Assembly: GCA_963813995.1 (NCBI GenBank)
Contig: CAWFAZ010000079.1
Span: forward strand, 23,236-87,235
From: an uncultured Verrucomicrobiae bacterium
Lineage (GTDB): Bacteria > Verrucomicrobiota > Verrucomicrobiia > Limisphaerales > Palsa-1400
Direction of reading: 5' to 3'
DNA length: 64,000 bases
Shown: positions 1 to 64,000 of the stretch, piece by piece
How positions within the stretch are numbered: the first letter of the stretch is position 1
How the letters are laid out: every line of letters begins with the position of its first letter
Translations under genes and position numbers: made by a program
Notes under the pieces: model-generated
Told to the model about the DNA's origin: nothing
The model's input: the letters and a program-made list of their open reading frames with translations, nothing else
The model's database searches: none

Positions 1-493
1 CGTCGGCGGGCGCGCGTTCGTTCACCGGCGGATGGTGCGGATAATCCTGCGGATGCGTCGTGAGCGCCTCCGGCATGAAGCCGATTTGGACATAAGGTTT
101 GAGGCCGCGTTGGAGCCAGGCATCGAAAATCTGATCGTTGATTGTCCAGTCATAAACTGGCTGGCCGTTCGCATCTTCCTTGTAGGCGCTGGTCGAACCC
201 CATTTCAACGCATACGAACCATCGCCGCTGGTGAGCAGATGATGCGCGCGAAAATAAACCTGCGGTCCGCCGAGCCTGCCGAGTTCAGACAACAATTTTT
301 TGCCGTCCTTCATGCAGGCGTAGTTCGGTTCGTCCGCGCCGAAGAAACGCCAGATCGGCGTCAATTCTCCGACCGGCTTGGCGGCGTCCACCGTGATGCT
401 GACGGGGAAAAAAGCGTTGGCGGCCGGGCCGGCAAAGGCAAATGGCGTGGACAAAAGAGCGGCTAAAAAGCGGGTGAGTTGGAGATGGCGCAT
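1..493 (-). CDS. Glycoside hydrolase family 39-like secreted protein, N-terminal part (gene continues beyond window start)
   Basis: Absent from the ORF track because there is no stop codon in the window. The reverse-strand ATG at 493-491 gives MRHLQLTRFLAALLSTPFAFAGPAANAFFPVSITVDAAKPVGELTPIWRFFGADEPNYACMKDGKKLLSELGRLGGPQVYFRAHHLLTSGDG...KWGSTSAY. This is a signal peptide followed by motifs I recognise from GH39 beta-xylosidase-like enzymes. Confidence 0.6.
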   Translation of the reverse strand, partial: MRHLQLTRFLAALLSTPFAFAGPAANAFFPVSITVDAAKPVGELTPIWRFFGADEPNYACMKDGKKLLSELGRLGGPQVYFRAHHLLTSGDGSYALKWGSTSAYKEDANGQPVYDWTINDQIFDAWLQRGLKPYVQIGFMPEALTTHPQDYPHHPPVNERAPAD

Positions 494-773
494 GATGCTG
501 TTAATATGGGCCATCGTATCGAATGGCCGGTCCGGATACAAAGGGGAAAACATTCTGGGCGCATCGCAATTTTTGGACACTTGTCAGCGCCGCCGGAGAT
601 CAAACCCCGATCTGCCGGGGGGAATGTCTAATGCCGAAATCCTAATGACCAATCAATGCTCAAATGACCCAATGACGAAAAGGCGCCCCGGCCAACCGAT
701 TCGTCATTCGGGCTTCGTCATTCCTTGGTCATTCGTGCTTGGACATTGGACATTCATCCGGCTAGGTTCTCTT

Positions 774-1592
774 ATGGCGCAGGAATTCGATACGATTGGC
801 ATCATCGCGGGCAACCGCTCGCTGCCGCTGGTCTTTGCCCGGCAGGCAAGGGCTTCGGGCGTCAAGCGGCTCGTGGCCGTTGCCTTCGCAAACGAAACCT
901 CTCCCGAACTGGCGGCGTTGGTGGATGACATTGTCTGGCTCAAGGTGGGCCAGCTTTCGAAGATGATCTCGGCCTTGAAGGAGCGGCGGGTCGGTTGCTG
1001 CGTCATGCTGGGACAAATCGCGCCGAGGAATTTGTTCGATGTCCGCCCGGATTTTCGCGCCGTGGCCCTGCTCATGAAGTTGAAGGAAAAAAACGCGCAT
1101 TCGATCTTCGGCGCCCTGGCGGAGGAGTTGAAGAAGGAAGGGATTGAGTTGATCGAACCGGTGCGCTGGCTGCGGCCGCTTATGCCGGAGACCGGCTTTT
1201 GTTTGGGACCGGCATTGAGCGGGGAGCAAAAGGCGGATGTGGCCCTGGGTTTGCGCATCGCCAAGGAGGTTTCCCGGCTGGAAATCGGGCAGACGGTGGT
1301 GGTCAAGGAGGGCGCGGTGCTGGCGGTGGAAGGGTTTGAAGGGACGGATAATTGTTTGCGGCGGGGCGGGTCGCTGGCCGGGAGCAGCGGTGGCGCGGTG
1401 GCGGTAAAAGTGGCCAGGGACAAGCATGATTTGCGATTTGACATTCCGTGCATTGGAGCGGGCACGCTGGAAACCTGCCGGGAGGCAAGAATCGCGGTGC
1501 TCGCCTTCGAATCAGGCAAGACATTGCTGATGGACCGGGAATTAGTGGAGACGCTGGCCAAAAAACACAAAATCAGCGTGGCGGCTTGTTGA
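774..1592 (+). CDS. lpxI: UDP-2,3-diacylglucosamine pyrophosphatase LpxI (DUF1009)
   Basis: Internal ATG at 774 of ORF 378..1592. MAQEFDTIGIIAGNRSLPLVFARQARASGVKRLVAVAF...GQTVVVKEGAVLAVEGFEGTDNCLRRGG...DIPCIGAGTLE matches the LpxI family pattern. Confidence 0.8.
   Translation: MAQEFDTIGIIAGNRSLPLVFARQARASGVKRLVAVAFANETSPELAALVDDIVWLKVGQLSKMISALKERRVGCCVMLGQIAPRNLFDVRPDFRAVALLMKLKEKNAHSIFGALAEELKKEGIELIEPVRWLRPLMPETGFCLGPALSGEQKADVALGLRIAKEVSRLEIGQTVVVKEGAVLAVEGFEGTDNCLRRGGSLAGSSGGAVAVKVARDKHDLRFDIPCIGAGTLETCREARIAVLAFESGKTLLMDRELVETLAKKHKISVAAC
1536..1592. repeat. Direct repeat copy A: last 57 bp of lpxI, duplicated at 5048-5104
   Basis: cgggaattAgtggagacgctggccaaaaaacacaaaatcagcgtggcggcttgTtga versus cgggaattGgtggag...cttgCtga at 5048-5104. 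There are two mismatches, and both are synonymous in the lpxI reading frame. Confidence 0.9.
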
Positions 1593-1656
1593 GCGCGGGG
1601 ACGTCAATTCTGATGTCGCCAAAGACTTGCCAAGCAGTTAGAATCCACTCGCACAA

Positions 1657-2775
1657 ATGGAAACGAATAATGAAATGGCTGCTCCGGTTGCCACTGAACC
1701 TCAAGAGCCAGAGGGGTTGGACAGCGACGCACTTGATTTGGGTGCGTTCCCAATCGACAGCCTGATGATTCGAACCGAGACTCGCTCGGTGTTTGAAATC
1801 GTCCGTAGAATTGATTCAGGCCAGTATATCATGGCGACGGATTTTCAAAGGGATTTTGTTTGGGAGAATTGGCGTCAGAGCAAACTAATCGAGTCCGCTA
1901 TCTTGCGAATCCCACTTCCGGTGTTTTATCTGGCGGAGACACTTGCCGGGAAGATCGTGGTGGTTGATGGGTTGCAGCGACTCACCACCTTTCATCGCTT
2001 TCTGAAGGGTGAGTTTGCGCTTGAGGGGTTGGCCTTTGCCAAGGATTTGGAGGGGAAGAAATTCAAGGACTTGGCGGCGAGCATGCAGAACCGGATCGAG
2101 GATACGCCCCTGACGCTCTACCTCATTGATGCAAAAGTTCCCGAGGACGCGAAATATGAAATATTCGAAAGGGTGAACAGTGGTATTCCGCTGACGCGGC
2201 AACAAATGCGGAACTGCCTCTTCGTTGGAGAAGCAACCCGGTGGCTTGGTCGGATGGCAAAGGATGAACAGTTCCTTCTAACGACTCAATGTGGGCTCAA
2301 CAGCAAAACCATGCGCGATCGGGAATGCATCAACCGCTTCGCGGGGTTCTACCTTTATGGCTACGAGCGTTACGATGGGCGAATGGAGAATTTCTTGAAC
2401 GAAACGTTGCGTCGGATGAACCGCACACTGAAATCTGGCGACTATGACAATCTCTCTGTTAAATTCCGCCACACTATGGAAGCCAATAAACAAATCTTCG
2501 GACGGCACGCGTTCAGGAAGACCCTGGCCAATCCTTTGAATCCTTGGGGCAGAAGCGTGATTAACGTTGCGCTGTTCGATGTGTTCTCAACCCTCCTTGC
2601 CGATATTCCGGCCGAAGCCATCAGGGCGAAAACAGCGGCCATTTGCAAAGCGAGCTCGGCGCTGCTTGAACGCCCGGTATTCGATGAGGCGATTAGTCGT
2701 TCAACGAACTCGACCCGGAATGTTCGCTATAGGTTCACTCTAGCCAAAGAAATGCTCCAGAAGGCCCTCGCATGA
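1657..2775 (+). CDS. DUF262 (ParB-like nuclease / GmrSD N-terminal type) protein
   Basis: FQRDFVW, LIESAILRIPLPVFYL and VVDGLQRLTTF motifs typical of DUF262. The stop overlaps the next start (ATGA at 2772-2775). Confidence 0.85.
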   Translation: METNNEMAAPVATEPQEPEGLDSDALDLGAFPIDSLMIRTETRSVFEIVRRIDSGQYIMATDFQRDFVWENWRQSKLIESAILRIPLPVFYLAETLAGKIVVVDGLQRLTTFHRFLKGEFALEGLAFAKDLEGKKFKDLAASMQNRIEDTPLTLYLIDAKVPEDAKYEIFERVNSGIPLTRQQMRNCLFVGEATRWLGRMAKDEQFLLTTQCGLNSKTMRDRECINRFAGFYLYGYERYDGRMENFLNETLRRMNRTLKSGDYDNLSVKFRHTMEANKQIFGRHAFRKTLANPLNPWGRSVINVALFDVFSTLLADIPAEAIRAKTAAICKASSALLERPVFDEAISRSTNSTRNVRYRFTLAKEMLQKALA

Positions 2776-4022
2776 TCTCATCAATACAGTTGGAGCATTT
2801 CAAATGCTTCGCCTGCTTAAGGCTTCCTTTTGCGCCGCTGACACTTTTAACGGGGCTCAATTCCGCCGGGAAGTCGAGCGTGATTCAGCCATTAGTGCTC
2901 CTCCACCAGACAATGATGGACAGGGGAAGTTCGAAGTCTCTCGTGCTGAATGGGCCGCTCCTGCGTCTGGGTCGATTTATAGATGTCGTGGATGAGGTGC
3001 ATGGGCGTGATTCATTCGCTATTAGTGTCGCTGCGAACGAAACCTCAATCCGCTGGCTATTCCGTTCAGCTTCAAGGGACTCTAACGTGGCCAATGTCTC
3101 CGAACGGGCGGTGACAGTCGGCGGGCGCCCGTTACCAGACTCCGATTTTGATGAGAGACGCTTCTTTCCCCGCTTTTTGATTCCACAGGAAGCACGGCGA
3201 CAAAGCTTGGAAAAGATCGAGGAATGGTTGGCTGGCTTGATTTATCTTTCCACGGAACGCATTGGACCGCGTGAAACCTACCTAGCTGATTCAGGTTTCT
3301 CGTCTTCAAGCAGCTCCGGCATTGGCGACATGCTGAGGGAGACTCACCCTATCGGTGCAGGGTTCCCAAACAAAGTCCAATTGGGTAGTGGAGGGCAATT
3401 GACACCGTGGTTTCTAATTCAACACGGAGAACAGCAGGTTCACCCTTCACTTTGCCTTGAGGCTACAACAACCCTGGCTCGGCAAGTCGAAGCACGCTTG
3501 GCTGATTTTTTTCCAGGTGCTGGCTTGGAATTGAAGATGAGCGAGGGGACTGATGTGGTCACGCTTCGAATTCGGACAAGCCTCGGCGGTCGGTTTTACC
3601 GTCCGCACAATGTGGGATATGGGCTGACGAACATCCTTCCCGTTTTGGCGGCGTGCTTGGCTGCATCACCGGGCCTGCCCGTGATTATCGAGAATCCCGA
3701 AGCTCATCTACATCCCGCCGCCCAAGCAAAGATGGGGCAGTTCGCCGCACAGGTGGCTGCCACCGGAGTTCAGGTAATCCTGGAATCACATAGCGACCAT
3801 GTTTTGAACGGTATCCGCAGGGCTGTTAAAGAGCACGTTTTGCCGCCGGAGTCCGTGGCGATCCATTACTTCCAGCGAAGTGGCCAGGAAAGCGAACCTG
3901 AATCACAGGTTGTCTCTCCCGTTCTTAACGAGGCCGGGGTTATTGACCATTGGCCAAAGGGATTTTTTGACCAATTTGACCGTGATCTTGAGGCGCTGAC
4001 TGATTGGGGTCACACTTCATGA
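2772..4022 (+). CDS. AAA-type ATPase with DUF3696-like C-terminus
   Basis: Walker A GLNSAGKSS near the N-terminus. IIENPEAHLHPAAQ...ILESHSDHVL is a Walker B/D-loop-like segment. The C-terminal HWPKGFFDQF motif is typical of DUF3696 ATPases. ATGA overlaps at both ends. Confidence 0.85.
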   Translation: MISSIQLEHFKCFACLRLPFAPLTLLTGLNSAGKSSVIQPLVLLHQTMMDRGSSKSLVLNGPLLRLGRFIDVVDEVHGRDSFAISVAANETSIRWLFRSASRDSNVANVSERAVTVGGRPLPDSDFDERRFFPRFLIPQEARRQSLEKIEEWLAGLIYLSTERIGPRETYLADSGFSSSSSSGIGDMLRETHPIGAGFPNKVQLGSGGQLTPWFLIQHGEQQVHPSLCLEATTTLARQVEARLADFFPGAGLELKMSEGTDVVTLRIRTSLGGRFYRPHNVGYGLTNILPVLAACLAASPGLPVIIENPEAHLHPAAQAKMGQFAAQVAATGVQVILESHSDHVLNGIRRAVKEHVLPPESVAIHYFQRSGQESEPESQVVSPVLNEAGVIDHWPKGFFDQFDRDLEALTDWGHTS

Positions 4023-4969
4023 GCCGGTTTTTGTTCAACGACGCCTCTTTACACGGACAGTTTTCCTCCCTCGCGCAGTTTCTTTCAGCTCTGGCGCTGG
4101 TCTTTCGGATGCGAGACGCGATGCAGAAATCGGGATTTCGTTTGGAAGTCAATCATCGCGTAGCGGAACAAGCGACAATCAGCGAGCAAACGCTACGTCA
4201 AGTCATGGGCAAAGTTGACAACACGGAGAACAAGCGCCGCGTTTTGTCGTGGCTCGACAAAGACGGACCCTTCTGGGACGACACGCCAACTCATTCTGCT
4301 GACGAGTACTTTGATTGCGAGGGTGCCATAGTAACCGAGACGGCATTAGCCGAAGCGTGCTGCTTGATGGCGCAATCCACGGCAGCGGCGGTGATCACCC
4401 TGACGCCTTCAAGGTTCACCAAACATCCGCTCGAAGTATTCTGGCGCTGTCGCGCCGACGGCGATCGGAGTTGGCAAATACCAAATTTCTTTTCGGAAAT
4501 TTCCCTCGTCGAGCACTTACGGCAAATTCAAAGGCCACCGACTACTTGGCAACAGGTCCTTGATTGGACAGAATCGAACTGCCCGTCTTTGTTGCTTTCA
4601 CCTGATATTTTGTCCCAATTGCCCACCACCTTTTATCCGAACGTAGCCCAGCGTGCTCAGGCTCTTTTCAAAGCCCTGCATGAAATCAATTCTGCCCTTC
4701 AGGACGGCAACAAACCGCGGTTTGACGAATTGCGCCGCTTGTGGATGGAGGGCGACAAGGCTCGGATGACAGACTCATCCGATAGGGAAAAGGCCGAATT
4801 CGTTAACGAAATGAAATTCAAGAACCCTCTGACCGAACGGGTCATTTCTTGCACATGGCACGCGAAAATTAAGACGCCTCAGTTCCGAATTCATTTCGAA
4901 TGGCCAAAGCAAAATCCCAAGGACGCTCTGTTCATTGGCTATTTTGGACCGAAGCTCACCAAGCGTTAA
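4019..4969 (+). CDS. Hypothetical protein, third gene of the DUF262/ATPase operon
   Basis: ATG at 4019 overlaps the ATPase stop (ATGA at 4019-4022). The 316-aa ORF begins MSRFLFNDASLHGQF and has a C-terminal PQFRIHFEWP...LFIGYFGPKL segment. I recognise no family. Confidence 0.6.
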   Translation: MSRFLFNDASLHGQFSSLAQFLSALALVFRMRDAMQKSGFRLEVNHRVAEQATISEQTLRQVMGKVDNTENKRRVLSWLDKDGPFWDDTPTHSADEYFDCEGAIVTETALAEACCLMAQSTAAAVITLTPSRFTKHPLEVFWRCRADGDRSWQIPNFFSEISLVEHLRQIQRPPTTWQQVLDWTESNCPSLLLSPDILSQLPTTFYPNVAQRAQALFKALHEINSALQDGNKPRFDELRRLWMEGDKARMTDSSDREKAEFVNEMKFKNPLTERVISCTWHAKIKTPQFRIHFEWPKQNPKDALFIGYFGPKLTKR

Positions 4970-4996
4970 GCTGGAGGTTATCAGCAGTAGCGTTGC

Positions 4997-5059
4997 GGGA
5001 GGACGGTTCGCGGTTGACGGTTCGAGAATTGAAGGGTTGTGCTCGAACGGGAATTGGTG
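4997..5059. repeat. Partial copy of a dispersed intergenic element (family also at 5556-5682 and 15166-15254)
   Basis: ggaggacggttcgcggttgacggttcgagaattgaagggttgtgctcgaacgggaattggtg aligns with 5556-5630. It merges into the lpxI-end repeat at gggaattggtg. Confidence 0.8.
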
Positions 5060-5104
5060 GAGACGCTGGCCAAAAAACACAAAATCAGCGTGGCGGCTTG
5101 CTGA
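5048..5104. repeat. Direct repeat copy B of the lpxI 3' end
   Basis: See 1536-1592. It would still encode ELVETLAKKHKISVAAC-stop. Confidence 0.9.
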
Positions 5105-5121
5105 ACTCTGGATTGTGGGAA

Positions 5122-5511
5122 TCAGTTTTCCGTGGCAAGCAAAACCCCTTCCTTAAACACAGTTTGAAAAAAATGATCCTGGCTCGCCTGCTTCTCCGCC
5201 AGCCGGCCCGGCGAGATGGGCAATAAAGTGAATGCGGGACGCGGCCATACCGGGCGCATCGCCCGACGCCACTGCCGCGCCGCCTCCAACTGCCGCTCCG
5301 CGCCGTCGGCAACGATGCACAAGTCCACGTCGCTGTCCGGCCGCGCCTCCCCGCGCGCGTGGGAGCCGAACAGGTAAACCGCCCGCAACGGCAACACGCG
5401 ATCCATCGCCTCAAGACACCGCGCCAGCGTTTGACGCTGGCTTTGCAATTCTGCCGGCAGGTTGTCCAAGAGCAATTTCACGCGGTTCAATTTAAGGCTT
5501 CCCTGCCTCAT
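5122..5511 (-). CDS. Nucleotidyltransferase-domain protein (MNT-type antitoxin-like), orphan
   Basis: Internal ATG at 5511 of ORF 5122..5667. The [21 protein letters not shown] minimal NTase motif is present. No HEPN partner is adjacent. Confidence 0.7.
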
Positions 5512-5555
5512 CGGCAAGCGGATACCGGGAAATGGAGGGCGGCGGCAGCCTCGCG

Positions 5556-5682
5556 GGGGGGACGGTTCGCGGTTGACGATTCGAGAATTGTTGAGAATTG
5601 AGGGGTTGTGCTCAAACAGGAATTGGTGTTCAATCATCGGGCCGATGAATACAACGCATCCATTCACAACGACGGCTTTTGA
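5556..5682. repeat. Full copy of the dispersed element, spanning the 5' leader and first 12 codons of the ybjQ-like gene
   Basis: ...gaggggttgtgctcaaacaggaattggtgttcaatcatcgggccgatgaatacaacgcatccattcacaacgacggcttttga recurs at 15166-15254 with few changes. Confidence 0.8.
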
Positions 5683-6016
5683 TGTGCCGGGTTACCGGAC
5701 AGTCAAGAATTTTGGGGTGGTCCGGGGGATCGTGGTGCGGTCGCGGTCGGTGGTGGGCAATTTCGGCGCGAGTATTCAGAGCTTCTTCGGCGGGAATATC
5801 ACCATTTACACCGAATTGTGCGAACAGACGCGGGACGACGCGTTTCGGGACATGATCATACACGCCAACCAGTTGAATGCCAACGCGGTGATAGGGGTGC
5901 GGTACGACGCCACGGAACTGGCGCCCGGCATAACGGAAGTGTTGTGCTATGGCACGGCGGTGCAGGTGGAGCCGGTGGCGCCCGGTTCCGGGCCACCAAG
6001 CCAGACGCCTCCGTAA
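5645..6016 (+). CDS. YbjQ/UPF0145 family protein
   Basis: ATG at 5645. [88 protein letters not shown] matches the YbjQ family. Confidence 0.8.
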
Positions 6017-6031
6017 GGAGCACAGCTTTTT

Positions 6032-6760
6032 ATGTCAGGACACAGCCGATGGGCAAAGGTAAAACATTTTAAAGGGGGGATTGACGCCAAGCGCGCGAAG
6101 ATATTCGCGAAGTTAAGCAAGGAAATCAGCATTGCGGCCAGGCTGGCCGGAGGGGATGCGGCGATGAATCCCCGTTTGCGGATGGTGTTGTTGAAATGCC
6201 GCGCGGCCAACATGCCCAATGACAACATCGAGCGCGCCATCAAGCGCGGCGCCGGCGGAGGCGAAGCCATCGAGTACACCGACCTCCATTACGAAGTGTT
6301 CGGCCCGCATGGCGTGGCCATCCTGGTTGAATTGAGCACGGACAATAAAAATCGCACCGCCGCGGAAATCCGCAGCCTGCTGGCCAAAAACGGCGGGACC
6401 ATTGCCACGGCCGGTTCGGTCACCCGGCTTTTTCAGCGCAAGGGGCAGATCATTGTGTTGCGCGAAGCGGCCGGCGAAGATCAATTGATGGAGCTGGCGC
6501 TGGAGGCGGGCGCGGAAGATTTCAGGAGCGACGCAGAGGGTTTCGAGATATTGACCGATCCCGCGCGCCTGGAAGCGGTGCATAAGGTGATCGAAGGCAA
6601 GGGAATCAAAGCCGCCGGAGCCGAGGTGACGTGGCTGCCGGTCAGCACGGTGCCGTTGAGCGACCCGAAGGCGGCCGGGGAAACCAGCCGCTTGATCGAT
6701 CTGTTGGAGGAGCACGACGATGTCAAAGACGTTTACTCCAACGCGGAATTCCCGGCATGA
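6032..6760 (+). CDS. YebC/PmpR family DNA-binding transcriptional regulator
   Basis: MSGHSRWAKVKHFKGGIDAKRAKIFAKLSKEISIAAR... is the canonical YebC N-terminus, and the ORF is full length. Confidence 0.9.
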   Translation: MSGHSRWAKVKHFKGGIDAKRAKIFAKLSKEISIAARLAGGDAAMNPRLRMVLLKCRAANMPNDNIERAIKRGAGGGEAIEYTDLHYEVFGPHGVAILVELSTDNKNRTAAEIRSLLAKNGGTIATAGSVTRLFQRKGQIIVLREAAGEDQLMELALEAGAEDFRSDAEGFEILTDPARLEAVHKVIEGKGIKAAGAEVTWLPVSTVPLSDPKAAGETSRLIDLLEEHDDVKDVYSNAEFPA

Positions 6761-6895
6761 TATGGGTGCCGGTGACATTTTATCACTTGGCCAGGCCATT
6801 GTAATCCCGCAAGATATTGCCAGATCCAGACCCCCTTACGCCTTTGGCCTTGGCTGCGTTCGGTTATGACGGTGATCGTGGAAAAGTGATCTCCA

Positions 6896-7990
6896 TTACT
6901 TGTTTATGATTGTGTCGATGACGGCCCATGTCGCAATGACACTGGCTGCCGTCGTCAAGGCACCGTACCGGGAATAGATTTCGGACGTCTGTTTGCTGGC
7001 CTCCTGGATATTGTGGTTGGGATTCGAAATCTGAGGAACAGACGCATTACGGATGGCAAACCATTTTGTATTCGAAAATTGCTGAAGCGCCATGCCGACC
7101 ATCGCGTCGCCCATGTCGCATACTTGGCCCAATCCTTGGAGTTTGTAATAATTAGTTGAGTCATCGAAACCGAAGAAATCAGTTGTGACAATCGTATCCT
7201 GTGAAGAAGCCCAAATTTTGGGTGTCTGGCGGGCATTGGGGATACGAGCGGCGTTGATTTTGGTGAGCGCTGGGGTGATTAAAGCCAGGCAGGCGGAGGG
7301 CAAATAGGCGGTTTCGAAAATCGCAGCATGCCAGGGCTTAGTCTTGAATTGAGTGGTGCAGTCAAATCTGACCAGCCCAGCAATCACGACATCCCCCAAG
7401 GCAACCTCTTTTCCTATTCCACCGCCCGTACCCGTGGTGATGAATAGTTTGGGCTGAATGGTCTGCGCGATTTCAGCCATCAGTTGGCGGACAGGCGTGG
7501 CAGGTCCGTCGTAGTCGAGGTGCAGCCCCGATTTGAATACAAGCACACGAGCGCCACCAATAACGCATGGGAAGTAAAGACCAAGACTGTGGTAAAAGCG
7601 CGCCATATCGGCCACTTTTGAATTAAACGGCGCATTCGCACCCGTGACCAATGGAATATAAGCGGCAACATTATGCCGATATTCATACCAATCCGATGTC
7701 GTGTAACCGGGTGTGAAAAGCGCGGCCAAGGCGGCTGCTTCGGCAGATGTCCAGGTTAGAACAACCGCATCATATCCACGAAATCTTGAAAGATCGTCAG
7801 TTTCCGCTGGCGCCGGGTGGAGAGGGGCGGGTGTCGGGGCGCGTCCTGACGGCCAGGGAACAGGACTTGGCAGGCGATCACTGGCCTTCGGCACGCGCGC
7901 ACCCTTGACACCGGCGGATTTGAAGCGAGCTTGCGGCTCCTCCGGGTTGTAGTTGAGAACCAAGTCCGCAAGATTAACAATTCTTGCCAT
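6896..7990 (-). CDS. Phosphorylase-superfamily (PNP/UDP_1-like) protein with a Pro-rich N-terminal extension
   Basis: 364-aa ORF. FITTGTGGGIG and VCDMGDAMVG segments resemble the glycine-rich and acidic catalytic segments of nucleoside phosphorylase / MTA nucleosidase folds. The assignment rests on motif resemblance only. Confidence 0.45.
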   Translation of the reverse strand: MARIVNLADLVLNYNPEEPQARFKSAGVKGARVPKASDRLPSPVPWPSGRAPTPAPLHPAPAETDDLSRFRGYDAVVLTWTSAEAAALAALFTPGYTTSDWYEYRHNVAAYIPLVTGANAPFNSKVADMARFYHSLGLYFPCVIGGARVLVFKSGLHLDYDGPATPVRQLMAEIAQTIQPKLFITTGTGGGIGKEVALGDVVIAGLVRFDCTTQFKTKPWHAAIFETAYLPSACLALITPALTKINAARIPNARQTPKIWASSQDTIVTTDFFGFDDSTNYYKLQGLGQVCDMGDAMVGMALQQFSNTKWFAIRNASVPQISNPNHNIQEASKQTSEIYSRYGALTTAASVIATWAVIDTIINK

Positions 7991-8047
7991 AAAGTTTCAT
8001 TTCTGCATCCAACTATTAAGCCAATCCACGACCCCAACAGCGCTTCG

Positions 8048-8488
8048 TTATTTATGAAAATGGCCAAAAGCCAGCGCCCCAGCCTTGACGGTAGTTTTGG
8101 TGATCGCGGCCTCCAAAGCAGGACCCAAACCATCTTGAGCCTTTAATGGCGGGCGCACACCGGAACCTGCCTCTCGGGTGAGTTCCGAAACAGTCGTTCC
8201 TAAGGCATAAGCTAGTTTCAACAGACTGAGAAAAGTCACGTTCCGAGTGCCCCTTTCTACATCGCAGATGTACGTGCGGTGCAGGCCGGACTCCTCTCCC
8301 AAGGCCATCTGGCTCATCCTCCGGCTCTCACGAACCCTACGGACAGCTTTTCCCAGAATTGTAAGTTCCACATTCACAGGGAATTGAGGGGAAATGGGAA
8401 AACGCGCCACATTGGGCTGCGGAAGCGCCCTTTCACCCTCCGCTCCCGCAGCGAAGTCTGTTTTCTGGCGACTGGCCGAGTTTACCAT
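8048..8488 (-). CDS. XRE-family helix-turn-helix regulator
   Basis: LGKAVRRVRESRRMSQMALGEESGLHRTYICDVERGTRNVTFLSLLKLAYALGTTVSEL is a classic Cro/C1 HTH. It lies 57 nt upstream of 6896..7990 on the same strand. Confidence 0.75.
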   Translation of the reverse strand: MVNSASRQKTDFAAGAEGERALPQPNVARFPISPQFPVNVELTILGKAVRRVRESRRMSQMALGEESGLHRTYICDVERGTRNVTFLSLLKLAYALGTTVSELTREAGSGVRPPLKAQDGLGPALEAAITKTTVKAGALAFGHFHK

Positions 8489-8700
8489 GCACTACCGTTG
8501 ATATCGCTGTCGGCTGGCCATAGGGAACAAAATCCTACGACCGGAAGTTTCTTATTGCCCGCTTCGCTTAAACCATTGATTCTCAAGACGCCTCCACAAG
8601 AGCCGAGGCCCAAATTTAATTCGTCGCATTTTCATCGTTTCCCGTCATCATCTGAATAGAGAGATGACCCGACGACGTTACGCCGGCTTTCATCTTTTTA

Positions 8701-9831
8701 TCACGGAATGCCGACGACGCGGTAGAATCGTTGCGCTGCCGTTATCGTGTCAGTCCAGGAGGTGCTGGTTGTATAGCCCAAAGTCTGCCAGTTCTTGGCC
8801 AGCGGGCCTCTGTAGTCAATCCGAAAATTGACAGCGTTGCTAAGGGTCCAGTTAAGAACCACTGACCCACTTTGCTCCTGGATGTATAAATCGGTCAGAA
8901 AAGGAGGAGACGTGGAGCCACTGTTGGCACTGTTGGTGAAGTAGCTGGCATAGTACATGCGCTGCACCGTGTTGGTATAGGGCAAATCAGTTGGGTAGAG
9001 CACGTTGTTCCCCAGCAAAAGAACCTGTGCTGCCACTCCGATTCCCGGAACCAGCCAGTAATAGTACTGATTCGTGTTTATATCCAGAAGCAGCGGAGGA
9101 TCGCTCACGACGGAGACTGTGTAGCTTTCAATTTCATGGACCCGCAACGCAGGAACTGCGCCAATCTCAGGCAAGACCAGGGTTCCGAAGGCGTCCACGG
9201 AGGCGCTATAACTATAATAGTTGCTGACAGCGATTATCTCGAAATAAATGGATAACCAATCAAGGGAGCCGCTCCACGTTTGGCCAAATTGGACGGTGGA
9301 AGGAATATCAACCGTAGGCGGGACAAATACTGCCCATTCCGTTACAGGCACATCCTCCGGCGCGTCGAGACCGTAACATAGCCGGCCCGAATTGGTGCCG
9401 GAATCTGTAAATCCGTAGTATAGCCACCCGATTTGATTCGTTGGTTCCAGTGTGTCCTGCTCCGCGTAAGTGGCGTCAGGGAACTGCCCGCTATTAGCTC
9501 CGTCTTCCGGCGCAATGATATCGGTGCGGAGAACGGTTTCGTAGGGTTGTTGCGCATTGGAGAAATTCCAGTTTTGCGCGACGTTGGTGCATCCGCCGGG
9601 GGGCGGCGGCCCCCCATTGGTGGCCAGCGCGAGCATGCCTGTAACGTTCACATTGGTGCTGTAGTAGGAGCGGTTATACTCTCCGAATTGGCATGGCAGA
9701 CTGTTTGTGGTGAAGGTAGTCTGGGCTGGGGCAGATACGCTCGCCATGGCACTTAAACAAAGGAACAGTTGGAGTTTTGCTTTTGCCTTACCCGAAACAA
9801 TTGGGTTATCGTAGAACGGTTTCATATCCAC
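8701..9831 (-). CDS. Secreted hypothetical protein
   Basis: 376-aa ORF with an N-terminal hydrophobic signal-like segment (LQLFLCLSAMASVSAPAQT). I recognise no family. Confidence 0.55.
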   Translation of the reverse strand: MDMKPFYDNPIVSGKAKAKLQLFLCLSAMASVSAPAQTTFTTNSLPCQFGEYNRSYYSTNVNVTGMLALATNGGPPPPGGCTNVAQNWNFSNAQQPYETVLRTDIIAPEDGANSGQFPDATYAEQDTLEPTNQIGWLYYGFTDSGTNSGRLCYGLDAPEDVPVTEWAVFVPPTVDIPSTVQFGQTWSGSLDWLSIYFEIIAVSNYYSYSASVDAFGTLVLPEIGAVPALRVHEIESYTVSVVSDPPLLLDINTNQYYYWLVPGIGVAAQVLLLGNNVLYPTDLPYTNTVQRMYYASYFTNSANSGSTSPPFLTDLYIQEQSGSVVLNWTLSNAVNFRIDYRGPLAKNWQTLGYTTSTSWTDTITAAQRFYRVVGIP

Positions 9832-9949
9832 TCATGAATCGACAAGAATCGCTGCGACGTTACGGAAATAACGGGGCTAAATTGTCAGTTTGACAAGCGG
9901 GCGGGGTTCTCGATCGATCTGCGGGTAAAAGAGAGGGACGGGACGGGGC

Positions 9950-10795
9950 TTACCACCACTCCGGGTGGGGCTGATTGTCGCTGTTCCACAGACGCCGACT
10001 TTGATCAGTTGCGGCAATCCAAAAGGATTGTTGGCTGAACTGCACGTGCGCATCACCAAAAAGCATGTTGGCCCCGCCGTCGTGCCCGTTTCCCACCCCG
10101 AGATAGCCCAAGGGTTCGACGATGTATGGGAAGACAATGTATATCTGATTGGGAATGTTAGTTTGGGGCTGAGTGCCAAGGATGGCATCGATGAACGTCG
10201 CACTATCGCCTATCGTGATCATTTGCGCCGGCGTTATGACCCTGTTGGCAGACGTTGGCTCTCGCGAGCCGGTCGCAAGATTTAAGTCGCCGCCAAGGCC
10301 AGGATTGTATGGTGGAGACCCCTTCCAGACCGCGCCAAGAGCATTGTAACCGTAATGGGGTGTAATCGGAGCTCGAGCCAATCGGAAAATATTGATAAAC
10401 TGAGTTGATGGTGTTTGTTGGAGCGGACAGTAAAATCCACTGTCCGGCACGAACTCGCGCAACGCCGGTTCCCAAGCGCCGAAAACCCCATCCGAGGTGG
10501 CCAGAGGGTAACAATTACCGTCTTGGGCGTAGAGGTGCAATGCGATGCCCAATTGATGGAGATTGCTTTTGCACTGAGCAGTGCGGGCTTGGCGTTTGGC
10601 GTTGCCAAGGGCAGGCAAAACCAAGCTGGCGAGACTTGCGATGACCGCGATGACGACCAGCAATTCCAGGAGCGTAAACCCAGCCTCGGCTTCTAACTTC
10701 CTCGGAGCGGCGTCTTTTGACGAAACGGCGCTCGTGGAAGGGCAGACTGTCAAACCCACAAGGCCTGGACAAAGTTCGAAACCGGTTGTATTCAT
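9950..10795 (-). CDS. DUF1559 protein with prepilin-type N-terminal cleavage/methylation domain (H-X9-DG)
   Basis: [54 protein letters not shown] plus a C-terminal [15 protein letters not shown] (H-X9-DG) motif. The start is placed at the internal ATG (10795) of ORF 9950..10882. Confidence 0.8.
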
Positions 10796-10970
10796 CGCCA
10801 AAATTAAACACCGTTTCAGGTCCCAGCTTTTGGAGCACGCTCGCTCAAGATAATTGAGCGCTCCGAAGCACAATTTCGGCAATGATGTCAGCTTTTATTA
10901 AAAAAACAAGAAAAAATGGTTGGAAGACATGGCAGGAATGCTCTTCCAGCTTGCTGTATTTATCACATGG

Positions 10971-13709
10971 TCAGGGATGTTGCACCGATTCGGCCATGGC
11001 CCGTATTTTTCCCGTCAAGATTTTTTTTTGGATTATCGCCCACGAATCGCCCGGACTTCGAGCCAGCATTCGATCAAGGCGGTCACGAGCCGCACCCAGC
11101 GCACCGACCGCAAGCTCCAATTCTATCCGCTTTTGGAGAACAAGAGGGTTGTCCGGTTCCCGCCCTTCCCATTTGGCGATGGACTCCCTGGCAAGCTCAT
11201 AATCCTTAAGCGCAAAAGCAAAATCGTAATAGACGGCCAACTCCTGCGTTGAGCATTCGTCCCTGGCGCAAGCCCGGGCGGCATTTTGCAAACATGCCTG
11301 AGCCGCGGCTTTGGAGCCAGTTTGCCGGGTTTGCGCCAATTCAAATTGCGTCTTCGCGGCCAAATATCTGGCTAATCTGGGTAGGTTGGGAAGCATGGAG
11401 GACGAATCGGCGGCCGTTTGAAATAGATCAGCTTGCAGCGAAATCAAGGACGTTGAATGGCTTCTATCCGCAGCCCGGTAGCGGTCCAGCGACAGCCCCG
11501 CTAGCAGCGGCATCAACGCTTCAGGATGATGTTGCCAGCCGAATCTGATTTTTTGGACTGCTGCTTTCGGATCCGTCATGAAGGGGTTCATTAAATTCCG
11601 GACCCCGGCCAGGCTTTCCAACATTCCTTCTTTCACGCAGGCCAACTGAGGAATACGAATCGGCACGCCAGGGTCGGCTGAGGCCAAAAAATCGCCGGGT
11701 AACTCGAAGGGCGTTGTCTCCATCATGAAGACGTTTAAGTTGGTCTGGACTGAATTCAAAAAAGTGTTGACATTATAATACGCCGCAGCCGCCGCCAATT
11801 TCCGGCAAACCAAGTCCAGGCGATTGAACGTTTCCTGGCTGGCGTCTCCTGAGACACTTTCCAAGCGGGTCTGGGCATCCCTGAGACGGTTTTGCGAGGC
11901 AAGTTCCATAGCTTCAAGAATGACGGGCGATGGATCTTCTGGATAGAGAGTAGTAAAGATGTGGCCCTCCGCCTGTAGTTGCTGGTGTTCGCCAAGGAGA
12001 AACTCAAGACCAAGGACCGCCACGTGCGCTCCATGATGATAGGGATTCAAGACCAGAGCTTGTTGAAAAAGTTTCAATGCATCGCCGCTGGATTGCGCGA
12101 GCAAACCTTTCGCAAATGCCTCATCGTCTCCGGCCAAGCCCGCAGCAATAGCTTGAATTACATGATGGACACCGAGTTCGGACGTCGCCTGATCGAACAT
12201 TTCGTGCTCTCCCATCCTAAGAAGCACACGGCCGCGCTCGCTACCCAAATCGGAGCGGCGCATAAGTTTTGCCAACTCCGCCTGGGAGAGTTTAGATTCA
12301 TCCAAAACCGCCCACGCTTCCGCGCGTGACAATCCAATGTAAACCGAATCCTTGTAGCCGGCCTCCTGTGCTTGGTTCCAGAATTGAAGCGCCTGGCGCC
12401 AGCGGCCGCCGCGCGCCGCCAACTCGGCGCTGCGGACTGCGGTTGTCTGGAAAGCCGCGTCCCGGTCCGCTTTAAACGCGCGCGATAGAAAAAAGGCGAC
12501 TGATGCGATAATGGCGGCCGCGCTGAGCGCTAGAACAAACGAGACATTGCGAAGCGTCCATTTTTGCAGTTTCAGCAATGCTCCCGGCTTTCGGGCCTTG
12601 ACTGGACGCACTTCCAACCACGCGCGCAGTTCTTCCGATAATTCGGACATGGTTTGGTAACGGGCCGTTCTGGCATGTGCCATTGCTTTCTCGCAAACGG
12701 ACGCGAGATCGCGTGATGCTCCAGGGCGCACGCTACGAACGGCAAGGGGCGGGCCATGTTTGATAATTTCCCGCAAGACATCTGCTTTGGGCAGTTTGCC
12801 GGAAGGCCCCAAATATGGCAGGTCGCCTGTCAGCAGCTCATACAACATTACGCCGACGGCATAGACATCTGTTGTTGGGCCCAATTCATCCCGATGGCCT
12901 GCGAGTATCTCTGGCGGAGCAAAGACTATTGTGAGAGGCTGTCCAGCGTTCTGGGTGGCCAGCGGAGATAGGGGGTTTGCCCAAATTTCTTGCACGCGGG
13001 CGGTCTGGATGTTTTCCCGATTTAATAGGCCCCACGACTCCTCAAACTTTGGCCGGTCCTGGGCCATGATGTACGCTGCCCCCCAGTCCACTACTCGCAC
13101 GTCCCCGAAGGACCCGACCAGGATGTTCTGGGGCTTGAGGTCGCGATGAATTACGCCACGGCTGTGGGCGAATGCCAGAATATCGCAGACGCGTTCAAGC
13201 AAATCTACTGTTCGGTGCAACGGCCATTCGTTCCGGGCCGCGTCATTGGCCTTTTGCCAGACGTGCTGCAGCGTCATGCCGGTAAGAAGACTTGTCGTAT
13301 AAAATGGCCTGTCGTCCGGATCCAAACCCACATCAAATATGGGAAGAATGCCCGGGTGCTCAAGCTGGCTGGTGATTTGGGCTTCGGCAAGAAATCGGTA
13401 AAGCGCGGGCTCCGAGTTCAATTCCGCTTTAGCTAAGCGTTTCATCGCCACATGGCGACGCAATTCGTAGTCCCAAGTCTTCCAAACTTCCCCTTGGCCA
13501 CCTTCTCCCACTCGCTCTACAATATCGTACTTCTCGAAGAAATCGCGGCGGGGAAATACTCCCTCGATCCAGACGGTTTCCGCACGCTCGAAATCTTTAT
13601 TTGTCTGCGCCTCTTTGGTGGACAAAGCGGGTTCCAACAAACAGTTCGAGCAGACGACAAAAGGATGTTTATCGTGGATTTCCGCCCCGCATGTATCGCA
13701 AAATTTCAT
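10971..13709 (-). CDS. Ser/Thr protein kinase with N-terminal zinc-ribbon, TM segment and C-terminal TPR-like region
   Basis: MKFCDTCGAEI...CSNC zinc ribbon; kinase motifs VAMKRL, HRDLKPQNILV, DWG and APE; a hydrophobic segment FVLALSAAAIIASVAFFL; and a helical repeat tail. Confidence 0.9.
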   Translation of the reverse strand: MKFCDTCGAEIHDKHPFVVCSNCLLEPALSTKEAQTNKDFERAETVWIEGVFPRRDFFEKYDIVERVGEGGQGEVWKTWDYELRRHVAMKRLAKAELNSEPALYRFLAEAQITSQLEHPGILPIFDVGLDPDDRPFYTTSLLTGMTLQHVWQKANDAARNEWPLHRTVDLLERVCDILAFAHSRGVIHRDLKPQNILVGSFGDVRVVDWGAAYIMAQDRPKFEESWGLLNRENIQTARVQEIWANPLSPLATQNAGQPLTIVFAPPEILAGHRDELGPTTDVYAVGVMLYELLTGDLPYLGPSGKLPKADVLREIIKHGPPLAVRSVRPGASRDLASVCEKAMAHARTARYQTMSELSEELRAWLEVRPVKARKPGALLKLQKWTLRNVSFVLALSAAAIIASVAFFLSRAFKADRDAAFQTTAVRSAELAARGGRWRQALQFWNQAQEAGYKDSVYIGLSRAEAWAVLDESKLSQAELAKLMRRSDLGSERGRVLLRMGEHEMFDQATSELGVHHVIQAIAAGLAGDDEAFAKGLLAQSSGDALKLFQQALVLNPYHHGAHVAVLGLEFLLGEHQQLQAEGHIFTTLYPEDPSPVILEAMELASQNRLRDAQTRLESVSGDASQETFNRLDLVCRKLAAAAAYYNVNTFLNSVQTNLNVFMMETTPFELPGDFLASADPGVPIRIPQLACVKEGMLESLAGVRNLMNPFMTDPKAAVQKIRFGWQHHPEALMPLLAGLSLDRYRAADRSHSTSLISLQADLFQTAADSSSMLPNLPRLARYLAAKTQFELAQTRQTGSKAAAQACLQNAARACARDECSTQELAVYYDFAFALKDYELARESIAKWEGREPDNPLVLQKRIELELAVGALGAARDRLDRMLARSPGDSWAIIQKKILTGKIRAMAESVQHP

Positions 13710-13781
13710 TATGACCCGCCGCCGCGTCGGGCTGTCTTCACCTACTGTTGAATTCGACCGCCGGTGGCGTAACGTTACGAA

Positions 13782-14864
13782 CTAATTTGCCAGGAGATTC
13801 ATCAGATAATTCATCTCGGCCCGTATTTCGGCCTCGTCCGGACCAACCAGTTTGGTCACTTCTTCGCGCAGAGCCTCCGCCAGTCGGTGGCGGAACCGGA
13901 GATAGCCCTGGCGGAAGGCGTTTTCGGATAGACCCAACTCCTCGGCTGCTTGCCTCTGAGTAATTTTCCCCCACAAGTGAGCCTCCATCTGCTTGGAGTG
14001 CTGGAACCGCTTGCTGGCAAGCGCAAATACGCGCCGCGCGAATTCCTCATCCAACCGCCGTCCAAACATCTCTTCACTCCCGTCAGGGATCTCGATGCCG
14101 ATTTCTCCCAGTTCTTCCAGTGACGTTCCAGTTCGTCCGCCGCCGGCATTCTGCGCCAGTTCAGCCTTCGTCATGTCTTTAAGGAACCACCACATCGCGT
14201 GGGCGAGGAAGGTACGGAACTTGCGCTGCTCCTGCCGCTCAACCATGTATAAAAAGCCAATGCCCTTGGTCAATTGCCCCGGAAAGGCATCCGCCAGAAG
14301 GGATCGATTCAACCAAATGACCCAATTCCCTGTCGGTTCCCTCTTTATAAGATTGCGGCTCTCCACCGAAAGTTCCACATCAGCGAAACGCCGCGCCTCG
14401 TAAATGGAGGGGCCCTGAAGAATGGCATTAAAATCCACGGCCAGCTTGGCTCGCAAATCATCCGCCTGCTCTTCATTTGCCGCCTCCTTTCCCAGCAATT
14501 CACGGGTCGAATCGCTAAGAATTCCCCACAAATATTCCGTCAAGGGCCGCTTCCGTTGCCTCAGAGCTTCCGAAAACCTGTCTAGGCGCCGAATATCCTC
14601 AACGGCGTACAACGGGGAGAGAGATCCATGGCGCCGGTTCCACGGAACAATCACGCGGCTCTCAAAAAAAGCCGAGGTCAGGTCATCCGCCCGGGCTCGG
14701 TTGAATCGCTCGAAAAAGGCATGGATGGCCGGTCTGTACTGTTCAAACAGGTCGCCCAGCGCGGCAAGGGATTCATCATCTGCGCCTTTTTGGATGACGT
14801 CAATAATCTCCGTCCATTGGGTAGTCGGATATCTGGAGAGTCTGTTTTCGGGCAATTCGCACAT
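13782..14864 (-). CDS. Extended ECF-type sigma-70 factor (kinase-associated type)
   Basis: The C-terminal ITQRQAAEELGLSENAFRQGYLRFRHRL is a sigma region-4 HTH. The gene is 72 nt upstream of, and co-oriented with, the Ser/Thr kinase, as described for kinase-linked ECF groups. Confidence 0.7.
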   Translation of the reverse strand: MCELPENRLSRYPTTQWTEIIDVIQKGADDESLAALGDLFEQYRPAIHAFFERFNRARADDLTSAFFESRVIVPWNRRHGSLSPLYAVEDIRRLDRFSEALRQRKRPLTEYLWGILSDSTRELLGKEAANEEQADDLRAKLAVDFNAILQGPSIYEARRFADVELSVESRNLIKREPTGNWVIWLNRSLLADAFPGQLTKGIGFLYMVERQEQRKFRTFLAHAMWWFLKDMTKAELAQNAGGGRTGTSLEELGEIGIEIPDGSEEMFGRRLDEEFARRVFALASKRFQHSKQMEAHLWGKITQRQAAEELGLSENAFRQGYLRFRHRLAEALREEVTKLVGPDEAEIRAEMNYLMNLLAN

Positions 14865-15165
14865 CTCAGTACTTGATTCACAGGAGAATGTTCGTAAACA
14901 AAAGCGCCCGCAAGTGGAAATATTAGCGCCGAAACGCTGTTGTCAGTTCCTGGATACCTTGCTGACAACTGGTTGTGACTTTGCAAAATGCGGAAATTTT
15001 CACTGTTTTTTCGGGGCAATATCATTCAACGCAAGTTGCTTGAGAAAATCAAAGCTGCCTTTCAAACTGAAAGGCAATCGTATGGAAAAGGGGCAATTCA
15101 AGTTTTGCTCTTTGTGTGTCTGTGGCTCGCGCCCGTTTCTATTCGCCAGGCAAGGATTTGGTGGG

Positions 15166-15254
15166 GGAATTGGGGGGTTGTGCTGGATTGGGAATTGGTG
15201 TTGAATCAATGGCCAGATGAATACGACGCATCCATTCACAACGACGGCTTTTGA
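15166..15254. repeat. Third copy of the dispersed leader element, upstream of the MMPL gene
   Basis: gaattggggggttgtgctggattgggaattggtgttgaatcaatggccagatgaatacgacgcatccattcacaacgacggcttttga. It includes a copy of the first 12 ybjQ-like codons ([12 protein letters not shown]), followed by a stop 11 codons later. Confidence 0.8.
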
Positions 15255-15284
15255 ATCGGTCGCTCCAGCGCCCGGATCCCCGGC

Positions 15285-18194
15285 ATGACATGGGTGGGTG
15301 ACACTCTTTTTGCGCGGTTGCTGCGCGTCCTGGCCCGGCAGGTGTGCCGGCATCCGCAGTGGTTTGTTTATCCGCAGATTCTCCTGTTTGTCCTGAGCGT
15401 GGTCTATACGGCCACCCATTGGGCGGTGGACATGAATAGAGACAACCTTGTCGGAGGGTCCACCCACAAGGTTTACATGAAATTCCGCCAGGAATTTCCG
15501 GGAGAGGACGAATTGGCCGTGGTGGTGCAAAGCGGCGACATGGAACGCAACCGGCAGTTCGTGGAAAGGCTGGCGGCCAGATTGGAGCGGGAAACCAATT
15601 TGTTCACCGACGTCTTTTACAAGGGGGACTATGCGGCGCTGGGGCGCAAGGCGCTGCTGTTTGCGCCGGAGGACGATTTGAAGGGGTTGCAAAAAGCGCT
15701 CAAGGATTACCGGCCATTCATCCGGGAATTCACGGAAGCGACCAATCTGGATTCGTTTTTCGGGCTGGTCAACAAACAATTTCGGACCGCCAAACAGGAG
15801 GAAAACGCGCAGAACAATGCGCTGATCAGCGCCGTCCCCGCCTTGCAACGCATCGTGGAGCAGGCCACGGACAGCTTGTCCCGGCCGGGAACGCCGGTCT
15901 CGCCAGGCGTCACCGCGCTCTTTGGCAATGGGGAGGAAGCGCAGAGGCGGATGTACATCACCTTTGCCCGCGGCCAGATTTACCTCGTGACCGCCCGGCC
16001 CCGCTCCCCGGAAGTGGTTTCACAGGCGGTCGAACGAATGCGGTTTTTTTATGCTGTTTTAGGTTTGACTAATCGCCCTCCGGATGTGGTTTCGCAGGCG
16101 GTCGAACGGATGCGGGAACTGATGCGGGAAACGGAAATGGAAGTGCCCGGCTTGAATGTCGGCCTGACCGGCGAGCCGGTGCTGGATTACGACGAAATGC
16201 AGCAGGCGACGCGGGATTCGATCCTGGCCAGTGTTGTGACGCTGGTCATCAGCGCGCTTATTTTTATTTATGCCTACAAGCAAACGGGCCGGCCTCTGAA
16301 AGCGGTGGCGTGCCTCATCATCGGTTTGGGCTACACCATGGCTTTTACGTTCCTGGTTGTCGGCCATGTAAATATTTTGACCGTGACGTTCGCGCCGATG
16401 CTGATCGGGCTGGCCATTGATTTTGGCATCCACCTGATCACGCGCTACGAGGAGGAAATGCGCCATGGCCGCACGCCCGTCCAAGCCGTGGACCGGGCCG
16501 TGGTTTTCACCGGGCAGGGCATCATCACGGGCGCGCTGACCACGGCGATGGCGTTTCTGGCCATGGGCTTGACCGACTTCAAGGGCATCCAGGAAATGGG
16601 CATTATTTCAGGGGGCGGTTTGGTGCTTTGCCTCATTCCGATGATGACGCTCCTGCCGGTATTGCTGATGAAGGGCCGGCAAAATGTAATTGACCACGAA
16701 CACGGCATGGAAGTGGAAAAAAGAGCGCGGATCGAAAACTTTTGGCTGCAACGGCCGGTGCTGGTGGTCGTCGTGACCCTGCTCTCCTGCGCGGCCGCGG
16801 CCCTGCAATTTAAAAAGGTCTATTTCGATTACAACCTCCTCCACATGCAAAGCAGGGGACTGCCGGCGGTCGTGTATGAGAAAAAACTCCTGTTTTCCGG
16901 GCAGTCGGTTCTTTCCGCGGCGGTGGTGGCCGATAATTTGCAGGAGGCGCGGGAGATCGAGGAAAAAGTGAAGTCGCTGCCGACGGTGGCCAGCGTGGAT
17001 GGCGACGACAGGGGCGATCCGATCTTTGATTTGCTGACCCGGGACCAGACGGGCAAGCTGCAGTTGGTGAATGCGATCAAAGACGAAGTCAGCGATTTGC
17101 ATTTTGCCAGCGCGGACGAGGATCCCCTCCGTCTCCAGGAACCCGACTCGGCGGACTCTGTTCAAAAGGCGGTTAAACTGGAAGCGGATGAGAATCAAGT
17201 CCGCCTCCATGCCCTCAGCGCCACACTTTACGGCACCATGGGCTACCTGGGCCTGGCCGCCGACTCGGTGGAAAAGGACCGGCCGGAACTGGCCAAACAA
17301 TTGCTCTCCCTGCGGCTGGCCGTCAGCGATTTCCGCGTCAAAATGTTGAGTGGCGGCCTGTTGATTCCGCAACGGCTGGGCAAGTTCCAGCAGGCCTTGT
17401 TTGACGATATGCGCCAAACTTTCGAGACGATCAAAAACCAGGACACGAGCAGTGGCTTGAAGCCGGCGGACTTGCCGCCCGCCTTGCGCAATCAGTTTAT
17501 CGGCCGCACTGGCCAGTACAAGGTGGAGGTCTTTCCGAAATATGACATCTGGCAGCACGACAATCAGAGCAATTTCATTGCGGAATTGCGACAGGCCCTG
17601 GCCCCCAATGGGGACAAAAAAGTCACCGGGACGCCCGTCCAGCTTTACGAATATACGACACTGCTCAAAGACAGTTATCAGCAAGCCGCTCTCTATGCCC
17701 TGGCCGCGATCGCCATCATGGTGTTCCTTCACTTCCGGTCCATAACGTGCGTCATCCTTTCGCTCCTGCCAGTGGCCATCGGCAGCACCTGGACCGCCGG
17801 ATTGATGGGGCTGTTCGGCATTCCGTTTAATCCCGCCAATGTTATGACGTTGCCCCTGGTCATCGGCATCGGCGTCACCAACGGAATCCAAATCCTCAAT
17901 CGTGTGGCTGAGGAACAGCATCCGCGCATTCTGGCCAAAAGCACCGGCAAAGCCGTTTTAGTGTCGGGCCTGACGGCCCTGACCGGGTTCGGCAGCCTGA
18001 CGCTGGCCAAACACCAGGGAATTCAAAGCCTGGGATTTGTCATGGCGATTGGCATCGCCGCCTGCCTCGTCGCGGCCCTGACATTTTTGCCGGCGGCGAT
18101 CAACATCCTGGCGCGATACGGGTGGAGCGTCACAAAAAAAAGACCCAGTAGCGACAATGCAAGGTCGCCACTGGGTCTGGAGGAACCGAGGTAA
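15285..18194 (+). CDS. MMPL/RND-superfamily transporter (HpnN-like)
   Basis: 969 aa with two blocks of TM helices separated by large soluble domains. GLAIDFGIHLITRY and VIGIGVTNGIQILNRV segments are typical of the MMPL family. Confidence 0.85.
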   Translation: MTWVGDTLFARLLRVLARQVCRHPQWFVYPQILLFVLSVVYTATHWAVDMNRDNLVGGSTHKVYMKFRQEFPGEDELAVVVQSGDMERNRQFVERLAARLERETNLFTDVFYKGDYAALGRKALLFAPEDDLKGLQKALKDYRPFIREFTEATNLDSFFGLVNKQFRTAKQEENAQNNALISAVPALQRIVEQATDSLSRPGTPVSPGVTALFGNGEEAQRRMYITFARGQIYLVTARPRSPEVVSQAVERMRFFYAVLGLTNRPPDVVSQAVERMRELMRETEMEVPGLNVGLTGEPVLDYDEMQQATRDSILASVVTLVISALIFIYAYKQTGRPLKAVACLIIGLGYTMAFTFLVVGHVNILTVTFAPMLIGLAIDFGIHLITRYEEEMRHGRTPVQAVDRAVVFTGQGIITGALTTAMAFLAMGLTDFKGIQEMGIISGGGLVLCLIPMMTLLPVLLMKGRQNVIDHEHGMEVEKRARIENFWLQRPVLVVVVTLLSCAAAALQFKKVYFDYNLLHMQSRGLPAVVYEKKLLFSGQSVLSAAVVADNLQEAREIEEKVKSLPTVASVDGDDRGDPIFDLLTRDQTGKLQLVNAIKDEVSDLHFASADEDPLRLQEPDSADSVQKAVKLEADENQVRLHALSATLYGTMGYLGLAADSVEKDRPELAKQLLSLRLAVSDFRVKMLSGGLLIPQRLGKFQQALFDDMRQTFETIKNQDTSSGLKPADLPPALRNQFIGRTGQYKVEVFPKYDIWQHDNQSNFIAELRQALAPNGDKKVTGTPVQLYEYTTLLKDSYQQAALYALAAIAIMVFLHFRSITCVILSLLPVAIGSTWTAGLMGLFGIPFNPANVMTLPLVIGIGVTNGIQILNRVAEEQHPRILAKSTGKAVLVSGLTALTGFGSLTLAKHQGIQSLGFVMAIGIAACLVAALTFLPAAINILARYGWSVTKKRPSSDNARSPLGLEEPR

Positions 18195-18487
18195 AAACCT
18201 CAATTGATAGACAGATGATACGATTTAATCTGGCAAAGTCAACGCAAATCTTGTTAACGTTGCGGTCGGGAATGGCCGGAAGGAGCCTTTTTCGATAACG
18301 TTATCGTTAACGCCCGGTTTTGAGGCTTTTGGGGTGAGAGAGGGGGGTGACAAAATTCTTCGCCGCCCCATTCTTGCGGGAGAGATGTATATGCGGCCCA
18401 ATTGGCTGGCTTGACCGCGCGGTCAAGTTCGGCTGAATCGGGCTTTACCCGACCGCGGGCTTTGTGGTATTACGCAACTTGCGTAAT

Positions 18488-18661
18488 ATGAGAAACCCAT
18501 TCGAGTATGGCGGTGTGGTCAGCGGCGAAGCATTCTGCAACCGTGAGAAGGAGACGAGCGATCTGGTGCGGGCAATGGAGAACGGGGAGAAGCTCTTCGT
18601 GTTCTCGGAGCGGCGCTACGGAAAGACTTCGCTGGTGCGGGCGGCGCTCGGCAATCATTGA
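18488..18661 (+). pseudogene. Truncated N-terminal fragment of an archaeal-type AAA ATPase (PF01637-like)
   Basis: MRNPFEYGGVVSGEAFCNREKETSDLVRAMENGEKLFVFSERRYGKTSLVRAAL then a stop. This covers only the first ~57 residues, including the Walker A, of a family that is normally >350 aa. Confidence 0.6.
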
Positions 18662-18963
18662 AGAAATTGAGACGGAAGACTCCGTAACCACTGTAGAGGC
18701 TGCCCAATGGAAAAAATATGGAGAGTTGGGCGTCGGCAAATTTTTCTTGGTTGTACCAGTAACAAAACTAAAAGACGCGTTAGCATTGGTTCAAACGGAG
18801 CATGTGAAAGTTTCAGAGATTTGGTCGTACGAAAATCGCGGCGGTCGCTATTTTTTCACCAAGAATTTTACACTGTCCTAGAAATGAAAGAAGGGCTGCT
18901 CCATAAAGTTCTTTTTGCCATCAAAAGACTCTCCCACGTCCCAAAGGAACAACTACACGCTTA

Positions 18964-19416
18964 TTGTTTGGGATTAGATATTGTCGGCTAATTGCCGAGG
19001 CGCACTATTCCGGGCCACTGCAATCGAATAAGCTCCAAGGGCATTCGGAACTTAGAACGCAAAAGGTGGATTTCAAATCAGAGTCTAATCAAGACTCGAA
19101 AGCGCCACTTGAGCAGGACGCACGGAACATCCTCAGCTACATTTTCCATAATGCCCCGTGCGCTGTAGCCGCAATTAAAAAGCATGTGTTTGATGACAAG
19201 ATTTATAGAGGGGTTGTCCAACACCATTGCAACGAATTGCTAGACCGCAATGGCCCTGAAACATGGCATCACAAAATCACTCGGACAGCAGATCGTGGTC
19301 GGTCGTGGCGGATTTCTATTCCACCGAAAACGTTGAGGAACCTAACTAAGCGCCATTCGCCATTCGGGTCAAACCGTACTATTGACATGTTCATGCTCTT
19401 TTCGCCTTTGGTATAA
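18964..19416 (+). CDS. Hypothetical protein in a lower-GC patch
   Basis: 150-aa ORF with no recognisable motifs. Its composition is visibly more AT-rich than the surroundings. Confidence 0.3.
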   Translation: MFGIRYCRLIAEAHYSGPLQSNKLQGHSELRTQKVDFKSESNQDSKAPLEQDARNILSYIFHNAPCAVAAIKKHVFDDKIYRGVVQHHCNELLDRNGPETWHHKITRTADRGRSWRISIPPKTLRNLTKRHSPFGSNRTIDMFMLFSPLV

Positions 19417-19423
19417 GGCCGCA

Positions 19424-19690
19424 TTAACGGTTTGGCGGGCACCCAGCCGCTGTATTGAGCTGAGACTGAAGGAATTCCTGCTTTATGGCGCGACGAGACG
19501 GCAGACTGACGAAAGTTCTGAAAAACTGCCAGTCGTAGTGCCGGAACCTGACTGAATCCAGCAACATGTTGCTGGTCTGTAGCGGGTCGTGTTGCGGTCT
19601 AACTCGTTGACTATCAATGTTGTAACCGATGTTGCGGGTTTTTCCGGCAAAGAAGGTTAAATCAAATTGGGATGATGCTTTTTTAGCCAC
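19424..19690 (-). CDS. Hypothetical small protein downstream of the HEPN gene
   Basis: 88-aa ORF overlapping the end of 19657..20097 by 34 nt. No family recognised. Confidence 0.3.
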   Translation of the reverse strand: MAKKASSQFDLTFFAGKTRNIGYNIDSQRVRPQHDPLQTSNMLLDSVRFRHYDWQFFRTFVSLPSRRAIKQEFLQSQLNTAAGCPPNR

Positions 19691-20097
19691 GCATCAACTT
19701 CAAGGGAAAAACCTGTGGCGTGCCAAAGAAGCTCTTCCGCCTCGGTGTGGCTGACCACATTGGCCTGTTCGTAAAGAAAATTGTTCCGCTTTCGGCGACA
19801 GGCATCAAAATAAACAGCCTTTTGGGCAAATGCCGGGGCAGCCGCCTTGAGGGCCAAAAAGGTATTGTAATGCCCGCCTCCGTCGCTCTTGACCCGGTAT
19901 CCGCTGGCGCGAGTAATGATATTGGCCAGGATTCTGGCGGCGTCATAGGCATGGCTAAAGCGTCCGTCATCGGAGAGTCCCCTGATTTGCGCGTCGGCAA
20001 GGTTTCGATGAACGACCGCCCGCAAGTCCTTAATCCCGGTCCGGCTTGTCGGTTCCGCCGCGACGCGATTTTCGGCCAGTAATTGCTTCCAAGTCAC
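19657..20097 (-). CDS. HEPN-like toxin partner of the adjacent nucleotidyltransferase
   Basis: 146-aa helical protein located immediately after, and overlapping, a wHTH-NTase gene, which is the usual MNT/HEPN arrangement. The call rests on context and size, not on a clear R-X4-H motif. Confidence 0.55.
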   Translation of the reverse strand: MTWKQLLAENRVAAEPTSRTGIKDLRAVVHRNLADAQIRGLSDDGRFSHAYDAARILANIITRASGYRVKSDGGGHYNTFLALKAAAPAFAQKAVYFDACRRKRNNFLYEQANVVSHTEAEELLWHATGFSLEVDAWLKKHHPNLI

Positions 20098-20668
20098 TAT
20101 TCGATCCTAAAACGAAAAGAAGCGGCTTTCCAAGCACAGACTGGACAAAATGGCTGTTGCGAGCTTTTTGCGAGAATTCCTCGGGAGTGTAAAGGGTGGG
20201 ATTGATCTGCCGCCGCAATTTCCCGGTTGCCTGTTCAAGCAGGGGGGACAAATTGATCATTTTGACGGAGCCAATGATGAGCAAATCAATGTCGCTGCCG
20301 GAAGTTTCCGTGCCGGTGGCAATCGAACCATAAACGGCTGCCACTTTGATTTTTGGGGCGAGCGGGGCCAGTTCGCCATGAAGGACATCAACCAAACCGG
20401 ACGTTTTGATCAACAGGGAGCGCAGTTCTGGAAAAACGGGGCATTCCTCGTTGGCTTGAAAATAGGTGCGGTTTCCGCTCCGGGACATCTTAAGGATGCC
20501 GGCCTGCGTAAACTTTGCCAGATCGCGCTGCAAGGTGGATGGTCTGACGCCAAAATGGTTTGCCAGTTCCGTCGCATAAATCGGCTGATGCGAATTCAAA
20601 AGCAGGGCGGACAGCAGCCTTTGCCGGGTGCTGGAAAAGAGAACGCTGGCGATGGATGATTTACTCAT
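20030..20668 (-). CDS. ArsR-like winged-helix + nucleotidyltransferase (MNT) fusion protein
   Basis: ATG at 20668. The N-terminal RQRLLSALLLNSHQPIYATELANHFGVRPSTLQRDLAKFTQAGIL is a wHTH. YGSIATGTETSGSDIDLLIIG is the minimal NTase motif. Confidence 0.75.
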   Translation of the reverse strand: MSKSSIASVLFSSTRQRLLSALLLNSHQPIYATELANHFGVRPSTLQRDLAKFTQAGILKMSRSGNRTYFQANEECPVFPELRSLLIKTSGLVDVLHGELAPLAPKIKVAAVYGSIATGTETSGSDIDLLIIGSVKMINLSPLLEQATGKLRRQINPTLYTPEEFSQKARNSHFVQSVLGKPLLFVLGSNSDLEAITGRKSRRGGTDKPDRD

Positions 20669-21009
20669 TATGCGTATAATGAAACGCAAAATGCGTAAAT
20701 GTCAAGTGTGTTCCTATGTATCAATCTCGCGCTTCTTGCCATTTTTAGCGGCTTTGCGTTGAAATTGGGAAACGGGTCAGATCCGTCCCTCCCCGTCCCA
20801 CCCGTCCGACTGATCGACGTAAATCCCTCACTGACAACTACTTAATTTAAAAATGCCGAAAATTTCACGGTTTTTTCCGGCGCTTCAAAATGAAAGGCAA
20901 AACCCGCGAAGAATTTTGTCCCACACCCTGAGAGAGGCGAATGGCAATTGGAGTGCTTGACGCCTTCAACCAAGCTTCTAACATCCTGCTGCGTTTGAAC
21001 ACGAAGTTG

Positions 21010-22455
21010 ATGATTCAAAAATTCGCCGTCATTTTTTTCTGTGCCCTGGCCCTTCCGGCACCCGGTCAAGAAGAGGACGGCGTGGTGGCAGGACCGCTTT
21101 TCTCGGAATTCCCGTTGACACTGTCATCGGGATATCGATGTGAGGCGGCCGGCCCATTGTTTTATTCCCAGCAATCTGAATCGCAGCGGCAATGGGCCTT
21201 GCCTCCGTTGTGTTGTTACACGCGGACGCCGGAGGTGGATTGGACTGAAATGGAAATCCTCTATCCCATCATCAGTTACCGCCGGTTCGGAGGGGAATAT
21301 CGGCTGCAAATAGTGGAATTTTTCAGTTTTTCCGGGGGCCGGGCGTCCTTGGAAACCGGGGTGCGGCGATTCACGATATTTCCGTTTTATTTCCGGCAGC
21401 GCTCGCCGGATACGAACCTGAATTATACGGCGGTTATGCCGTTTTACGGCGATCTGAAGAACCGGTTGTTTCGTGATGAAACGAAACTTGTCATGTTTCC
21501 GCTTTATTCGGAAACGCGCAAAAGGGACGTGGTCACGGACAATTACCTTTACCCGTTTTTTGACGTGCGCCGCGGCGATCACTTGACAGGCTGGCAATTC
21601 TGGCCTGTCGCCGGCGTCGAGCACAAAACGCCCTTCCTGCGGACCAACTCGCTGGATGAAGTGGAAACCGTGGGCGGCTACGACAAGTATTTTGCCGCCT
21701 GGCCGTTTTATTTCAAGAGCAGGACCGGCTTGGGCACAACCAACGAGGAAGCGAGCCTGACGGTGGTTCCATTTTACAGTCACACGCAGTCGGCGACGCG
21801 CGACGAAACGTCCTACGGCTGGCCGCTGGGTTGCAACGTGATCGAAGACAGGGGAAAAAAGTGTGTTGAACACGATATTCTCTGGCCGCTCTTCGTGGTG
21901 GCGCGCGGGGAAAGGAGGGTGACGCGCGTCTTCCCGTTTTACAGCCGGGCCAGCAATCCCGATTTGGAAAGCGTTTTCTATCTCTGGCCGGTTTACAAAT
22001 TCAACCGGTTGAAATCCGCCCCGCTGGAGCGGCGGCGGACCCGCATCCTGTTTTTCCTCTACTCCGACATGGTTGAAACAAACACCGAATCGGGCGCCCG
22101 GTTTCAGCGGACGGATTTTTGGCCGTTCTACACCTGTCACCGGGATACTGAGGGCGGGGAGCGGTGGCAGGCTTTCGCTCTTTTGGAGCCGTTTTTTCCC
22201 AACAACCGCAGCATAACGCGCGAGTATTCGCAAGCCTGGTCCGTCTGGCGTTGTGAAAAAAACCACAAGAGCGGCGCGGCCAGCCAGTCGCTGGTCTGGA
22301 ATCTTTACCGCCGCGAAGAGACGCCGCGGTCGAAAAAATGCTCGCTCTTGTTTGGTGTTTTCCAGTATCAATCAGGGGCGGAAGGCCGGCGCTGGCGCGT
22401 CTGTCATGTGACCGTGGGAAAAAAGACGGCGCGCGCCGCCGCGCCTGAATCGTGA
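21010..22455 (+). CDS. Secreted repeat protein (recurrent aromatic-Pro-Phe-Tyr repeats), first gene of the mla cluster
   Basis: Internal ATG at 21010 gives the signal peptide MIQKFAVIFFCALALPAPGQ. There are more than eight FPFY/WPFY/VPFYS/FPLYS repeats. The stop overlaps the mlaE start. Confidence 0.65.
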   Translation: MIQKFAVIFFCALALPAPGQEEDGVVAGPLFSEFPLTLSSGYRCEAAGPLFYSQQSESQRQWALPPLCCYTRTPEVDWTEMEILYPIISYRRFGGEYRLQIVEFFSFSGGRASLETGVRRFTIFPFYFRQRSPDTNLNYTAVMPFYGDLKNRLFRDETKLVMFPLYSETRKRDVVTDNYLYPFFDVRRGDHLTGWQFWPVAGVEHKTPFLRTNSLDEVETVGGYDKYFAAWPFYFKSRTGLGTTNEEASLTVVPFYSHTQSATRDETSYGWPLGCNVIEDRGKKCVEHDILWPLFVVARGERRVTRVFPFYSRASNPDLESVFYLWPVYKFNRLKSAPLERRRTRILFFLYSDMVETNTESGARFQRTDFWPFYTCHRDTEGGERWQAFALLEPFFPNNRSITREYSQAWSVWRCEKNHKSGAASQSLVWNLYRREETPRSKKCSLLFGVFQYQSGAEGRRWRVCHVTVGKKTARAAAPES

Positions 22456-23201
22456 TGTTCCAACATATCGGAGAAATCATAGAGTTGTTTTGGCGGACGC
22501 TCCAGGCGCTGCCGCTGTGCTGGCGCCAACGCGGGAAGATTTTTTATCAACTCTTCGAGATTGGCAATGTCAGCCTTTTCATGGTGTGCATTCTCTCGCT
22601 TTTTATCGCGGGCGTGGTTGCCTTGCAAACCGGGCCGGTCATGGTTTCACACGGCTTGGGCGCGGTGGTCGGCGGGATGATTGGCCTTTCCATGTGCAAA
22701 GAATTCGCGCCGGTCATGATGTCCATCCTGATTGCCGGACGCATCGGTTCGGCCATGGCCGCGGAAATCGGCGCCATGCGGGTCTATCAGGAGATTGACG
22801 CTTTGCGCACGATGAATATCAATCCGGTCCATTATCTCGTGTTGCCGCGGATGGTCGCCATTGCGCTGGCCCTGCCGGCCCTGGTCATGTTTTCCATTCC
22901 CGTCGGCTGGTTTGGCGGGGCGCTCGTTTCGGCTCTTAACCAGCGGATCGGCATCAGCTTTGACGCTTTTTTCCACAGCCTGCGCGACGAAGTTGATCCG
23001 GGGGACATTTTTAACGGGATATTCAAGTCATTCATTTTCGCCCTGGCCATTGGCATCATCTCCTGCCATCAGGGCTTGGTGACCCGCGGCGGCCCGCGCG
23101 CCATTGGCCGGAGCGTGACCAAGGCGGTGGTGAATTCCATCGTGGTGATATTGATCCTGGATTACTTCCTGACACGCATTTTGCTCTACGTCCAAAAATG
23201 A
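22452..23201 (+). CDS. mlaE: MlaE-type ABC transporter permease
   Basis: 249-aa polytopic protein with the MlaE-like pattern (EIGAMRVYQEIDALRTMNINPV). The start and stop overlap the neighbouring genes. Confidence 0.9.
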   Translation: MMFQHIGEIIELFWRTLQALPLCWRQRGKIFYQLFEIGNVSLFMVCILSLFIAGVVALQTGPVMVSHGLGAVVGGMIGLSMCKEFAPVMMSILIAGRIGSAMAAEIGAMRVYQEIDALRTMNINPVHYLVLPRMVAIALALPALVMFSIPVGWFGGALVSALNQRIGISFDAFFHSLRDEVDPGDIFNGIFKSFIFALAIGIISCHQGLVTRGGPRAIGRSVTKAVVNSIVVILILDYFLTRILLYVQK

Positions 23202-23971
23202 GCGCCGCCCCCAGCCAACTGGAAAAAGTGAGCGTCGAAGTGCGCGGCCTGCGCAAGAGCTTCGACAGTTTGGAGGTGTTGAAGGGCATCAGTTTCAAAG
23301 TCAATCCGGGTGAAATTTTTGTCATCATGGGGCCGAGCGGCAGCGGCAAGAGCGTTTTGCTCAGGCACATTATCGGTTTGGAAACGCCGGACGCCGGGGA
23401 AATCCTCATCCAGGGCGAGCCGGTGGGGGCGGGTGGGGTGCGCGACAAATACCGCATGGCCATGGTTTTTCAGTCCTCCGCGTTGCTGACCTCGTTGAGC
23501 GTGGGTGAAAACGTCGGACTTTATCTGACTGAACACCTTCTCAAAACGCCCGCGGAAATCGCCGCCATTGTGGCCAGCAAGCTCGAGGCGGTCGGCTTGC
23601 AAGGGCTGGAGGACCGCGCGCCCGGCGAGCTTTCCGGCGGCATGCAAAAACGGGTGGCCATTGCCCGCGCGCTGGTCATGGAGCCGCAATTATTTTTGTT
23701 TGACGAACCGACGGCCGAGTTGGACCCGCCCATGGCCGTGACCATTGACGAGGAGATTTTGAAGCTGAAGAACCGCACCCACGCCACCTCGATCATCGTG
23801 ACCCACGACCGCACGCTGGCCTTCAGCCTGGCGGACCGGGTGGCGATGATTTTCGACGGCCAAATAGTGTTTATCGGCACGCCGGACGAAGTGAAGCGGC
23901 AGGCCGATCCCCGCGTCCAGGGATTTATCAACGCCAAACCGCCAACCTCCAAACCACCTTTAATGCCATGA
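23198..23971 (+). CDS. mlaF: MlaF-type ABC transporter ATP-binding protein
   Basis: Walker A GPSGSGKS, signature LSGGMQKRVAIARA and Walker B LFLFDEP. Confidence 0.9.
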   Translation: MSAAPSQLEKVSVEVRGLRKSFDSLEVLKGISFKVNPGEIFVIMGPSGSGKSVLLRHIIGLETPDAGEILIQGEPVGAGGVRDKYRMAMVFQSSALLTSLSVGENVGLYLTEHLLKTPAEIAAIVASKLEAVGLQGLEDRAPGELSGGMQKRVAIARALVMEPQLFLFDEPTAELDPPMAVTIDEEILKLKNRTHATSIIVTHDRTLAFSLADRVAMIFDGQIVFIGTPDEVKRQADPRVQGFINAKPPTSKPPLMP

Positions 23972-24960
23972 AAGATTCAGTTGAAAGCAAATTGGGAATG
24001 TTTTTCGCCTTTGCCATAATCGCCTTGCTGGTGATTTTGGAATTCGCCGGCGGATACGATTACTTCAAACGCGGCTACCGTCTGCACGCCCTCTTCAAAA
24101 ACGTCCAGGAACTCAAAACGGGCGACTTTGTCAAGATGGCCGGCGTTCAAGTCGGACGCGTCGAGAGCATCGTCCTGACCAACGGCCTGGCCGACGTGAC
24201 CATGAATTTGCAAAGGACCGCCGAGGTGAAAACCGACAGCAAGGCGGGCCTCAAGTTCACCGGTCTCATGGCCCAAAACTTCGTGGCGATTGAATTCGGC
24301 ACACCCGGCGGCGTGCGGGCGGAGGATGGGGCGTACTTGCAGACCATCGAGCAGCCTGACTTGAGCGTGCTCATGGGCAAATTGGACAATGTGGCCACAG
24401 GGGTGGAGAACCTGACCCGGAGTTTCAGCGGCGAAAGAATTGACAACCTCCTCGGTCCGATCACGGATTTCCTCAAGAACAACCAGACCAACCTCAGCGC
24501 CACCATCGCCAATGTCAAAACGGTGTCGCAACGCATCGCCAACGGCCAGGGAACAGTCGGCAAATTGATCAACGAAGACACGCTTTACGTTTCCGCCCTG
24601 CACACGGTGAGCAATTTGGAAAACAGCGCCACGAACATACAGGGCCTGGCCGACCAGGCGCGTTTGCTGGTGACCAACATCAACCACACCGTCACCCGCA
24701 TCAATTCGGGCGAGGGGACCATTGGCAAACTGTTGAAGGACGACACTCTCTACGTCGAAACGACCGGCTCGATGACCAACCTGCACCAGATTTTGCTGAA
24801 GATCAATCACGGCCAGGGCACCGTCGGCCAACTGATCAACGACGACAGCACGTTAAAAAACATCAAGGTTTCCATGCAAAAACTGGACAAGGCGACCGAG
24901 AGCCTGGAAGACACAGGCCCGTTGAGCGTGCTGGGATCGATGGTCAGCACTCTGTTTTAG
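23968..24960 (+). CDS. mlaD: MlaD/MCE-domain substrate-binding protein
   Basis: An N-terminal TM segment, then an MCE-like domain (LKTGDFVKMAGVQVGRVESI) and repeated GQGTVGKLINDD segments. Confidence 0.85.
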   Translation: MKDSVESKLGMFFAFAIIALLVILEFAGGYDYFKRGYRLHALFKNVQELKTGDFVKMAGVQVGRVESIVLTNGLADVTMNLQRTAEVKTDSKAGLKFTGLMAQNFVAIEFGTPGGVRAEDGAYLQTIEQPDLSVLMGKLDNVATGVENLTRSFSGERIDNLLGPITDFLKNNQTNLSATIANVKTVSQRIANGQGTVGKLINEDTLYVSALHTVSNLENSATNIQGLADQARLLVTNINHTVTRINSGEGTIGKLLKDDTLYVETTGSMTNLHQILLKINHGQGTVGQLINDDSTLKNIKVSMQKLDKATESLEDTGPLSVLGSMVSTLF

Positions 24961-25118
24961 TCCCGCTCTTACAAATTCTCAAGAAAACCCGCCCAAAAAA
25001 ACAGTGAAAAATTCACGGCTGTGGTTTTTCCCTGATGTCTGATGGCTGTGATAATTTGTTGCAACTGCTTTATCTTGTGATGTTTGCGGCTTGCGCCGTT
25101 TTTTCTTGACATTATTTC

Positions 25119-25604
25119 TTGTTGACAATCATTTGGGTTTGCCCTCTCTTCTCTCCATTCAGCCCTCTCTTTCGGGCCGCCGAGCGCGAGATGGGCTGGT
25201 TGCGCCAGCAAATCCGGGCCGCGCGGAAAAAACCCGCCGCGCAACAGGACGACGAACTGGAGCGTCTCGGCAAAACCTTTGATGACAAAGAAAAGCCCAC
25301 ATTCGTCCGGCAACTGGATTTTGCGGAGGCCCGCCGCGAGGCGCAGCATTTCTGGCTGCATCCGGGCCGCATTGAAGATGTTCTGGATTTCCTGGCCGCG
25401 AGCGGGCAGGAGCATGCCATCAGTTTCCTCTGGCGGCCGTTTCTGAACGACCCCAATGATGATTTCATTTTGGAACTCGCCGTCGCCGCCAATGCGCGCT
25501 ATATTGTGACGCATAATTTGAGAAACTTCGCGGGAGTAGAGAGCTTCGGCTTGGAAGCGATCTCTCCGGCGGTAATGCTGTTGAAACTGCAAGAAAAGAA
25601 ATGA
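25119..25604 (+). pseudogene. PIN_3-type toxin, C-terminal half only (N-terminal catalytic part replaced)
   Basis: ...FLWRPFLNDPNDDFILELAVAANARYIVTHNLRNF is the conserved C-terminal half of PIN_3 toxins. The upstream part of the ORF lacks the DTNV-type N-terminus. Confidence 0.45.
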
Positions 25605-25605
25605 C

Positions 25606-25866
25606 ATGAAGACCATTGAAGCCCAAATCCCGGAGCCGGTGCTCAAACAGGCGCAGGAACTGGCGGCGCGCGAGCACATCCCGCTGGAGCAGATCATCAG
25701 CCTCGCGGGCAGTCAGGCAGTCGGGGTATGGAGCAACGAGAGCTACATCGCCTTGCGCGCCAAACGCGCCAGCCGGGGGAAGTTCCTGGACGCGCTCAAG
25801 GAAGTGCCTGATGTCGAGCCGCCGGATTTCGACCGTCTGCCGGAAGGTTATGAACGAGCAGATTGA
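25606..25866 (+). CDS. Small antitoxin-like protein
   Basis: 86 aa, MKTIEAQIPEPVLKQAQELAAREHIPLEQIISLA.... The size and adjacency to the PIN remnant suggest an antitoxin. The assignment is tentative. Confidence 0.45.
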   Translation: MKTIEAQIPEPVLKQAQELAAREHIPLEQIISLAGSQAVGVWSNESYIALRAKRASRGKFLDALKEVPDVEPPDFDRLPEGYERAD

Positions 25867-26108
25867 TGCCCACGCACGACATCATAGACAATCGCAAGGA
25901 AAAGCTGGTTGACCACATCAATCGCATCCTGTCCTCAACGGAGTCGGCGCGGTTTGCGGTCGGCTATTTTTTTCTGTCCGGGCTGGAGAGCATCGCACGG
26001 CGGCTGGCGGGGGTGGCGGGTTGGGAGGCGGAAATCAACGAGAGGGTGGCCCGGCTCTACGGGCTGACGGCGGAGGAGATCAAAATCGTGGAGGGGGCCA
26101 CGAAATGA
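25866..26108 (+). pseudogene. Chimeric remnant: N-terminus of a PLD-domain helicase-type defence protein fused to a methyltransferase-type C-terminal tail
   Basis: MPTHDIIDNRKEKLVDHINRILSSTESARFAVGYFFLSGLESIARRLAGV is typical of the N-terminus of PLD-helicase restriction-like proteins. It is followed directly by WEAEINERVARLYGLTAEEIKIVEGA, typical of the C-terminus of type IIG/BREX-like methyltransferases. Only 80 aa in total. Confidence 0.5.
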
Positions 26109-27133
26109 AGCCGGAACCCAAATCCGAGATCATTCTCTACCAAACGGAGGACAACCAGACGCGCATCGAAGTGCGCCTGGAGAACGAGACGGTCTGGCTG
26201 ACGCAGAAGCTCATGGCGGAGCTTTTCCAGAAGGATGTCCGCACCATCAACGAACACATCCAGAATATTTTCGAGGAGCGCGAGTTGTCGCCGGATTCAG
26301 TTATCCGGGAATACCGGATAACTGCCGCGGACGGCAAGTCCTATGAAACGCGGCACTATAATCTCGACGTGGTCATTGCCGTCGGCTACCGGGTCAAATC
26401 CCTGCGCGGCACACAGTTCCGTATTTGGGCCACGCAACGGTTGCGGGAATACATTGTCAAGGGTTTCACGCTGGATGACGAGCGGTTGAAGCAGGGCGGG
26501 ACCAAAAGCGAGTATTACGATGAACTGCTCCAGCGCATCCGGGAAATCCGGCTGTCGGAACGGAACTTCCACCGCAAAATATGCGACATCTACCAGACCA
26601 GCATTGATTACGATCCAAGCGCCGAACTGACGCAGTTGTTCTTTCAGACCGTGCAAAACAAAATGCACTGGGCCGCGCATGGACAGACTGCGGCGGAAGT
26701 GATTCACAAACGGGCCAACGCCATGAAGCCGCACATGGGGCTGACCTCGTGGAAAGGGGCAAAGGTGCGAAAGCCGGATGTGGCCATCGCAAAAAATTAT
26801 TTGCAAGAGGAGGAGTTGAAGAAATTGAGCCTGATCGTGACGCAATATCTGGATTTTGCCGAGTTGCAGGCGATGGAGCGCCGTCCGATGACGATGCGCG
26901 ACTGGATTGCGAAACTGGACGCCTTTCTGCGCGCCGGCGACCGTGAAATCCTGGAACACGCGGGGAGCATTTCCGCCGAGGAGGCGAAGCGGAAGGCGGA
27001 ACAGGAGTTCGAGACATTTGACCGGCAACGCCGCCTTCTGGATGACGCCAGGGCCGACGCGCAATTTGCGCAAGAAGTCGAAAGCCTGGCGAAGAAAGCA
27101 AAGCTGCTCAAACCGCCAAAGCGGAAGAAATGA
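26105..27133 (+). CDS. RhuM-family virulence/DNA-binding protein
   Basis: ATG at 26105 (ATGA overlap). EIILYQTEDNQTRIEVRLENETVWLTQKLMAELFQKDVRTINEHIQNIF...YNLDVVIAVGYRVKSLRGTQFRIWATQRLREYIVKGF matches the RhuM family. Confidence 0.85.
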   Translation: MKPEPKSEIILYQTEDNQTRIEVRLENETVWLTQKLMAELFQKDVRTINEHIQNIFEERELSPDSVIREYRITAADGKSYETRHYNLDVVIAVGYRVKSLRGTQFRIWATQRLREYIVKGFTLDDERLKQGGTKSEYYDELLQRIREIRLSERNFHRKICDIYQTSIDYDPSAELTQLFFQTVQNKMHWAAHGQTAAEVIHKRANAMKPHMGLTSWKGAKVRKPDVAIAKNYLQEEELKKLSLIVTQYLDFAELQAMERRPMTMRDWIAKLDAFLRAGDREILEHAGSISAEEAKRKAEQEFETFDRQRRLLDDARADAQFAQEVESLAKKAKLLKPPKRKK

Positions 27134-27140
27134 AAACGAA

Positions 27141-27377
27141 ATGCCCACTCACGACATCATAGACAACCGCAAGGAAAAGCTGGTCTGCCACATCAACCGG
27201 ATTCTGTCGTCCACGGAGTCGGCACGGTTTGCGGTGGGTTGTTTTTTCCTTTCCGGGCTGGAGAGCATCGCGAAGCGGCTGGCGGGCGTGAAGGAGTTGC
27301 GGCTGCTCTCTCCTGAGAAGAATTGCGGACAGGATGAACTCTCTTCCAAACATGCAATGCCCTGTCCATCTTGTTAA
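27141..27377 (+). pseudogene. Second truncated copy of the PLD-helicase N-terminus
   Basis: MPTHDIIDNRKEKLVCHINRILSSTESARFAVGCFFLSGLESIAKRLAGVKELRLL then unrelated residues and a stop. It is a diverged direct repeat of 25866-26012. Confidence 0.55.
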
Positions 27378-27382
27378 TCCTG

Positions 27383-28135
27383 TCAAATCCCCTGCGGATT
27401 GGGAACCGATGGCGTTCTTCCGAAATGGATGCTCATGGCCCCGCCCAACAAATGGCGCACTTGAATATCACGGCAATGCAGCGCTTCCATTTTGGCGGCG
27501 ACACCGCGCTGGGCCGGGTAATCGCGCAATGATTCGAAAATGTAGGCGTGCGTGGCCGCATCTTTGCAGATGACTTTTCCGAAGAGCGGCACAAGGAATT
27601 TCAGGCAGGCAAAATAAATGATCCGCCATGCCTTGTTTTCCGGCTTGCCGAAATCCAGCACCAGCACCCGACCGCCCGGACGGGCCACCCGCGCCATTTC
27701 CTCCAACCCGCGTTCCCAACTGGCCAGGTTGCGCAGCCCGTAGCCAATCGTCACCACATCGAACGAACCATCGGCAAAGGGGATTTTGAGGGCGTCGGCA
27801 CAAAGAAATTGCAGCCGTGCCGGGCCAGCGGCGCCGCCGGCTTTTTTGGCGCGCTCCTGCGCCACGGCCAGCATGGCGGGGCTGAAGTCAATTCCGACCA
27901 CGTCGGCCCCGGCCGCCTGCAAGGCAAAGGCGATGTCGCCGGTGCCGCAACAAAGGTCCAGCGCGCGGTCGCCGGGCTTGATGTCAGCCATTTTGAGGAG
28001 CGCCCGCTTCCAGCGCCTGTGCAAACCGAGGCTCTGCAAATCATTGATGAGATCGTAGCGCGGGGCGACGGCGGCAAAGAGGTCTCCCACTTTGGCGGCC
28101 CGTTGCTCTCCCGGCTGATAGAATTTATTGCTCAT
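27383..28135 (-). CDS. ubiE: Demethylmenaquinone/ubiquinone methyltransferase UbiE/MenG
   Basis: ATG at 28135. VAPRYDLINDLQSLGLHRRWKR..., the LDLCCGTGD SAM motif and YGLRNL are present. Confidence 0.85.
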   Translation of the reverse strand: MSNKFYQPGEQRAAKVGDLFAAVAPRYDLINDLQSLGLHRRWKRALLKMADIKPGDRALDLCCGTGDIAFALQAAGADVVGIDFSPAMLAVAQERAKKAGGAAGPARLQFLCADALKIPFADGSFDVVTIGYGLRNLASWERGLEEMARVARPGGRVLVLDFGKPENKAWRIIYFACLKFLVPLFGKVICKDAATHAYIFESLRDYPAQRGVAAKMEALHCRDIQVRHLLGGAMSIHFGRTPSVPNPQGI

Positions 28136-28292
28136 GCGGCAAAGTCCAACCTGGTGATGATGCGCCCGCCGCGCCGGCGGGGGAAAGTTTATAACGGTTG
28201 CGGATAAGGGCTTGACTCGGAGAGGGGTTGGGCGCAGAACATTCGCCGACACAGGCAATATGAATTTAATGACCACCAGCAAAAGGACTGAT

Positions 28293-29003
28293 ATGAAATC
28301 TTTGATTATGCTCGCAACAACGCTGGCGGCTTCCACCACCCTCCTGGCGGCGGATTCCACCGGCAAAGACAACGTGAAAAGCGCCGCGCAAAAACTCGCG
28401 GCGGCGGATAATTACAGTTGGACCACAACGACGGAAAGCCCGCAGTTCAGCCCCGGCCCCAGTCACGGCAAGACGGAGAAGGGCGGCTATACTTATGTCG
28501 ATTTCTCGATGCAGGACAATACCATCGAGGCGGTCACCAAGGACGGCAAGGGGGCGATTAAAACCGAGGACGGCTGGCAATCGCTGGCGGATGCCGCCAA
28601 GGACAACGGAGAGGGCGGGTTCAATCCGCGCATGTTCATGGCGCGGCGCATGCAGAACTACAAAGCGCCCGCTGTGGATGCGGAGGATCTCGCCGGCAAG
28701 GCGAAAGACCTGGCCAAAACCGATAACGTCTATTCAGGCGACCTGACAGAGGAAGGCGCCAAGAGTCTGATGACCTTCGGCAGACGCGGCGGCGGCCAGG
28801 CTCCCGCGATCAAGAACGCCAAAGGCTCGGTCAAGTTCTGGATTAAGGAGGGCGCGCTGACCAAGTACCAATTCAAGGTGCAGGGCACTGTGAACCGCAA
28901 CGGCGAGGACATGGACATCGACCGCACAACCACGGTGGAGATCAAGGACGTGGGCGCGACCAAAATCACCGTGCCGGAAGAGGCGAAGAAGAAAATATCT
29001 TAG
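28293..29003 (+). CDS. Secreted hypothetical protein
   Basis: Internal ATG gives the signal peptide MKSLIMLATTLAASTTLLAA. The protein is Lys/Asp-rich and soluble. Confidence 0.55.
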   Translation: MKSLIMLATTLAASTTLLAADSTGKDNVKSAAQKLAAADNYSWTTTTESPQFSPGPSHGKTEKGGYTYVDFSMQDNTIEAVTKDGKGAIKTEDGWQSLADAAKDNGEGGFNPRMFMARRMQNYKAPAVDAEDLAGKAKDLAKTDNVYSGDLTEEGAKSLMTFGRRGGGQAPAIKNAKGSVKFWIKEGALTKYQFKVQGTVNRNGEDMDIDRTTTVEIKDVGATKITVPEEAKKKIS

Positions 29004-29075
29004 CGGATCCGGTTTCCTGTTTTTTCGGGCTTGCAATTCAATGGGATTGGCTTAATTTTGCGGGGTTTTAAGGAA

Positions 29076-29152
29076 GCGAGCGTAGCTCAGCCTGGTAGAG
29101 CATCACGTTGCCAACGTGAGTGTCGAGGGTTCGAATCCCTTCGCTCGCTCCA
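29076..29152 (+). tRNA. tRNA-Gly (GCC), canonical, CCA encoded
   Basis: gcgagcgTAGCTCAGCCTGGTAGAGCatcacgtTGCCAAcgtgagtgtcgaGGGTTCGAATCCCttcgctcgcTCCA. It has a standard D-loop GG and a standard TTCGAAT T-loop. Confidence 0.95.
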
Positions 29153-29284
29153 TCTCCATCAACGGCCCCGTCTTTCGACGGGAATTCGTCCAAGACAACC
29201 GCAATTCTTCCGCCATCATCCGAGGCGAAATAATTTTTTGAAATATTTCTTGCATGTAACCGATGGCTTGTGCTATCGTCTTAC

Positions 29285-29517
29285 AAGTTCGATGAAAACT
29301 TGCTTGAACATATCAGCCACGAGTTGGCCGACGATGACGGTCGCAAAAGCGACACGTCATAGCCGGATTACCCGGGGCTATGTGTTTAGCCTTGGACTAT
29401 CCCTGGCGCCAATCGGGCAACGGCCCGAAGGTAATTCGGATAGACCCGGTGTAAGCAGGTAACGAATCGAAAGAGAATTTCTTCACCCTGCTTACCGCGT
29501 GTAAGCAGGGTTTTTTA
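29285..29517 (+). ncRNA. Structured leader or small RNA with mutually exclusive terminator/antiterminator
   Basis: A possible promoter (ttgcat-18 nt-tatcgt) lies near 29252-29281. Several local hairpins are present, for example atgacg-gtcgcaaaagcgac-a-cgtcat. An identical 11-mer gtgtaagcagg occurs at 29449-29459 and 29499-29509, and both copies can pair with cctgcttac at 29487-29495. Family unknown. Confidence 0.4.
29486..29517 (+). terminator. Rho-independent terminator
   Basis: ccctgcttac-cgcgt-gtaagcaggg followed by tttttt. Confidence 0.75.
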
Positions 29518-29520
29518 TTT

Positions 29521-29863
29521 TCCCTGTATAACTGAGACGAGAATGGCGGATAACGAAAGATGAACAGTCTGTGAACAAGAATAGCGCGACATCCAGGTGA
29601 TGTCTTCTGGCGACAAACTGAATTTGGCGAGGACGAGCAGAGAAGCCTCACCGGTGGGGTCTGCCCACAGCCGGAAGACAGAGCCGCCAGGACGATCCAG
29701 ACGAATTTTGCATTTACATTTTAAGGGCTTCGCAGGAGGTGTGCCCCCAAACACCGAAACAGCCGCCGTGAAACCGCGGGTTGGTATCGCAAGATAGCAA
29801 GAGGTGTTTGTTCTTTGTTGAAATGGCATGGGCCGGAAGCGTGGCAACGCTTCCGGCCCTTTT
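29521..29863 (+). ncRNA. Second non-coding stretch ending in a strong hairpin-T tract. Function unknown.
   Basis: There is no credible ORF on either strand. It ends with a 12-bp GC-rich hairpin plus tttt. I could not match it to SRP, 6S, tmRNA or RNase P. Confidence 0.3.
29830..29863 (+). terminator. Rho-independent terminator-like hairpin 7 nt upstream of the first tRNA-like unit
   Basis: gggccggaagcg-tggcaa-cgcttccggccc followed by tttt. Confidence 0.7.
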
Positions 29864-29869
29864 ACTTTC

Positions 29870-29943
29870 GCGGCTGTGATTTAACAGCAGAATGCCTCCC
29901 TGCCAGGGAGGACGCCCGGGCGCAACCCCCGGCAGCCGCACCA
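29870..29943 (+). tRNA. tRNA-like unit 1, anticodon GCC (Gly), non-canonical T-loop CGCAACC
   Basis: Acceptor gcggctg/cagccgc; 3-bp D stem att/aat with loop taacagcag; anticodon arm cctcc-cuGCCag-ggagg (GCC at 29902-29904); T arm ccggg-cgcaacc-cccgg; A73; CCA encoded. Confidence 0.7.
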
Positions 29944-29952
29944 ATTCTTGAC

Positions 29953-30024
29953 AGGCTGCGCGTCAGCATGCGGCAGAGTTTCCAAAACTCAGCCCACTCC
30001 GGGTGGCACGGAGGCAGCCTGCCA
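29953..30024 (+). tRNA. tRNA-like unit 2, anticodon CCA (Trp), T-loop GGUGGCA
   Basis: Acceptor aggctgc/gcagcct (A1-U72) with G73, as in bacterial tRNA-Trp; anticodon loop ttCCAaa (29982-29984) on a 4-bp stem; T arm ctccg-ggtggca-cggag; CCA encoded. Confidence 0.6.
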
Positions 30025-30033
30025 ATTTTTTAC

Positions 30034-30108
30034 GGGGTCGTGGCAGACAAGCAATGCACTTGCCCTGCAAGCAAGCCGATGTGGGAGCGTTACCCACCGA
30101 CTCCACCA
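30034..30108 (+). tRNA. tRNA-like unit 3, anticodon UGC (Ala), T-loop AGCGUUA, C33
   Basis: Acceptor ggggtcg/cgactcc containing G3-U70 (30036/30102) plus A73, the Ala identity set; anticodon arm cttgc-ccUGCaa-gcaag (30066-30068); T arm gtggg-agcgtta-cccac; CCA encoded. Confidence 0.7.
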
Positions 30109-30114
30109 TTTCAC

Positions 30115-30187
30115 TGCGGGGAGAATGAGATTCAGGCGAGCCTCATAAGCTCAGCCTTCGTGGGTGCAACTCCCGCCCCCGCTACCA
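30115..30187 (+). tRNA. tRNA-like unit 4, anticodon CAU (Met/Ile2), weakest fold
   Basis: Anticodon loop ctCATaa (30144-30146); T arm gtggg-tgcaact-cccgc; acceptor tgcgggg/ccccgct with a U1-U72 mismatch; unusual D arm gaat-gag-attc; A73 and CCA. Confidence 0.4.
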
Positions 30188-30203
30188 ATTTAAGGTTCAA
30201 AAT

Positions 30204-30279
30204 GCTGCCGTGGCCGAACACATGAGGCATCCGTCTTCTAAACGGAACGATGCAGGTGGAATTCCTGCCGGCAGTGCCA
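30204..30279 (+). tRNA. tRNA-like unit 5, anticodon UCU (Arg), T-loop UGGAAUU
   Basis: Acceptor gctgccg/cggcagt; D stem gcc/ggc; anticodon arm tccgt-ctTCTaa-acgga (30237-30239); T arm gcagg-tggaatt-cctgc; G73; CCA. Confidence 0.7.
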
Positions 30280-30280
30280 T

Positions 30281-30354
30281 TGCCAGGTGGTGTCAAAGTA
30301 GCACGGCGGCCTGTTAAGCCGCTTGTCTTGGTGCGAGTCCAAGTCTGGCAGCCA
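30281..30354 (+). tRNA. tRNA-like unit 6, anticodon GUU (Asn), T-loop UGCGAGU
   Basis: Acceptor tgccagg/tctggca (U1-A72) with G73, as in E. coli tRNA-Asn; D stem gtg/cac; anticodon arm gcggc-ctGTTaa-gccgc (30313-30315); T arm cttgg-tgcgagt-ccaag; CCA. Confidence 0.7.
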
Positions 30355-30361
30355 ATTTCAC

Positions 30362-30452
30362 GGAAGGCAGGCAGATACAAGCTGGCTGCACCTGTCCCGA
30401 AAACAGGATCGGCTCAAACCCGAGGTCGGAGCGTTACCGACGCCTTCCGCCA
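30362..30452 (+). tRNA. tRNA-like unit 7, class II, anticodon CGA (Ser), T-loop AGCGUUA, C33
   Basis: Acceptor ggaaggc/gccttcc; 4-bp D stem gcag/ctgc; anticodon arm cctgt-ccCGAaa-acagg (30398-30400); long variable arm tcgg-ctcaaac-ccga (30409-30423); T arm gtcgg-agcgtta-ccgac; G73; CCA. Confidence 0.7.
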
Positions 30453-30481
30453 ATTCCAAACCCATAACGAAAGGAAACCCC

Positions 30482-30637
30482 ATGAAATCCATTGTTCGCC
30501 ATCAAAGCCAGTTGCTCTTTCGCAAGAGCTACAAACCAAAGCGTGCCATTCGAATCCGGCCGCTGCCGCGGCTGAATATTGTGTTCCGCCCCGTGAACCG
30601 GTTTGGCGTGAAGCCGCAATTGACAATCGTCTCGTAG
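30482..30637 (+). CDS. Possible small, very basic protein (51 aa) inside the tRNA-like array
   Basis: aaaggaaacccc ATG (Shine-Dalgarno-like). MKSIVRHQSQLLFRKSYKPKRAIRIRPLPRLNIVFRPVNRFGVKPQLTIVS. Its last three sense codons and stop (tag at 30635-30637) overlap the first 10 nt of unit 8 (30628-30637). No family recognised. Confidence 0.3.
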   Translation: MKSIVRHQSQLLFRKSYKPKRAIRIRPLPRLNIVFRPVNRFGVKPQLTIVS

Positions 30638-30698
30638 CTCAAGAGCAGAGCGCCCGGCTGATAACCGGAAGACCGCGGAGCGTTACCGCGCGGGACGA
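30628..30698 (+). tRNA. tRNA-like unit 8, anticodon GAU (Ile), canonical-looking D arm, T-loop AGCGUUA, no CCA
   Basis: Acceptor cgtctcg/cgggacg; ta-gctc-aagagca-gagc; anticodon loop ctGATaa (30660-30662); T arm cgcgg-agcgtta-ccgcg; A73 followed by tcc. Confidence 0.65.
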
Positions 30699-30739
30699 TC
30701 CGTCTTCGCTCTCCGAGCTTCGGCTCGGCGAGCCAAATT
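30699..30739 (+). repeat. Conserved ~40-nt motif, copy 1 (also at 32098-32138 and 33487-33527)
   Basis: tccgtcttcgctctccgagcttcggctcggcgagccaaatt. It can form gctc-t-ccgagc-ttcg-gctcgg-c-gagc. It follows directly after a tRNA-like 3' end. Confidence 0.7.
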
Positions 30740-30814
30740 CCCCGGGTAGCTGAGGCAGATTAGCGCCTCCCTGAAGAGGAGGAGACGTTGGCGCGATACC
30801 AACCCCGGGGGCCA
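30740..30814 (+). tRNA. tRNA-like unit 9, anticodon GAA (Phe), T-loop CGCGAUA
   Basis: Acceptor ccccggg/cccgggg; ta-gctg-aggcagat-tagc; anticodon arm cctcc-ctGAAga-ggagg (30773-30775); T arm gttgg-cgcgata-ccaac; G73; CCA. Confidence 0.7.
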
Positions 30815-30818
30815 TTTT

Positions 30819-31256
30819 AAATGCAGAGTTTGGAGTGGGGAGTGTAGAATGCTTAATCCGGCGGATTCCGACGGGCGGTGTTGATCGAAGAAACGGCGAT
30901 GGCGACCAACTCATTGGCCTCTCGCAGCAACGCTCCAGCCTGATGGAGCGTGGTTTTGTCGGAGTCAATCAACAATTCCATCCAAAAGGCGGACTCGTCG
31001 GCTTCTTCCAGAACCAAACCCATTTTGGCAATGAAGTCGGCTTTTGATCTTGCGCGGCAAACCGCCCGATAATTGGCGCCAACCGACGTGCCGGAACGCA
31101 ACAATTGCCGACCCAACGTTTTGCAAGTTTCCGTGGTCGGAAGGCATTCGACAAAGCGAATCACGTCCAGTGCGAATTGCCGTGTCCGATTCTGAAGGTC
31201 TTGGTGTTTCATAATAATTTCGGCATTCTGCACTTTGCACTTATAACTCTCAACTT
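30819..31256. repeat. Long imperfect inverted repeat (about 34-nt arms) enclosing the four-helix-bundle ORF: an IVS-like stem
   Basis: Left arm aaatgcagagtttggagtggggagtgtagaatgc (30819-30852) pairs with right arm gcattctgcactttgcacttataactctcaactt (31223-31256), about 27 of 34 positions including G-U pairs. Confidence 0.75.
30853..31212 (-). CDS. Four-helix-bundle protein (23S rRNA intervening-sequence protein family)
   Basis: MKHQDLQNRTRQFALDVIRFVECLP...GRQLLRSGTSVGANYRAVCRARSKADFIAKMGLVLEEADESAFWMELL is the hallmark of the family. The ORF could start at 31233. Confidence 0.85.
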   Translation of the reverse strand: MKHQDLQNRTRQFALDVIRFVECLPTTETCKTLGRQLLRSGTSVGANYRAVCRARSKADFIAKMGLVLEEADESAFWMELLIDSDKTTLHQAGALLREANELVAIAVSSINTARRNPPD

Positions 31257-31262
31257 CTTCCC

Positions 31263-31340
31263 GCTCTCAAAGTGTAATCAGATCTGCACGCCGCCCTGCG
31301 AAGGCGGAGGTTCGTGGTGCAAATCCACGTGAGAGCGCCA
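31263..31340 (+). tRNA. tRNA-like unit 10, anticodon GCG (Arg), T-loop UGCAAAU
   Basis: Acceptor gctctca/tgagagc; D stem gtg/cac; anticodon arm ccgcc-ctGCGaa-ggcgg (31298-31300); T arm cgtgg-tgcaaat-ccacg; G73; CCA. Confidence 0.7.
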
Positions 31341-31345
31341 CTTTT

Positions 31346-31442
31346 AAGTGCAGAGTGCTGAGTGCAAAATGCAGAGTGAAGAGTGGAAGGACGCGAACAT
31401 GCCGCTTTTCACTCTGCACTTTGAATTCACAACTTTGCACTT
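31346..31442. repeat. Empty copy of the purine/pyrimidine long hairpin (no ORF inside)
   Basis: aagtgcagagtgctgagtgcaaaatgcagagtgaagag ... cttttcactctgcactttgaattcacaactttgcactt. It uses the same sequence vocabulary as the arms around the four-helix ORF. Confidence 0.7.
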
Positions 31443-31449
31443 TTGCAAT

Positions 31450-31524
31450 GGTGATCATGATGTAACAGCAGCATCACGCCCCGTGACGGCGTTTGTGCCG
31501 GTGCAAATCCGGTTGGTCACCCCA
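31450..31524 (+). tRNA. tRNA-like unit 11, anticodon GUG (His) with G-1 and C73, T-loop UGCAAAU, C33
   Basis: g(-1) at 31450; acceptor gtgatca/tggtcac; D stem atg/cat with loop taacagcag; anticodon arm acgcc-ccGTGac-ggcgt (31483-31485); T arm gccgg-tgcaaat-ccggt; C73; CCA. Confidence 0.7.
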
Positions 31525-31536
31525 ATTCCTCATGGA

Positions 31537-31611
31537 ATCCCGTTGGCCGAGCAGCGCAGGCGGCGGTCTGCAGAACCGCAAAGGCTGGTGCAACTCCAGC
31601 ACGGGATTCCA
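31537..31611 (+). tRNA. tRNA-like unit 12, anticodon GCA (Cys) with U73, T-loop UGCAACU
   Basis: Acceptor atcccgt/acgggat; D stem gcc/ggc; anticodon arm gcggt-ctGCAga-accgc (31570-31572); T arm gctgg-tgcaact-ccagc; discriminator U (the Cys identity element); CCA. Confidence 0.7.
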
Positions 31612-31634
31612 ATTTCGCCGAACCAGCCGGAGGA

Positions 31635-32054
31635 TCACGAGTCGCCCATCACCGTGACCGCAATCGTGCGCCGGCGCGGTTTGATGTCGCACTCAAGATG
31701 AAAGATTTGCTGCCATGTGCCCAGCACGGGTTTGCGATCTTTGACTGGCACCGTGAGCGAAGGGCCCAGCATCGTCGCCTGCAAATGCGAATGGCCGTTG
31801 CCATCATGCCAGGCGTGTTCGTGGCCGTAGTCCCGACTGGGCGGAAACAGCTTGTCCAATATATTGGGCAGGTCTTCCTGAAGACCCGGCTCGAATTCAA
31901 TGGTGCCAATCGCGGCGGTGCTGCCGACGTTGAAAATATGCACAACGCCGGACCGCACGCCTGATGCGTTCACGATCCGGGCCACCTCGTCGGTGAGGTC
32001 GTGCATCTCTTTGTGTCCGGTGGTTTGAACCTGGATTTCTCGTTGATAGGTCAT
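31635..32054 (-). CDS. YjbQ-family (secondary thiamine-phosphate synthase-like) protein, antisense to the array
   Basis: ATG at 32054. MTYQREIQVQTTGHKEMHDLTDEVARIV...GVVHIFNVGSTAAIGTIEFEPGLQEDL...HEHAWHDGNGHSHLQATMLGPSLTVPV matches the YjbQ/UPF0047 pattern. Confidence 0.85.
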   Translation of the reverse strand: MTYQREIQVQTTGHKEMHDLTDEVARIVNASGVRSGVVHIFNVGSTAAIGTIEFEPGLQEDLPNILDKLFPPSRDYGHEHAWHDGNGHSHLQATMLGPSLTVPVKDRKPVLGTWQQIFHLECDIKPRRRTIAVTVMGDS

Positions 32055-32097
32055 GCCGTTGTTTATACCGAAGCTGCCGTCCAAGCGAGGTTTTCCC

Positions 32098-32138
32098 TCC
32101 AGCCTTCGCTCTGCGAGCTGCGGCTCGGCGAGCCATTT
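32098..32138 (+). repeat. Conserved ~40-nt motif, copy 2
   Basis: tccagccttcgctctgcgagctgcggctcggcgagccatttt. Confidence 0.7.
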
Positions 32139-32144
32139 TCCGCG

Positions 32145-32212
32145 ACGCGAATACCGGTGCCGGCCAGGGTTTCACAGACCTGGCTGCGGCGGTTCAACTC
32201 CGCCTTCGTGTC
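32145..32212 (+). tRNA. tRNA-like unit 13, anticodon CAC (Val). The only unit with a canonical T-loop (UUCAACU). No CCA.
   Basis: Acceptor acgcgaa/ttcgtgt, extendable to an 11-bp helix across 32141-32215; short D arm ccg-gtgc-cgg; anticodon loop ttCACag (32173-32175); T arm ggcgg-ttcaact-ccgcc. Confidence 0.5.
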
Positions 32213-32218
32213 GCGTCC

Positions 32219-32295
32219 GGGTTGCAAGCATTGCAGTGATGCAGCCCCGAACGCTTTCGGGGCAGAGCACGGTGCGAATCCGTGGCAACTCACCA
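32219..32295 (+). tRNA. tRNA-like unit 14, anticodon arm aberrant (6-bp stem with 8-nt loop AACGCUUU, or longer stem), T-loop UGCGAAU
   Basis: Acceptor gggttgc/gcaactc; D stem gca/tgc; T arm cacgg-tgcgaat-ccgtg; A73; CCA. The anticodon arm gccccg-aacgcttt-cggggc cannot form a 7-nt loop. Confidence 0.5.
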
Positions 32296-32300
32296 ATTTC

Positions 32301-32400
32301 AAGTGAAGAGTTGAGAGTGACGAATGCAGAATGGAGAGGATGAGAGGTTATCGCGTGCCAGCCGGTTTTTCATTCTGCATTCCGCACTCTGCACTTCTTC
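32301..32400. repeat. Empty copy of the long purine/pyrimidine hairpin
   Basis: aagtgaagagttgagagtgacgaatgcagaatgga ... ttcattctgcattccgcactctgcacttcttc. Confidence 0.7.
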
Positions 32401-32402
32401 CG

Positions 32403-32479
32403 GCTCCCGTAGCTCAAATTATCAGAGTGCGACGCTTCGAACGTCGCGGTTGCAGGTGAGAGTCCTGCCGGGAGTGCCA
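32403..32479 (+). tRNA. tRNA-like unit 15, anticodon UCG (Arg), T-loop UGAGAGU
   Basis: Acceptor gctcccg/cgggagt; ta-gctc-aaattatca-gagt; anticodon arm cgacg-ctTCGaa-cgtcg (32437-32439); T arm gcagg-tgagagt-cctgc; G73; CCA. Confidence 0.7.
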
Positions 32480-32485
32480 ATTCAG

Positions 32486-32562
32486 GCCGCGTTAGCCCAA
32501 CTACCAGAGGCGCTCCGCTCAGGACGGAGAGGTTGGGGGTGGAACTCCCTCACGCGGCACCA
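32486..32562 (+). tRNA. tRNA-like unit 16, anticodon CAG (Leu) but with a short (class I) variable region, T-loop UGGAACU
   Basis: Acceptor gccgcgt/acgcggc; D stem gcc/ggc; anticodon arm ctccg-ctCAGga-cggag (32520-32522); 5-nt variable region; T arm ggggg-tggaact-ccctc; A73; CCA. Confidence 0.65.
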
Positions 32563-32583
32563 TTTGGCGGCCCTGCGCCGGCA

Positions 32584-32655
32584 GCTCCCGTAGCCCAAGG
32601 CAGAGGCGACGGGCTTAAACCCCGTGCAGTGTCAGTGCAAATCTGACCGGGAGCA
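32584..32655 (+). tRNA. tRNA-like unit 17, anticodon UAA (Leu), class I-like, T-loop UGCAAAU, 3' CCG instead of CCA
   Basis: Acceptor gctcccg/cgggagc; ta-gcc-caaggcaga-ggc; anticodon arm acggg-ctTAAac-cccgt (32616-32618); T arm gtcag-tgcaaat-ctgac; A73 followed by ccg. Confidence 0.65.
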
Positions 32656-32663
32656 CCGCTTTC

Positions 32664-32738
32664 GCCCGTGTAGCCCAAGGCAGAGGCCCGAAGCTCAAAC
32701 CTTCGACAGTGCAGGCGCAAGTCCTGCCACGGGCACCA
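32664..32738 (+). tRNA. tRNA-like unit 18, anticodon CAA (Leu), class I-like, T-loop CGCAAGU
   Basis: Acceptor gcccgtg/cacgggc; D arm identical to unit 17; anticodon arm cgaag-ctCAAac-cttcg (32696-32698); T arm gcagg-cgcaagt-cctgc; A73; CCA. Confidence 0.65.
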
Positions 32739-32742
32739 TTTT

Positions 32743-32834
32743 GGAATGTCAACCGGACGAGCGAGCCGGGCCTGTTTGCTAAACAGCGCGCTCCTGGAAA
32801 CGGGAGTGTGGCGCAAGTCCACGGCATTCCGCCA
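32743..32834 (+). tRNA. tRNA-like unit 19, class II, anticodon GCU (Ser), T-loop CGCAAGU
   Basis: Acceptor ggaatgt/gcattcc; 4-bp D stem ccgg/ccgg; anticodon loop ttGCTaa (32778-32780); long variable arm ctcc-tggaaacg-ggag; T arm tgtgg-cgcaagt-ccacg; G73; CCA. Confidence 0.65.
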
Positions 32835-32839
32835 TTTTC

Positions 32840-32931
32840 GCGCGCGTAGCTCAAAGAGAGCCGGCGGCCTTATACCCCGCATCGCACTGGATCAGTGCCG
32901 GGTTCCGGAGCGTTACCGGACGCGCGCACCA
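32840..32931 (+). tRNA. tRNA-like unit 20, class II with 9-nt anticodon loop CCUUAUACC (identity unclear), T-loop AGCGUUA
   Basis: Acceptor gcgcgcg/cgcgcgc; ta-gctc-aaaga-gagc; anticodon stem gcgg/ccgc with loop 32868-32876; 6-bp variable arm gcactg-gat-cagtgc (32884-32898); T arm tccgg-agcgtta-ccgga; A73; CCA. Confidence 0.5.
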
Positions 32932-32936
32932 CTTCC

Positions 32937-33014
32937 GTCCCTGTGGTGTAGTCCAGCCAGCACGCCTGCCTCTCATGCAGGAGATCACCGGAGCAAAGCC
33001 GGTCAGGGACGCCA
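32937..33014 (+). tRNA. tRNA-like unit 21, anticodon CUC (Glu), T-loop AGCAAAG
   Basis: Acceptor gtccctg/cagggac; D stem gtg/cac with loop tagtccagccag; anticodon arm cctgc-ctCTCat-gcagg (32972-32974); T arm accgg-agcaaag-ccggt; G73; CCA. Confidence 0.7.
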
Positions 33015-33020
33015 CTTTTC

Positions 33021-33094
33021 GGCCTGCAAGCATTAAAGTGATGCAACGGTCTTTTAAGCCGTTGAACGGGGAGCGTTACCCCGGCGGGCCACCA
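33021..33094 (+). tRNA. tRNA-like unit 22, anticodon UUU (Lys), T-loop AGCGUUA
   Basis: Acceptor ggcctgc/gcgggcc; D stem gca/tgc; anticodon arm acggt-ctTTTaa-gccgt (33053-33055); T arm cgggg-agcgtta-ccccg; A73; CCA. Confidence 0.7.
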
Positions 33095-33097
33095 GTT

Positions 33098-33343
33098 TTA
33101 AGCAGAGTTTTCGCCAAGGCTCATTGCTGTATTCGACACGGGCATTTCGCCGTAATGGAATCCGGTTTCGTCTTCATAACCAATCGGCACGAGATGATTG
33201 ATGGCCGTGTGCCATATAACCGCGATGCGAGTCCAACTTCCCGGCCGCGCGGCTGGAACGATCAGACCGTCGCCGTTAGACGAGGACACCCATTCGGCTG
33301 GAACGCCTCCATCTGTATGACTGATAGTTGTCATGCTCCACAT
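33098..33343 (-). CDS. Hypothetical small protein antisense to the array
   Basis: 81-aa ORF (MWSMTTISHTDGGVPAEWVSSSNGDGLIVPAARPGSW...). No recognisable family and weak translation signals. Confidence 0.3.
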   Translation of the reverse strand: MWSMTTISHTDGGVPAEWVSSSNGDGLIVPAARPGSWTRIAVIWHTAINHLVPIGYEDETGFHYGEMPVSNTAMSLGENSA

Positions 33344-33414
33344 ATATCGGCTGAAACCAACGCGAGCTTACCATTTTTGTCAATTGATGAGCAATTTTTG
33401 ACCATCCTTTCGGG

Positions 33415-33489
33415 TGCCTCGTGGCATAATCAGGAGCGCGCCGGTCTCTGACACCGGAGAACCTGGAGCAAAACCAGGCGGGGCAGCCA
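33415..33489 (+). tRNA. tRNA-like unit 23, anticodon CUG (Gln) with U1-A72 and G73, T-loop AGCAAAA
   Basis: Acceptor tgcctcg/cggggca; anticodon arm ccggt-ctCTGac-accgg (33448-33450); T arm cctgg-agcaaaa-ccagg; G73; CCA. The D stem is poorly defined. Confidence 0.6.
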
Positions 33490-33527
33490 GCCTTCGCCTC
33501 GCGGCTGCGGCTCGGCAAGCCAATTTC
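33487..33527 (+). repeat. Conserved ~40-nt motif, copy 3
   Basis: ccagccttcgcctcgcggctgcggctcggcaagccaatttcc. It overlaps the CCA of unit 23. Confidence 0.7.
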
Positions 33528-33566
33528 CCATCGTGCGCAGACACCAACAAAGAACAAACACCGGAA

Positions 33567-33652
33567 GAAAGTGCGGAATGCAGAGTGCAGAGTGGAAAGT
33601 GCGTCATGGAACGCGGCGCTCGTCTTCATTCTGCACTCCGCATTCCAAACTC
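33567..33652. repeat. Empty copy of the long purine/pyrimidine hairpin, just upstream of the HNH gene
   Basis: gaaagtgcggaatgcagagtgcagagtggaaag ... cttcattctgcactccgcattccaaactc. Confidence 0.7.
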
Positions 33653-33664
33653 TTGACTGAATTT

Positions 33665-34249
33665 ATGAACGACATACTGAACAAGTCGATGGTGCTGGTG
33701 CTGAACCGTAACTGGCAGGCCGTCAACGTCCGCACGCCACAGGAGGCCTTCTGCATGATGGCGACGAACGTGGCGACCGGCCTGGAAATCGAAGGCGAAA
33801 ACCACATCCGTCCCGTGATCTGGAACGAGTGGATCACTCTGCCCATTCGTCCGCAGGACAATGCGGTGCGAACCGTCCGCGGCCCGATTCGTGTGCCCAC
33901 GGTGATCGTGGCGGTGAATTACGCCAGGGTGCCGAAGAAGCGCCCGAAGCTGTGCGCCCGCGCCATTCGCGAGCGCGATAGCAACCGCTGTCAATACACC
34001 GGCCGCGTGCTGCGCCAGGGCGAGGGCAGCATTGACCACGTTGTGCCTCGTTCGCGCGGCGGCAAGAACGCTTGGGAGAATCTGGTTTGGGCCGGCAAAG
34101 ACGTAAACGCGCGCAAGGGCAACCGACTGCCACACGAGGCCGGCTTGAAGCTGCTCTCGGTGCCGCGCGCGCCGAAGGAACTGCCGGCGACGGCGATCAT
34201 TCGCAACGCTCACGGAATTCCTGAATGGAAACTGTTTGTGCAGCACTGA
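33665..34249 (+). CDS. HNH endonuclease
   Basis: ATG at 33665. MNDILNKSMVLVLNRNWQAVNV... and RCQYTG...IDHVVPRSRGGKNAWENLVWAGKDVNARKGN form the HNH motif. A GC hairpin (34252-34282) follows the stop. Confidence 0.85.
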   Translation: MNDILNKSMVLVLNRNWQAVNVRTPQEAFCMMATNVATGLEIEGENHIRPVIWNEWITLPIRPQDNAVRTVRGPIRVPTVIVAVNYARVPKKRPKLCARAIRERDSNRCQYTGRVLRQGEGSIDHVVPRSRGGKNAWENLVWAGKDVNARKGNRLPHEAGLKLLSVPRAPKELPATAIIRNAHGIPEWKLFVQH

Positions 34250-34723
34250 AGACTGTTGGGCCGCCTGCCTGTGGCGGCCCAACAATTGAAATCAAGAAGC
34301 GTGTCTTTGGCTCTTGGCTCCGCTCCAATACCGTTAAATGTGGTTCATTTTCATTACGGCCCGTCTGTTCATCTTCCTCAGCTTCCAACTCCGCCTCGCG
34401 GCGGCGCTGTCGAGGCCGTGTTCCGTCGTGAACAACCTGATTCGACGAGTGGGACTTTCACCCGCGTTGCAATCAACTTCACTGGCGCAACCTCACCATT
34501 TCTTGGCAATTCTTTGCCTTAAATTGCGCGATATCATGGAGTTGAGGCTCAAACCGACCACTTTTTCATTTTTAGTGACTTTTATTTAATTTTCGGTTGA
34601 CTTGTTTTGGCATATCGGCATAAACAGGGCATGTATCAGGAGAAGCCCGATTTTCTCAATGGTGCTCTTCCTGCCAACTGTTCGCGAATTAGTGGTCCGT
34701 TAAAAATAAAGAAAAAGATTACT

Positions 34724-37700
34724 ATGAGAGCAACACTTTTCTGCCGGGTTCTGACGTTTGCAATGATACCTGCCATGACCCAAGTGACGGCATTGGCCAA
34801 CCCTTTGGGCGGCGCGGTTGTTTCGGGGAGTGCCGCCATTGGCTATTCCAGCACCGCTGTCAACATCAACCAGAACAGCGCTCGGGCTATAATTGACTGG
34901 GCTTCTTTTAATATTGCTGCTGGCGAAAGCACATCCTTTCATTTTTTAGGTCGGAGCGGGGCCAACAGCGCTGTTCTCAACGAGGTCAGCGCCAGTGCCG
35001 GGCAGTCATTTATAAACGGCCTGCTCAACTCTTATGTCGGCGCCGGAAACAGCAAAATTGGCGGCAGTGTTTATGTGCTCAACCCCAATGGCATTCTCTT
35101 TGGCTCGCAAGGCTCGGTCAATGTTGGAAGTTTCGTTGGAACAACGCTTTCCATTGACAATCACTCTTTTATGGCGGGGGGAAACCTCACCTTGGGCAGC
35201 GCGAATTTGAGCGGCGATTCAACGGCGGCCATTCAGAATCAGGGACAGATTAATGCGCTTGGCGGGGACATATTCCTGGTCGCTCAACAAGTTGAAAATG
35301 ATGGCAGTCTCAGCGCCAACCATGTGGGGTTGGCCGCCGGTTCATACGTGCAACTCAATCAGGCGGGGCTTCCTGGCGGGCAACACATTTCGATCCTCGC
35401 GGGCAATCCATCAACTCCCGCCGCCACCGGCGTCGTGAATTCCGGCACTATTCAGGCGGTCACAGCCGAGTTGAAGGCGGCGGGCGGCAATATCTATGCC
35501 CTGGCCATTAACAACTCCGGCGTGGTCCGGGCCAACACCCTGACCGGCCAGGGCGGCCACATTTACTTGACTGCCAATGGCGGAAATATTCAAAACTCTG
35601 GAACTCTGTCGGCTTCCGGCGTCTCGGGCAAGGGCGGGTCCGTCATCGTCACTGGCGGCAACATTACTTTGGCTGGCGGCAGCGTGGTGAATGTCAGTGG
35701 CCAGACTGGCGGGGGCACGGCCCTGATCGGCGGTGGCCCTCACGGCACCGACCCGTCCGTGCAAGACGCCCGGCAAACCACCGTGGCGGCGGGCGCCAAC
35801 ATTATTGCCGATGCCGTGACAGATGGCAACGGCGGCAAAGTGGTCGTCTGGTCGGACGACACCAGTTTTGCCGGTGCCATCAGTGCTCGCGGCGGCGCGA
35901 ATGGCGGCAACGGCGGATCAGTCGAAGTTTCCGGCCACTACCTGTCCTTTACTGGTTCGGTCAATACGCTGGCGCCGCATGGCAAAGCTGGAACTCTTCT
36001 CCTCGATCCAGATGACCTGATCATTAACAACGCTGACAATAACAGTGGTCCTGTCCCCCCCCCTACGACGTTTGAGCCCAGTGGCCTCGCTTCGACGATT
36101 TCTTGGAGCACCATCACTGGCCCTGGCGGTCTGGGTTCGGGCAACGTTACGGTCACCACTACGGCATTCACGGGGCCGGATAACGGTGACCCGGGGAACG
36201 GGACGATCACGGTCGGCGCCGCATCCTCCGGTTTGGCCACCAGCGCCGGCCATAATCTGACGATTAATGCTGCTAACAATCTGATCGTCAACTTCGCTAT
36301 TAACGATACTGGAACAGGGAATTTGACCCTGCAAAGTGGCGGGGCTGTAAGTCTTAATGCGACCGTGACGGGCAGCACCGTGACGCTCAATGGCGCTGTC
36401 ACAGGCTCCAGCCTGTTGACTGCCACGACTCTGAATTTGCAGGGCAGCGGCGCTGTTGGGGCGACTGGCGCGGGCAACGCGCTCAACACCACTGTCAGCG
36501 ACATCGTGCTGGGCAAGAGTGGCGGCAATAGTTTTATCAATCAAACCGCAGGTACGCCGGTGGACATTGGCGGGACGACCGGCGGCGGCAACCTGACTTT
36601 GACATCCGGGGCGGCAACGGTGGATGGGGTGGCCAACCTGACCGCCACCGGCGGGACGGTGACGTTTGTCAACAGCGGAGCGTTGACCGGGAGCGGGCTT
36701 GTGACGGCGGCCACGTTGAATCTGGACGGCAGCGCCAATGTGGGCGCGACCGGGGCTGGCAACGCGCTGAACACGACGGTGGGCACCATCAGCCTGGGTG
36801 AGACAGCTTCGGCCAACAACTGGATCAACCAGAATGCGGCCACACCCGTGGACATTGGCGGGACGACCGATGGCGGCAACCTGACTTTGACATCCGGGGC
36901 GGCCACGGTGGATGGGGTGGCCAACCTGACCGCGACCGGCGGGACGGTGACGTTTGTCAACAGCGGGGCGTTGACCGGGAGCGGGCTTGTGACGGCGGCT
37001 ACGTTGAATCTGGACGGCAGCGCCAATGTGGGCGCAACCGGGGCCGGCAACGCGCTGAACACGCAAGTGAGTACCATCAGCCTGGGTGAGACAGCTTCGG
37101 CCAACAACTGGATCAGCCAGAATGCGGCCACGGCAGTGGACATTGGCGGGACGACCGATGGCGGCAACCTGACTTTGACATCCGGGGCGGCCACGGTGGA
37201 TGGGGCGGCGAATCTGACCGCGACCGGCGGGACAGTGACGTTTGTCAACAGCGGGGCGTTGACCGGGAGCGGGCTTGTGACGGCGGCTACGTTGAATCTG
37301 GACGGCAGCGCCAATGTGGGCGCAACCGGGGCCGGCAACGCGCTGAACACGCAAGTGAGTACCATCAGCCTGGGTGAGACAGCTTCGGCCAACAACTGGA
37401 TCAGCCAGAATGCGGCCACGGCAGTGGACATTGGCGGGACGACCGATGGCGGCAACCTGACTTTGACATCCGGGGCGGCCACGGTGGATGGGGCGGCGAA
37501 TCTGACCGCGACCGGCGGGACAGTGACGTTTGTCAACAGCGGGGCGTTGACCGGGAGCGGGCTTGTGACGGCGGCTACGTTGAATCTGGACGGCAGCGCC
37601 AACGTGGGCGCGACCGGGGCCGGCAACGCGCTGAACACGACGGTGGGCACCATCAGCCTGGGTGAGACAGCTTCGGCCAACAACTGGATCAGCCAGAATG

Positions 37701-40700
37701 CGGCCACGGCAGTGGACATTGGCGGGACGACCGATGGCGGCAACCTGACTTTGACATCCGGGGCGGCCACGGTGGATGGGGCGGCGAATCTGACCGCGAC
37801 CGGCGGGACAGTGACGTTTGTCAACAGCGGGGCGTTGACCGGGAGCGGGCTTGTGACGGCGGCTACGTTGAATCTGGACGGCAGCGCCAATGTGGGCGCA
37901 ACCGGGGCCGGCAACGCGCTGAACACGCAAGTGAGTACCATCAGCCTGGGTGAGACAGCTTCGGCCAACAACTGGATCAGCCAGAATGCGGCCACGGCAG
38001 TGGACATTGGCGGGACGACCGATGGCGGCAACCTGACTTTGACATCCGGGGCGGCCACGGTGGATGGGGCGGCGAATCTGACCGCGACCGGCGGGACAGT
38101 GACGTTTGTCAACAGCGGGGCGTTGACCGGGAGCGGGCTTGTGACGGCGGCTACGTTGAATCTGGACGGCAGCGCCAACGTGGGCGCGACCGGGGCCGGC
38201 AACGCGCTGAACACGACGGTGGGCACCATCAGCCTGGGTGAGACAGCTTCGGCCAACAACTGGATCAACCAGAATGCGGCCACACCCGTGGACATTGGCG
38301 GGACGACCGATGGCGGCAACCTGACTTTGACATCCGGGGCGGCCACGGTGGATGGGGCGGCGAATCTGACCGCGACCGGCGGGACAGTGACGTTTGTCAA
38401 CAGCGGAGCGTTGACCGGGAGCGGGCTTGTGACGGCGGCCACGTTGAATCTGGACGGCAGCGCCAACGTGGGCGCGACCGGGGCCGGCAACGCGCTGAAC
38501 ACGACGGTGGGCACCATCAGCCTGGGTGAGACAGCTTCGGCCAACAACTGGATCAGCCAGAATGCGGCCACGGCAGTGGACATTGGCGGGACGACCGATG
38601 GCGGCAACCTGACTTTGACATCCGGGGCGGCCACGGTGGATGGGGCGGCGAATCTGACCGCGACCGGCGGGACAGTGACGTTTGTCAACAGCGGGGCGTT
38701 GACCGGGAGCGGGCTTGTGACGGCGGCTACGTTGAATCTGGACGGCAGCGCCAATGTGGGCGCAACCGGGGCCGGCAACGCGCTGAACACGCAAGTGAGT
38801 ACCATCAGCCTGGGTGAGACAGCTTCGGCCAACAACTGGATCAGCCAGAATGCGGCCACGGCAGTGGACATTGGCGGGACGACCGATGGCGGCAACCTGA
38901 CTTTGACATCCGGGGCGGCCACGGTGGATGGGGCGGCCAACCTGACCGCGACCGGCGGGACGGTGACGTTTGTCAACAGCGGGGCGTTGACCGGGAGCGG
39001 GCTTGTGACGGCGGCTACGTTGAATCTGGACGGCAGCGCCAACGTGGGCGCGGCCGGGGCCGGCAACGCGCTCAACACGACGGTGGGCACCATCAGCCTG
39101 GGTGAGACAGCTTCGGCCAACAACTGGATCAGCCAGAATGCGGCCACGGCAGTGGACATTGGGGGAACGACCGATGGCGGCAACCTGATTTTGACATCCG
39201 GGGCGGCAACGGTGGATGGGGCGGCCAACCTGACCGCCACCGGCGGGACGGTGACGTTTGTCAACAGCGGGGCGCTGACCGGGAGCGGGCTTGTGACGGC
39301 GGCCACGTTGAATCTGGACGGCAGCGCCAATGTGGGCGCGACCGGGGCCGGCAACGCGCTCAACACGCAAGTGAGTACCATCAGCCTGGGTGAGACAGCC
39401 CTGGCCAACAACTGGATCAACCAGACTGCGGCCACAGCAGTGGACATTGGCGGGACGACCGATGGCGGCAACCTGACTTTGACATCCGGGGCGGCCACGG
39501 TGGATGGGGCGGCCAACCTGACCGCCACCGGCGGGACGGTGACGTTTGTCAACAGCGGGGCGCTGACCGGGAGCGGGCTTGTGACGGCGGCCACGTTGAA
39601 TCTGGACGGCGGCGGCAGTGTGGGAGCGACTGGCGCGGGCAACGCGCTCAACACCACTGTCAGCGACATCGTGCTGGGCAAGAGTGGCGGCAATAGTTTC
39701 ATCAATCAAACCACAGGCACGGCGGTGGACATTGGCGGGACGACCGGCGGCGGCAGCGTGACTTTGACCGCGGGAGCGACGACGGTGAACACCGCGGCAT
39801 TGAACGCTGGCGCGGGCAACGTGACGTTGAACACGACAACATTGGCCCTGGGCCAGAATGTCAGTGGCGCAACAGTGACACTGAATAACAGCAGCACCGC
39901 GACAATCAATGCCGCTCTGAGCGGAATCACCACGCAACTGGCCATCACAGGCACAGGCACGTTGCAGGTGAACAATACGATTTCAGCAGGGTCGCTCAAT
40001 GATGGCGAGGCCACGACACTCAATGGAACCGGCGGCAGCCAGATTATCACCACGACCGGCGGGGACCAGAACTACACGGGCACTGTGAAATTGGGAGTCC
40101 CCACGACCTTGAACAGCGGGACGTTGGAACTTGGGGCGGTGACCGGGGGCGGCAACAGCCTGACTTTAAACAACACCGGGGTGGCGACGTTGAGCGGGAC
40201 GGAGAGCGGCATAGGCGTGTTGAGCGCCAGCGGGAGCGGAACCCTTGTGGTCAACAACAACCCATCGGCGGTGAGCGTGAGTGACACAGAAGGCACGACG
40301 CTCAACGGCACCGGCGTGACCACGACGGGGGGGATCAGAGTTACACGGGCACTGTGAAGCTGGGAGCCAATACGGCCTTGAACAGCGGGACAGTGGAACT
40401 TGGGGCGGTGACCGGAAGCGGCAAGAATCTGACTTTAAACAACACCGGGGTGGCGACGTTGAACGGGACGGAGAGCGGCATAGGCGTGTTGAGCGCCAGC
40501 GGGAGCGGAACCCTTGTGGTCAACAACAACCCATCGGCGGCGAGCGTGAGTGACACAGAAGGCACGACGCTCAACGGCACCGGCGTGACCACGACGGGGG
40601 ATCAGAGTTACACGGGCACTGTGACGCTGGGAGCCAATACGGCCTTGAACAGCGGGACGTTGGAACTTGGGGCGGTGACGGTGACCGGAGGCGCCAAGAA

Positions 40701-41250
40701 TCTGACTTTAAACAACACCGGCGTGGCGACATTGAGCGGGGCAGTCAACGGTGTTGGAATACTGACAGCTAGTGCGGGGGCGAAGGCTTCACTGGTGGTG
40801 GACAATGACATTTCGGCAGCATCATTCGTTGACATACAAAATACGACTTTCAACGGCCATGGCAGCTCGGAGACAGTGGCGACTATCGGCGGCGATCAAA
40901 CTTACGGCGATCAGACTCACCATGAATCCGCAATCTTTAATGTGCCCACGACCTTGACTGCAGACACTGTTATTCAGTATTCAACGTTTAGCGGTCGGTT
41001 TGTACCGAAGATCAACGGGCGCCTTGAGACCCTTCTTGGTGTCTACTATGATAGTGACGATGATCTCGTTGCTCAGAGTGGTAACGGCATTGTCCTTCTT
41101 GAGGATGTAATTAAAGGCATCTTTGGGACGATGGCAGAACAAGTTCAAACGCCCAGCACCGTCGGGGGCGAGGTTTCACCAGAAAAGCCATACGTTCCGC
41201 CCGGCGCTCATTTGAAACGCAGCGGAGAAGTTCCGATGTTGTCCAAGTAA
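34724..41250 (+). CDS. Giant TpsA-type exoprotein (filamentous haemagglutinin N-terminal TPS domain + repeats), reading frame broken at a G7 tract
   Basis: A signal peptide MRATLFCRVLTFAMIPAMTQVTALA, then a TPS domain (NINQNSARAIIDWASFNIAAGESTSFHF...VLNEVSASAGQSFINGLL...VYVLNPNGILFG). ORF 34607..40357 stops just after the G7 run at 40327-40333. ORF 40354..41250 continues the same repeat in another frame. Confidence 0.85.
36541..39708 (+). repeat. Eleven tandem, near-identical 288-bp (96-aa) coding repeats inside the TpsA gene
   Basis: gtggacattggcggg recurs at 36560, 36848, 37136, 37424 ... with an exact 288-nt period. The repeat unit is ...VDIGGTTDGGNLTLTSGAATVDGAANLTATGGTVTFVNSGALTGSGLVTAATLNLDGSANVGATGAGNALNT.VSTISLGETASANNWISQNAAT.. 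Confidence 0.95.
40075..40880 (+). repeat. Three tandem ~267-bp (89-aa) repeats in the C-terminal part of TpsA. The first-to-second spacing is 269 bp because of the G7 tract.
   Basis: cacgggcactgtga occurs at 40075, 40344 and 40611. The paralogous position has acgggggatcag (G5) at 40596-40600 versus acgggggggatcag (G7) at 40327-40333. Confidence 0.9.
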
Positions 41251-41282
41251 AGTAAACGACCCATGCTCACTAAAATAGGAAT

Positions 41283-43211
41283 ATGAATATGGATTTTTCA
41301 AAAAACAAGCTGTCCATGCCGGCGATCATCGCTGTCTCAATGGTTTCTTTCGCTGTCGCACAGAGCGCGTCCTCACAGACGTCCGCTGCGCAGGCCCCGC
41401 CTCCTTTGCTGCTGGCGCAAGATTTTCAACGCAACGCCCCGCCGGGTTCCAATGTCCCGCTGCCCACCAATACAGCGCCCCCGGGCGGCTCTTCGATTTC
41501 GCCGCGCGCCGAGGAGAAACCGCTCAACGCAAATTTGGGCCAGCTCAAGGGAATCGTCATCCTTGGATCCTACCAGGACTTTAAGGAAGAAGGCGTTGCC
41601 GGCATTCAAGGGCTGGACATTAAAGGCCCCGCGTTTCTAAAGGACCATCAAGCCATGGTTTCCGTCTGGACGGGCGATTTTCTGGGCAAACCGCTGACTC
41701 TGGCTGCTCTGGATCGCCTTCAGGTTAATTTAATACGCGTCTGCCGGCAGCTTGACCGGCCGGTGGTCGATGTCTATTATCCCCAGCAGGAGATTATTGA
41801 CGGTGTTGTTCAAATCGTCATCTATGAAGGAAGAGTCGGCCGCGTCAATGTCATCCACTTGGGCCGAAAATGGTTCAATGACGCTTATTTAACCAACCAT
41901 GTCCATCTCACGCCCGGGGGCAGCATCTCCCAGGGGCAACTGCTCCATGATCTTGACAGGCTGAATCGGGACACCCAGTTTCTTGAAGTCAGCGCCGTTT
42001 ACAAGCAGGGGGTTTTCAGCGAGACAAATTCCGGCTCGACAGACATTGATTTGACGGCCAAGGAACGGTTTCCTCTGCGCGTTTTTGCCGGTTATGATAA
42101 TTACGGGCTGAAGGTTCTGGGCGAGAACCGAATGTTTGGAGGTTTTAGCTATGGCAACCTGTTCGGCGTGGCCGACCAGTTAAACTACCAGTACACCACC
42201 GACATTCAATTAAGCTACCTTCAATCCCACACGGCCAGTTTTATCGATCCTCTGCCATGGGGACATACGTTAATGATGTATGGTGGCTACAATGCTGTCA
42301 ATGCCAACTTGTCTAAAATCGGATTCTCCAGCCTCAACAACAATGGTTATACCTATCAAGCCAGTCTGCGCTACATCGTCCCGCTGCCGCACGTCACGGT
42401 GCCGCACTCGTGGGCCTGGTTGTTGGACATGCCCGGCTGGTTGGCTGGTGGGGACCTTGAACTGCAGCATGATATATCCATTGGATACGACTTCAAGAGC
42501 GCGAATACGGCGATCGAATTCGGCAAAGTCACTTTTACTCCATACGCCGCGGATATTGACCAATTTGCGCTTGGCTACAGGGCGCTTCTGCGAGATCGAA
42601 TCGGCTATTCCCAACTCAATCTGAATGGTTACGGCAGTCCAGGGAGATTTATGGGGCGGAATAACGACTCCGACTTTTCGAGTTTCCACACCGGACTGAA
42701 AGCTAATTACTATTATGGCAGGGCTGAAGGGGAGCGGGGCTTTAATTTGCCATGGGGATTGTGGCTGCGGGGCAGGGGCGGCTATCAGAACAGCAGCACC
42801 GGCTTGCTGCCGAGCGAACAACTCTACCAGGGCGGCTACGCCATACTTCGAGGATATCCCGAGGATATTGCGTCTGGAGATCAAGGCTATTACGCATCGG
42901 CCGAGTTGCACTCGCCGCTTATCCGCACAAGCAATCTGACTGGACAGAAGAACCTGCCGGGGCAGCCTGACGGTGATATGCTGGATATTTTCGGGTTTTA
43001 TGACTTTGGCGCCGTTGACGGCGTCCGTCCGAATACGGCCACCTACGTTTCCCTGAATTCGGCCGGGGCCGGGCTGAGTTATCACGTCAGTCAAAACTTG
43101 AAGGTGGATTTTTCTTACGGCTTCCAATTGCAGCATCTGCCTTCCTCTACGCCTCAGGCCTTGAGCAAAGACCACAGCCGGGCGCATATTTCCGCGACCC
43201 TGTCGTTTTAA
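41283..43211 (+). CDS. TpsB-type outer-membrane transporter (ShlB/FhaC/HecB family)
   Basis: A signal peptide, a POTRA-like N-terminal region and a C-terminal beta-barrel pattern ending ...HISATLSF. It lies immediately downstream of the TpsA gene. Confidence 0.8.
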   Translation: MNMDFSKNKLSMPAIIAVSMVSFAVAQSASSQTSAAQAPPPLLLAQDFQRNAPPGSNVPLPTNTAPPGGSSISPRAEEKPLNANLGQLKGIVILGSYQDFKEEGVAGIQGLDIKGPAFLKDHQAMVSVWTGDFLGKPLTLAALDRLQVNLIRVCRQLDRPVVDVYYPQQEIIDGVVQIVIYEGRVGRVNVIHLGRKWFNDAYLTNHVHLTPGGSISQGQLLHDLDRLNRDTQFLEVSAVYKQGVFSETNSGSTDIDLTAKERFPLRVFAGYDNYGLKVLGENRMFGGFSYGNLFGVADQLNYQYTTDIQLSYLQSHTASFIDPLPWGHTLMMYGGYNAVNANLSKIGFSSLNNNGYTYQASLRYIVPLPHVTVPHSWAWLLDMPGWLAGGDLELQHDISIGYDFKSANTAIEFGKVTFTPYAADIDQFALGYRALLRDRIGYSQLNLNGYGSPGRFMGRNNDSDFSSFHTGLKANYYYGRAEGERGFNLPWGLWLRGRGGYQNSSTGLLPSEQLYQGGYAILRGYPEDIASGDQGYYASAELHSPLIRTSNLTGQKNLPGQPDGDMLDIFGFYDFGAVDGVRPNTATYVSLNSAGAGLSYHVSQNLKVDFSYGFQLQHLPSSTPQALSKDHSRAHISATLSF

Positions 43212-43338
43212 TTCAGCCCGACCCGGGCGTGACCTGAATGAGTGTGCCGGTGGCGACCGGGCCGCCGACTGATGGCCTTGACGAGCAGCGTTGCGTATTG
43301 CCTGCTCCTGGTCAAACACGCAAACCATATCAACCAAA

Positions 43339-44577
43339 ATGAGTATTGACAAGGATTTAAAGCAAGAGATCCGCATCGAAACCGGCATGCGGTTTGGCAA
43401 GACCACCCCGACGGCGGCGGAAGTCAGGGACGCCGCCCGGCAGGTCCTCGAATCCAAAGTGAAACAGAAGCGACTGCAGTTGGATTCGAACGCGAAGGGA
43501 AGACTCATAAATGCCATTTGTGACGACTTGCTGGCTTTCGGGCCGATCGAGCAACTGTTGCAGGACAATGGGATCACCGAAATCATGATCAACGGCCCCC
43601 ATCGGATTTACGTCGAAAAAAACGGTGAAAAGACCCTGTCGGAAGCGCAATTTGATGATGAGAACCATCTCCGCACCGTCCTGGAAAAAATGCTGGCGCT
43701 GGCCGGCCGCCGGCTGGATGAAAGTTCGCCCTACGTCGATTTTTCCCTCAAAGACGGCTCGCGCATCAATGCCATCATTTCACCGCTCGCGGCCGACGGA
43801 TCTGCCGTCACCATCAGGAAATTCCTGAAGACGCTGACGTGCCGGGACGATCTGGTGCGCCTGAAAACCATCAACGATCAAATGAGCCGTTTCTTGCAGG
43901 CGGCCATCAAGGCCAAGTTAAACATCTTGTTTGCAGGGGCGACCGGCGCCGGCAAAACCGCCACCCTGAATGTCCTTTCGAGTGAGATCGCTCCCAACGA
44001 ACGAATCGTTACGATTGAAGACGCCTTGGAATTGAAGCTTAACCAGGCGCACATCGTCCGCCTGCTGACCCGCAGCAACAATATCGAAGGCAAGGGCGCC
44101 ATCACCGTGAGGCAACTTTTCAGCAACACATTGCGCATGCGGCCTTCGCGCATCATTCTGGGTGAAATCCGGGGCGAAGAAGCCATGGACTATCTTCAAG
44201 CGATCAACAGCGGCCACGATGGCACGCTGGCCGTCCTGCATGCGTCCACCCCCATCGACGCGATTGGCCGCCTCGAAACCATGGCGATGTATGCGGGCCT
44301 GAACATTCCCCCGGCTGAGATCAAACGGCAAATTGCCTCCGGGCTGAATCTCATCCTGCAACACGAACAACTGGCCGACGGTTCCCGGAAGATCACCTAC
44401 ATCACCGAAGTTGCCGGGATAAAGGACGGCCAGATCGCGCTGAACGATATTTTCCGCCATGAAATCACCGACCGCCTGGAAAGCGGGGAAGTGGTTGGGG
44501 AATTCAAGCTCATGAACAAACCGGCCAATCTCGAGCGTTTCAAAAAGCGCGGCATCAGAGTGGAGGAAATATTTTAG
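43339..44577 (+). CDS. cpaF: CpaF/TadA-family secretion ATPase
   Basis: ITEIMINGPHRIYVEKNG, Walker A GATGAGKTATLN, IVTIEDALEL and RMRPSRIILGEIRGEEA. No other tad/cpa genes are adjacent. Confidence 0.85.
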   Translation: MSIDKDLKQEIRIETGMRFGKTTPTAAEVRDAARQVLESKVKQKRLQLDSNAKGRLINAICDDLLAFGPIEQLLQDNGITEIMINGPHRIYVEKNGEKTLSEAQFDDENHLRTVLEKMLALAGRRLDESSPYVDFSLKDGSRINAIISPLAADGSAVTIRKFLKTLTCRDDLVRLKTINDQMSRFLQAAIKAKLNILFAGATGAGKTATLNVLSSEIAPNERIVTIEDALELKLNQAHIVRLLTRSNNIEGKGAITVRQLFSNTLRMRPSRIILGEIRGEEAMDYLQAINSGHDGTLAVLHASTPIDAIGRLETMAMYAGLNIPPAEIKRQIASGLNLILQHEQLADGSRKITYITEVAGIKDGQIALNDIFRHEITDRLESGEVVGEFKLMNKPANLERFKKRGIRVEEIF

Positions 44578-44737
44578 TTTTCAGCCTCAACTCGATTTCC
44601 CGGGTTTGCCGCGAAGAATGGCCAGAAACGCAAGATATGGATGATAGGTCTGGAAAATCGGCAACACGGCAACAAGTGTTGACAGTCAACGACCTGGCCC
44701 GACTTTCGCAACTGGGAGTGGTTTTCAACTGTTTGAG

Positions 44738-45478
44738 TTTTGGCGGGAACGGCTGCCCGATTCGCGGGAGGGAACCTGCTGGCGTCATGTGCTGGAGACG
44801 TTGACGGTTTATCGGCTGATTGATCCGGGGAGCGAATGGCGGCTGCACCGGCAGTGGTTTTGCAACAGCGCGATGGCCGGCAACACGGCGGACAAAACCA
44901 CGTTGCGCGGTTTTCTCAAGAAGATCGAAGGACTGTACGGCAAAGCCGGGCGGGTCTGGGTGATGGACCGGGGCATTCCGACGGAGGAAGTGCTGGCGGA
45001 GATGCGGGCCAGTGATCCGCCAGTCTCTTATCTGGTTGGCACGCCCAAAGGACGTTTGAGTCAATACGAGAAAGCGCTGTTGGAGCGGCCCTGGCAGGCG
45101 GTGCGGGACGGGGTGCAAGTCAAGCTGCTGGCCCAAGAGGGAGAGTTGTATGTGCTGGCGGAAAGCCGGGACCGGGTGAACAAGGAACGGTCCATGCGGC
45201 GGCGTCAATTAAAAGGACTGGTCAACCTGCACGTCAGCTTGCGGGCCTATTTGAGGCCGCTGGCTCCGGGCCTGACGCCGCGCTCCCTGTTGGAGAAGTT
45301 CGCGGCGATGCAAATGCTGGACGTGCATTTTCCGACGACCGACGGACGGGAACTGGTGTTTTGCCGCTACACGCAGCCGGAGAAGGATCACAAAATGCTG
45401 TTGGCGCAATTGGGCTGGGAGCTGCCGCCGCAATCGCCACCGCGCATCACGCAGAAAGGAGAACTGATGTCCGAGTAA
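44738..45478 (+). mobile_element. IS1634/IS4-like transposase remnant (5' truncated, internally deleted)
   Basis: FWRERLPDSREGTCWRHVLETLTVYRLIDPGSEWRLHRQWF... then a jump to ...GRVWVMDRGIPTEEVLAEMR. An in-frame stop lies upstream. No terminal inverted repeats were identified. Confidence 0.55.
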
Positions 45479-45766
45479 GGAGCCAGTTTGGTGCAGACCT
45501 TTTGCAACGTCGCGTTGATTTGCAACGACTTACACATCGTCGCCCCCTCCAATTGCGAAAGCCGGGCTGGAATATTACTGCATGGTTACGGCTTAAACGA
45601 TTTGAAGCGAAGTCCGCTGAATGGGCGACACCGGCCCACAATGCGCCATATTGTCACTAGTGAGCATCATTTAGCGCCAATATGGCACTTAAAACCATCA
45701 CTCAAGCGTCGTTACAAACACTGTAAGCCATTACATGTATGGTATTTACAACTTTGCGCCATAATA

Positions 45767-45782
45767 TGGCACTTGCATTGCT
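45767..45782 (+). promoter_or_regulatory. Sigma-54-type -24/-12 element upstream of dnaK
   Basis: TGGCAC-ttgca-TTGCT with the canonical 12-nt GG to GC spacing, 19 nt upstream of the dnaK ATG. It is embedded in the palindrome gccataatatggc. Confidence 0.35.
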
Positions 45783-45800
45783 TATAGAAGCTGAATTTTT

Positions 45801-47750
45801 ATGGCTAAAGTTATTGGAATCGATCTTGGAACCACCAACTCTTGCATGGCTGTCATGGAGGGCGGCGAGCCGGTGGTATTGGAAAACTCTGAAGGAAAAC
45901 GCACTACGCCGTCCATTGTGGCCTTCATTAAAACCGGCGAACGTTTGGTCGGCGATGCCGCCAAACGCCAGGCTGTCACCAACTCGCGGAACACAGTCTA
46001 TTCCATCAAGCGTTTCATGGGCCGCAAATTCAATGAGGTCCAGGAGGAGATCAAACGTGTCCCCTACAAGGTCGTCGCCGCCCCGAATGGCGATGCCGTT
46101 GTCGAAGTCGAGGTGGACGGCAAGCCGAAACAATTCAGCCCGCCTGAAGTTTCGGCCATGATCCTGGGCAAACTGAAAACGGACGCGGAAATGCGGCTGG
46201 GCGAGAAAATCACCCAGGCCGTCATTACCGTGCCGGCATACTTTAATGACTCGCAACGCCAGGCCACCAAAGACGCCGGGCGCATCGCCGGCCTGGAAGT
46301 GCTGCGCATCATCAACGAGCCGACCGCCGCCTCGCTGGCCTACGGTCTCGACAAGAAGAAAAACGAGGAGATCGCCGTCTATGACCTGGGCGGCGGCACA
46401 TTTGATATTTCCGTGCTGGAAATCGGCGATGGCGTTTTCGAGGTCAAAGCCACCAACGGCGACACCCATCTGGGCGGCGACGATTGGGACAATCGCATCA
46501 TGGATTGGATTCTGGACGAATTCAAACGCGAGCACGGCATGGACCTGCGCAAGCAGCCCGACGCCTTGCAGCGCATCAAGGAGGAATCGGAAAAGGCCAA
46601 GATCGCCCTCTCCAGCGCCCAGACTTACGACATTAATTTGCCGTTCATCACGGCCGACGCCAGCGGCCCCAAACACGTCAGCACCAAATTAACGCGGGCC
46701 AAAATGGAGCAGCTTTGCGACAATCTGTTCGAGCGCACCATCGGCCCTGTCAAGAATTGTTTGAAGGACGCGGGCGTGACCGGCGACAAGATGGACGAAC
46801 TGGTCCTGGTCGGCGGCATGACGCGCATGCCGCGGGTGGTCCAAACCGCCGAGACCCTGGTCAGCAAGCCGCCCCACCAGGGAGTCAATCCCGACGAGGT
46901 GGTCGCCGTGGGCGCCGCCATTCAAGCGGGCGTTCTCAAAGGCGAAGTCAAGGACGTGCTCCTGCTGGACGTGACGCCATTGTCCCTGGGCATCGAGACC
47001 CTGGGCGGGGTGTTCACCCGGTTGATCGAGCGAAACACCACCATCCCGACGCGCAAGTCGGAAATCTTCTCGACAGCATCGGACAACCAGCCCGGGGTGG
47101 AAATTCATGTCTTGCAGGGCGAGCGCCAGTTTTCGCGCGACAACAAGACCATCGGCAAGTTCAATCTCTCGGACATTCCGCCCGCCCCGCGCGGCGTCCC
47201 GCAAGTCGAAGTGACCTTCGACATCGACGCCAACGGCATTTTGCACGTCAGCGCCAAGGACCTGGGCACGGGCAAGGAGCAGAAGATCACCATCACGGCC
47301 AGCAGCGGCCTTTCCAAGAGCGAAATCGAAAAGATGCGCAAAGACGCGGAAGCGCACGCTGAGGAAGACAAGCAGCAGCGCGAGGAAGTCGAAGCGCGCA
47401 ACGAAGGCGACAACGCCCTCTATCGCAGCGAAAAAATGCTGAAGGACAACGGCGACAAAATTTCGGCGGCGGACAGGGAAAAAATCGAAAGCGCGGCCAA
47501 GGCGCTGGGCGAAGCATTGAAGGACAAGGACATTTCCGTCATTCGTTCGGCCACGGAAAAATTGAACGAAGCCTGGCAGGCGGCCTCCGCGGAAATGTAT
47601 CGCGCGGCCTCTGAATCAGCCAAGGCCAAAGCCGGCGGCGGCAGCGGCGGCGCGCGTCCCAAATCTGGCGAAGCCCAGGAAGGCGCCGACGCCGGCGCCA
47701 AGGAAGAAGGCCCCATCATCGACGCGGAAGTGGTGGACGAGAAGAAATAA
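45801..47750 (+). CDS. dnaK: Chaperone DnaK (Hsp70)
   Basis: [38 protein letters not shown]..., full length. Confidence 0.97.
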
Positions 47751-47898
47751 ATTTTCATTTTTTGCCCCGGCTTTTGCAGAGCGGAGGCATTAAACCCTCA
47801 AAAGGGATGGCTTAAATGACTTTTCCCGATCGGGAGAGCGGATTGATGATGAAACAAACGATCTATAGTTTGAATTTTTTACAGAAACAATTAGACGA

Positions 47899-48093
47899 AT
47901 GAAACCGGACCCTATTGTCACTGAAGTTCGCGAGGCGCGTCACCGAATCTCGGCAAAGTTCGGCCATGACACTGATCGCCTGGCACAGCATTACAAGAAA
48001 CTTGACCAGAAATTACGCCAAAGCGCCCAGTTTCAATTTGTCACGGGCTTCTTTTCGACTGAGCCCGAAAGGGCGGCAAAGCCGAAACAATAA
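47899..48093 (+). CDS. Small conserved-looking hypothetical protein between dnaK and groES
   Basis: MKPDPIVTEVREARHRISAKFGHDTDRLAQHYKKLDQKL..., 64 aa. It is flanked by a ~45-nt imperfect direct repeat. Confidence 0.4.
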   Translation: MKPDPIVTEVREARHRISAKFGHDTDRLAQHYKKLDQKLRQSAQFQFVTGFFSTEPERAAKPKQ

Positions 48094-48175
48094 ATGACTT
48101 TTCCCGGTCGCGGGTGCGGCGGGATTTTGATTCGAACAGAATAAAAACAGTACAAACAAAAAAGAAACACCAGTT

Positions 48176-50148
<1,973 letters not shown>

Positions 50149-50189
50149 GACATTAAAACTAACAAGGGGGAAAAACGGGGAACACGAGC

Positions 50190-50221
50190 GAGGCTGGCCA
50201 ACACCAGCCTCACTTTTTTTG
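50190..50221 (+). terminator. Rho-independent terminator after groEL
   Basis: gaggctgg-ccaaca-ccagcctc followed by ac-ttttttt. Confidence 0.8.
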
Positions 50222-50262
50222 CCGGCTTGAATCGCCCGCAAAATCCCCCATAATGACAGGCA

Positions 50263-51165
50263 ATGCAATTCATCCGTGACATTTATGCGAGGAAGGTGGC
50301 GCGGCGGCAGCCCGTCATCTCGTTCGAATTCTTTCCGGCCAGGACGGAGGAAGGGGATCGCAATCTCCTGGAGAAAACCATTCCCGCTCTCAAGGAATTG
50401 CAGCCGGACTATTGTTCGGTGACTTACGGCGCGGGCGGAAGCACGCGCGAAAAGACGCTCAGGATCGTGGATCGCATCCAGCGCCAGCACCATTTGACCG
50501 CCCTGTTCCACTTGACGTGTGTCGGTTCGACCGCCGGGCAACTGCGCGCGGTCCTGCTCGAAGCCCGGGCGCTGGGCATAAGAAATATTCTCGCCCTGCG
50601 CGGCGATCCGCCCGGCGGCAGCGGCGAGTTCAAAAAAACGGAAGGCGGCTTCGAGTTTGCTTATCAACTGGTCGCCCTCATCAAGGAGATGGGCGGCTTT
50701 TGCATCGGCGCCGCCGGATTCCCGGAGGGCCACATCGAGTGCAAGGAGGGGCGGGAAGTGGATTGGGACCGGTTGAAGGCCAAGATCGATTGCGGCGCGG
50801 ATTTTGTCTTGACTCAGCTTTTCTTCAACAACGCCGATTTCTTCCGCTTCCGCGACCACCTGGCCGGGCGGGGCGTGGCGGTGCCGGTCTGCCCCGGAAT
50901 CATTTCCATTTTAAGCGCGTCACAAATCAAGCGTTTCACCGCGCTGTGCGGCGCGGAATTGCCCGCGGCGTTGCTGGGCCGGCTGGAACAGTACGTTGAC
51001 AACGACGAGGCTTGCGCGGAATTTGGCATCGAATACGCGACGCAACAATGCGAAGAGTTGCTGCGCCACGGCGCGCCGGGGCTGCATTTTTATACGTTGA
51101 ACAAGGCTCGTTCCACCACCCATGTCCTGCGCAATCTGGGCCTGGCGCAAGAAATTAAGAAGTAA
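50263..51165 (+). CDS. metF: 5,10-methylenetetrahydrofolate reductase
   Basis: ISFEFFPARTEEG...CSVTYGAGGSTR...ILALRGDPP...DFVLTQLFF pattern of MetF. Confidence 0.9.
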   Translation: MQFIRDIYARKVARRQPVISFEFFPARTEEGDRNLLEKTIPALKELQPDYCSVTYGAGGSTREKTLRIVDRIQRQHHLTALFHLTCVGSTAGQLRAVLLEARALGIRNILALRGDPPGGSGEFKKTEGGFEFAYQLVALIKEMGGFCIGAAGFPEGHIECKEGREVDWDRLKAKIDCGADFVLTQLFFNNADFFRFRDHLAGRGVAVPVCPGIISILSASQIKRFTALCGAELPAALLGRLEQYVDNDEACAEFGIEYATQQCEELLRHGAPGLHFYTLNKARSTTHVLRNLGLAQEIKK

Positions 51166-51248
51166 GAATTAAAAAACATGAAAACAGTCAACAGTCGAAC
51201 CGGGATGTTTTCTTGCTTCTTAATTCTTACCTCTTAATTCTGCCTTTA

Positions 51249-54047
51249 ATGAAACGCGCCTCGTTGGAAAAGGTTGATTGCGAAATCGCTTTCGACAACC
51301 TCACCCGCCAGCTTTATGCGACCGACGCCTCGATCTATCAGATCGAACCCGCGGCGGTGGCGTTTCCGCGCAACGCGCAGCAAGCGTCCGCGGTGATCCG
51401 GGCCGCGGCCGACGAGAATCTGCCGCTGATTCCCCGGGGCGCGGGCAGCGGCCTGGCGGGCGGGGCCATTGGCGACGGTTTAGTCGTCGAATTCGCCCGG
51501 TTCAATCGCGACATCTCCGGGCTGGATCTGGAGCGCCGCACCGTCCGCGTTGGCGCGGGCGTCGTGCTGGATCAACTCAATGAATTTTTAAAACCAGCCG
51601 GGTTTTGCTTCGGACCGGACGTGGCGACAAGCTCGCGCGCCACCCTGGGCGGCATGATCGCCAACAATTCTTCCGGCGCGCATGTCCCTGTTTATGGTTG
51701 CACGGCGGATCATGTCCATTCGTTGCAAGTTGTTTTGGCCGACGGACGAATCCAAACGCTGGGAACGGGCGGGAATCCTGGCCTGGAGAAGCTGGTGGCG
51801 GAAGCCGCCGCCGAAATCCGGGAGCGCATGCCGGCCGACTTGCTCAAACGCTGGCCGGGCTACGGCGTGGACCGCTTTTTGCGCGAGCCTAACGCCAGTC
51901 ATCTTCTGGCCGGAAGCGAAGGGACATTGGCGGCGATCCTTTCGGCTGAATTGAAAATTGTGCCGTTGCCGCGCCGCAAAAGCATGGGCCTGATTTTTTT
52001 CGCCTCGGTGGCGGAGGCGATGCGGGCGACGGTGGAATTGCTCCACCTCAAACCGGCGGCCATCGAGCATCTGGATCGCGTGCTGTTTGAGCAAACCCGG
52101 GGCCAGTTGAACTTCAAAGCGGCGCGCGACTTGTTGCAATTGGACGCAAAACCCTGCGAAGCGATTTTGCTCGTCGAGTTCTTCGATGACGCCGGGGACC
52201 GCCTTGCCGCATTGGGCGGCAAGTGGCTGGGCCTGCGCACCCTGCTCCTGCAGGACCCGGCCTCCATGAACCTGGTGTGGAACATGCGCAAAGCCGGCCT
52301 CTCCCTCCTGACCGGCTGCAAGGGAGACGCCAAACCGGTCGCGGCCATTGAAGACGCGGCGGTTCGACCGCAACAATTGCCGGAATATGTCGCCGCGCTG
52401 TCGTCCCTGTTGGAGAGGCGGCAGCTCAAGGCTTGCTTCTACGGTCACGCCGCCGCCGGGTTGCTGCATGTCCGCCCGGTGCTGGACCTGCATGACACAG
52501 GGGACCTGAAGAAATTCCGGCAAGTGGCCGATGAAGTGGCGGCGCTGGTCCGGCAATTCAAAGGTTCGCTGGCGGCGGAACACGGCGTCGGCATCGCCCG
52601 CACGGAATACATGCCGGAGCAGCTCGGCCCCAAACTGCTCGGTTTAATGCGGGAAATTAAAAATGTGTTTGACCCCCGCGGCTTGTTTAATCCGGGCAAG
52701 CTGCTTCCCGACGGCCGCTTTCAGATCGACGCCAACCTGCGCATGGGCGCCGGTTACAAGCTGGCCCTGCCGTTTGCGCCCGTCCTGGCCTTTGCCGCCA
52801 GGGACGGCTCGTTCACCGCCAATCTGGAACAGTGCAACGGCTGCGGGGGCTGCCTCAAGCAAACGCCCGCAATGTGCCCCACCTTCATGGCCACAGGGGA
52901 GGAAATCATGTCCACGCGCGGCCGGGCCAGCGCCATCCGCGCGGCGCTGGAAGGGCGCGGCATGGCGGACCCGTTGCGCGGCGCGGAAATGGAAATGGCG
53001 CTGGGCAATTGCCTGGCTTGCAAAGCCTGCGCGGCGGAATGTCCTTCCAATGTGGACCTGGCCCTGCTCAAGGCCGAACTGCTCCACGCCCGGCACGAGC
53101 GGCACGGCCTTTCCTGGCGCGAACGGCTTTTCAGTTCCGTGGACCGGCTTGGCCAACTGGGCTGCCTGGCCCCGCGCCTGGCCAACGGACTTTTGCAATC
53201 CGGCGCGCTGCGGCGATTGGCGCAAAATCTTTTTGACATCTCGGCGCAACGCCCCCTGCCGCCGTACGCCCCGGAACGGTTCGATCACTGGTTCGCGCGG
53301 CGGCCGGCCCCTTCCGGCGGCGGGCGCGGACGGGTTTTTTTGTGGGACGACACCTTCGCCCGTTATCATGAGCCGCGCATCGCGCAGGCGGCGGTGGCGG
53401 TGCTGGAAGCGGCCGGATTCTCCCCGGCCCTGGTCGCCGGCCGCCAATGTTGCGGGCGGCCCGCCTTCAGCCAGGGCTGCCTGGACAAGGCGGCCGCATT
53501 GGGCCGCCGCAACTTGGAATTGTTGACAGAAAGGGATGGCAACGAGCCGGTCCTGTTTCTCGAACCGTCCTGCTACTCCATGTTCGCCCAGGATTATCTG
53601 GAGTTGAAACTGCCCGGCGCGGCGGAAGTGAAGCCGCGCTGTTTTCTGTTCGAGGAATTTGTGGATAACCTGCTGGCGCGCGAACCCGGCTCCATCGCCT
53701 TCAAAGCCGCGCCGGAGAAGGTCGCCATTCACGTCCATTGCCACGCGAAGTCGCTGGTGAACCCGGATTTTATGAAACGCGTCATCGAGCGGATGCCCGG
53801 GCGTTCGGCGGTATTGCTGGAGACGGGTTGCTGCGGCATGGCGGGGGCATTCGGCGCGCTGGCGGACAAATACGAATTATCCGTCAAAATCGCCCGGCCG
53901 CTGCTGGCGCAGATTCGGGCGCAACCGGCCGGAACGATAGTGGTGGCTTCCGGGACGAGTTGCCGTCACCAGCTTGAGCATCTTTCCGAGTGTCGGCCCC
54001 GGCACATCGCGGAAGTGCTGGCAGCGGGGTTGAAGAAGGAAAAATGA
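51249..54047 (+). CDS. FAD-binding oxidase fused to a 4Fe-4S / CCG-domain module (GlcD-GlcF-like)
   Basis: An N-terminal FAD-binding PCMH-type region (PRGAGSGLAGGAIG), two Cys clusters (CNGCGGCLKQTPAMCP and CLACKACAAECP) and a C-terminal CCG-type domain. Confidence 0.85.
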   Translation: MKRASLEKVDCEIAFDNLTRQLYATDASIYQIEPAAVAFPRNAQQASAVIRAAADENLPLIPRGAGSGLAGGAIGDGLVVEFARFNRDISGLDLERRTVRVGAGVVLDQLNEFLKPAGFCFGPDVATSSRATLGGMIANNSSGAHVPVYGCTADHVHSLQVVLADGRIQTLGTGGNPGLEKLVAEAAAEIRERMPADLLKRWPGYGVDRFLREPNASHLLAGSEGTLAAILSAELKIVPLPRRKSMGLIFFASVAEAMRATVELLHLKPAAIEHLDRVLFEQTRGQLNFKAARDLLQLDAKPCEAILLVEFFDDAGDRLAALGGKWLGLRTLLLQDPASMNLVWNMRKAGLSLLTGCKGDAKPVAAIEDAAVRPQQLPEYVAALSSLLERRQLKACFYGHAAAGLLHVRPVLDLHDTGDLKKFRQVADEVAALVRQFKGSLAAEHGVGIARTEYMPEQLGPKLLGLMREIKNVFDPRGLFNPGKLLPDGRFQIDANLRMGAGYKLALPFAPVLAFAARDGSFTANLEQCNGCGGCLKQTPAMCPTFMATGEEIMSTRGRASAIRAALEGRGMADPLRGAEMEMALGNCLACKACAAECPSNVDLALLKAELLHARHERHGLSWRERLFSSVDRLGQLGCLAPRLANGLLQSGALRRLAQNLFDISAQRPLPPYAPERFDHWFARRPAPSGGGRGRVFLWDDTFARYHEPRIAQAAVAVLEAAGFSPALVAGRQCCGRPAFSQGCLDKAAALGRRNLELLTERDGNEPVLFLEPSCYSMFAQDYLELKLPGAAEVKPRCFLFEEFVDNLLAREPGSIAFKAAPEKVAIHVHCHAKSLVNPDFMKRVIERMPGRSAVLLETGCCGMAGAFGALADKYELSVKIARPLLAQIRAQPAGTIVVASGTSCRHQLEHLSECRPRHIAEVLAAGLKKEK

Positions 54048-54126
54048 CGAATGTCGAAGCACTGGCGCGGAAGGCGGCTTGCAATCACACCCTTTTTAGA
54101 GCATATTTCATTTGACGCAGAATTGC

Positions 54127-54411
54127 ATGAAGGCAAACGCAAAAGAGCAACGGGTTGACTTGGGGGATTTCATTGTGGCGGACCCTGCCATTTGTCACGG
54201 CAAGCCCACCTACAAAGGCACCCGCGTCATGGTCTGGCAGGTTTTGGCCATGCTGGAACGGGGCGAATCTTGGGACTACATCCGGCAGGCATGGCCCGGC
54301 CGCATTAGCGACGATGCCATCGCAGAAACGATTCGCCTCGCCCGGAGTTCTCTGCTCGACGCGCACGGGCGGTTGATGAAGGAGTCAGCCGGGGCCTGCG
54401 TCGGCGAATGA
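54127..54411 (+). CDS. DUF433 antitoxin-like protein
   Basis: IVADPAICHGKPTYKGTRVMVWQVLAMLERGESWDYIRQAWPGRISDDAIAETIRLA is the DUF433 signature. Confidence 0.7.
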   Translation: MKANAKEQRVDLGDFIVADPAICHGKPTYKGTRVMVWQVLAMLERGESWDYIRQAWPGRISDDAIAETIRLARSSLLDAHGRLMKESAGACVGE

Positions 54412-54458
54412 ATGTCCTGGACGAAAACCTTGCCGCCCAGCAATGTGAAAAACTTTGA
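54408..54458 (+). pseudogene. Remnant of the DUF5615/PIN-like partner toxin (16 codons)
   Basis: MNVLDENLAAQQCEKL-stop overlapping the DUF433 stop. The full-length family begins M..LLDENL. Confidence 0.35.
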
Positions 54459-54717
54459 GACATCCGACCTTTGACACGACCGCCAAGAGGATGGGAATCG
54501 TGGCCCGGATCCAGACCAGCGGCGTGCAATTCTGGAAAAAGGGCAGGCCCGGATTGCGGGTCGCCGAATGGAGTGAAACGAATGGGGATTAAACAGGGAA
54601 AGAGGAGGAGAGCCGCCGCAGTCCAAAACCTGCCGGGGCGCGCGAAGCGTCCTGGAGTGCGCCAGCCCTCTGGCGCTTTTCAGCCGATTGGTTCAAAAGC
54701 AATGGCCCCGCCCAAGC

Positions 54718-55500
54718 TCACGGCGTTGGCTTCTTGAGAAACGGGGTCAACAGTTCTATGGGCAACGGAATGATGGTGGTGGTGTTGCGGTCGCCGGAGA
54801 TTTCATTGATGGTCTGCAGGTAGCGCAGTTGCAGCGCGATGGGTTGGACGGCGATCATGGCGGCGGCTTGCACGAGCTTTTCCGCGGCTTGGAATTCACC
54901 CTCGGCGTTGATGACTTTGGCGCGCCGTTCCCGTTCCGTTTCCGCCTGGCGGGCCATGGCCCGCTTCATGGTGTCGGGCAGCATGACGTCGCGCACTTCG
55001 ACGGCGGTGACTTTGACGCCCCACGGGCCGGTGTGGCGGTCGATGATTTCCTGGAGCGTTCGATTGATCATTTCGCGATGGGCCAGCAATTCATCCAGTT
55101 CGCTCTGCCCCAAAACGCTGCGCAAGGTGGTTTGGGCGATGAGCGATGTGGCCTGCAAAAAGTTCTCCACCTTGACCACGGCCGCCTCCGGATCAATGAT
55201 TTTAAAATACACGACGGCATCCACGGTGACGGGCACGTTGTCCCGGGTCATCACTTCCTGCTTGGCCACGTTGATCGTGATGACGCGCAAATCCATCCGC
55301 ACCATGCGGTCCACAACCGGGATGAGAAAGACCAGCCCCGGCCCTTTTGCGCCGATGAGTTTGCCGAGGCGAAAGACCACGGCCCGCTCGTATTCGCGCA
55401 GGATGCGCATGGCGGAGGGGAGGATGATGGAGAGAATAATGACGGCCGGCACAAGCCAGACCATGAAGTTGACCGCGAGGTGCATTTGATTATTATCCAT
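54718..55500 (-). CDS. SPFH/Band 7 (stomatin-like) protein
   Basis: [34 protein letters not shown]...[22 protein letters not shown] pattern. Confidence 0.9.
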
Positions 55501-55507
55501 AATTGTT

Positions 55508-56821
55508 TCAGGATTTAGGTTTGACGTGCAGGGTTAGCCCTTCGATTCCCACAATTTTGACCGCCGCCCCCCTGGCCAGCGGGGTTTGGCTGACGGCGTT
55601 CCAATATTCGCCGTCGATCATGACCTGGCCGCCGGCCTCGTCAATCGCGGTCAGGGCCGCCGCAGTTTTGCCCAGCATGGTTTCCGGCCCGGTTTTGACG
55701 GGCAGGAATTGGGCGCGAAGCCCGGCGCCGATGACAAAGAGGAAAAAGGCCGCCGTCAGGATCGTGGCCGGAATGATCAGGCTGAGCGACAGTTGAAAAG
55801 CCGGCTCGCGGTCGAAAAGCATGATCGAGCCCAGAAAAAAGGCGATGATTCCTCCGCCGGTCAGGATGCCGTGGGTCACGGCAAATACGTCAATTATAAA
55901 CAGGGCCACCGCCAGGAGGATCAAGGCGAGGCCGGCGATGTTAATGGGCAGAATGGTGCTCATGTAGAGGGCAAGGATCAAGGCCACCGCCCCGGCCACG
56001 CCCGGCAATATGGCCCCCGGATTGCTCAACTCGCCAATGATGCCGTACATGGCCACGAGCATCAGGACGAACATGACTTCGGGCCGCCACAGCATCTGGA
56101 AAATCTTCTCGCGGGCCGCCATGGGAATGTCCGCGACTCGCGCGCCGGCGGTGCGCAGGAGGGTTTGGCCGATGTGGCGCTGGTCCAGTTGTTTGAGCAG
56201 GCCGGGGATGTCTGGCGCGATGATGTCAATTACTTTTAAACGCAACGCTTCCTCGGCATTGGTGCAGGCGCTCTGGCGCACGGCAGATTTGGCCCACTCC
56301 ACGTTGTGCGAGCGTTTGCTGGCGATGGTTTCGATGTAGCTGGAGGCGTAGTTTTCCAGTTTGGTGCGTAGCACGTCGTTGCTGCCGCCTTCGTCGCCGC
56401 CGGGCAGTGAAATCAGTGAAAGTGGGTGGGCCGCGCCGATGGTGGTGTTGGGGGCCATGGCCGCCACGTTGGCCGCCAGGGTGATAAAGGTCCCGGCGCT
56501 GGCCGCGGTGGCCCCGGATGGGGCGACATACACGACGGTGGGAACGGTGTCGCTCAGGAGTTTTTCGACGATTTCCTTGGTGGAGTCGAGGAGGCCGCCG
56601 GGGGTGTCCAGTTGAATGATGAGGCAGGCGTCCTGTTCGGCGGCAGCCTGGTCGATGGCGCGGATTATGTAAGTGGCGGTGGCAGGCCCAATCGCTCCAT
56701 CAATTTTGACAAGGCCAACCTGCCCGGCCTGGAGTGAGGGCGACCCTAAAAGAGCCATCGCCACCATGCCCGATGCCAGACGCCTGCAAAGAGTGCTCAA
56801 GGCCATATTATATTGCCCCAA
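55508..56821 (-). CDS. NfeD-family membrane-bound ClpP-class serine protease
   Basis: An N-terminal ClpP-like domain ([13 protein letters not shown]...[11 protein letters not shown]), TM helices and a C-terminal NfeD OB domain. It lies upstream of the stomatin gene, the classic pairing. Confidence 0.85.
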
Positions 56822-57077
56822 CTTGATCGCGCTTCAGCCCGGGGGAAGTGCCAGTCGCTCCCCATTGCCGGGAAGAGGCGCGAACCACCACAAATATGCC
56901 ATGTTGCTGGCATTGCAACAAGATATTCGATTCCACGGTGAAAAATTGTCCTTGCATTTCTATTTGTTTTACCCATAACAAACAGTTCCCAACTGGACTG
57001 GTTGGCAATGAGATCTTTCAACCATTTACGATGGCTGGGATCTGCCAAAAACGCGCTACAACCAAAAGTCAAGTCAT

Positions 57078-57731
57078 ATGAAAATGCCTTTAATGCTCGT
57101 CGGGGTGGCGGCGATGGCCGCTGCCATGAATACAAATGCCAATCCAAACCTTCTTTCCGATCCCGGATTTGAAAGCGGGACGCCCGTGCCCAGTGCGATT
57201 GGGGGCTGGGCGACAGTGGTGGATGCCGCTTTTTCGCAGAACTATGCCCATTCGGGTGCATGGTCCATGGAGAACTATTATGTGTCGGGCGGCTTTCACG
57301 GGGTCAGCGTTCAGGAGGCTGCCGTCACTCCTGGCGCCGGTTATGCGCTCGGCGGCTGGGCATTCACGCCCAACACATTGAGCAGTTCTGGGATGGGGAT
57401 GTTGATTCTTTTCTTCACCGATGCCAACGGGGCGTTGATCGGCCAGTATCTGCCCTCCCCGGCGTTGAACAGCGCGTCACCGGCTGACACATGGACTCAA
57501 CTCTCGGTGGATGGCACAGCGCCCGCCAATGCGGCAGCCGTTTATGCCGAAACGACACTGTGGAACCCTGGACCTGGCGACGCCGTTTATTTTGACGATC
57601 TCAGTTTGACCGTTGTTCCGGAACCTTCGGTGTTGGCCCTGATGAGCGCCGGTCTCGGACTGGGTCTCTTGGGCCGACGGCGAACGAGCCGATCCGCAGG
57701 GTCACCCGTTACGGCGTTGGTCAACAGATAA
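57078..57731 (+). CDS. PEP-CTERM-anchored secreted protein with a CBM-like domain
   Basis: Signal peptide; NLLSDPGFESG start of a CBM4/9-like domain; C-terminal VPEPSVLALMSAGLGLGLLGRRR sorting signal. Confidence 0.8.
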   Translation: MKMPLMLVGVAAMAAAMNTNANPNLLSDPGFESGTPVPSAIGGWATVVDAAFSQNYAHSGAWSMENYYVSGGFHGVSVQEAAVTPGAGYALGGWAFTPNTLSSSGMGMLILFFTDANGALIGQYLPSPALNSASPADTWTQLSVDGTAPANAAAVYAETTLWNPGPGDAVYFDDLSLTVVPEPSVLALMSAGLGLGLLGRRRTSRSAGSPVTALVNR

Positions 57732-57931
57732 AAAGCTGTCGCCCCCGTTTTTTCCATGGGCACCTGACTGTCGGGTGTGACCGCTGAGTAACCCAAAATG
57801 GAACTGTAAACAGGGGAGTGGGTAATTCTGCCGATGCATATTACATCCGCACCCGGACATTTTCTTTCGTGGAAATAGTTCTTGTGTTGGATGGCAATAC
57901 AGGTATGCTTGCCGGTCTTTGACAATGATTT

Positions 57932-58219
57932 ATGTCTCGAATTTGCGAACTTACTGGAAAAGGCTCGATTAAGGGCAGTCACATCTGGCGCAGCGGCAAA
58001 GCCAAGAAAAAGGGCGGCATCGGCACGCATATCACCGCCATCACCAAACGGCGCTTTGCGCCCAATCTTCAGCGTGTCAAGGCCGTGATCAACGGCGAGG
58101 TGCGCTATATCCGCGTTTCGGCCAGCGCGTTGAAAAAGGGTTTGGTGACCAAGGCGCCCAAGCGTCGCTGGACCAAACCCGAGGCCAAACCCGAGCCGGC
58201 GGCCGCCCCAAAGGCTTAA
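57932..58219 (+). CDS. rpmB: 50S ribosomal protein L28
   Basis: MSRICELTGKGSIKGSHIWRSGKAKKKGGIGTHITAITKRRFAPNLQRV... Confidence 0.9.
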   Translation: MSRICELTGKGSIKGSHIWRSGKAKKKGGIGTHITAITKRRFAPNLQRVKAVINGEVRYIRVSASALKKGLVTKAPKRRWTKPEAKPEPAAAPKA

Positions 58220-58677
58220 CCATGTTTTCTTTTCAGGTGGTGCATGGCGGCCCGTTTTAATTCGCGGTCGGCCTCGCGCTCTTTTATGTCCTGCCGTTTG
58301 TCGAATTCCACTTTGCCCTTGCCGACGGCCAGGGCCACTTTGACGCGGCCGTTTTTCCAGTAAAAAGAAAGGGGGAAAAGGGCGTTGCCTTTGCTGGCGG
58401 CCAGATCGAGCAGTTTGCGGATTTCCGATTTGTGCAACAGGAGTTTGCGCGGCGCCTTGGGCAGGTGGCCAAACCGGTTGGCCTGGACGTATTCGTCAAT
58501 GTGCGCGTTGTGCAGCCAGACTTCGTTCTTTTCGACTCTGGCAAAGGCATCGCTGATTTGGGCCTTGCCGGCGCGCAGCGCCTTGACTTCCGAGCCATGC
58601 AAAACGATGCCGGCTTCGAATGTTTCCAGTATATGATAGTCCCGCCGGGCTTTGGAGTTGTGCAGAATTTCGGCCAT
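58216..58677 (-). CDS. smpB: SsrA-binding protein SmpB
   Basis: NSKARRDYHILETFEAGIVLHGSEVKALRAGKAQISDAFARV...LLLHKSEI...GKGKVEFDKRQDIKERE. Confidence 0.9.
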   Translation of the reverse strand: MAEILHNSKARRDYHILETFEAGIVLHGSEVKALRAGKAQISDAFARVEKNEVWLHNAHIDEYVQANRFGHLPKAPRKLLLHKSEIRKLLDLAASKGNALFPLSFYWKNGRVKVALAVGKGKVEFDKRQDIKEREADRELKRAAMHHLKRKHG

Positions 58678-58734
58678 AAACAAAATGCCCGAAGGCCATC
58701 CTTCCGGCTGGCGCGCCGCCGGGACCAGCGATCG

Positions 58735-58998
58735 TCAGGAGGAGCGGCGGCGTTTTCTGGTCACGGGCTGGGCTTCCTCTTCCTCTTCGGTCCCGGTGGA
58801 CATGGCATAATCCATTTTGCCGTCGATGATTTCCAGCAGGGCGACATCCGCCGCGCCCATCGTGGCGGTTTGCTCGATGAGGGGCCGGCTGCTGCCGCCG
58901 CCGGACGTCAACTGCCGCACGCGCCTGGAAATGAGATTAACCAAAACGTTGGGGTTGCCAACTTTCGCCAAAGCCTGTTTGATGTATTCGCTGTTCAC
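58735..58998 (-). CDS. rpoZ: DNA-directed RNA polymerase omega subunit
   Basis: MNSEYIKQALAKVGNPNVLVNLISRRVRQL... is a typical RpoZ N-terminus. Confidence 0.8.
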   Translation of the reverse strand: MNSEYIKQALAKVGNPNVLVNLISRRVRQLTSGGGSSRPLIEQTATMGAADVALLEIIDGKMDYAMSTGTEEEEEAQPVTRKRRRSS

Positions 58999-59042
58999 GA
59001 GCCTCTTACAGTAACCGCTGCGCCACGGAACGCAATTAAATT

Positions 59043-59975
59043 ATGTCAGTTTCTCACAATAAGAATAAGGTCCATTCAAGCCCAAAGCAGGCATTTGACC
59101 TGCAAGCACACCTCCGCCGGCAAACGGCGGCGGTGGATCGGGCGTTAAACCGCTTTTTGCCGCCCGCCGGCGCCAAACCGGCCACCATTCACCGGGCCAT
59201 GCGCTATTCCATTTTCGCCGGAGGCAAACGCATCCGGCCCGCTCTCTGCCTGGCGGCGGCGGAAGCGTGCGGCGGCCGGCTCGAAGACGCCCTCCCGCTG
59301 GCCTGCGCCGTCGAGTGCATCCACACCTATTCACTCATCCACGACGATCTGCCGGCGATGGACAACGATGACCTTCGCCGCGGCAAGCCGACCAATCACA
59401 AGGTCTTCGGCGAGGGCATCGCCATCCTGGCGGGGGACGCGCTGTTGACCGGGGCCTTTGCCATCGCCGCCCAATGCAAGGGCTGGCCGCGTTACAGCCA
59501 TCGGGACATCATTCTGGAACTGGCGCGGGCCGCCGGTTCACAACAACTCATTGCCGGACAAGTCGCCGATTTGGAGGGCGAAGGCAAAAAAATCCCGGCC
59601 AGCCAACTGCGCTACATTCACGAGCGAAAAACATCCGCGCTGCTCTGTTGCGCGGTGCGCCTGGGCGGCATGAGCGCCAATTGCCCGCCCGCCCAACTGC
59701 AGAGCCTTACGGATTTCGGTTACAACGTCGGCCTGGCCTTCCAGATTATTGACGACATTCTGGATGTCACCCAAACCAGCGAGCAACTGGGCAAAACAGC
59801 CGGAAAAGACACCGCCGCCGCGAAGGCGACCTATCCTTCGATCGTGGGAATGGCAGAATCGCGAAAAATCGCCGGGCAATTGACCGGGCGGGCGTTCCGC
59901 GCATTGAAAATCTTCAAAGGCAGAGCACCGGCCCTGGAAGCCCTGGCTGAATTTCTATTGAAGCGCGATAAATAG
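59043..59975 (+). CDS. ispA: Polyprenyl (farnesyl/geranylgeranyl) diphosphate synthase
   Basis: First DDxxD region LIHDDLPAMDNDDLRRGKPT and second region FQIIDDILD. Confidence 0.9.
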   Translation: MSVSHNKNKVHSSPKQAFDLQAHLRRQTAAVDRALNRFLPPAGAKPATIHRAMRYSIFAGGKRIRPALCLAAAEACGGRLEDALPLACAVECIHTYSLIHDDLPAMDNDDLRRGKPTNHKVFGEGIAILAGDALLTGAFAIAAQCKGWPRYSHRDIILELARAAGSQQLIAGQVADLEGEGKKIPASQLRYIHERKTSALLCCAVRLGGMSANCPPAQLQSLTDFGYNVGLAFQIIDDILDVTQTSEQLGKTAGKDTAAAKATYPSIVGMAESRKIAGQLTGRAFRALKIFKGRAPALEALAEFLLKRDK

Positions 59976-60454
59976 TCCATGCTCAACCTGCAAGATTTGT
60001 CGGCGGTGTCCTAATTTGGAATAAGGCCAGCTTTTCTAAGAATCCGCAATGTGACTTCTGAATCAACGGATTTTCCTTCGGATGACCGGTTGGAATTTCA
60101 GCGGCTTTTTGCCGGCTGTTTGGGCGTTTGTCAAGAATACATACTTGACAACGAGGCCTGCGACACGCGTTTCGATCAATGTTTGCAGGGATTTCGTGTT
60201 ATAAAAAAGATCTCCACCATGACCTGTGCAATTTCCGCCTTTTGTGCTAAACTCCTCCAATGAGCACGCTGTGCCGCGCCGGGCGGAAGTGTCGGAATGT
60301 CCGGGGAGCGCGACCGTCCCGGTCGCTGGGCGGGGCGTCTCGCGCCGCCCTTCCAGACAAAGATGTGTTTGGCGGGACGCCAAACACTGCGCGCGAGACG
60401 CACGCGCTCCCAACCCATCTTTCTGCCTTCCTGAAATGCCGGATTAAACGAGGT

Positions 60455-60540
60455 CGAAAAATTTCGGATAATCCGAAAAATTTCGGAAATATTTCGGAAA
60501 AACAGCCCTTTTCCGAAATTATTTCGGATTATTTTTTGGA
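60455..60540. promoter_or_regulatory. AT-rich cluster of TTCGGA/TCCGAA half-sites including two perfect 17-bp palindromes
   Basis: tttcggataatccgaaa and tccgaaattatttcgga are perfect palindromes with 8-bp arms. Two further direct copies of atttcggaaa lie between them. Confidence 0.5.
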
Positions 60541-60563
60541 GACGCTTTGCCGGGTCAGGTGCA

Positions 60564-60756
60564 GTCAAACTGGATCGTCCCTCCCGTCCTTTATGTCCTT
60601 GCAGGTCGTTGAATCCCCGGTCAAACCCGGTCAAACCAAGTCAAACCGATGCCGTTGGTCAAACCTGGGGCAAATTATATGCAAGTGCTTTAACATGAAT
60701 GGCTTGCAGAATAAACAGCCTTTAGTCCAGTCAAACCCAGTCAAACTGGGTCAAAC
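60564..60756. repeat. Iteron-like GTCAAAC heptamers (8 copies), including two triplets phased at exactly 10 bp
   Basis: GTCAAAC at 60564, 60620, 60630, 60640, 60658, 60730, 60740 and 60750. Confidence 0.8.
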
Positions 60757-60771
60757 CGATTGCAAGCCGTG

Positions 60772-62166
60772 CTAACAAACCTCCGCCACCGATTCGCGCA
60801 GGGCGGCGACCATCCGCCGCGCCTGGGCCGGCGTTGTGCAGTAGGGCGGCATCAGGACAATAACATCGCCCACCGGACGCGTCAGGACGCCGCGCCGGGC
60901 CATGCCTTCGCAGACACGGATGCCAACGCGTTCGCGCGCGGCGAATCGTTCGCGTGTTTCCCAATGCTTGACGAGTTCCACGCCAACCATCAATCCCACC
61001 TGCCGGATGTCCCCCACCGCGGGCAGGCTCCACAGCGATTCCAATTCCGCCCGCAACGTTTTCTCCAGCATGCGCCGCGCCTTCAAGCACTGCGGGGATT
61101 GGAGAAGCTCCAGGCTGGCCAGCGAAGCGGCTGCGCCGAGTTGGTTGGCGGTATAGCTGTGCCCGTGATAGAAAGTTTTGAATTCGTCATACCGGCCAAG
61201 AAAGGCGTTGAAGATGCGTTGCGTGGTCAGCGTGGCGGCCATGGGCAGGTAGCCGCCCGTCATCCCCTTGGCCAGCGCCATCATATCCGGCTGGACCGAT
61301 TCCTGGTGGCAGGCGAAGAGCGGGCCGCTCCGGCCAAAACCCGTCATCACTTCATCCGCGATGAGAAGCGCGCCGTGACCGCGGGCGATGGCGGCGGCGC
61401 GATGCAGCCAGCCCTTCGGGTGGGCGATCATTCCGGCGGCGCCCTGCATCAACGGCTCCACAATAAATGCGGCATAGGCGCTGCCCTTTTTTTTCTGCGC
61501 GGAAAATTTTCGTTCGACCTGGCCGGCGCATTCCCAATGGCAGCGGCGATATTCCCGGGCGTCGGCGCGTTCGGGTTGGGCTTGGTTGAACGGGCAACAA
61601 TAACAATACGGCGAAGGCACGCTGTCGCTCTTGAAAAGCAATCCGCCGTAAGCCCGGTGAAAAAGATCGATATGCCCCAGGCTGACCGCGCCGATCGTAT
61701 CGCCGTGATAAGCGCCGCCCACGGCCAGGAATTTCGGCTCGCTGCCGGGACGCGCCCGGCAGGCGAATTGATGGGCCATTTTCAAGGCCGCTTCCACCGC
61801 GGTCGAACCGTCGTCGGAAAAGAAAACCCGCCGCAATGTGCGTCCGGCGTTTTGCGCCGGGCCGGAGTTGGCGGCTTGGATCAGTTTTTCGGCCAGCAAC
61901 GAGGCGGGCCGGTTGGCCAGTCCCAGGGCCGAGGAATGGGCGATTTGGCCAAGCTGATGCCGGATGGCCGCGTTGATTTTTGGATGGCAGTGGCCGTGCA
62001 AATTGGTCCAGATCGAAGAGTTGCCGTCCAGGTATTCGTTTCCCCTGGCATCGCGCAGCACGGCCCCTTTTCCGCCGACAATGACAATCGGCTCCCGTTT
62101 GAGCCAGTCGCGCATTTGCGTGAACGGGTGCCAGACATATTTTCGATCCAACAGTGCGGGAGACAA
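60772..62166 (-). CDS. bioA: Adenosylmethionine-8-amino-7-oxononanoate aminotransferase
   Basis: DRKYVWHPFTQM..., GSTAVEAALKMA and LIADEVMTGFGR form the class-III aminotransferase / BioA pattern. Confidence 0.9.
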   Translation of the reverse strand: MSPALLDRKYVWHPFTQMRDWLKREPIVIVGGKGAVLRDARGNEYLDGNSSIWTNLHGHCHPKINAAIRHQLGQIAHSSALGLANRPASLLAEKLIQAANSGPAQNAGRTLRRVFFSDDGSTAVEAALKMAHQFACRARPGSEPKFLAVGGAYHGDTIGAVSLGHIDLFHRAYGGLLFKSDSVPSPYCYCCPFNQAQPERADAREYRRCHWECAGQVERKFSAQKKKGSAYAAFIVEPLMQGAAGMIAHPKGWLHRAAAIARGHGALLIADEVMTGFGRSGPLFACHQESVQPDMMALAKGMTGGYLPMAATLTTQRIFNAFLGRYDEFKTFYHGHSYTANQLGAAASLASLELLQSPQCLKARRMLEKTLRAELESLWSLPAVGDIRQVGLMVGVELVKHWETRERFAARERVGIRVCEGMARRGVLTRPVGDVIVLMPPYCTTPAQARRMVAALRESVAEVC

Positions 62167-62175
62167 GTGTGCCGT

Positions 62176-63402
62176 TCAAGGTTTGAAGTTCAAAGCCGAT
62201 TGCAACGCGGCGCGCAACCGCACGATGTCAGCCGCCTCATGCGCGGCGCTAAGCGTGACGCGCAAGCGCGCCTGGCCGTGGCCGACCGTGGGATAACGAA
62301 TGGCCGGAATAAAGATTCCCTGATCGCGCAATGCCGCGGCGATCTTCAGCGCCCGGGTCTCGTCCCCGATCATGATGGGAATAATCGCGCTGTGCTTGTG
62401 GCGGCGTTCCGGCGCGCCGGATTTGCCTTCCGGTTCGGCGGCCCGGTGGAAGGCCTCGACATTCGACCACAGTTGGATGCGCCGTTGTTCTCCCGCCGCG
62501 CTTTGCACAAAGCGCGCGCCGGCGGCGGCCGCGGCGGCCGCGGCGGGAACCGGCGCGGTGGAGAAAATAAATGGGCGCGCGCGGTTGATCAGGTATTCGA
62601 TCAAAGACCGCGGCCCGCAGATGTAGCCGCCGGAAGAACCGAGGGCTTTGCCAAGCGTCCCCATCTGGATTTCAATTTTTTGGGCGACTCCGAGTTCTTC
62701 AGCCAAACCACGCCGCGCGCTCCCATAAAGACCGGTGGCGTGCGCTTCATCGACCATGAGCCACGCGCCAAATTGTTCCTTCAAGGCCACCATCTCGCGC
62801 AACGGCGCCTGGTCGCCGTCCATCGAGAAAACGCTTTCCGTGACAATCAGCGTGCGCGGTTTGCGCTCCGTTTGGACAACGGCGGGCGCGGCATGGCGGC
62901 TGTCGGCCCAGCGGAGGATCTTCTCCAAATCATTCAGATTATTGTGGCCGAAGACTCGCACCTTCGCCCCGCAGAGCCGCGCGGCGTCCACAATGCTGGC
63001 ATGCACCAGTTTGTCCAGGACGATGACATCATTGCTGTCCAGCAACGCGCCAATCATCCCCGTGACAGCGGCATAGCCGGATGAAAACGCCAGGGCGGCC
63101 TGGGTGCCTTTGAAGGCGGCCAGCGCCTCATCCAGCTCATGGTGCGGGCTGAGCGAACCGCAAATCAAGCGCGAGGCCCCGGTGCCGGCCCCAAATCTCC
63201 GGATGGCCTCGATGGCCGCCTCCTTGAGAGCGGGTTCATTGGCCAGTCCCAAATAATCATTCGACGAAAAGTTGAGAAAAGTTTTGCCGTCGATGGAGAG
63301 GCGCGGCGACTGGGGCGAATCGACGCGCCGCAATTCGCGGAACAAATTCTGTTGGCGAAGGTCGCTCAAACGTGAAATCAACTCTTCATTGAACGCGTTC
63401 AT
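62176..63402 (-). CDS. bioF: 8-amino-7-oxononanoate synthase
   Basis: NFSSNDYLGL, GSGASRLI-type GTGASRLICGS, MVDEAHATG and the FSTA pattern. The ATG is at 63402. Confidence 0.9.
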   Translation of the reverse strand: MNAFNEELISRLSDLRQQNLFRELRRVDSPQSPRLSIDGKTFLNFSSNDYLGLANEPALKEAAIEAIRRFGAGTGASRLICGSLSPHHELDEALAAFKGTQAALAFSSGYAAVTGMIGALLDSNDVIVLDKLVHASIVDAARLCGAKVRVFGHNNLNDLEKILRWADSRHAAPAVVQTERKPRTLIVTESVFSMDGDQAPLREMVALKEQFGAWLMVDEAHATGLYGSARRGLAEELGVAQKIEIQMGTLGKALGSSGGYICGPRSLIEYLINRARPFIFSTAPVPAAAAAAAAGARFVQSAAGEQRRIQLWSNVEAFHRAAEPEGKSGAPERRHKHSAIIPIMIGDETRALKIAAALRDQGIFIPAIRYPTVGHGQARLRVTLSAAHEAADIVRLRAALQSALNFKP

Positions 63403-63509
63403 CCACCACAAATGACATAACGGGGGAAAGTTGGCGAGCGTTCAATTTCCATGAAACGGTTAACGCAATACGCTTTTGCATTTGGGCGTCTTGCCTATAA
63501 TGGGCCGGC

Positions 63510-64000
63510 ATGCAAGAACTGTTTCCGCTGGAGTCATCGTGGATCGTTGCCCTGGCAGCGGGCGCGATCTCCCTCATCATGCTCCTGGAGTTGGCCCGCT
63601 CGCTGCCCGGCCAGAATATCGCGCTGATTGCGGCCAGCCTCCTGGCGGGCGAAGGGGTGCTCGAATTTTTTCTGGCCAAATACGCGCGGATTGACGTGAC
63701 AGGCCCGATGTGGTGTTACCTGGCCGGGGCTGCATTGCTCTGGCTGGCGATTGTCCTTTCTGTCCGGAGACTGGCGCAATTCATTCTGCGTCCGTGGCGG
63801 CGGGAAAGAGCATACGGGTTTTGGCTCATCGGCATGAGCGCCGTGTTCGCGGCGATGTTTCAGTTCGGCTGGCATGGCCTCAATCTGGATCCCGACGCGA
63901 TTCCCATCGAACCGGACAGAGCGGCGATCATGGCGGCCATTCGCGGCCTGGCCACGGCGGTATTTTTGGCCGGCCTTGCGCCCTGGTTTATTCGCAAGCG
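63510..64000 (+). CDS. Polytopic membrane protein (5' part; continues past window end)
   Basis: Absent from the ORF track because there is no stop codon. The ATG at 63510 is preceded by tataat at 63496-63501. MQELFPLESSWIVALAAGAISLIMLLELARSLPGQNIALIAASLLAGEGVLEFF... has several hydrophobic helices. The family is not confidently recognised. Confidence 0.5.
   Translation, partial: MQELFPLESSWIVALAAGAISLIMLLELARSLPGQNIALIAASLLAGEGVLEFFLAKYARIDVTGPMWCYLAGAALLWLAIVLSVRRLAQFILRPWRRERAYGFWLIGMSAVFAAMFQFGWHGLNLDPDAIPIEPDRAAIMAAIRGLATAVFLAGLAPWFIRK

Follow-up and report, generated by a model that had tools for sequence, protein, structure and literature searches.

In the elbow of a normal tRNA, the corner contact between G18 and U55 is treated as "universal." A DNA stretch of 64,000 nucleotides from an uncultured Verrucomicrobiae bacterium (hereafter the window) contains an array of tRNA-like units in which position 55 is almost always G, raising the questions of whether such units are tRNAs, how their elbow has changed and what purpose a chromosomal set of them might serve.

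The Array Units as tRNAs

Between positions 29870 and 33489 of the window, all 23 tRNA-like units of the initial annotation were confirmed at their coordinates on the + strand (Table 1). A purpose-written cloverleaf fitter placed all 23, the Rfam tRNA model (RF00005) scored 15 over its gathering threshold (41–54 bits) and one more in an E-value run (30740–30811, 46.6 bits), ARAGORN with default settings called 13, and MFE folding gave a cloverleaf for most. The tRNA-Gln type of unit 23 is the usual final unit of related arrays.

Table 1. Features of the tRNA array module in the window.
Feature	Position	Strand	Remarks
Promoter-like element	29250..29279	+	TTGCAT N17 TGcTATCGT (TTGACT in most homologues); conserved block at module left edge, alignment
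Leader ORF 1, 56 codons	29292..29462	+	stop codon abuts antiterminator copy GTAAGCAGG
Intrinsic terminator 1	29485..29520	+	11-bp stem and T-run; 5′ arm has 29451-29459 as alternative partner
Leader ORF 2, about 60-66 codons	29597..29797	+	conserved C-terminus ..KGFGGGVPLNTETAAVKPRVGIE; in frame in 13/13 homologues
Long-range inverted repeat, left arm	29803..29820	+	18 nt (GGTGTTTGTTCTTTGTTG); invariant in 13-sequence leader alignment
Intrinsic terminator 2	29830..29868	+	13-bp stem; directly 5′ of unit 1
Unit 1, tRNA-Gly(GCC)	29870..29943	+	T-loop CGCAACC, D-loop AACAGCA; Rfam, fitter
Unit 2, tRNA-Trp(CCA)-like	29953..30024	+	T-loop GGTGGCA (G55, T56); G73; fitter, MFE
Unit 3, tRNA-Ala(TGC)	30034..30108	+	T-loop AGCGTTA; G3:U70 kept; ARAGORN, Rfam, fitter
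Unit 4, tRNA-Met(CAT)-like	30115..30187	+	T-loop TGCAACT; D-loop 3 nt; fitter, MFE
Unit 5, tRNA-Arg(TCT)	30204..30279	+	T-loop TGGAATT (G56); D-loop GAACACATGA (A-C); ARAGORN, Rfam, fitter
Unit 6, tRNA-Asn(GTT)	30281..30354	+	T-loop TGCGAGT; ARAGORN, Rfam, fitter
Unit 7, tRNA-Ser(CGA)	30362..30452	+	long variable arm; T-loop AGCGTTA; fitter
Small basic ORF, 51 aa, within array	30483..30638	+	conserved in 8 related arrays (53-88% aa identity)
Unit 8, tRNA-Ile(GAT)	30628..30698	+	T-loop AGCGTTA; no encoded CCA; ARAGORN, Rfam, fitter
Unit 9, tRNA-Phe(GAA)	30740..30814	+	T-loop CGCGATA; ARAGORN, Rfam E-value run, fitter
Cargo gene, 23S_rRNA_IVP four-helix-bundle protein	30853..31215	-	PF05635; GCAGAGTG-repeat hairpin halves on both flanks
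Unit 10, tRNA-Arg(GCG)	31263..31340	+	T-loop TGCAAAT; Rfam, fitter
Unit 11, tRNA-His(GTG)	31451..31524	+	T-loop TGCAAAT; G-1 (31450) and C73 kept; Rfam, fitter
Unit 12, tRNA-Cys(GCA)	31537..31611	+	T-loop TGCAACT; U73; ARAGORN, Rfam, fitter
Cargo gene, UPF0047/YjbQ family	31635..32054	-	in 3/80 related loci
Unit 13, aberrant tRNA-like element	32141..32215	+	T-loop TTCAACT; Rfam run: tRNA-Sec, 25 bits; fitter, MFE
Unit 14, tRNA-like	32219..32295	+	T-loop TGCGAAT; fitter, MFE
Unit 15, tRNA-Arg(TCG)	32403..32479	+	T-loop TGAGAGT (A56); D-loop AAATTATCA (no G); ARAGORN, Rfam, fitter
Unit 16, 'Leu'(CAG)	32486..32562	+	short variable loop; T-loop TGGAACT (G56); D-loop CAACTACCAGA; ARAGORN, Rfam, fitter
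Unit 17, 'Leu'(TAA)	32584..32655	+	short variable loop; T-loop TGCAAAT; D-loop CAAGGCAGA; no CCA; ARAGORN, Rfam, fitter
Unit 18, 'Leu'(CAA)	32664..32738	+	short variable loop; T-loop CGCAAGT; ARAGORN, Rfam, fitter
Unit 19, tRNA-Ser(GCT)-like	32743..32834	+	long variable arm; T-loop CGCAAGT; fitter, MFE
Unit 20, long-variable-arm tRNA (ARAGORN: TAT)	32840..32931	+	T-loop AGCGTTA; ARAGORN, fitter
Unit 21, tRNA-Glu(CTC)	32937..33014	+	T-loop AGCAAAG; ARAGORN, Rfam, fitter
Unit 22, tRNA-Lys(TTT)	33021..33094	+	T-loop AGCGTTA; D-loop TAAAGTG; A8:U14; ARAGORN, fitter
Unit 23, tRNA-Gln(CTG)	33415..33489	+	T-loop AGCAAAA; Rfam, fitter
Long-range inverted repeat, right arm	33545..33562	+	CAACAAAGAACAAACACC; upstream of HNH gene in 76/80 related loci
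HNH endonuclease, 194 aa	33665..34249	+	sole protein always linked to array

The array units look like real, chargeable tRNAs for most amino acids because identity elements are kept (G3:U70 in Ala, G-1/C73 in His, U73 in Cys), as are the discriminators G73 in Trp, Asn, Gln, Glu and Ser and A73 in Leu, Lys, Ala and Ile. In an ungapped alignment of 94 sequences the stems are 96–99.8% paired, with double changes numbering in the hundreds; sliding the 3′ partner as a control lowers the pairing to about 40%. The 862 related units carry 40 different anticodons and, in 824 cases, an encoded CCA. However, a long variable arm is missing from three 'Leu' units, and units 13 and 14 are unable to decode normally. 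Unit 13, which has an 11-bp terminal stem, no CCA and an oversized anticodon loop with TCA, has a counterpart in one related locus (L135), and its region matches another (L125); the anticodon arm of unit 14 consists of 8 bp and a tetraloop, without a normal anticodon loop.

A Compensated Change of the Elbow

Unit-by-unit reading of the T-loops bore out the initial claim of G55 in 22 of the 23 units, unit 13, which alone has a canonical T-loop (TTCAACT), being the sole exception, and the Rfam covariance-model alignment itself places G at 55 (e.g., GGUGCAAAUCC). The T-loops had been listed correctly apart from AGCGTTA, which is present five times rather than six. Of the 22 G55 units, 18 have C at position 56, and the others have T (unit 2), G (units 5 and 16) or A (unit 15); the A56 and G-less D-loop of unit 15 had been recognized from the start. 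The loss of the D-loop GG was stated slightly too broadly: almost all units have A-G at the 18/19 place, or A with a base complementary to that at 56, but GG is still found in units 17 and 18 (CAAGGCAGA), where the assignment of 18/19 is ambiguous. A tRNA-Gly(GCC) at 29076–29152 (67.7 bits) is, as had been noted, canonical throughout, with GG and TTCGAAT, and the seven host tRNAs in the flanks of related modules (Pro, Ala, Cys, Lys, His, Gly, and Leu) all have GG and TTCRANN, in keeping with the earlier view that the trait is not lineage-wide.

The initial annotation had proposed a coordinated A18-G55 replacement with 19/56 retained, and had named canonical tRNAs sharing the trait, or a lack of coupling across homologues, as outcomes that would refute it; neither was seen, and the coupling at 18/55, 19/56 and 54/58 proved tight. 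Among 536 distinct related tRNAs of fixed architecture (7-nt D-loop), which leaves no alignment guesswork, the 18/55 pairs are G/U (243), A/G (273), A/U (2) and G/G (1), i.e., only three mixed combinations (Fisher p about 3e-148, a statistic that ignores phylogeny, on sequences picked by a cloverleaf fitter blind to loops). At 19:56 these tRNAs have G:C (518), U:A (8) or A:U (6), and the adjacent positions 16 and 20 of the D-loop are only weakly associated. Where the D-loop has 8 nt, units with A56 showed no clear U19. The 54:58 pair, counted over 2097 units, is U:A in 1568, A:U in 243 (the swap first noticed in the AGCGTTA class), G:G in 104, C:A in 75 and A:A in 71.

The coupled change of G18 to A and U55 to G separates close homologues (0.84–0.96 identity outside the loops) in at least six isoacceptor families, so that the coupling reflects repeated compensation and not a single founder event. 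Unit 22 (TAAAGTG with AGCGTTA), for instance, differs in this way from its Xanthomonas phage X1 homologue (TAAGGTG with ATCGTTA). Unit 17 shares about 80–83% identity with tRNA-Leu(TAA) genes from several Streptomyces phages; the one whose loops were read, from phage Tomas, has GG and TTCGAGT, unlike the G55 of unit 17. The elbow has thus been remade through compensated substitutions: G18·U55 turns into A18·G55, 19:56 remains Watson-Crick (G:C, or C:G, U:A, A:U), and U54·A58 is either preserved or swapped to A:U, G:G, C:A or A:A. The coordinated change recurs in hundreds of related tRNAs from bacteria and phages.

The T-loops of FMN and cobalamin riboswitches, which are not tRNAs, use UGCRA and an intercalating adenine, which inserts into the stack between loop positions 4 and 5 and forms bonds with the G2 sugar edge. 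By analogy with these established structures, the array elbow would be a riboswitch-type T-loop (G plus intercalating A), an arrangement in which the L-shape would stay and the UUC (TΨC) sequence would be erased. The consensus of non-tRNA T-loops is YGNRA, with an intercalator that is almost exclusively adenine bonding the G2 sugar edge (bioRxiv 10.1101/2022.12.26.521914), and a normal tRNA is inactivated by a single change at G18-U55, G19-C56 or U54-A58 (PMC4117946).

A Horizontally Spreading Module

The 23 units form the cargo of a long tRNA array ("L-array") module that is self-contained, spreads horizontally and measures about 5 kb (window about 29225–34250). Its parts are, in order, a promoter-like element, a two-terminator leader, the tRNAs, the 18-nt long-range stem and the gene for an HNH endonuclease. 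The promoter-like element fails a generic sigma-70 scan in the window. The arms of the long-range stem show compensatory changes in three related loci (L151, L161, and L188), and the 23S_rRNA_IVP cargo gene is present in only 3 of 80.

At least 544 relatives of the HNH endonuclease exist; the best 80 (74–92% identity) are nearly all from Verrucomicrobiota, and where a locus includes upstream DNA, the HNH gene is nearly always preceded by an array of G55 tRNAs, with 30 units at most. G55 occurs in 854 of the 862 distinct same-strand units of these 80 genomic loci, which speaks against chance. Several genomes have more than one copy of the module, and its flanking genes differ and are unrelated from locus to locus. 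The module is typical of Verrucomicrobiota (Limisphaerales/Pedosphaera-type) genomes and is present in many of them. Some phage tRNA arrays also carry G55-type tRNAs, the G55 share of viral arrays ranging from 0 to 100%, and one viral contig (L058) has an array followed by HNH, as in the module. HNH relatives also lie beside the fully canonical tRNAs of phage arrays Tunturi_5 and Mx1, and the HNH gene therefore does not explain G55. Long horizontally transferred tRNA arrays are already known, and the rewired elbow is a new variation on them.

Putative Regulation of the Array

Terminator 1 appears to be under trp-type attenuator control. Leader ORF 1 is open with the same stop place in 13 of 13 homologous leaders and contains all 20 amino acids, as do 12 of 13 homologues (chance about 2–3%); its stop codon overlaps the putative antiterminator, and the alternative pairing of the terminator 1 5′ arm gives a duplex of -15.4 vs. 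-19.6 kcal/mol. The chromosomal module would be held silent by its two terminators, and, since the 56-codon leader peptide has all 20 amino acids, a shortage of any charged tRNA would switch the array on. A precedent is the Anabaena L-array, which is induced, with a linked homing endonuclease, by translational stress (PMC8421152).

A Possible Spare tRNA Set

We infer that a regulated spare tRNA set is the best reading of the array. The best explanation of the whole, to which we give about an even chance of being right, is a mobile L-array with a rebuilt elbow, serving as a regulated spare tRNA set hidden from readers of U54/U55. The rewired tRNAs would probably go unrecognized by enzymes and antiviral nucleases that depend on a normal T-loop, and a complete spare set would escape such agents, mainly the T-loop-cutting nucleases of antiviral defence and bacterial warfare, but also TruB and TrmA; since about two units in three retain U54, TrmA may nevertheless modify those. 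Escape from TruB/TrmA and protection from elbow-recognising nucleases had been suggested in the initial annotation as possible roles, and literature on antiviral nucleases that cut the T-loop (PMC13462974) now backs them. Cash, a Schlafen nuclease associated with CRISPR, cleaves tRNA on the 5′ side of U55 within UUC, its cutting is abolished by single U54 or U55 mutations, and whether phage tRNAs are its targets is posed as an open question in the same study (PMC13462974). CdiA-CT(E479) cleaves the T-loop between T and Ψ (PMC9086364). In phages, G55 tRNAs would act in counter-defence, and tRNA arrays have already been described as putative anti-defence elements (PMC12803027).

On the other hand, a nuclease-proof chromosomal set would undermine the abortive-infection nucleases of the host unless tightly controlled, and a search for genes encoding a T-loop nuclease turned up none, either within the window or linked with the module. 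What lies nearby is limited to a RhuM/PDC-S05 gene and one for a mad3-like ATPase.

tRNA-Like Units with an Altered Elbow

The contact between G18 and Ψ55 is taught as a near-universal feature of tRNA. The units of the array abandon it almost without exception, G standing at T-loop position 55 in 22 of the 23 and unit 13 alone having the canonical loop (TTCAACT). The initial annotation, which had called attention to this and to a loss of the D-loop GG, was exact in every entry of its T-loop list except for the number of AGCGTTA loops, which is five instead of six; the loss of GG stands insofar as A-G occupies the place of G18-G19, units 17 and 18 (CAAGGCAGA), which retain GG, being ambiguous. 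The elbow set G18, G19, U54, U55, C56, and A58 is not kept: G18 is replaced by A and U55 by G (22/23), while positions 54/58 are altered in 11 units and position 56 in four. Among the 22 G55 units, C56 is found in 18; of the other four, unit 2 has T, units 5 and 16 have G with D-loops that carry A-C, and unit 15 has A with a D-loop (AAATTATCA) devoid of any G, as had been annotated. The motif YGNRA occupies positions 54-58 in 14 of these 22 units (UGCRA, UGGAA, UGAGA, and CGCRA), the AGCGU, AGCAA, and GGUGG classes deviating from it. The neighboring tRNA-Gly(GCC) is, as stated in the same annotation, fully canonical.

All 23 annotated units, which lie on the + strand, were placed by a cloverleaf fitter that is blind to loop sequence, and MFE folding gave a cloverleaf for most of them. 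Such units are easily overlooked: ARAGORN with default settings called 13 and missed 10 of the 23, and a scan with Rfam RF00005 missed eight at the gathering score (29 bits), 15 units scoring 41-54 bits against 67.7 for the canonical tRNA-Gly, a 16th appearing in an E-value run and seven being missed altogether. In the Rfam covariance-model alignments, a G of the array units falls beneath the U55 column. About 20 of the 23 units fit cleanly to a 7-bp acceptor stem, a 5-bp T stem, a 7-nt T-loop, and a 7-nt anticodon loop with U33; the exceptions are abnormal anticodon arms in units 13 and 14, a 9-nt anticodon loop fitted in unit 20, and C33 in a few units. The identity elements read by aminoacyl-tRNA synthetases match the anticodon, save for the discriminators of the Phe (G73) and Gly (A73) units: G3:U70 is kept in the Ala unit, an encoded G-1 faces C73 in the His unit, U73 is kept in the Cys unit, G73 is found in the Trp, Asn, Gln, Glu, and both Ser units, and A73 in the Leu, Lys, Ala, and Ile units. 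CCA is encoded in 20 of the 23 units and in 824 of the 862 distinct units of related arrays, which together present 40 different anticodons. In an ungapped alignment of 94 units of the same architecture, the four stems are 96-99.8% paired (~40% with the 3′ partner slid) with 922 double-change cells, a result that is partly circular because the fitter that selected the sequences demands stems; the results on the loops are unaffected.

A few units are unusual in other ways. Unit 13, the sole bearer of a canonical T-loop, is nevertheless an abnormal tRNA (see the table of features); an element of the same type occurs in locus L135, and the region of unit 13 matches locus L125. The anticodon arm of unit 14 is closed as an 8-bp stem with a tetraloop and therefore lacks a usable anticodon, A18/G55, A8:U14, and CCA being kept. 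Units 16-18 bear the "Leu" anticodons CAG, TAA, and CAA on a type-II-like D-arm with a variable loop of just 5 nt. Short-arm tRNA-Leu(TAA/CAA) genes are also found in Streptomyces phages and in Myxococcus phage Mx1 (loci L001, 4001-4075, and L205, 9905-9978), and that of Mx1 adjoins a homolog of the HNH gene that follows the array.

Coupling of the Elbow Positions

The initial annotation had proposed a coordinated replacement in which A18-G55 takes over from G18-U55. This proposal is supported, as positions 18/55 and 19:56 are coupled across related tRNAs and switch together in pairs of homologs. Among viral units with a rule-based assignment of positions, U55/C56 occurs with GG in 757 of 761 cases and G55/C56 with AG in 154 of 165 (these and the following are raw counts, uncorrected for phylogeny). 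An assignment of positions 18 and 19 by family offset was dropped as too noisy because D-loop lengths vary, and tables of fixed architecture were used instead. The latter comprise 536 distinct units whose D-arm has a stem of 4 bp and a loop of 7 nt; positions 18 and 19 then correspond to loop bases four and five, and no choice of alignment is needed. In this set the combinations at 18/55 are G/U 243, A/G 273, A/U 2, G/G 1, C/G 12, and U/G 3 (Fisher p ~3e-148), so that with G55, position 18 is A in 273 units and G in one; those at 19:56 are G:C 518, U:A 8, A:U 6, and G:U 2, with two mismatches. Positions 16 and 20 associate weakly with 55. In longer D-loops, the G56 class has A-(U/C), consistent with pairing, and some A56 units have no clear U19.

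The reverse-Hoogsteen pairs vary in a similar manner. Across 2097 units from viral and genomic loci, 54:58 is U:A in 1568, A:U in 243, G:G in 104, C:A in 75, A:A in 71, and C:C in 15, and the other such pair, 8:14, draws on the same alternatives (U:A 1695, A:U 135, A:A 111, and G:G 42). In units of the Lys type, A8:U14 and A54:U58 are swapped together.

The coupled change of G18 to A and U55 to G separates close homologs (0.84-0.96 identity outside the loops) in the Glu(TTC), Val(TAC), Ile(GAT), Gln(TTG), Ser(GCT), and Lys(TTT) families, and units of the window are as similar to T55 phage tRNAs, often of the same anticodon, as to each other, or more so. Repeated compensation is therefore indicated rather than a single odd ancestor. 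The altered elbow is also not a trait of the lineage, as had been annotated, since the housekeeping tRNAs that flank related arrays (Pro, Ala, Cys, Lys, His, Gly, and Leu) all have GG and TTCRANN.

In normal tRNA, the elbow is defined by the contacts G18-U55, G19-C56, and U54-A58 and stabilized by T-loop modifications and by modification of G18 (PMC7912444), and single mutations at any of these contacts are not tolerated (PMC4117946). The T-loops of FMN and cobalamin riboswitches follow the consensus YGNRA, and the base that intercalates between their loop positions 4 and 5 is almost always an adenine, which is joined by two hydrogen bonds to the sugar edge of the position-2 G (bioRxiv 10.1101/2022.12.26.521914). 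UGCAA or UGCGA together with A18 reproduces this arrangement, from which we infer that the tRNAs of the array keep their L-shape by means of a riboswitch-type T-loop. Such a rebuilt elbow, in which A18·G55 takes the inner place and the outer G19:C56 platform would be preserved, is very probably the correct structural explanation.

Relatives in Phages and Bacterial Genomes

BLAST searches of individual units against phage records revealed a resemblance to phage tRNAs. Unit 22 (Lys) is ~80% identical to an unannotated tRNA of Xanthomonas phage X1, whose D-loop and T-loop read TAAGGTG and ATCGTTA against TAAAGTG and AGCGTTA in unit 22; unit 17 is similar to the tRNA-Leu(TAA) found in Streptomyces phages, the copy of phage Tomas having GG and TTCGAGT. 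A first scan of viral contigs with the AGCGTTA T-arm pattern yielded 120 loci, most of them ordinary tRNA arrays of phages in which a single tRNA has AGCGTTA or ATCGTTA; in the viral locus L058, G55 dominates (14/15), and the loci L004, L085, L090, and L023 are also rich in G55. A second scan with the TGCGAAT pattern found few or no tRNAs at most matches and a handful of G55-rich arrays, the share of G55 among the viral arrays being 0, 39, 46, 57, and 100%. Conversion therefore proceeds gene by gene, and both types of elbow work in the same cell.

An alignment of the HNH protein searched against one genome per species returned at least 544 relatives. The best 80 of them (74-92% identity) come nearly all from Verrucomicrobiota MAGs (Limisphaerales, Pedosphaera, and "subdivision 3"), often with two or three copies of the module per genome. 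In nearly all of these loci having upstream DNA, a same-strand G55 array of up to 30 units precedes the HNH gene. G55 is present in 854 of the 862 distinct same-strand units and A-G in the D-loop of ~93%, the T55 tRNAs of these loci being mostly housekeeping genes outside the arrays. A textbook contact has very probably been replaced wholesale by a riboswitch-type contact in more than 1000 distinct tRNA genes for most amino acids, and these genes form a natural experiment on the extent to which the tRNA elbow is truly fixed.

Organization of the Module

Conservation with related loci extends from the promoter-like element to the stop codon of the HNH gene, the flanks being unshared. With several copies per genome and flanking genes that differ between loci, the array is supernumerary and horizontally mobile; its 23 units are packed in 3.62 kb in a single orientation.

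Features of the module and its surroundings (positions in the window)
Feature	Position	Description	Remark
RhuM and ATPase genes	23198-27133	Upstream candidate defense families	
tRNA-Gly(GCC)	29076-29152	Canonical D-loop and T-loop	
Region conserved with related loci	~29225-29290 to 34249	Promoter-like element to HNH stop codon	
Leader ORF 1	29292-29462	56 codons	Segment 1
Candidate attenuator	29292-29520	ORF 1, GTAAGCAGG, and terminator 1	Layout of trp type
Intrinsic terminator 1	29485-29520		
Leader ORF 2	Within 29597-29868	~60-66 codons, conserved	Segment 2; C-terminus KGFGGGVPLNTETAAVKPRVGIE
Perfect 18-nt inverted repeat	29803-29820 / 33545-33562	Brackets whole array	
Intrinsic terminator 2	29830-29868		
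tRNA-like array	29870-33489	23 units	+ strand
51-aa ORF	30483-30638	Very basic (MKSIVRHQSQLLFRKSYKPKRAIRIRPLPRLNIVFRPVNRFGVKPQLTIVS)	Between units 7 and 8
Hairpin GCTCTCCGAGCTTCGGCTCGGCGAGCCA	30704-30744, 32104-32144, 33491-33531	UUCG-type loop	Ends ..GCCA + A/T-rich tail, like tRNAs
Long imperfect hairpins	30820-30851, 31224-31256, 31346-31442, 32302-32396, 33568-33658	GCAGAGTG-like 7-mers	
Unit 13	32141-32215	11-bp terminal stem, no CCA, tiny D hairpin, 10-nt anticodon loop with TCA	Weak tRNA-Sec match
Unit 14	32219-32295	Closed anticodon arm	
Units 16-18	32486-32738	Type-II-like D-arm	
HNH gene	33665-34249	Small enzyme	Catalytic domain resembles IscB/Cas9 HNH domains
TPS/ShlB genes	34607-43211	1916-aa TPS-domain exoprotein, 298-aa ORF, ShlB/FhaC-type transporter	Directly downstream

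In the leader of ~640 nt, which matches no Rfam family, a conserved block resembling a promoter is accompanied by two structured segments, and a strong intrinsic terminator closes each of these; the RNAalifold consensus of the leader is almost without covariation because the leaders are too similar. Leader ORF 1 is open with a shared stop position in 13 of 13 homologs (56 codons in 12, and an in-frame insertion of three codons in one) and contains all 20 amino acids in 12 of the 13, for which the chance in a 56-mer is 2-3%. Its ATG lies a few bases past the predicted -10 element, so that the transcript would be nearly leaderless. Immediately 5′ of its stop codon, GTAAGCAGG is a copy of the 3′ arm of terminator 1 and can pair with the 5′ arm of the latter (-15.4 vs. 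-19.6 kcal/mol), the layout of a candidate trp-type attenuator. A ribosome reaching the stop codon of ORF 1 would mask the antiterminator and transcription would end, and a ribosome stalled anywhere in ORF 1 would let transcription enter the array. Between the end of leader ORF 2 and the left arm of the long-range repeat lie 8-13 nt, and the second strong terminator comes after that arm. In a subset of modules (L132, L134, L140, L171, L154, and L202; columns 1-40 of the leader alignment A2), a conserved block with the palindrome TTGAATTCAA, possibly an operator, immediately precedes the promoter-like element; the copy in the window lacks this block.

Of the 80 related loci, 76 contain the right arm of the long-range repeat. 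Exact compensatory double changes between the arms in three of them (L151, L161, and L188) and variation elsewhere that keeps G·U pairs point to an RNA stem joining leader and trailer in one long precursor, and the repeat looks like a processing stem in the style of rRNA operons. The GCTCTCCGAGCTTCGGCTCGGCGAGCCA hairpin resembles a minihelix and may be a processing signal; a search for the motif across the 80 related loci located 46 copies, spread over 27 loci and nearly all on the same strand as the array. The hairpins of GCAGAGTG-like repeats look like MITE-like insertions: 12 of the 13 matches in the 64-kb window fall inside the array region, half-sites of this type flank a 23S_rRNA_IVP four-helix-bundle gene, and one copy lies between the right repeat arm and the start of the HNH gene.

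The HNH gene lies directly downstream of the array in the window, in all 80 related loci, and in L058, where a full-length homolog (39% identity) follows the array immediately. Relatives at ~30% identity are found in phages and plasmids, and their presence within canonical phage arrays led us to reject the gene as a marker specific to G55 arrays; no array was found near the HNH matches on Acaryochloris and Tsukamurella plasmids. The N-terminal 100 residues of the protein contain no recognizable domain, and its AlphaFold model has a pLDDT of 34, the alignment of 28 sequences being too shallow. The family abounds in metagenomes, with 5604 clusters at E<=1e-5, many of them annotated "McrA," and the HNH motif is weakly similar to PtuB from Septu/retron systems.

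Proposed Function and Alternative Explanations

The nucleotides that have been erased are those read by two published nucleases. Cash, a CRISPR-associated nuclease of the Schlafen type, cleaves on the 5′ side of U55 in UUC and is blocked by a single mutation of U54 or U55, its authors leaving open whether it targets phage tRNAs (PMC13462974), and CdiA-CT(E479) cuts between T and Ψ of the T-loop (PMC9086364). In the array units, the nucleotides recognized by Cash are substituted (U55, often U54), and UUC is destroyed by both variant classes of phage arrays, UGC (G55) and AUC (A54:U58 swap). This coincidence favors a spare tRNA set insensitive to agents that read the T-loop, in keeping with the view of tRNA arrays as putative anti-defense elements (PMC12803027). 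The set would be kept off by attenuation and turned on when charged tRNA runs short; the two terminators and the leader-ORF attenuator lead to the prediction of low basal expression with induction under translational stress. To this functional part, which is read from sequence, we give at best an even chance. The fullest version of the proposal is tentative and rather unlikely as a whole: a self-contained "translation backup" cassette, whose full tRNA set with a re-engineered elbow would go unseen by T-loop nucleases (Schlafen/Cash, CdiA-CT(E479)-like), whose attenuator, sampling all 20 amino acids, would activate the set upon depletion of the housekeeping tRNA pool, and which would spread among Verrucomicrobia and the phages of these bacteria together with an HNH homing endonuclease.

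The altered elbow could instead serve folding. Were A18·G55 (and A54:U58) to fold stably without Ψ55, m5U54, Gm18, or chaperoning by TruB and TrmA, tRNAs made in a burst, as upon phage infection or induction by stress, would be functional at once and the evasion of nucleases would be a side effect. Unmodified riboswitches almost always have G as the second T-loop base and adenine as the intercalator, normal tRNA relies on T-loop and G18 modifications for the stability of its elbow (PMC7912444), and the mixed viral arrays, in which both elbows work in one cell, are as expected for a folding advantage acquired per gene. However, housekeeping tRNAs never adopted a solution that seems useful in general, U54 is kept in most units, and there is no sign here of a limiting modification capacity, so that we consider this explanation unlikely, if the most serious of the alternatives. 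Protection at the level of DNA is less probable again. According to this explanation, the conserved DNA of the T-loop (GGTTCGAATCC) is a target of the linked HNH enzyme, of integrases, or of other homing enzymes, G55 protects the array, and A18 compensates. The strict linkage of the HNH gene to G55 arrays in Verrucomicrobiota and L058, and the resemblance of its domain to the DNA-cutting HNH domains of IscB and Cas9, would suit such a role, and homing endonucleases beside tRNA arrays can cut within tRNA genes (SegB, as cited in PMC8421152). Nevertheless, relatives of the same HNH family reside within fully canonical arrays, many phage arrays with one or few G55 genes lack this HNH gene, the host chromosome would not survive an enzyme that cut all canonical tRNA genes, and the A54:U58 and position-56 variants are left unexplained.

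It is more doubtful still that the units are non-translational mimics, i.e., decoys, sponges, or signaling RNAs that soak up toxins or serve as HNH substrates, with an elbow that keeps them off the ribosome and the synthetases. Units 13 and 14, which have no usable anticodon loop, the recurrence in arrays of a minihelix-like hairpin ending in CCA, and the weak similarity of the HNH domain to PtuB would fit, but a decoy would have no need of a nearly complete set of anticodons, nor of identity elements and discriminators specific to the amino acid, and the surface on which the ribosome and RNase P rely, G19:C56, is intact. Finally, neutral drift, whereby a founder effect or decay in a cryptic, unexpressed array would have fixed a functionless G55, is strongly disfavored and highly improbable, for although L-arrays are often poorly expressed (PMC8421152) and CCA has been lost or a loop is odd in a few units, G55 and A-G persist in nearly all units of the related arrays despite extensive divergence elsewhere, the coupled change recurs in separate isoacceptor lineages, and compensatory change abounds in the stems.

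Relation to Known Systems

The type of array is known. L-arrays are defined by at least 20 tRNA genes at a density of at least two per kb in one orientation (PMC4758250), that of Anabaena is induced by translational stress, and others have been noted in Verrucomicrobia (PMC8421152). Like them, the array of the window is a dense set of at least 20 same-strand, supernumerary tRNA genes with encoded CCA and horizontal transfer, and its module likewise has embedded small genes, a linked HNH-type homing endonuclease, and a putatively cryptic, regulated character. Unlike the L-arrays described, it has A18·G55 in essentially every member, its own two-terminator leader with ORFs, and the 18-nt bracketing stem. 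Altered T-loops or D-loops go unmentioned in these sources ("T-loop," "G18," and "U55" are absent from PMC8421152, and "T-loop" from PMC4758250), and neither the A18·G55 elbow, nor its spread in Verrucomicrobiota and phages, nor an all-amino-acid attenuator was found in the open-access literature searched. The systematic A18·G55 elbow is the new part.

Phage tRNA clusters that counter tRNA-targeting defenses, such as the T5 tRNAs against retron/PtuAB and PARIS (as cited in PMC13462974), likewise involve change at a known site of nuclease recognition and cleavage. Viral tRNA arrays also share related G55 tRNAs and the A54:U58 class with the array of the window. In the anti-defense phage tRNAs known so far, the changes lie in the anticodon loop of one or a few members. 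In contrast to T5-type clusters, the array is a chromosomal copy, its elbow is altered across the whole set, and the resistance is putative. Riboswitch T-loops have UGCAA or UGCGA at 54-58 and an adenine at the intercalating position (18) in common with units of the window; however, they are intramolecular docking modules and not tRNAs, and the AGCGU, GGCAG, and CGCRA variants found here go beyond the YGNRA consensus. tRNAPyl, many mitochondrial tRNAs, and allo-tRNAs lack G18G19 and/or TΨC and yet function in translation (PMC7609411), but they are single specialized tRNAs or reduced organellar sets with loosened elbows, whereas the array is a full bacterial-type set whose elbow is compensated and apparently tight. 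Like the ribosome-mediated trp and his attenuators, the leader combines an ORF with a terminator and with an antiterminator strand that the 3′ end of this ORF overlaps; the candidate attenuator differs from them in that its long leader peptide of 56 codons includes every amino acid instead of a run of one and in that it precedes tRNA genes instead of a biosynthetic operon.

The question of whether phage and bacterial tRNA arrays are built to survive T-loop-cutting antiviral nucleases thereby becomes testable. The module also offers potential parts, namely tRNAs that should escape TruB, TrmA, and T-loop nucleases, and a candidate attenuator perhaps sensing a general shortage of tRNA.

Neighboring Genes and Cargo

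The two-partner-secretion (TPS/ShlB) genes directly downstream were considered as a link to T-loop toxins and rejected, since they are not conserved with the module; they are coincidental neighbors because nothing outside the module is shared between loci. Across the related loci, tRNA-Gly, RhuM, UbiE, and a 263-aa ORF are also not conserved with it. Insertion beside host tRNA genes is not the rule, a host tRNA lying just upstream only in the window and in 1 of 21 related loci. The upstream RhuM (PADLOC PDC-S05, E=1e-144) and an ATPase resembling mad3/AriA represent candidate defense families, and the module may sit in a defense-island-like stretch beside tRNA-Gly. Cargo genes (IVP, YjbQ, and an 81-aa ORF) occur in just one to three related loci and do not belong to the mechanism. 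The small basic ORF embedded in the array is found in eight related arrays, with 53-88% identity.

Follow-up and report, generated by a model that had tools for sequence, protein, structure and literature searches.

The window, a 64,000-nucleotide stretch of Verrucomicrobiota chromosome, carries about 23 tRNA units on one strand within 3.6 kb (29870-33489, by ARAGORN and Rfam), several of them with irregular anticodon arms or bodies. It is probable, at roughly 0.55, that this is a horizontally acquired L-array of phage or mobile-element type, composed of a divergent yet structurally constrained tRNA lineage, and that its irregularities are inherited rather than the outcome of local damage. Across related arrays the units are conserved, display compensatory changes and retain identity elements, and they are linked to a leader and to an HNH gene.

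Detection of the array units by ARAGORN required a relaxed threshold (-ps80), the default setting returning only 14. A housekeeping-type tRNA-Gly(GCC) on the + strand at 29076..29152, which has a canonical GG D-loop and the T-arm GGTTCGAATCC and is called by ARAGORN, serves as an internal contrast: it scores 67.7 bits in Rfam, as against 41-54 bits for units of the array. These low scores would suit the alternative that the array is an unexpressed relic undergoing erosion, its irregular arms being pseudogene damage. In nearly every unit G55 goes together with A18, giving a rewired elbow; at the D-loop UGGUA position Infernal aligns AAGCA or CAGCA. The D-loop GG is present in 95% of canonical-T-loop tRNAs versus 10-15% of G55-type tRNAs, and at the level of sequence the two loop changes are shown to be coupled.

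The inference that the array belongs to the phage or mobile-element kind is borne out by homologous arrays in genomes and viral loci and by HNH linkage. Such arrays are carried by at least 25 Verrucomicrobial genomes, more than 100 soil metagenome contigs and some viral contigs. Two AGCGTTA T-arms at matching spacing are found in 35 genome loci, Verrucomicrobiota for the most part, with units 85-98% identical to those of the window; the comparison loci were fetched by motifs of the window's array family, so that the set is biased towards it, and they are phylogenetically non-independent, related sequences inflating the counts. In IMG/VR, 11 of 103 loci have arrays of the window's T-loop type. 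At the array end lies an HNH endonuclease gene (33665..34249, + strand; Pfam HNH_4/HNH_5); an inverted repeat of GCAGAGTG type precedes it. Its homologues adjoin arrays in 7 genome loci (54-80% identity) and are found in 8 viral loci (30-46%).

L-arrays with homing endonucleases as neighbours have been described, including in Verrucomicrobia (PMC8421152). The window array resembles them in having at least 20 closely spaced, same-strand, supernumerary tRNA genes, a patchy distribution that implies horizontal transfer, an adjoining homing-type endonuclease gene and pseudogenes among its members. It differs in that nearly all members have a non-canonical T-loop (G55) and lack G18, CCA is encoded in all but two units, and a conserved non-coding leader of ~600 nt with two terminators is present. 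Induction of L-arrays by translational stress has been demonstrated in Anabaena alone. Phage arrays and the tRNA clusters of Mycobacterium mucogenicum/phocaicum (PMC6582537) are also alike in possessing an HNH endonuclease gene in or beside the cluster, tRNA-Ile(UAU) and tRNA-Arg(UCG); unlike the window, they have no described extra-arm Ile(UAU), C33 or rewired elbow.

Three of 20 window units had been predicted to carry C at position 33, all on the + strand: unit 3, a tRNA-Ala(UGC) with G3:U70 (30034..30108, loop CCUGCAA); unit 7, a class II tRNA-Ser(CGA) with G73 (30362..30452, loop CCCGAAA); and unit 11, a tRNA-His(GUG) with G-1 opposite C73 (31451..31524, loop CCGUGAC). ARAGORN confirms C33 in all three and the Infernal/Rfam tRNA alignment in Ala and His; each also has C32, and the Ala and Ser units share the T-loop AGCGUUA. 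C33 alternates with U33 among orthologues, its share being 8 of 14 for Ala, 6 of 10 for Ser and 4 of 6 for His, and these states turn up again in orthologous arrays. C33 occurs in 10-13% of the tRNAs of this array type versus 3.6% of those with a canonical T-loop at the same loci (Fisher p = 3e-12). In the metagenome arrays its frequency depends on the isoacceptor (Leu-GAG 20/25, His 19/36, Thr-GGU 15/29), and it is absent from the ~400 Lys, Arg, Asn, Gln-CUG, Leu-UAA and Thr-CGU units.

The flagged units are not products of simple decay, since their orthologues keep the cloverleaf, compensatory changes and identity elements. All 240 stem cells of the Ala orthologues are paired and 4 pairs are doubly changed, a result matched by none of 500 shuffles. 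G3:U70 is retained in these orthologues, as is G-1/C73 in His units of both the C33 and U33 kinds. From the sequences, C33 reads as a variant of U33 that certain isoacceptors tolerate or favour, with cloverleaf and synthetase identity elements intact; relaxed constraint at position 33 would equally predict the alternation in close orthologues. Eukaryotic cytoplasmic initiator tRNA-Met naturally has C33 and is likewise a functional tRNA, but it is a P-site initiator, whereas here C33 occurs in elongator-type Ala, Ser, His, Leu, Thr, Ile and Val tRNAs from bacteria and phages. Alternation of C32 C33 with U32 U33 is also what one would see if C and U were equivalent in the RNA, as they would be if C33 were corrected post-transcriptionally by C-to-U editing to yield standard mature tRNAs. 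Such editing is very improbable: a search of the array and window for a deaminase gene revealed none, and no bacterial deaminase is known to act at position 33.

Some genuine erosion is seen in the array. A His-like remnant lies at 30587-30605, units for five amino acids (Asp, Val, Pro, Thr and Tyr) are missing from the set called by ARAGORN, and two protein genes have been inserted on the - strand, one for a four-helix-bundle protein of the 23S_rRNA_IVP family (30853..31212, Pfam E = 1.3e-12) flanked by GCAGAGTG-type repeats (D2, D4), the other a UPF0047 (YjbQ-like) gene (31635..32054, Pfam E = 1.3e-33). Pseudogenes, moreover, make up 3 of the 26 genes of the Anabaena L-array (PMC8421152). 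Against decay of the array as a whole, stem pairing is 100% with compensatory changes across species-level genomes, and identity elements are retained. C33, the 31:39 mismatch, the short Leu arm and G55/A18 recur in hundreds of units in an isoacceptor-specific manner, and these "defects" are therefore not random damage. An eroding relic is thus an improbable account of the irregular arms.

The short Leu arm is found in units 16-18, class I tRNA-Leu(CAG), Leu(UAA) and Leu(CAA) (32486..32738, + strand; ARAGORN, Infernal), all of which have A73, a Leu-type D-arm and, in agreement with the original prediction, a 5-nt variable region. They are not an oddity of this locus but the usual Leu form in such arrays: related arrays contain 331 class I and 81 class II Leu units, with A73 in 292 of the 331 (88%). 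The class I body is common to Streptomyces phages (80-83% identity) and a Ruminococcus plasmid array, at 80-84% overall, although these homologues have canonical GTTCGA T-loops, unlike the window units. A short-variable-loop tRNA-Leu is known from the horizontally transferred mycobacterial tRNA cluster (PMC6582537). E. coli LeuRS can dispense with the long arm and relies on G18:U55 and G19:C56 (PMC9976931); the array units differ at these contacts, and charging by LeuRS is therefore not assured.

Unit 14 (32219..32295, + strand; ARAGORN and folding) has kept a tRNA-Lys-type framework of acceptor, D and T arms intact. Its anticodon arm, GCCCCG-AACGCTTT-CGGGGC, is a GC-rich hairpin of 7-8 bp with a 4-6 nt loop, and closes to 8 bp and a CGCU tetraloop in the minimum-free-energy fold. 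Sequence and fold thus uphold the claim that this arm is unable to give a 7-nt loop. The same slot holds a normal tRNA-Lys(CUU) in ~115 relatives, with at least 5 stem versions, each fully compensated; the arm type of unit 14 is seen in 3 of ~125 orthologous slots. In these three diverged arrays the long stem is retained, with one compensatory pair, and the loops vary (ACGCUU, AGGCUU, UUCCGAA). Because the long-stem arm cannot form a 7-nt loop, unit 14 is probably a rare, non-decoding variant of the tRNA-Lys(CUU) slot, and its earlier description as a non-decoding tRNA mimic seems fair. Possibly it is decaying: the missing 7-nt loop and the rarity of the arm type favor decay, and the variable loops fit decay as well as function. 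LysRS reads the anticodon, and charging of unit 14 is therefore unlikely.

Adjacent to it, unit 13 (32140..32218, + strand; by folding) is a tRNA-like RNA with a 9-11 bp acceptor stem, UCA in its loop, a canonical UUCAACU T-loop and no CCA. It matches tRNA-Sec weakly (25 bits) and is highly conserved, being kept in at least 90 arrays, though it is not a standard tRNA. This conservation, together with the intact framework, closed arm and retained long stem of unit 14, lends some weight to the idea that some units, above all these two, are tRNA-shaped decoys, sponges, regulators or non-ribosomal aminoacyl donors, for example capturing a toxin or enzyme that targets tRNAs while staying intact themselves. 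There is precedent for irregular tRNAs that receive an amino acid but take no part in translation (PMC5389517). Such roles are a tentative possibility, given that no partner protein has been identified, that unit 14 would hardly be charged, and that most units supply one anticodon per amino acid with matching identity elements, which points to decoding.

The original prediction had also raised frameshift or nonsense suppression by units 14 and 20 through expanded anticodon loops. A naive reading does give loops of 8 and 9 nt, respectively, and unit 13, with its UCA and Sec likeness, lies nearby. In unit 14, however, the 8 nt self-pair to leave the tetraloop on the 8-bp stem, the arm exceeds standard length by 3 nt and would misplace any anticodon, and relatives are ordinary tRNA-Lys(CUU). 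Unit 20 (32840..32931, + strand; ARAGORN and family comparison) is an extra-arm tRNA(UAU) with A73 and T-loop AGCGUUA. Its class II body and extra arm (GCACTG/CAGTGC, structured as GCAC-UGGAUCA-GUGC) are as predicted; the 9-nt loop holds only if a C.C apposition is counted as open. The anticodon arm has GCGG/CCGC enclosing C-CUUAUAC-C, that is, a loop CUUAUAC (U33, A37) within a C31.C39 mismatch. Nor does the proposed ambiguity of register (UAU, UUA or AUA) survive comparison with the family, whose other members usually combine a plain 5-bp stem with a 7-nt loop that carries U33, UAU and A37. Recoding by either unit is accordingly a most doubtful proposition.

In 60 distinct sequences of the unit 20 family UAU is invariant and the extra-arm loop YAGAUNA, with invariant GAU, is common to all, borne on paired stems of at least 14 kinds; 43 of the sequences have A73-CCA. 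Positions 31:39 are mismatched in 21 of 54 (~40%), in different ways (A.C, A.A, C.C), while the loop stays constant. On family comparison, unit 20 thus reads as a tRNA(UAU) for AUA codons whose anticodon loop has the normal 7 nt and whose extra arm is conserved. Like the allo-tRNA(UAU) of soil bacteria (PMC5389517), it comes from soil, has the UAU anticodon and a long extra arm, and contains mismatches that weaken its stems, and its use in translation is doubtful. Allo-tRNAs, however, combine an 8/4 or 9/3 acceptor/T arrangement with a Sec-like D-arm and occur singly near toxin-antitoxin genes, whereas unit 20 folds best as 7/5, has a 4-bp D-stem, a 5-nt D-loop, A73 and the conserved YAGAUNA loop, and lies inside an array.

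The non-coding leader upstream of the array (29240..29868, + strand) is conserved, at 71-85% identity across at least 11 genome loci; it is present in 15 genome, 7 metagenome and 1 viral loci. Three-base periodicity is absent from it, and an Rfam search of it gave no match. It contains a promoter-like TTGCAT-N17-TATCGT, read by eye at ~29249-29280, and two terminator-like hairpins (29485-29511 and 29830-29859), the second having an invariant block, AAGAGGTGTTTGTTCTTTGTTGAAATGG, on its 5' side. A strong predicted terminator ends 10 nt 5' of unit 1, which counts against the inherited-array reading and in favor of decay; no convincing promoter was found in the array interior. If the array is a functional L-array, it would be transcribed polycistronically by reading through the leader terminators, and the transcript would be cleaved at CCA-(A)UUU punctuation. 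Charged by host synthetases, the tRNAs could constitute a spare set once the housekeeping pool has suffered damage or run low.

Changes at position 32/33 and in the elbow may reduce recognition by tRNA-directed nucleases or modification enzymes. Nuclease evasion is plausible. For phage tRNAs, escape from anticodon nucleases through anticodon-loop changes has been proposed (PMC10264068). Both cases involve loop substitutions outside the anticodon and mobile-element tRNAs that duplicate host isoacceptors. That proposal builds on known VapC, PrrC or colicin sites in known hosts, whereas the change here falls at the near-universal U33. Among ~50 ORFs of the window no PrrC, RloC or PIN/VapC genes were found; a HEPN + MNT pair ~10 kb from the array is the only nuclease candidate.

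The remaining units, all on the + strand, begin with unit 1, a tRNA-Gly(GCC) (29870..29943; T-loop CGCAACC; ARAGORN -ps80, Rfam 48.6 bits). Unit 2 (29950..30024), a tRNA-like element with loop UUCCAAA (Trp CCA) and T-loop GGUGGCA, was read manually and by folding and is called by neither ARAGORN nor Rfam; copies at 90-95% identity occur in loci L136, L151, L150 and L156. Units 4-6, Met(CAU), Arg(UCU) and Asn(GUU) (30115..30354; ARAGORN, Infernal), all have U33 and G55-type T-loops. Units 8-9 are Ile(GAU), which ends in TCC with no encoded CCA, and Phe(GAA) (30627..30814; ARAGORN, fold), with a CCA-ended mini-hairpin between them at 30704-30738. Unit 10 is tRNA-Arg(GCG) (31263..31340; Rfam 54.3 bits, T-loop UGCAAAU, loop read manually). 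ARAGORN and Infernal identify tRNA-Cys(GCA) (unit 12, 31537..31611) and tRNA-Arg(UCG) (unit 15, 32403..32479), and ARAGORN a class II tRNA-Ser(GCU) with G73 (unit 19, 32743..32834), Glu(CUC) and Lys(UUU) (units 21-22, 32937..33094) and, at -ps80, tRNA-Gln(CUG) (unit 23, 33415..33489). Directly after unit 23 lies a further CCA-ended mini-hairpin (33491-33526).

The array comprises 23 tRNA-type units (29870-33489, + strand, numbered 1-23 in order) and is preceded by a canonical tRNA-Gly(GCC) gene (29076-29152, + strand; 67.7 bits in Rfam). In the window ARAGORN predicts 14 tRNA genes at its default settings; a relaxed threshold raises this to 21, all + strand, from 29076 to 33489. Two more come from Rfam, one a unit at 31263-31337 and the other a weak tRNA-Sec-like match (32144-32212), and a conserved unit at 29950-30024 was identified by manual reading. 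In Rfam the array units score 41-54 bits or are missed. Fifteen of them form a cloverleaf with acceptor, anticodon and T stems of 7, 5 and 5 bp (RF00005, 41-54 bits), and no RF00005 match at E ≤ 1 or below was obtained for unit 14, unit 20 or the Ser units.

Long, horizontally spread tRNA arrays with an adjacent homing endonuclease are already known, Verrucomicrobia included (PMC8421152), as are similar tRNA clusters in mycobacteria (PMC6582537). The present locus shares with such L-arrays a run of twenty or more close-spaced, same-strand tRNA genes, here interrupted by two opposite-strand ORFs that Pfam identifies as a 23S_rRNA_IVP four-helix-bundle gene and a UPF0047 gene. It also shares an adjoining homing-type endonuclease gene (an HNH gene at the 3' end, 33665-34249) and a patchy, horizontal distribution across unrelated replicons. 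Exact-sequence look-ups of the UPF0047 and HNH proteins returned no recorded match. L-arrays are further characterised by silence in normal growth, induction by translational stress (shown for Anabaena) and charged tRNAs; on this point the present locus shows a conserved, terminator-bearing leader.

The spread of related arrays can be followed through short motifs. A T-arm motif common to five window units, GGAGCGTTACC-N11-CCA-N-TT, has 4 matches in the window against 0 expected, and it recurs in IMG/VR (at least 120 stretches), nearly always within tRNA arrays and on tRNAs of more than 25 anticodons. A two-motif pattern recovered 35 genome loci, mostly in MAGs and isolates of Verrucomicrobiales, Limisphaerales and Prosthecobacter, with units 85-98% identical to those of the window; a pattern flanking the unit 14 anticodon arm recovered at least 120 metagenome contigs. 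Related arrays also occur under records titled Gammaproteobacteria, Proteobacteria and Klebsiella (MAGs) and on IMG/VR contigs. An HNH homologue and an upstream region of about 600 nt are common to related arrays, HNH homologues lying next to arrays at 15 loci. The viral contigs, scattered genomes and HNH linkage support the view that the array is of phage or mobile-element type. The genes around it are chromosomal ones of a kind usual in Verrucomicrobiota or Planctomycetota (by Pfam: DnaK, MlaEFD, UbiE, a two-partner secretion pair, DUF1559/prepilin and PEP-CTERM proteins), and a search for integration repeats found no copy of the tRNA-Gly 3' end downstream of the array.

In a standard tRNA the elbow, where D-loop and T-loop touch, is built from G18 G19 and T54-Psi55-C56; the array departs from this in sequence. 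Among 21 ARAGORN calls between 28500 and 34700, all 20 array units have G55-type or AGCGUUA T-loops and only the housekeeping tRNA-Gly is canonical; unit 13, detected by Rfam only, has the canonical T-loop UUCAACU and is the sole array unit to do so. The array T-loops read N-G-C/N-R-A-N-N (for example UGCAAAU or UGCGAAU) or AGCGUUA, and most of the D-loops have A18 G19 in the Infernal alignment. These T-loops account for 65-80% of the tRNAs in related Verrucomicrobial and soil loci and for a majority in 11 of 103 viral loci. In these loci the D-loop GG is present in 95% of tRNAs with a canonical T-loop, versus 10-15% of the others, whose D-loops typically end in AGCA or AGUA. Because the T-loop change is coupled in this way to loss of the GG, the combination of a G55 or AGCGUUA T-loop with A18 argues for a coordinated alternative elbow rather than erosion. 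No mention of a rewired elbow, and no occurrence of GAGCGTTAC, GAGCGUUAC or AGCGUUA, was found in the literature searched.

A second departure lies in the anticodon loop. The original prediction placed C at the position of U33 in units 3 (Ala, UGC), 7 (Ser, CGA) and 11 (His, GUG), and C33, not the U33 of standard tRNAs, is indeed present in the ARAGORN structures of all three; Infernal alignment to the tRNA consensus agrees for Ala and His. Positions 32-33 of the orthologues read CC in 8, UU in 5 and CU in 1 for Ala (C33 in 8/14), CC in 6 and CU in 4 for Ser (6/10), and CC in 4 with one CU and one UU for His (4/6). The tRNAs concerned are otherwise well kept. In 12 Ala orthologues all 240 stem cells are paired, with double changes at four pairs, a score that no shuffle reached, and slid controls pair in 33-44%; G3:U70 is invariant except in one insertion-shifted row. 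G-1 and C73 are present in the C33 and U33 forms of the His units alike.

Among about 1130 tRNAs with 7-nt loops from metagenome arrays, C33 is frequent in Leu-GAG (20/25), Val-UAC (6/8), His (19/36) and Thr-GGU (15/29), occurs in Ala (4/14) and Ile-GAU (7/27), and is absent from about 400 tRNAs of Lys, Arg-UCG/UCU/CCU, Asn, Gln-CUG, Leu-UAA, Thr-CGU and other types. It is followed by G34 in 60% of cases, and within the same loci it is three times commoner with array-type than with canonical T-loops (p = 3e-12). Since stems and identity elements are constrained, and C33 is concentrated in a few isoacceptors and commoner with array-type T-loops, C33 is best described from these comparisons as a recurrent, isoacceptor-specific state of constrained tRNAs. 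The data fit both positive selection and relaxed constraint at position 33 and cannot separate them. The Thr(GGU) units with C33 were considered as G-1-bearing "His-like GGU" tRNAs (PMC5389517) and rejected, their loops being UCGGUAA.

The Leu units 16-18 had been singled out for short variable regions, and these stand at 5 nt each, with A73 in all three (ARAGORN, Infernal); A73 is as expected of bacterial tRNA-Leu, and the long class II variable arm is missing. Such forms predominate among Leu-anticodon tRNAs of all loci (331 short-armed versus 81 long-armed), and 292 of the 331 have A73. The class I units keep a Leu-like GG(Y)AGA pattern in the D-arm. Streptomyces phages have the same body (80-83% identity), as do a Ruminococcus plasmid array and a Tsukamurella plasmid (80-84%), in each case with canonical T-loops, and a short-variable-loop tRNA-Leu has already been noted in a transferred tRNA cluster (PMC6582537). 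The leucyl-tRNA synthetase of E. coli needs A73 and the elbow contacts G18:U55 and G19:C56, not the long arm (PMC9976931). The T-loops of units 16-18 (UGGAACU, UGCAAAU and CGCAAGU) all have G55, and the D-loop GG is present in two of the three, so that the elbow contacts are altered and charging is not assured.

Unit 20 had been described as a class II body with a 9-nt anticodon loop. The extra arm is there (GCACTG-GAT-CAGTGC); the expanded loop is not borne out by comparison within the family. ARAGORN draws the anticodon arm as GCGG/CCGC around C-CUUAUAC-C, and an orthologue in a Limisphaerales MAG is 95.7% identical to the unit. The tRNA(UAU) family, collected from the related loci (L008-L278), consists of 60 distinct sequences of 86-96 nt, all with a UAU anticodon, nearly all with U33 and A37, and 43 with an A73-CCA end. 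Position 31 is mismatched with 39 in 21 of 54 members (C.C in 9, A.C in 7, A.A in 3, C.A in 2), and the others have a plain 5-bp stem. Because the loops are constant while only part of the family has the mismatch, the apparent 9-nt loop is a normal 7-nt loop beside a tolerated mismatch.

The extra-arm stem of the family varies, with at least 14 paired versions, around a 7-nt loop, Y-A-G-A-U-N-A, in which GAU is constant; the window (32883-32897) has UGGAUCA. This loop resembles the anticodon loop CU-GAU-AA of tRNA-Ile(GAU), and the D-arm and T-arm of unit 20 resemble those of the array's own tRNA-Ile(GAU); the likeness of the two loops is no more than a lead. The nearest published relative is the allo-tRNA(UAU) group, which also combines a long extra arm with a UAU anticodon but is defined by 8/4 or 9/3 acceptor/T stems and a Sec-like D-arm (PMC5389517), features not evident in unit 20. 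Its acceptor/T stems are 7/5 by ARAGORN, which fits its T-arm; a U8-A65 pair could give 8/4, and the minimum-free-energy fold has 8 acceptor pairs with no T-arm drawn. The D-arm has a 4-bp stem and a 5-nt loop, not the long stem and tetraloop of the Sec type, and a standard AACGGUAG D-loop is common in the family. The literature searched gave no account of phage tRNA-Ile(UAU) with an extra arm, and neither unit 20 nor unit 14 has an Rfam family of its own.

Unit 14 occupies a Lys slot. Among the metagenome matches listed, about 115 of 122 have at this slot a standard tRNA-Lys(CUU) arm, CGGU-CUCUUAA-ACCG, of which there are at least five fully compensated stem variants. The odd arm described for the window, GCCCCG-AACGCTTT-CGGGGC, is confirmed, and in the minimum-free-energy fold it closes to an 8-bp stem with a CGCU tetraloop, the rest of the cloverleaf intact. 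Only two others among the matches listed resemble it: L253 (GCCCCGA-AGGCUU-UCGGGGC) and L192 (GUCCCGA-UUCCGAA-UCGGGAC). The window unit and these two have a 7-bp stem in common, one pair of which is compensatory, and the L253 and L192 arrays share just 76-88% identity with the window; unit 14 is thus assigned by sequence to a rare long-stem lineage. The window and L253 have a 6-nt loop closable to 4. L192 was considered as a second, independent "anticodon-less" hairpin and rejected, as its loop is a regular 7-nt UUCCGAA (CCG) and it shares the stem, not the closure. A scan of all loci for closed-arm tRNAs as a general class gave mostly ordinary UU-NNN-AA loops and revealed no such class.

Because the stem is two pairs too long, any anticodon in unit 14 would be misplaced, and decoding by this unit is very improbable. 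It may be a tRNA-shaped RNA that serves some other role, or a derivative in decay; the data cannot decide between the two. Immediately 5' of the Lys(CUU) slot lies unit 13 (32140-32218, + strand), which is tRNA-like, has an acceptor stem of 9-11 bp, a YUCACA loop (UCA) and no CCA, and is kept in this position in at least 90 arrays; its tRNA-Sec match is weak (25 bits).

These findings bear on the readings first offered for the irregular units: nuclease-resistant replacements, recoding tRNAs, non-decoding mimics or simple decay. Recoding fails, since the supposed open 8-nt loop of unit 14 closes to 4 nt on a stem of 7-8 bp and the family of unit 20 has 7-nt rather than expanded loops. Judged by their conservation, the array units did not arise by decay, except possibly unit 14. 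Nuclease escape would be a reasonable rationale by analogy with phage tRNAs proposed to evade nucleases (PMC10264068), a proposal that rests on known recognition or cleavage sites of host nucleases; the window offers only a candidate. No PrrC, RloC or PIN/VapC gene was found among its approximately 50 ORFs searched against Pfam and ten against PADLOC, and the sole candidate for the anticodon nucleases expected on that reading is a HEPN (SAV_6107-like) gene at 19657-20097, paired with an HTH-nucleotidyltransferase (MNT) gene (19657-20689; PADLOC candidate PDC-M05). Defence-type genes lie upstream of the array at 1657-4022, 19657-20689 and 26021-27133: GmrSD-N with an AAA_21/DUF3696 ATPase, the HEPN pair, and RhuM (PDC-S05).

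Few features of bacterial tRNA are as constant as U33, G18, Psi55 and the long tRNA-Leu arm. Here, sets of 20-40 tRNAs drop them in a coordinated and conserved manner, and such sets are widespread in soil Verrucomicrobia and viral contigs. It is possible, at a probability of roughly one in five, that the array represents a parallel tRNA set, remade at the surfaces that cellular enzymes and tRNA-directed toxins see, with the identity elements for the synthetases retained. The elbow would use A18.G55 in place of G18.Psi55, or an AGCGUUA T-loop; C33 would serve as the U-turn base in selected isoacceptors; and Leu would have lost its long arm. The tRNA(UAU) would have gained an arm whose YA-GAU-NA loop is a copy of the one that bears the anticodon in the major tRNA-Ile(GAU), possibly as a surrogate identity or modification signal for a lysidine-independent AUA reader. 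The outcome would be a translation back-up invisible to host or rival defences, carried by phages and mobile elements and turned on via a ribosome-sensing leader.

If the array tRNAs work in translation, they would indicate how much redesign a tRNA tolerates before charging or decoding is lost, and would provide natural test cases for mobile-element tRNAs blind to tRNA-directed immunity; if they do not, they would constitute an abundant class of tRNA-shaped RNA. Cultured carriers exist (Prosthecobacter, for example P. fluviatilis KACC 12649, locus L153, and P. debontii), so either outcome is testable. The kind of element is known; the isoacceptor-specific C33, the GAU-loop extra-arm tRNA(UAU), the long-stem Lys-slot variant, the rewired elbow and the conserved leader appear to be undescribed variants.

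The leader (29240-29868, + strand) is a conserved, non-coding region of about 600 nt directly 5' of the array. It includes a promoter-like element and two terminator hairpins, and GGUGU/ACACC can pair in alternative ways. An invariant Shine-Dalgarno-like AAGAGG and a mini-ORF, GUG UUU GUU CUU UGU UGA, precede the second terminator. The leader matches no Rfam family; it may act as an attenuator or represent a structured RNA of a new type. A minus-strand ORF within it (29515-29847) has tblastn matches in many arrays and was considered as a conserved protein; it is read as non-coding DNA because it has no Pfam match, an implausible sequence and no 3-base periodicity.

Nearly all unit ends between 29870 and 33100 encode CCA followed by (A/C/G)TTT, a regular punctuation that could guide 3' processing. 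Three hairpins of about 36 nt (30704-30738, 32104-32137 and 33491-33526, + strand) end in GCCA with (A)TTT after it and so resemble minihelices bearing the 3' end of a tRNA; two lie directly 3' of tRNA units, one of which lacks its own CCA. Repeats of the GCAGAGTG type (30813-30840, 31224-31256, 31340-31442, 32302-32410 and 33570-33659) are long inverted repeats that bracket the inserted four-helix-bundle gene and also sit before the HNH gene and unit 15; they may mark the limits of cassettes or act as terminators. The array has a gap (30453-30626, + strand) that contains a fragment like the anticodon arm of His (30587-30605), in which CC once more precedes GUG, and a very basic 51-codon ORF (30482-30637) that has a Shine-Dalgarno-like sequence. 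A mistranslated query spanning the gap had tblastn matches in three related loci (L138, L136 and L126), which suggests similarity at the DNA level. Immediately downstream of the array lies the two-partner secretion pair (34607-43211, + strand), consisting of a TPS-domain exoprotein of 1916 aa and a transporter of the ShlB/FhaC type; some TPS-type exoproteins bear tRNase toxin domains.

Follow-up and report, generated by a model that had tools for sequence, protein, structure and literature searches.

Inverted heptamer arms in the spacers of a long tRNA array: four hairpins that are probably IVS-type cassettes, one of them bearing a four-helix-bundle gene

An accessory long tRNA array in the 64-kb window (i.e., the whole stretch of DNA analysed here) carries four long hairpins, H1 to H4, in its spacers (Table 1). 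H1 encloses a gene for a small four-helix-bundle (4HB) protein, while H2, H3, and H4 have loops of 15-37 nt. H1-H3 start 4-8 nt past a tRNA-like unit, and H4 is flanked by a conserved leader (caacaaagaacaaacacc) and the ATG of an HNH gene. An earlier note on this DNA had every hairpin directly following a tRNA-like unit or a 40-nt motif; this is accurate for H1-H3 and loose for H4, because H4 lies ~40 nt beyond the 40-nt motif, past the conserved leader.

Table 1. Hairpins and associated features in the tRNA array (window coordinates)
Feature	Coordinates	Strand	Remarks
H1 left arm	30819..30856	+	~5 heptamers: AATGCAG AGTTTGG AGTGGGG AGTGTAG AATGC
4HB gene (TIGR02436/PF05635), 119 aa	30853..31212	-	ATG at 31212; antisense to tRNA array
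H1 right arm	31219..31256	+	read on the minus strand, upstream of the enclosed ORF
Promoter-like element, TTGAGA-17 nt-CAGAAT	31225..31253	-	inside the ORF-proximal H1 arm, 12 nt short of the ATG
H2, gene-less hairpin	31346..31442	+	arms 31346-31386 and 31402-31442; loop ~15 nt
H3, gene-less hairpin	32301..32400	+	arms 32305-32338 and 32366-32399
H4, gene-less hairpin	33567..33654	+	arms 33567-33598 and 33623-33654; HNH start codon at 33665

The arms of H1 form ~28 pairs, with a folding energy of -39.4 kcal/mol on the + strand (shuffled arms: -17.3 +/- 3.5 kcal/mol) and -26.4 kcal/mol on the - strand. H2, H3, and H4 each fold as one long + strand hairpin, at -51.9, -42.5, and -48.2 kcal/mol (z = -7.7, -3.1, and -5.9 against shuffles). 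All four hairpins are thus confirmed at the positions given in the earlier note. With 28-37 pairs, all four stems have the terminal inverted repeat of at least 20 bp that characterizes an intervening sequence (IVS). Their arms show a period of 7 throughout and are inverted arrays of ~5 heptamers of the AGTGCAG/GAATGCA type. The common arm vocabulary claimed in the earlier note was present at all four loci: each of the ten matches to RTGCAGARTG in the window lies within them (0.55 expected by chance; at most 3 matches in any of 100 shuffled windows), on the + strand in left arms and on the - strand in right arms. No Rfam family matched H1-H4. Intrinsic terminators (GC-rich stem plus U-run) were considered and rejected, since a terminator scan called none of the four hairpins and no U-tract follows any stem.

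The ORF inside H1 is a complete member of the 4HB family, as the earlier note had it, with matches to TIGR02436 (3e-22), PF05635 (1e-12), and PDB 2RLD (8e-19). The gene is intact and under purifying selection, with dN/dS of 0.07-0.09 among its orthologues (82% amino acid identity in L033, 71% in G024 and G008). Between orthologues occupying the same site dS is saturated, and the H1 cassette is thus old, behaving like a resident gene and not like a recent invader. The subfamily occurs at two different array sites and is antisense in every case. The 4HB cassette encodes neither a transposase nor a nuclease, and we know of no activity for the 4HB protein. The promoter-like element within the arm matches the consensus at 9 of 12 positions, which is not significant alone, and the pattern TTGnnA-17-CAGAAT/CAGAGT is kept in four orthologous cassettes. 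The H1 ORF seems to possess a promoter of its own within the arm.

Elsewhere in the same genome the arm vocabulary of H1-H4 recurs, including on both sides of a second 4HB gene (C65). Inverted arms of period 7 enclose each of the five 4HB genes in the genome, and arms of period 8-9 enclose all five GxxExxY genes. The AGTGCAG family itself has a copy number of only ~7. In a sister family, AATGAC, one copy bears a gene and at least 29, found in both orientations, do not; its 120-bp consensus is conserved, mismatches included, in at least 29 copies. Hairpins of this class are scattered in ordinary intergenic DNA as well. Hairpin counts come from an inverted-repeat scan; the heptamers are degenerate, and most members therefore escaped both a purine-run scan and a scan for strict period 7. 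In duplex folding, flanks of 280 nt pair everything, which is uninformative. The genome has an RNase III gene (rnc). A link to its own rRNA operon did not hold up: the only 23S match, this genome's own 23S gene (2874 nt against a 2925-position model), contains no IVS, so that the connection with rRNA is by analogy only.

Relatives of the H1 4HB gene were collected in a search seeded with three 4HB paralogues, an alignment of all five paralogues being too diverse. Of 77 such loci, drawn from about ten phyla, 48 had inverted arms, and the period was 7 in 47 of the 48 armed loci. Cognate arm pairs had a median inverted-arm score of 36, as against 17 for non-cognate pairs, and the vocabulary of the arms follows the identity of the proteins (Mantel r = 0.51, reached in 0 of 2000 permutations). 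Only 1 of 60 4HB loci lies inside a tRNA array (L033, an orthologous array); the cassette is therefore not tRNA-specific, and a general tie to tRNA genes was rejected. Among five related genomes sampled at contig starts only, the two without 4HB and GxxExxY genes (G007 and G014) had no tandem-repeat hairpin in 620 kb, and the three that have such genes had 14 in 1.2 Mb.

The comparison of orthologous loci proposed in the earlier note revealed exact filled and empty sites in related arrays. Array positions C and D are filled in some arrays and empty in others with exact borders, in several genera. Orthologues of H2 occur in G012 (92% identity) and G018 (82%). Four arrays (G018:C2, G019, G005, and G024) have a spacer of 3 nt at the site of H3, which is filled in G012, in G008 (with another vocabulary), and in G002 (with another vocabulary plus an IS). 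In the HNH leader, a hairpin sits at exactly the H4 position in at least five arrays of four genera, and at least five other related arrays have 8-27 nt there, no hairpin, and a retained HNH gene. At position C, G018:C8 and G004 carry larger insertions that were rejected as cassettes, since they contain ordinary genes and lack heptamer arms. There are 0-6 hairpins per related array, with differing vocabularies and spacers, and several arrays have none; the hairpins are the sole array parts that fail to align between relatives. The arms of H4 are colinear (23/26 and 21/22) with those of a 4HB cassette of G008, in another genus and at a different array site. The filled/empty junctions at position C show no target-site duplication. 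Among related genomes, the hairpins are thus shown to come, go, and be exchanged for others as complete units; between near-identical strains no movement was seen.

We consider it probable that H1-H4 are palindromic cassettes of the IVS type, H1 with a gene and H2-H4 without one, that have colonised the spacers of a stable-RNA operon. H1 has the layout of such a cassette, i.e., a TIGR02436 gene between inverted period-7 arrays, and this reading, one of those in the earlier note, is borne out by the recurrence of the arms, by the same layout at the 48 armed relatives, by the exact filled and empty sites, and by the H4/G008 colinearity. Gene-less copies that share the arms of a gene-bearing one are found in that colinear pair and likewise in the AATGAC family, and H2-H4 are, in our estimation, probably gene-less copies of the arm family of H1. 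The cassettes would be DNA-level elements whose spread or maintenance may be tied to the small 4HB protein, as that of REP repeats is to RAYT. Upon transcription of the array, each cassette would form an RNA duplex of 28-37 bp. Host RNase III may then cut the predicted duplexes, which is plausible because the stems are of this length and an rnc gene is present. By analogy with the IVSs of 23S rRNA, insertion into a stable-RNA operon would be harmless, because RNase III would cut the stem out.

The hairpins could instead be processing stems selected by the host, for RNase III or another enzyme, that segment a polycistronic tRNA precursor, with the 4HB gene as a passenger; we regard this as improbable. 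It would account for H1-H3 occupying entire inter-unit spacers, beginning just past the encoded CCA tail, and for the occupation of positions B and D in several genera. In all four window hairpins the fold is also more stable, by 4-13 kcal/mol, on the array (+) strand, but this preference is lost in the wider sample: among 22 array hairpins the array strand is favoured in 11 and the opposite strand in 9, the preference is gone in orthologous 4HB cassettes, and wobble (G.U) pairs at the 48 armed loci number 45 vs 47 by strand relative to the ORF. The + strand preference was accordingly discarded as a sign of RNA-level function, and these counts give no sign of selection for an RNA stem. Further evidence against processing stems selected by the host comes from the variable number and placement of hairpins, with related arrays working with as few as none, the plain 3-nt spacer at the H3 site in four arrays, the failure of hairpins alone to align between relatives, and the presence of the same hairpin class in ordinary intergenic DNA. 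A caution follows for other long tRNA arrays, whose inter-tRNA hairpins are not necessarily the operon's own design.

Even less probable, in our view, is an origin of the hairpins as by-products of replication slippage or template switching at AT-rich spacers, each palindrome of short tandem repeats having formed anew at its own site, devoid of element identity and unconnected with the 4HB protein. Such an origin would fit the occurrence of differing vocabularies at one site, the absent target duplications, and the arm mismatches, which are mostly transversions and register shifts (172 vs 92 transitions). It is hard to reconcile with arms of H4 colinear with a cassette of another genus and site, with an AATGAC consensus copied along with its mismatches, with a period of 7 beside 4HB genes and of 8-9 beside GxxExxY genes, with arms that co-vary with the protein, and with the lack of such hairpins in the sampled genomes without either gene. 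Local regulation, i.e., terminators or attenuators in the array and a translational or stability element in the HNH 5' leader (H4), is suggested by the place of H4 between leader and ATG and by the filling of that site in at least five arrays of four genera, and is nevertheless just as improbable given the negative terminator scan and missing U-tracts, the related arrays that keep the HNH gene without a hairpin, and an enclosed 4HB gene and genome-wide family that it leaves unexplained.

To our knowledge, an origin and a function for the IVSs of 23S rRNA have been lacking for more than 30 years, and we know of no role outside DGRs for their ORF family, PF05635, to which the DGR protein Avd belongs. 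With the cassette reading of H1-H4, the same stem-plus-ORF module now appears in a stable-RNA operon of another type, where gene-bearing and empty copies are adjacent and filled and empty sites exist in several related genera. This second setting, the side-by-side copies, and the filled and empty sites make cassette insertion, RNase III removal, and protein-arm pairing directly testable. A more specific and rather unlikely possibility is that a pentameric 4HB protein recognises arrays of ~5 heptamers, one unit per subunit, in DNA or RNA, the gene-less hairpins being its dispersed targets in a REP/RAYT-like partnership. The predicted partnership would involve a protein without known enzymatic activity, and it could persist in 23S rRNA and tRNA-array operons because host RNase III, as proposed, would strip the stem from the transcript. 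If true, it would account for the origin of rRNA IVSs as well as for the so far unexplained tandem heptamers found in many bacterial genomes.

Among known systems, tandem heptanucleotide repeats with no known function have been described as cyanobacterial STRR and as four- and five-heptamer elements of Geobacter metallireducens (PMC2700814). They resemble the arms described here in having 4-5 tandem heptamers in intergenic positions, some drawn as hairpins, but no gene family was linked to them in those reports. The host locus corresponds to a published type of tRNA array, with co-oriented CCA-encoding tRNA genes adjoining an HNH gene; hairpins, inverted repeats, and RNase III are unmentioned in the text of that report. 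The literature searched describes neither hairpins in L-arrays nor, outside rRNA, PF05635 genes framed by heptamer arms, and as far as searched the class of heptamer-armed 4HB cassettes is unnamed in print. Ssn/NTS, small GIY-YIG ssDNA nucleases framed by repeats that they cut (PMC11893778), likewise combine a small gene with a dispersed cognate repeat, but they have another fold, and the 4HB protein has no nuclease motif. MITEs were rejected for want of a transposase and of target-site duplications at the position C junctions.

REP/REPIN-RAYT systems (REPtrons) come closer. There, too, inverted copies of a repeat flank a small gene, gene-less palindromes of that repeat are dispersed in the genome, every paralogue is matched by a repeat family of its own, and gene and repeats co-occur at the genome level. 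Here, however, a four-helix bundle takes the place of the Y1 transposase, the arms consist of tandem heptamers and not of a fixed REP motif, and the copy number of AGTGCAG is low; membership in REP/RAYT was rejected in the absence of a Y1 (HUH) transposase, the H1 ORF matching PF05635/TIGR02436 only.

ORF-bearing IVSs of 23S rRNA are known from Leptospira and from helix 45 of Coxiella burnetii, the latter having a stem of 28 bp, GACAGAT heptamers in tandem, an ORF of the PF05635 family, and excision by RNase III (PMC4990558). The window cassettes differ in that their host is a tRNA array instead of a 23S helix, the genome's own 23S gene being without an IVS, in that the H1 ORF is antisense to the host transcript with an apparent promoter of its own in the arm, and in that RNase III excision, documented for the IVS, is inferred for them. 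Since they lie between tRNA-like genes, they are not IVSs in the strict sense of inserts in helix 25 or 45 of 23S rRNA. They share with these IVSs the ~28-bp inverted-repeat stem, the purine-rich tandem heptamers, the PF05635 ORF in the loop, the existence of gene-less versions, and a stable-RNA operon as host locus, and they agree with the Coxiella type in its defining layout, a heptamer stem with an optional PF05635 ORF in the loop.

The four hairpin loci H1 to H4, which lie in spacers of a long array of CCA-encoding tRNA-like genes, are tandem-heptamer cassettes of the type of the intervening sequences (IVS) of 23S rRNA, one bearing a four-helix-bundle (4HB) gene and three being empty (see table). 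All four had been flagged in the earlier note for their folds and shared arm vocabulary, and both features were borne out: H2, H3 and H4 each fold into a single long hairpin (-51.9, -42.5 and -48.2 kcal/mol; z-scores -7.7, -3.1 and -5.9), and the H1 arms form approximately 28 pairs at -39.4 kcal/mol versus -17.3 +/- 3.5 for shuffled arms. The 64-kb window contains ten matches to RTGCAGARTG (chance expectation 0.55), all of them within H1-H4 arms. The arms are purine-rich as described earlier and, beyond that description, are built of tandem heptamers (AGTGCAG, AATGCAG, AGTGAAG and similar), the heptamers of one arm being complemented in the opposite arm. No Rfam family matching H1-H4 was found, and the hairpins have no terminator-like character.

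The ORF within H1 was confirmed as a 4HB gene (TIGR02436, 3e-22; PF05635, 1e-12; PDB 2RLD, 8e-19). A 4HB cassette is present at the H1 site (position A) in the window genome, the orthologous array L033 (82% amino acid identity) and the related genome G024; in G008 a 71%-identical gene is found 5' of the first array unit, not at position A, and in each of these four arrays the gene runs antisense to the tRNA-like units. Its dN/dS of 0.07-0.09 with saturated dS indicates a functional gene of long standing at this site. A promoter-like element (TTGAGA-17-CAGAAT), kept in four orthologues, is located inside the ORF-proximal H1 arm, 12 nt 5' of the ATG; if genuine, it would place the start of the 4HB mRNA within the arm, so that this mRNA could not form the stem, leaving DNA and the array transcript as the only molecules able to do so.

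Array synteny is kept in more than 20 related genomes, with BLAST matches interrupted exactly at hairpin positions. Comparison of orthologous loci, as the earlier note had proposed, revealed cassette sites filled in some relatives and empty in others. At position C (the H3 site) the same two units are separated by a 3-nt spacer (aac/aat) in G018 (contig C2), G019, G005 and G024, by a hairpin with the vocabulary of H3 in G012, by a hairpin of AGTGAAT in G008, and by a GAATTAA hairpin with an insertion sequence (IS) in its loop in the same-genus G002; no target duplication is visible at the filled/empty junctions of this position. The IS encodes a 599-aa transposase and has its own terminal inverted repeats. 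Position D (the H4 site, from the conserved leader to the HNH ATG) carries hairpins of AGTGCAG, AGTGGCC or CGTGAAR type in the window genome, G012, G021, G018 and G028, versus only 8-27 nt in G013, G008, G005, G023, G004 and G002. Tandem-repeat hairpins number 0-6 per related array, at differing spacers. Both arms of the empty H4 are colinear with those of the gene-bearing G008 cassette (23/26 and 21/22), which ties empty and gene-bearing copies together.

The leader caacaaagaacaaacacc is conserved 5' of the HNH gene in all relatives (orthologues L008-L018), and the variable hairpin is always located between it and the start codon. Relatives have an extra tRNA-like unit (gtccgtgaatgcaaagcag...ccacggatgcca) 3' of the Phe-like unit, which the window genome lacks (compared at 30815-31262). 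A YjbQ/UPF0047 gene within the array matches another contig or place in relatives such as G002, G008 and G018, and the array has therefore been rearranged.

In the window genome, all five TIGR02436 genes are flanked by inverted period-7 arms, each with a separate vocabulary (AGTGCAG, GAATGCA, GAATTAA/GAAGTAA, AATGAC and ATTTCAA). The AATGAC family consists of a conserved palindrome of ~120 bp, present without a gene in at least 29 copies that lie in either orientation, and once more around a 4HB gene. All five GxxExxY genes (TIGR04256, PD-(D/E)xK-like) are bracketed by inverted arms of tandem repeats with a period of 8-9, among them the types CGCAAAGA, CGCAGAAA and CCACGGATTT, and constitute a second cargo class of the same design. 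Among 77 relatives of the window 4HB protein (Verrucomicrobiota, Acidobacteriota, Chloroflexota, Planctomycetota, Nitrospirota, Bacteroidota, Cyanobacteria and others), the median inverted-repeat score was 36 for cognate versus 17 for non-cognate flanks. Clear inverted arms were detected in 48 loci (period 7 in 47); this 62% applies to a sample drawn as the 80 relatives closest to the query and is not the rate of the whole family. Arm vocabulary and protein identity vary together (Mantel r=0.51, 0/2000 permutations): the fraction of 6-mers shared is 0.07 for proteins at 45-55% identity and rises to 0.81 for those above 80%. Two Acidobacteriota loci have a tRNA-SeC gene whose end lies 55-120 nt upstream of the 4HB gene.

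Of 41 relatives, 35 carry 4HB genes (0-14 per genome); G007, G014 and G019 have neither 4HB nor GxxExxY genes, and the arrays of G014 and G019 have no tandem-repeat hairpins. Sampling of 1.2 Mb from G012, G008 and the window genome yielded 14 such hairpins, and 620 kb from G007 and G014 yielded none versus 7.2 expected (Poisson P ~7e-4, for a small sample of mutually related genomes).

Processing by RNase III, the other reading offered earlier, is plausible for H1-H4. The window genome encodes RNase III, stems of 28-37 bp are ordinary substrates of this enzyme, and the H1-H4 stems may be cleaved by it. For H1-H4 the fold on the array strand is the more stable one by 4-13 kcal/mol, but this was not counted for an RNA-level function because, over 22 array hairpins, 11 favour the array strand and 9 the opposite one, orthologous 4HB cassettes have no consistent strand preference, and in the 48 armed 4HB loci wobble pairs favour neither strand (45 vs 47) and arm mismatches are dominated by transversions. 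A processing role selected by the host is unlikely, given the variable hairpin occupancy among relatives. The cassette reading of the earlier note is supported.

Two other repeats were observed: an element of ~250 bp, with ggttcctcaacgttttcagtggaatag as its terminal inverted repeats and a 157-163 nt loop, is present in many copies in the window genome and looks MITE-like, and a hairpin family ggtggggcgagactccgtcgagcc... has arms that are not tandem repeats.

Coordinates of the hairpin cassettes, their host array and associated elements
Feature	Location	Strand	Remark
tRNA-like gene array	29870-33490	+	HNH gene next
H1	30819-31256		arms 30819-30856 and 31219-31256
4HB ORF	30853-31212	-	within H1
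H2	31346-31442		gene-less
YjbQ/UPF0047 gene	31635-32084	opposite to array	within array
H3	32301-32400		gene-less
HNH leader	33527-33566
H4	33567-33654		gene-less
GxxExxY cassettes	C47:181288-181757, C42:186577-187152, C40:22018-22541, C31:18712-19135, C49:105291-105772		window genome
AATGAC family, examples	C79:407031-407154, C42:173450-173569, C51:186374-186971		window genome
ggttcctcaacgttttcagtggaatag element, examples	C82:207954-208204, C47:187615-187865, C74:899-1386		window genome
ggtggggcgagactccgtcgagcc... hairpins	L020 1830-1955; C79:90600-90690		G018 array; beside window-genome 4HB cassette
Extra tRNA-like unit	L019 2405-2504; L020 2018-2120; L033		relatives
IS at position C	L019 (G002:C2) 3228-5294
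tRNA-SeC loci	L058 1348-1446; L066 1283-1381		Acidobacteriota

The 23S IVS of Coxiella combines a terminal stem of 28 bp with tandem GACAGAT heptamers and a PF05635 ORF, and is excised by RNase III (PMC4990558); the 23S gene of the window genome has no IVS. New here are the tRNA array as host, cassette sites found both filled and empty across several genera, and the occurrence of empty and gene-bearing copies with colinear arms.
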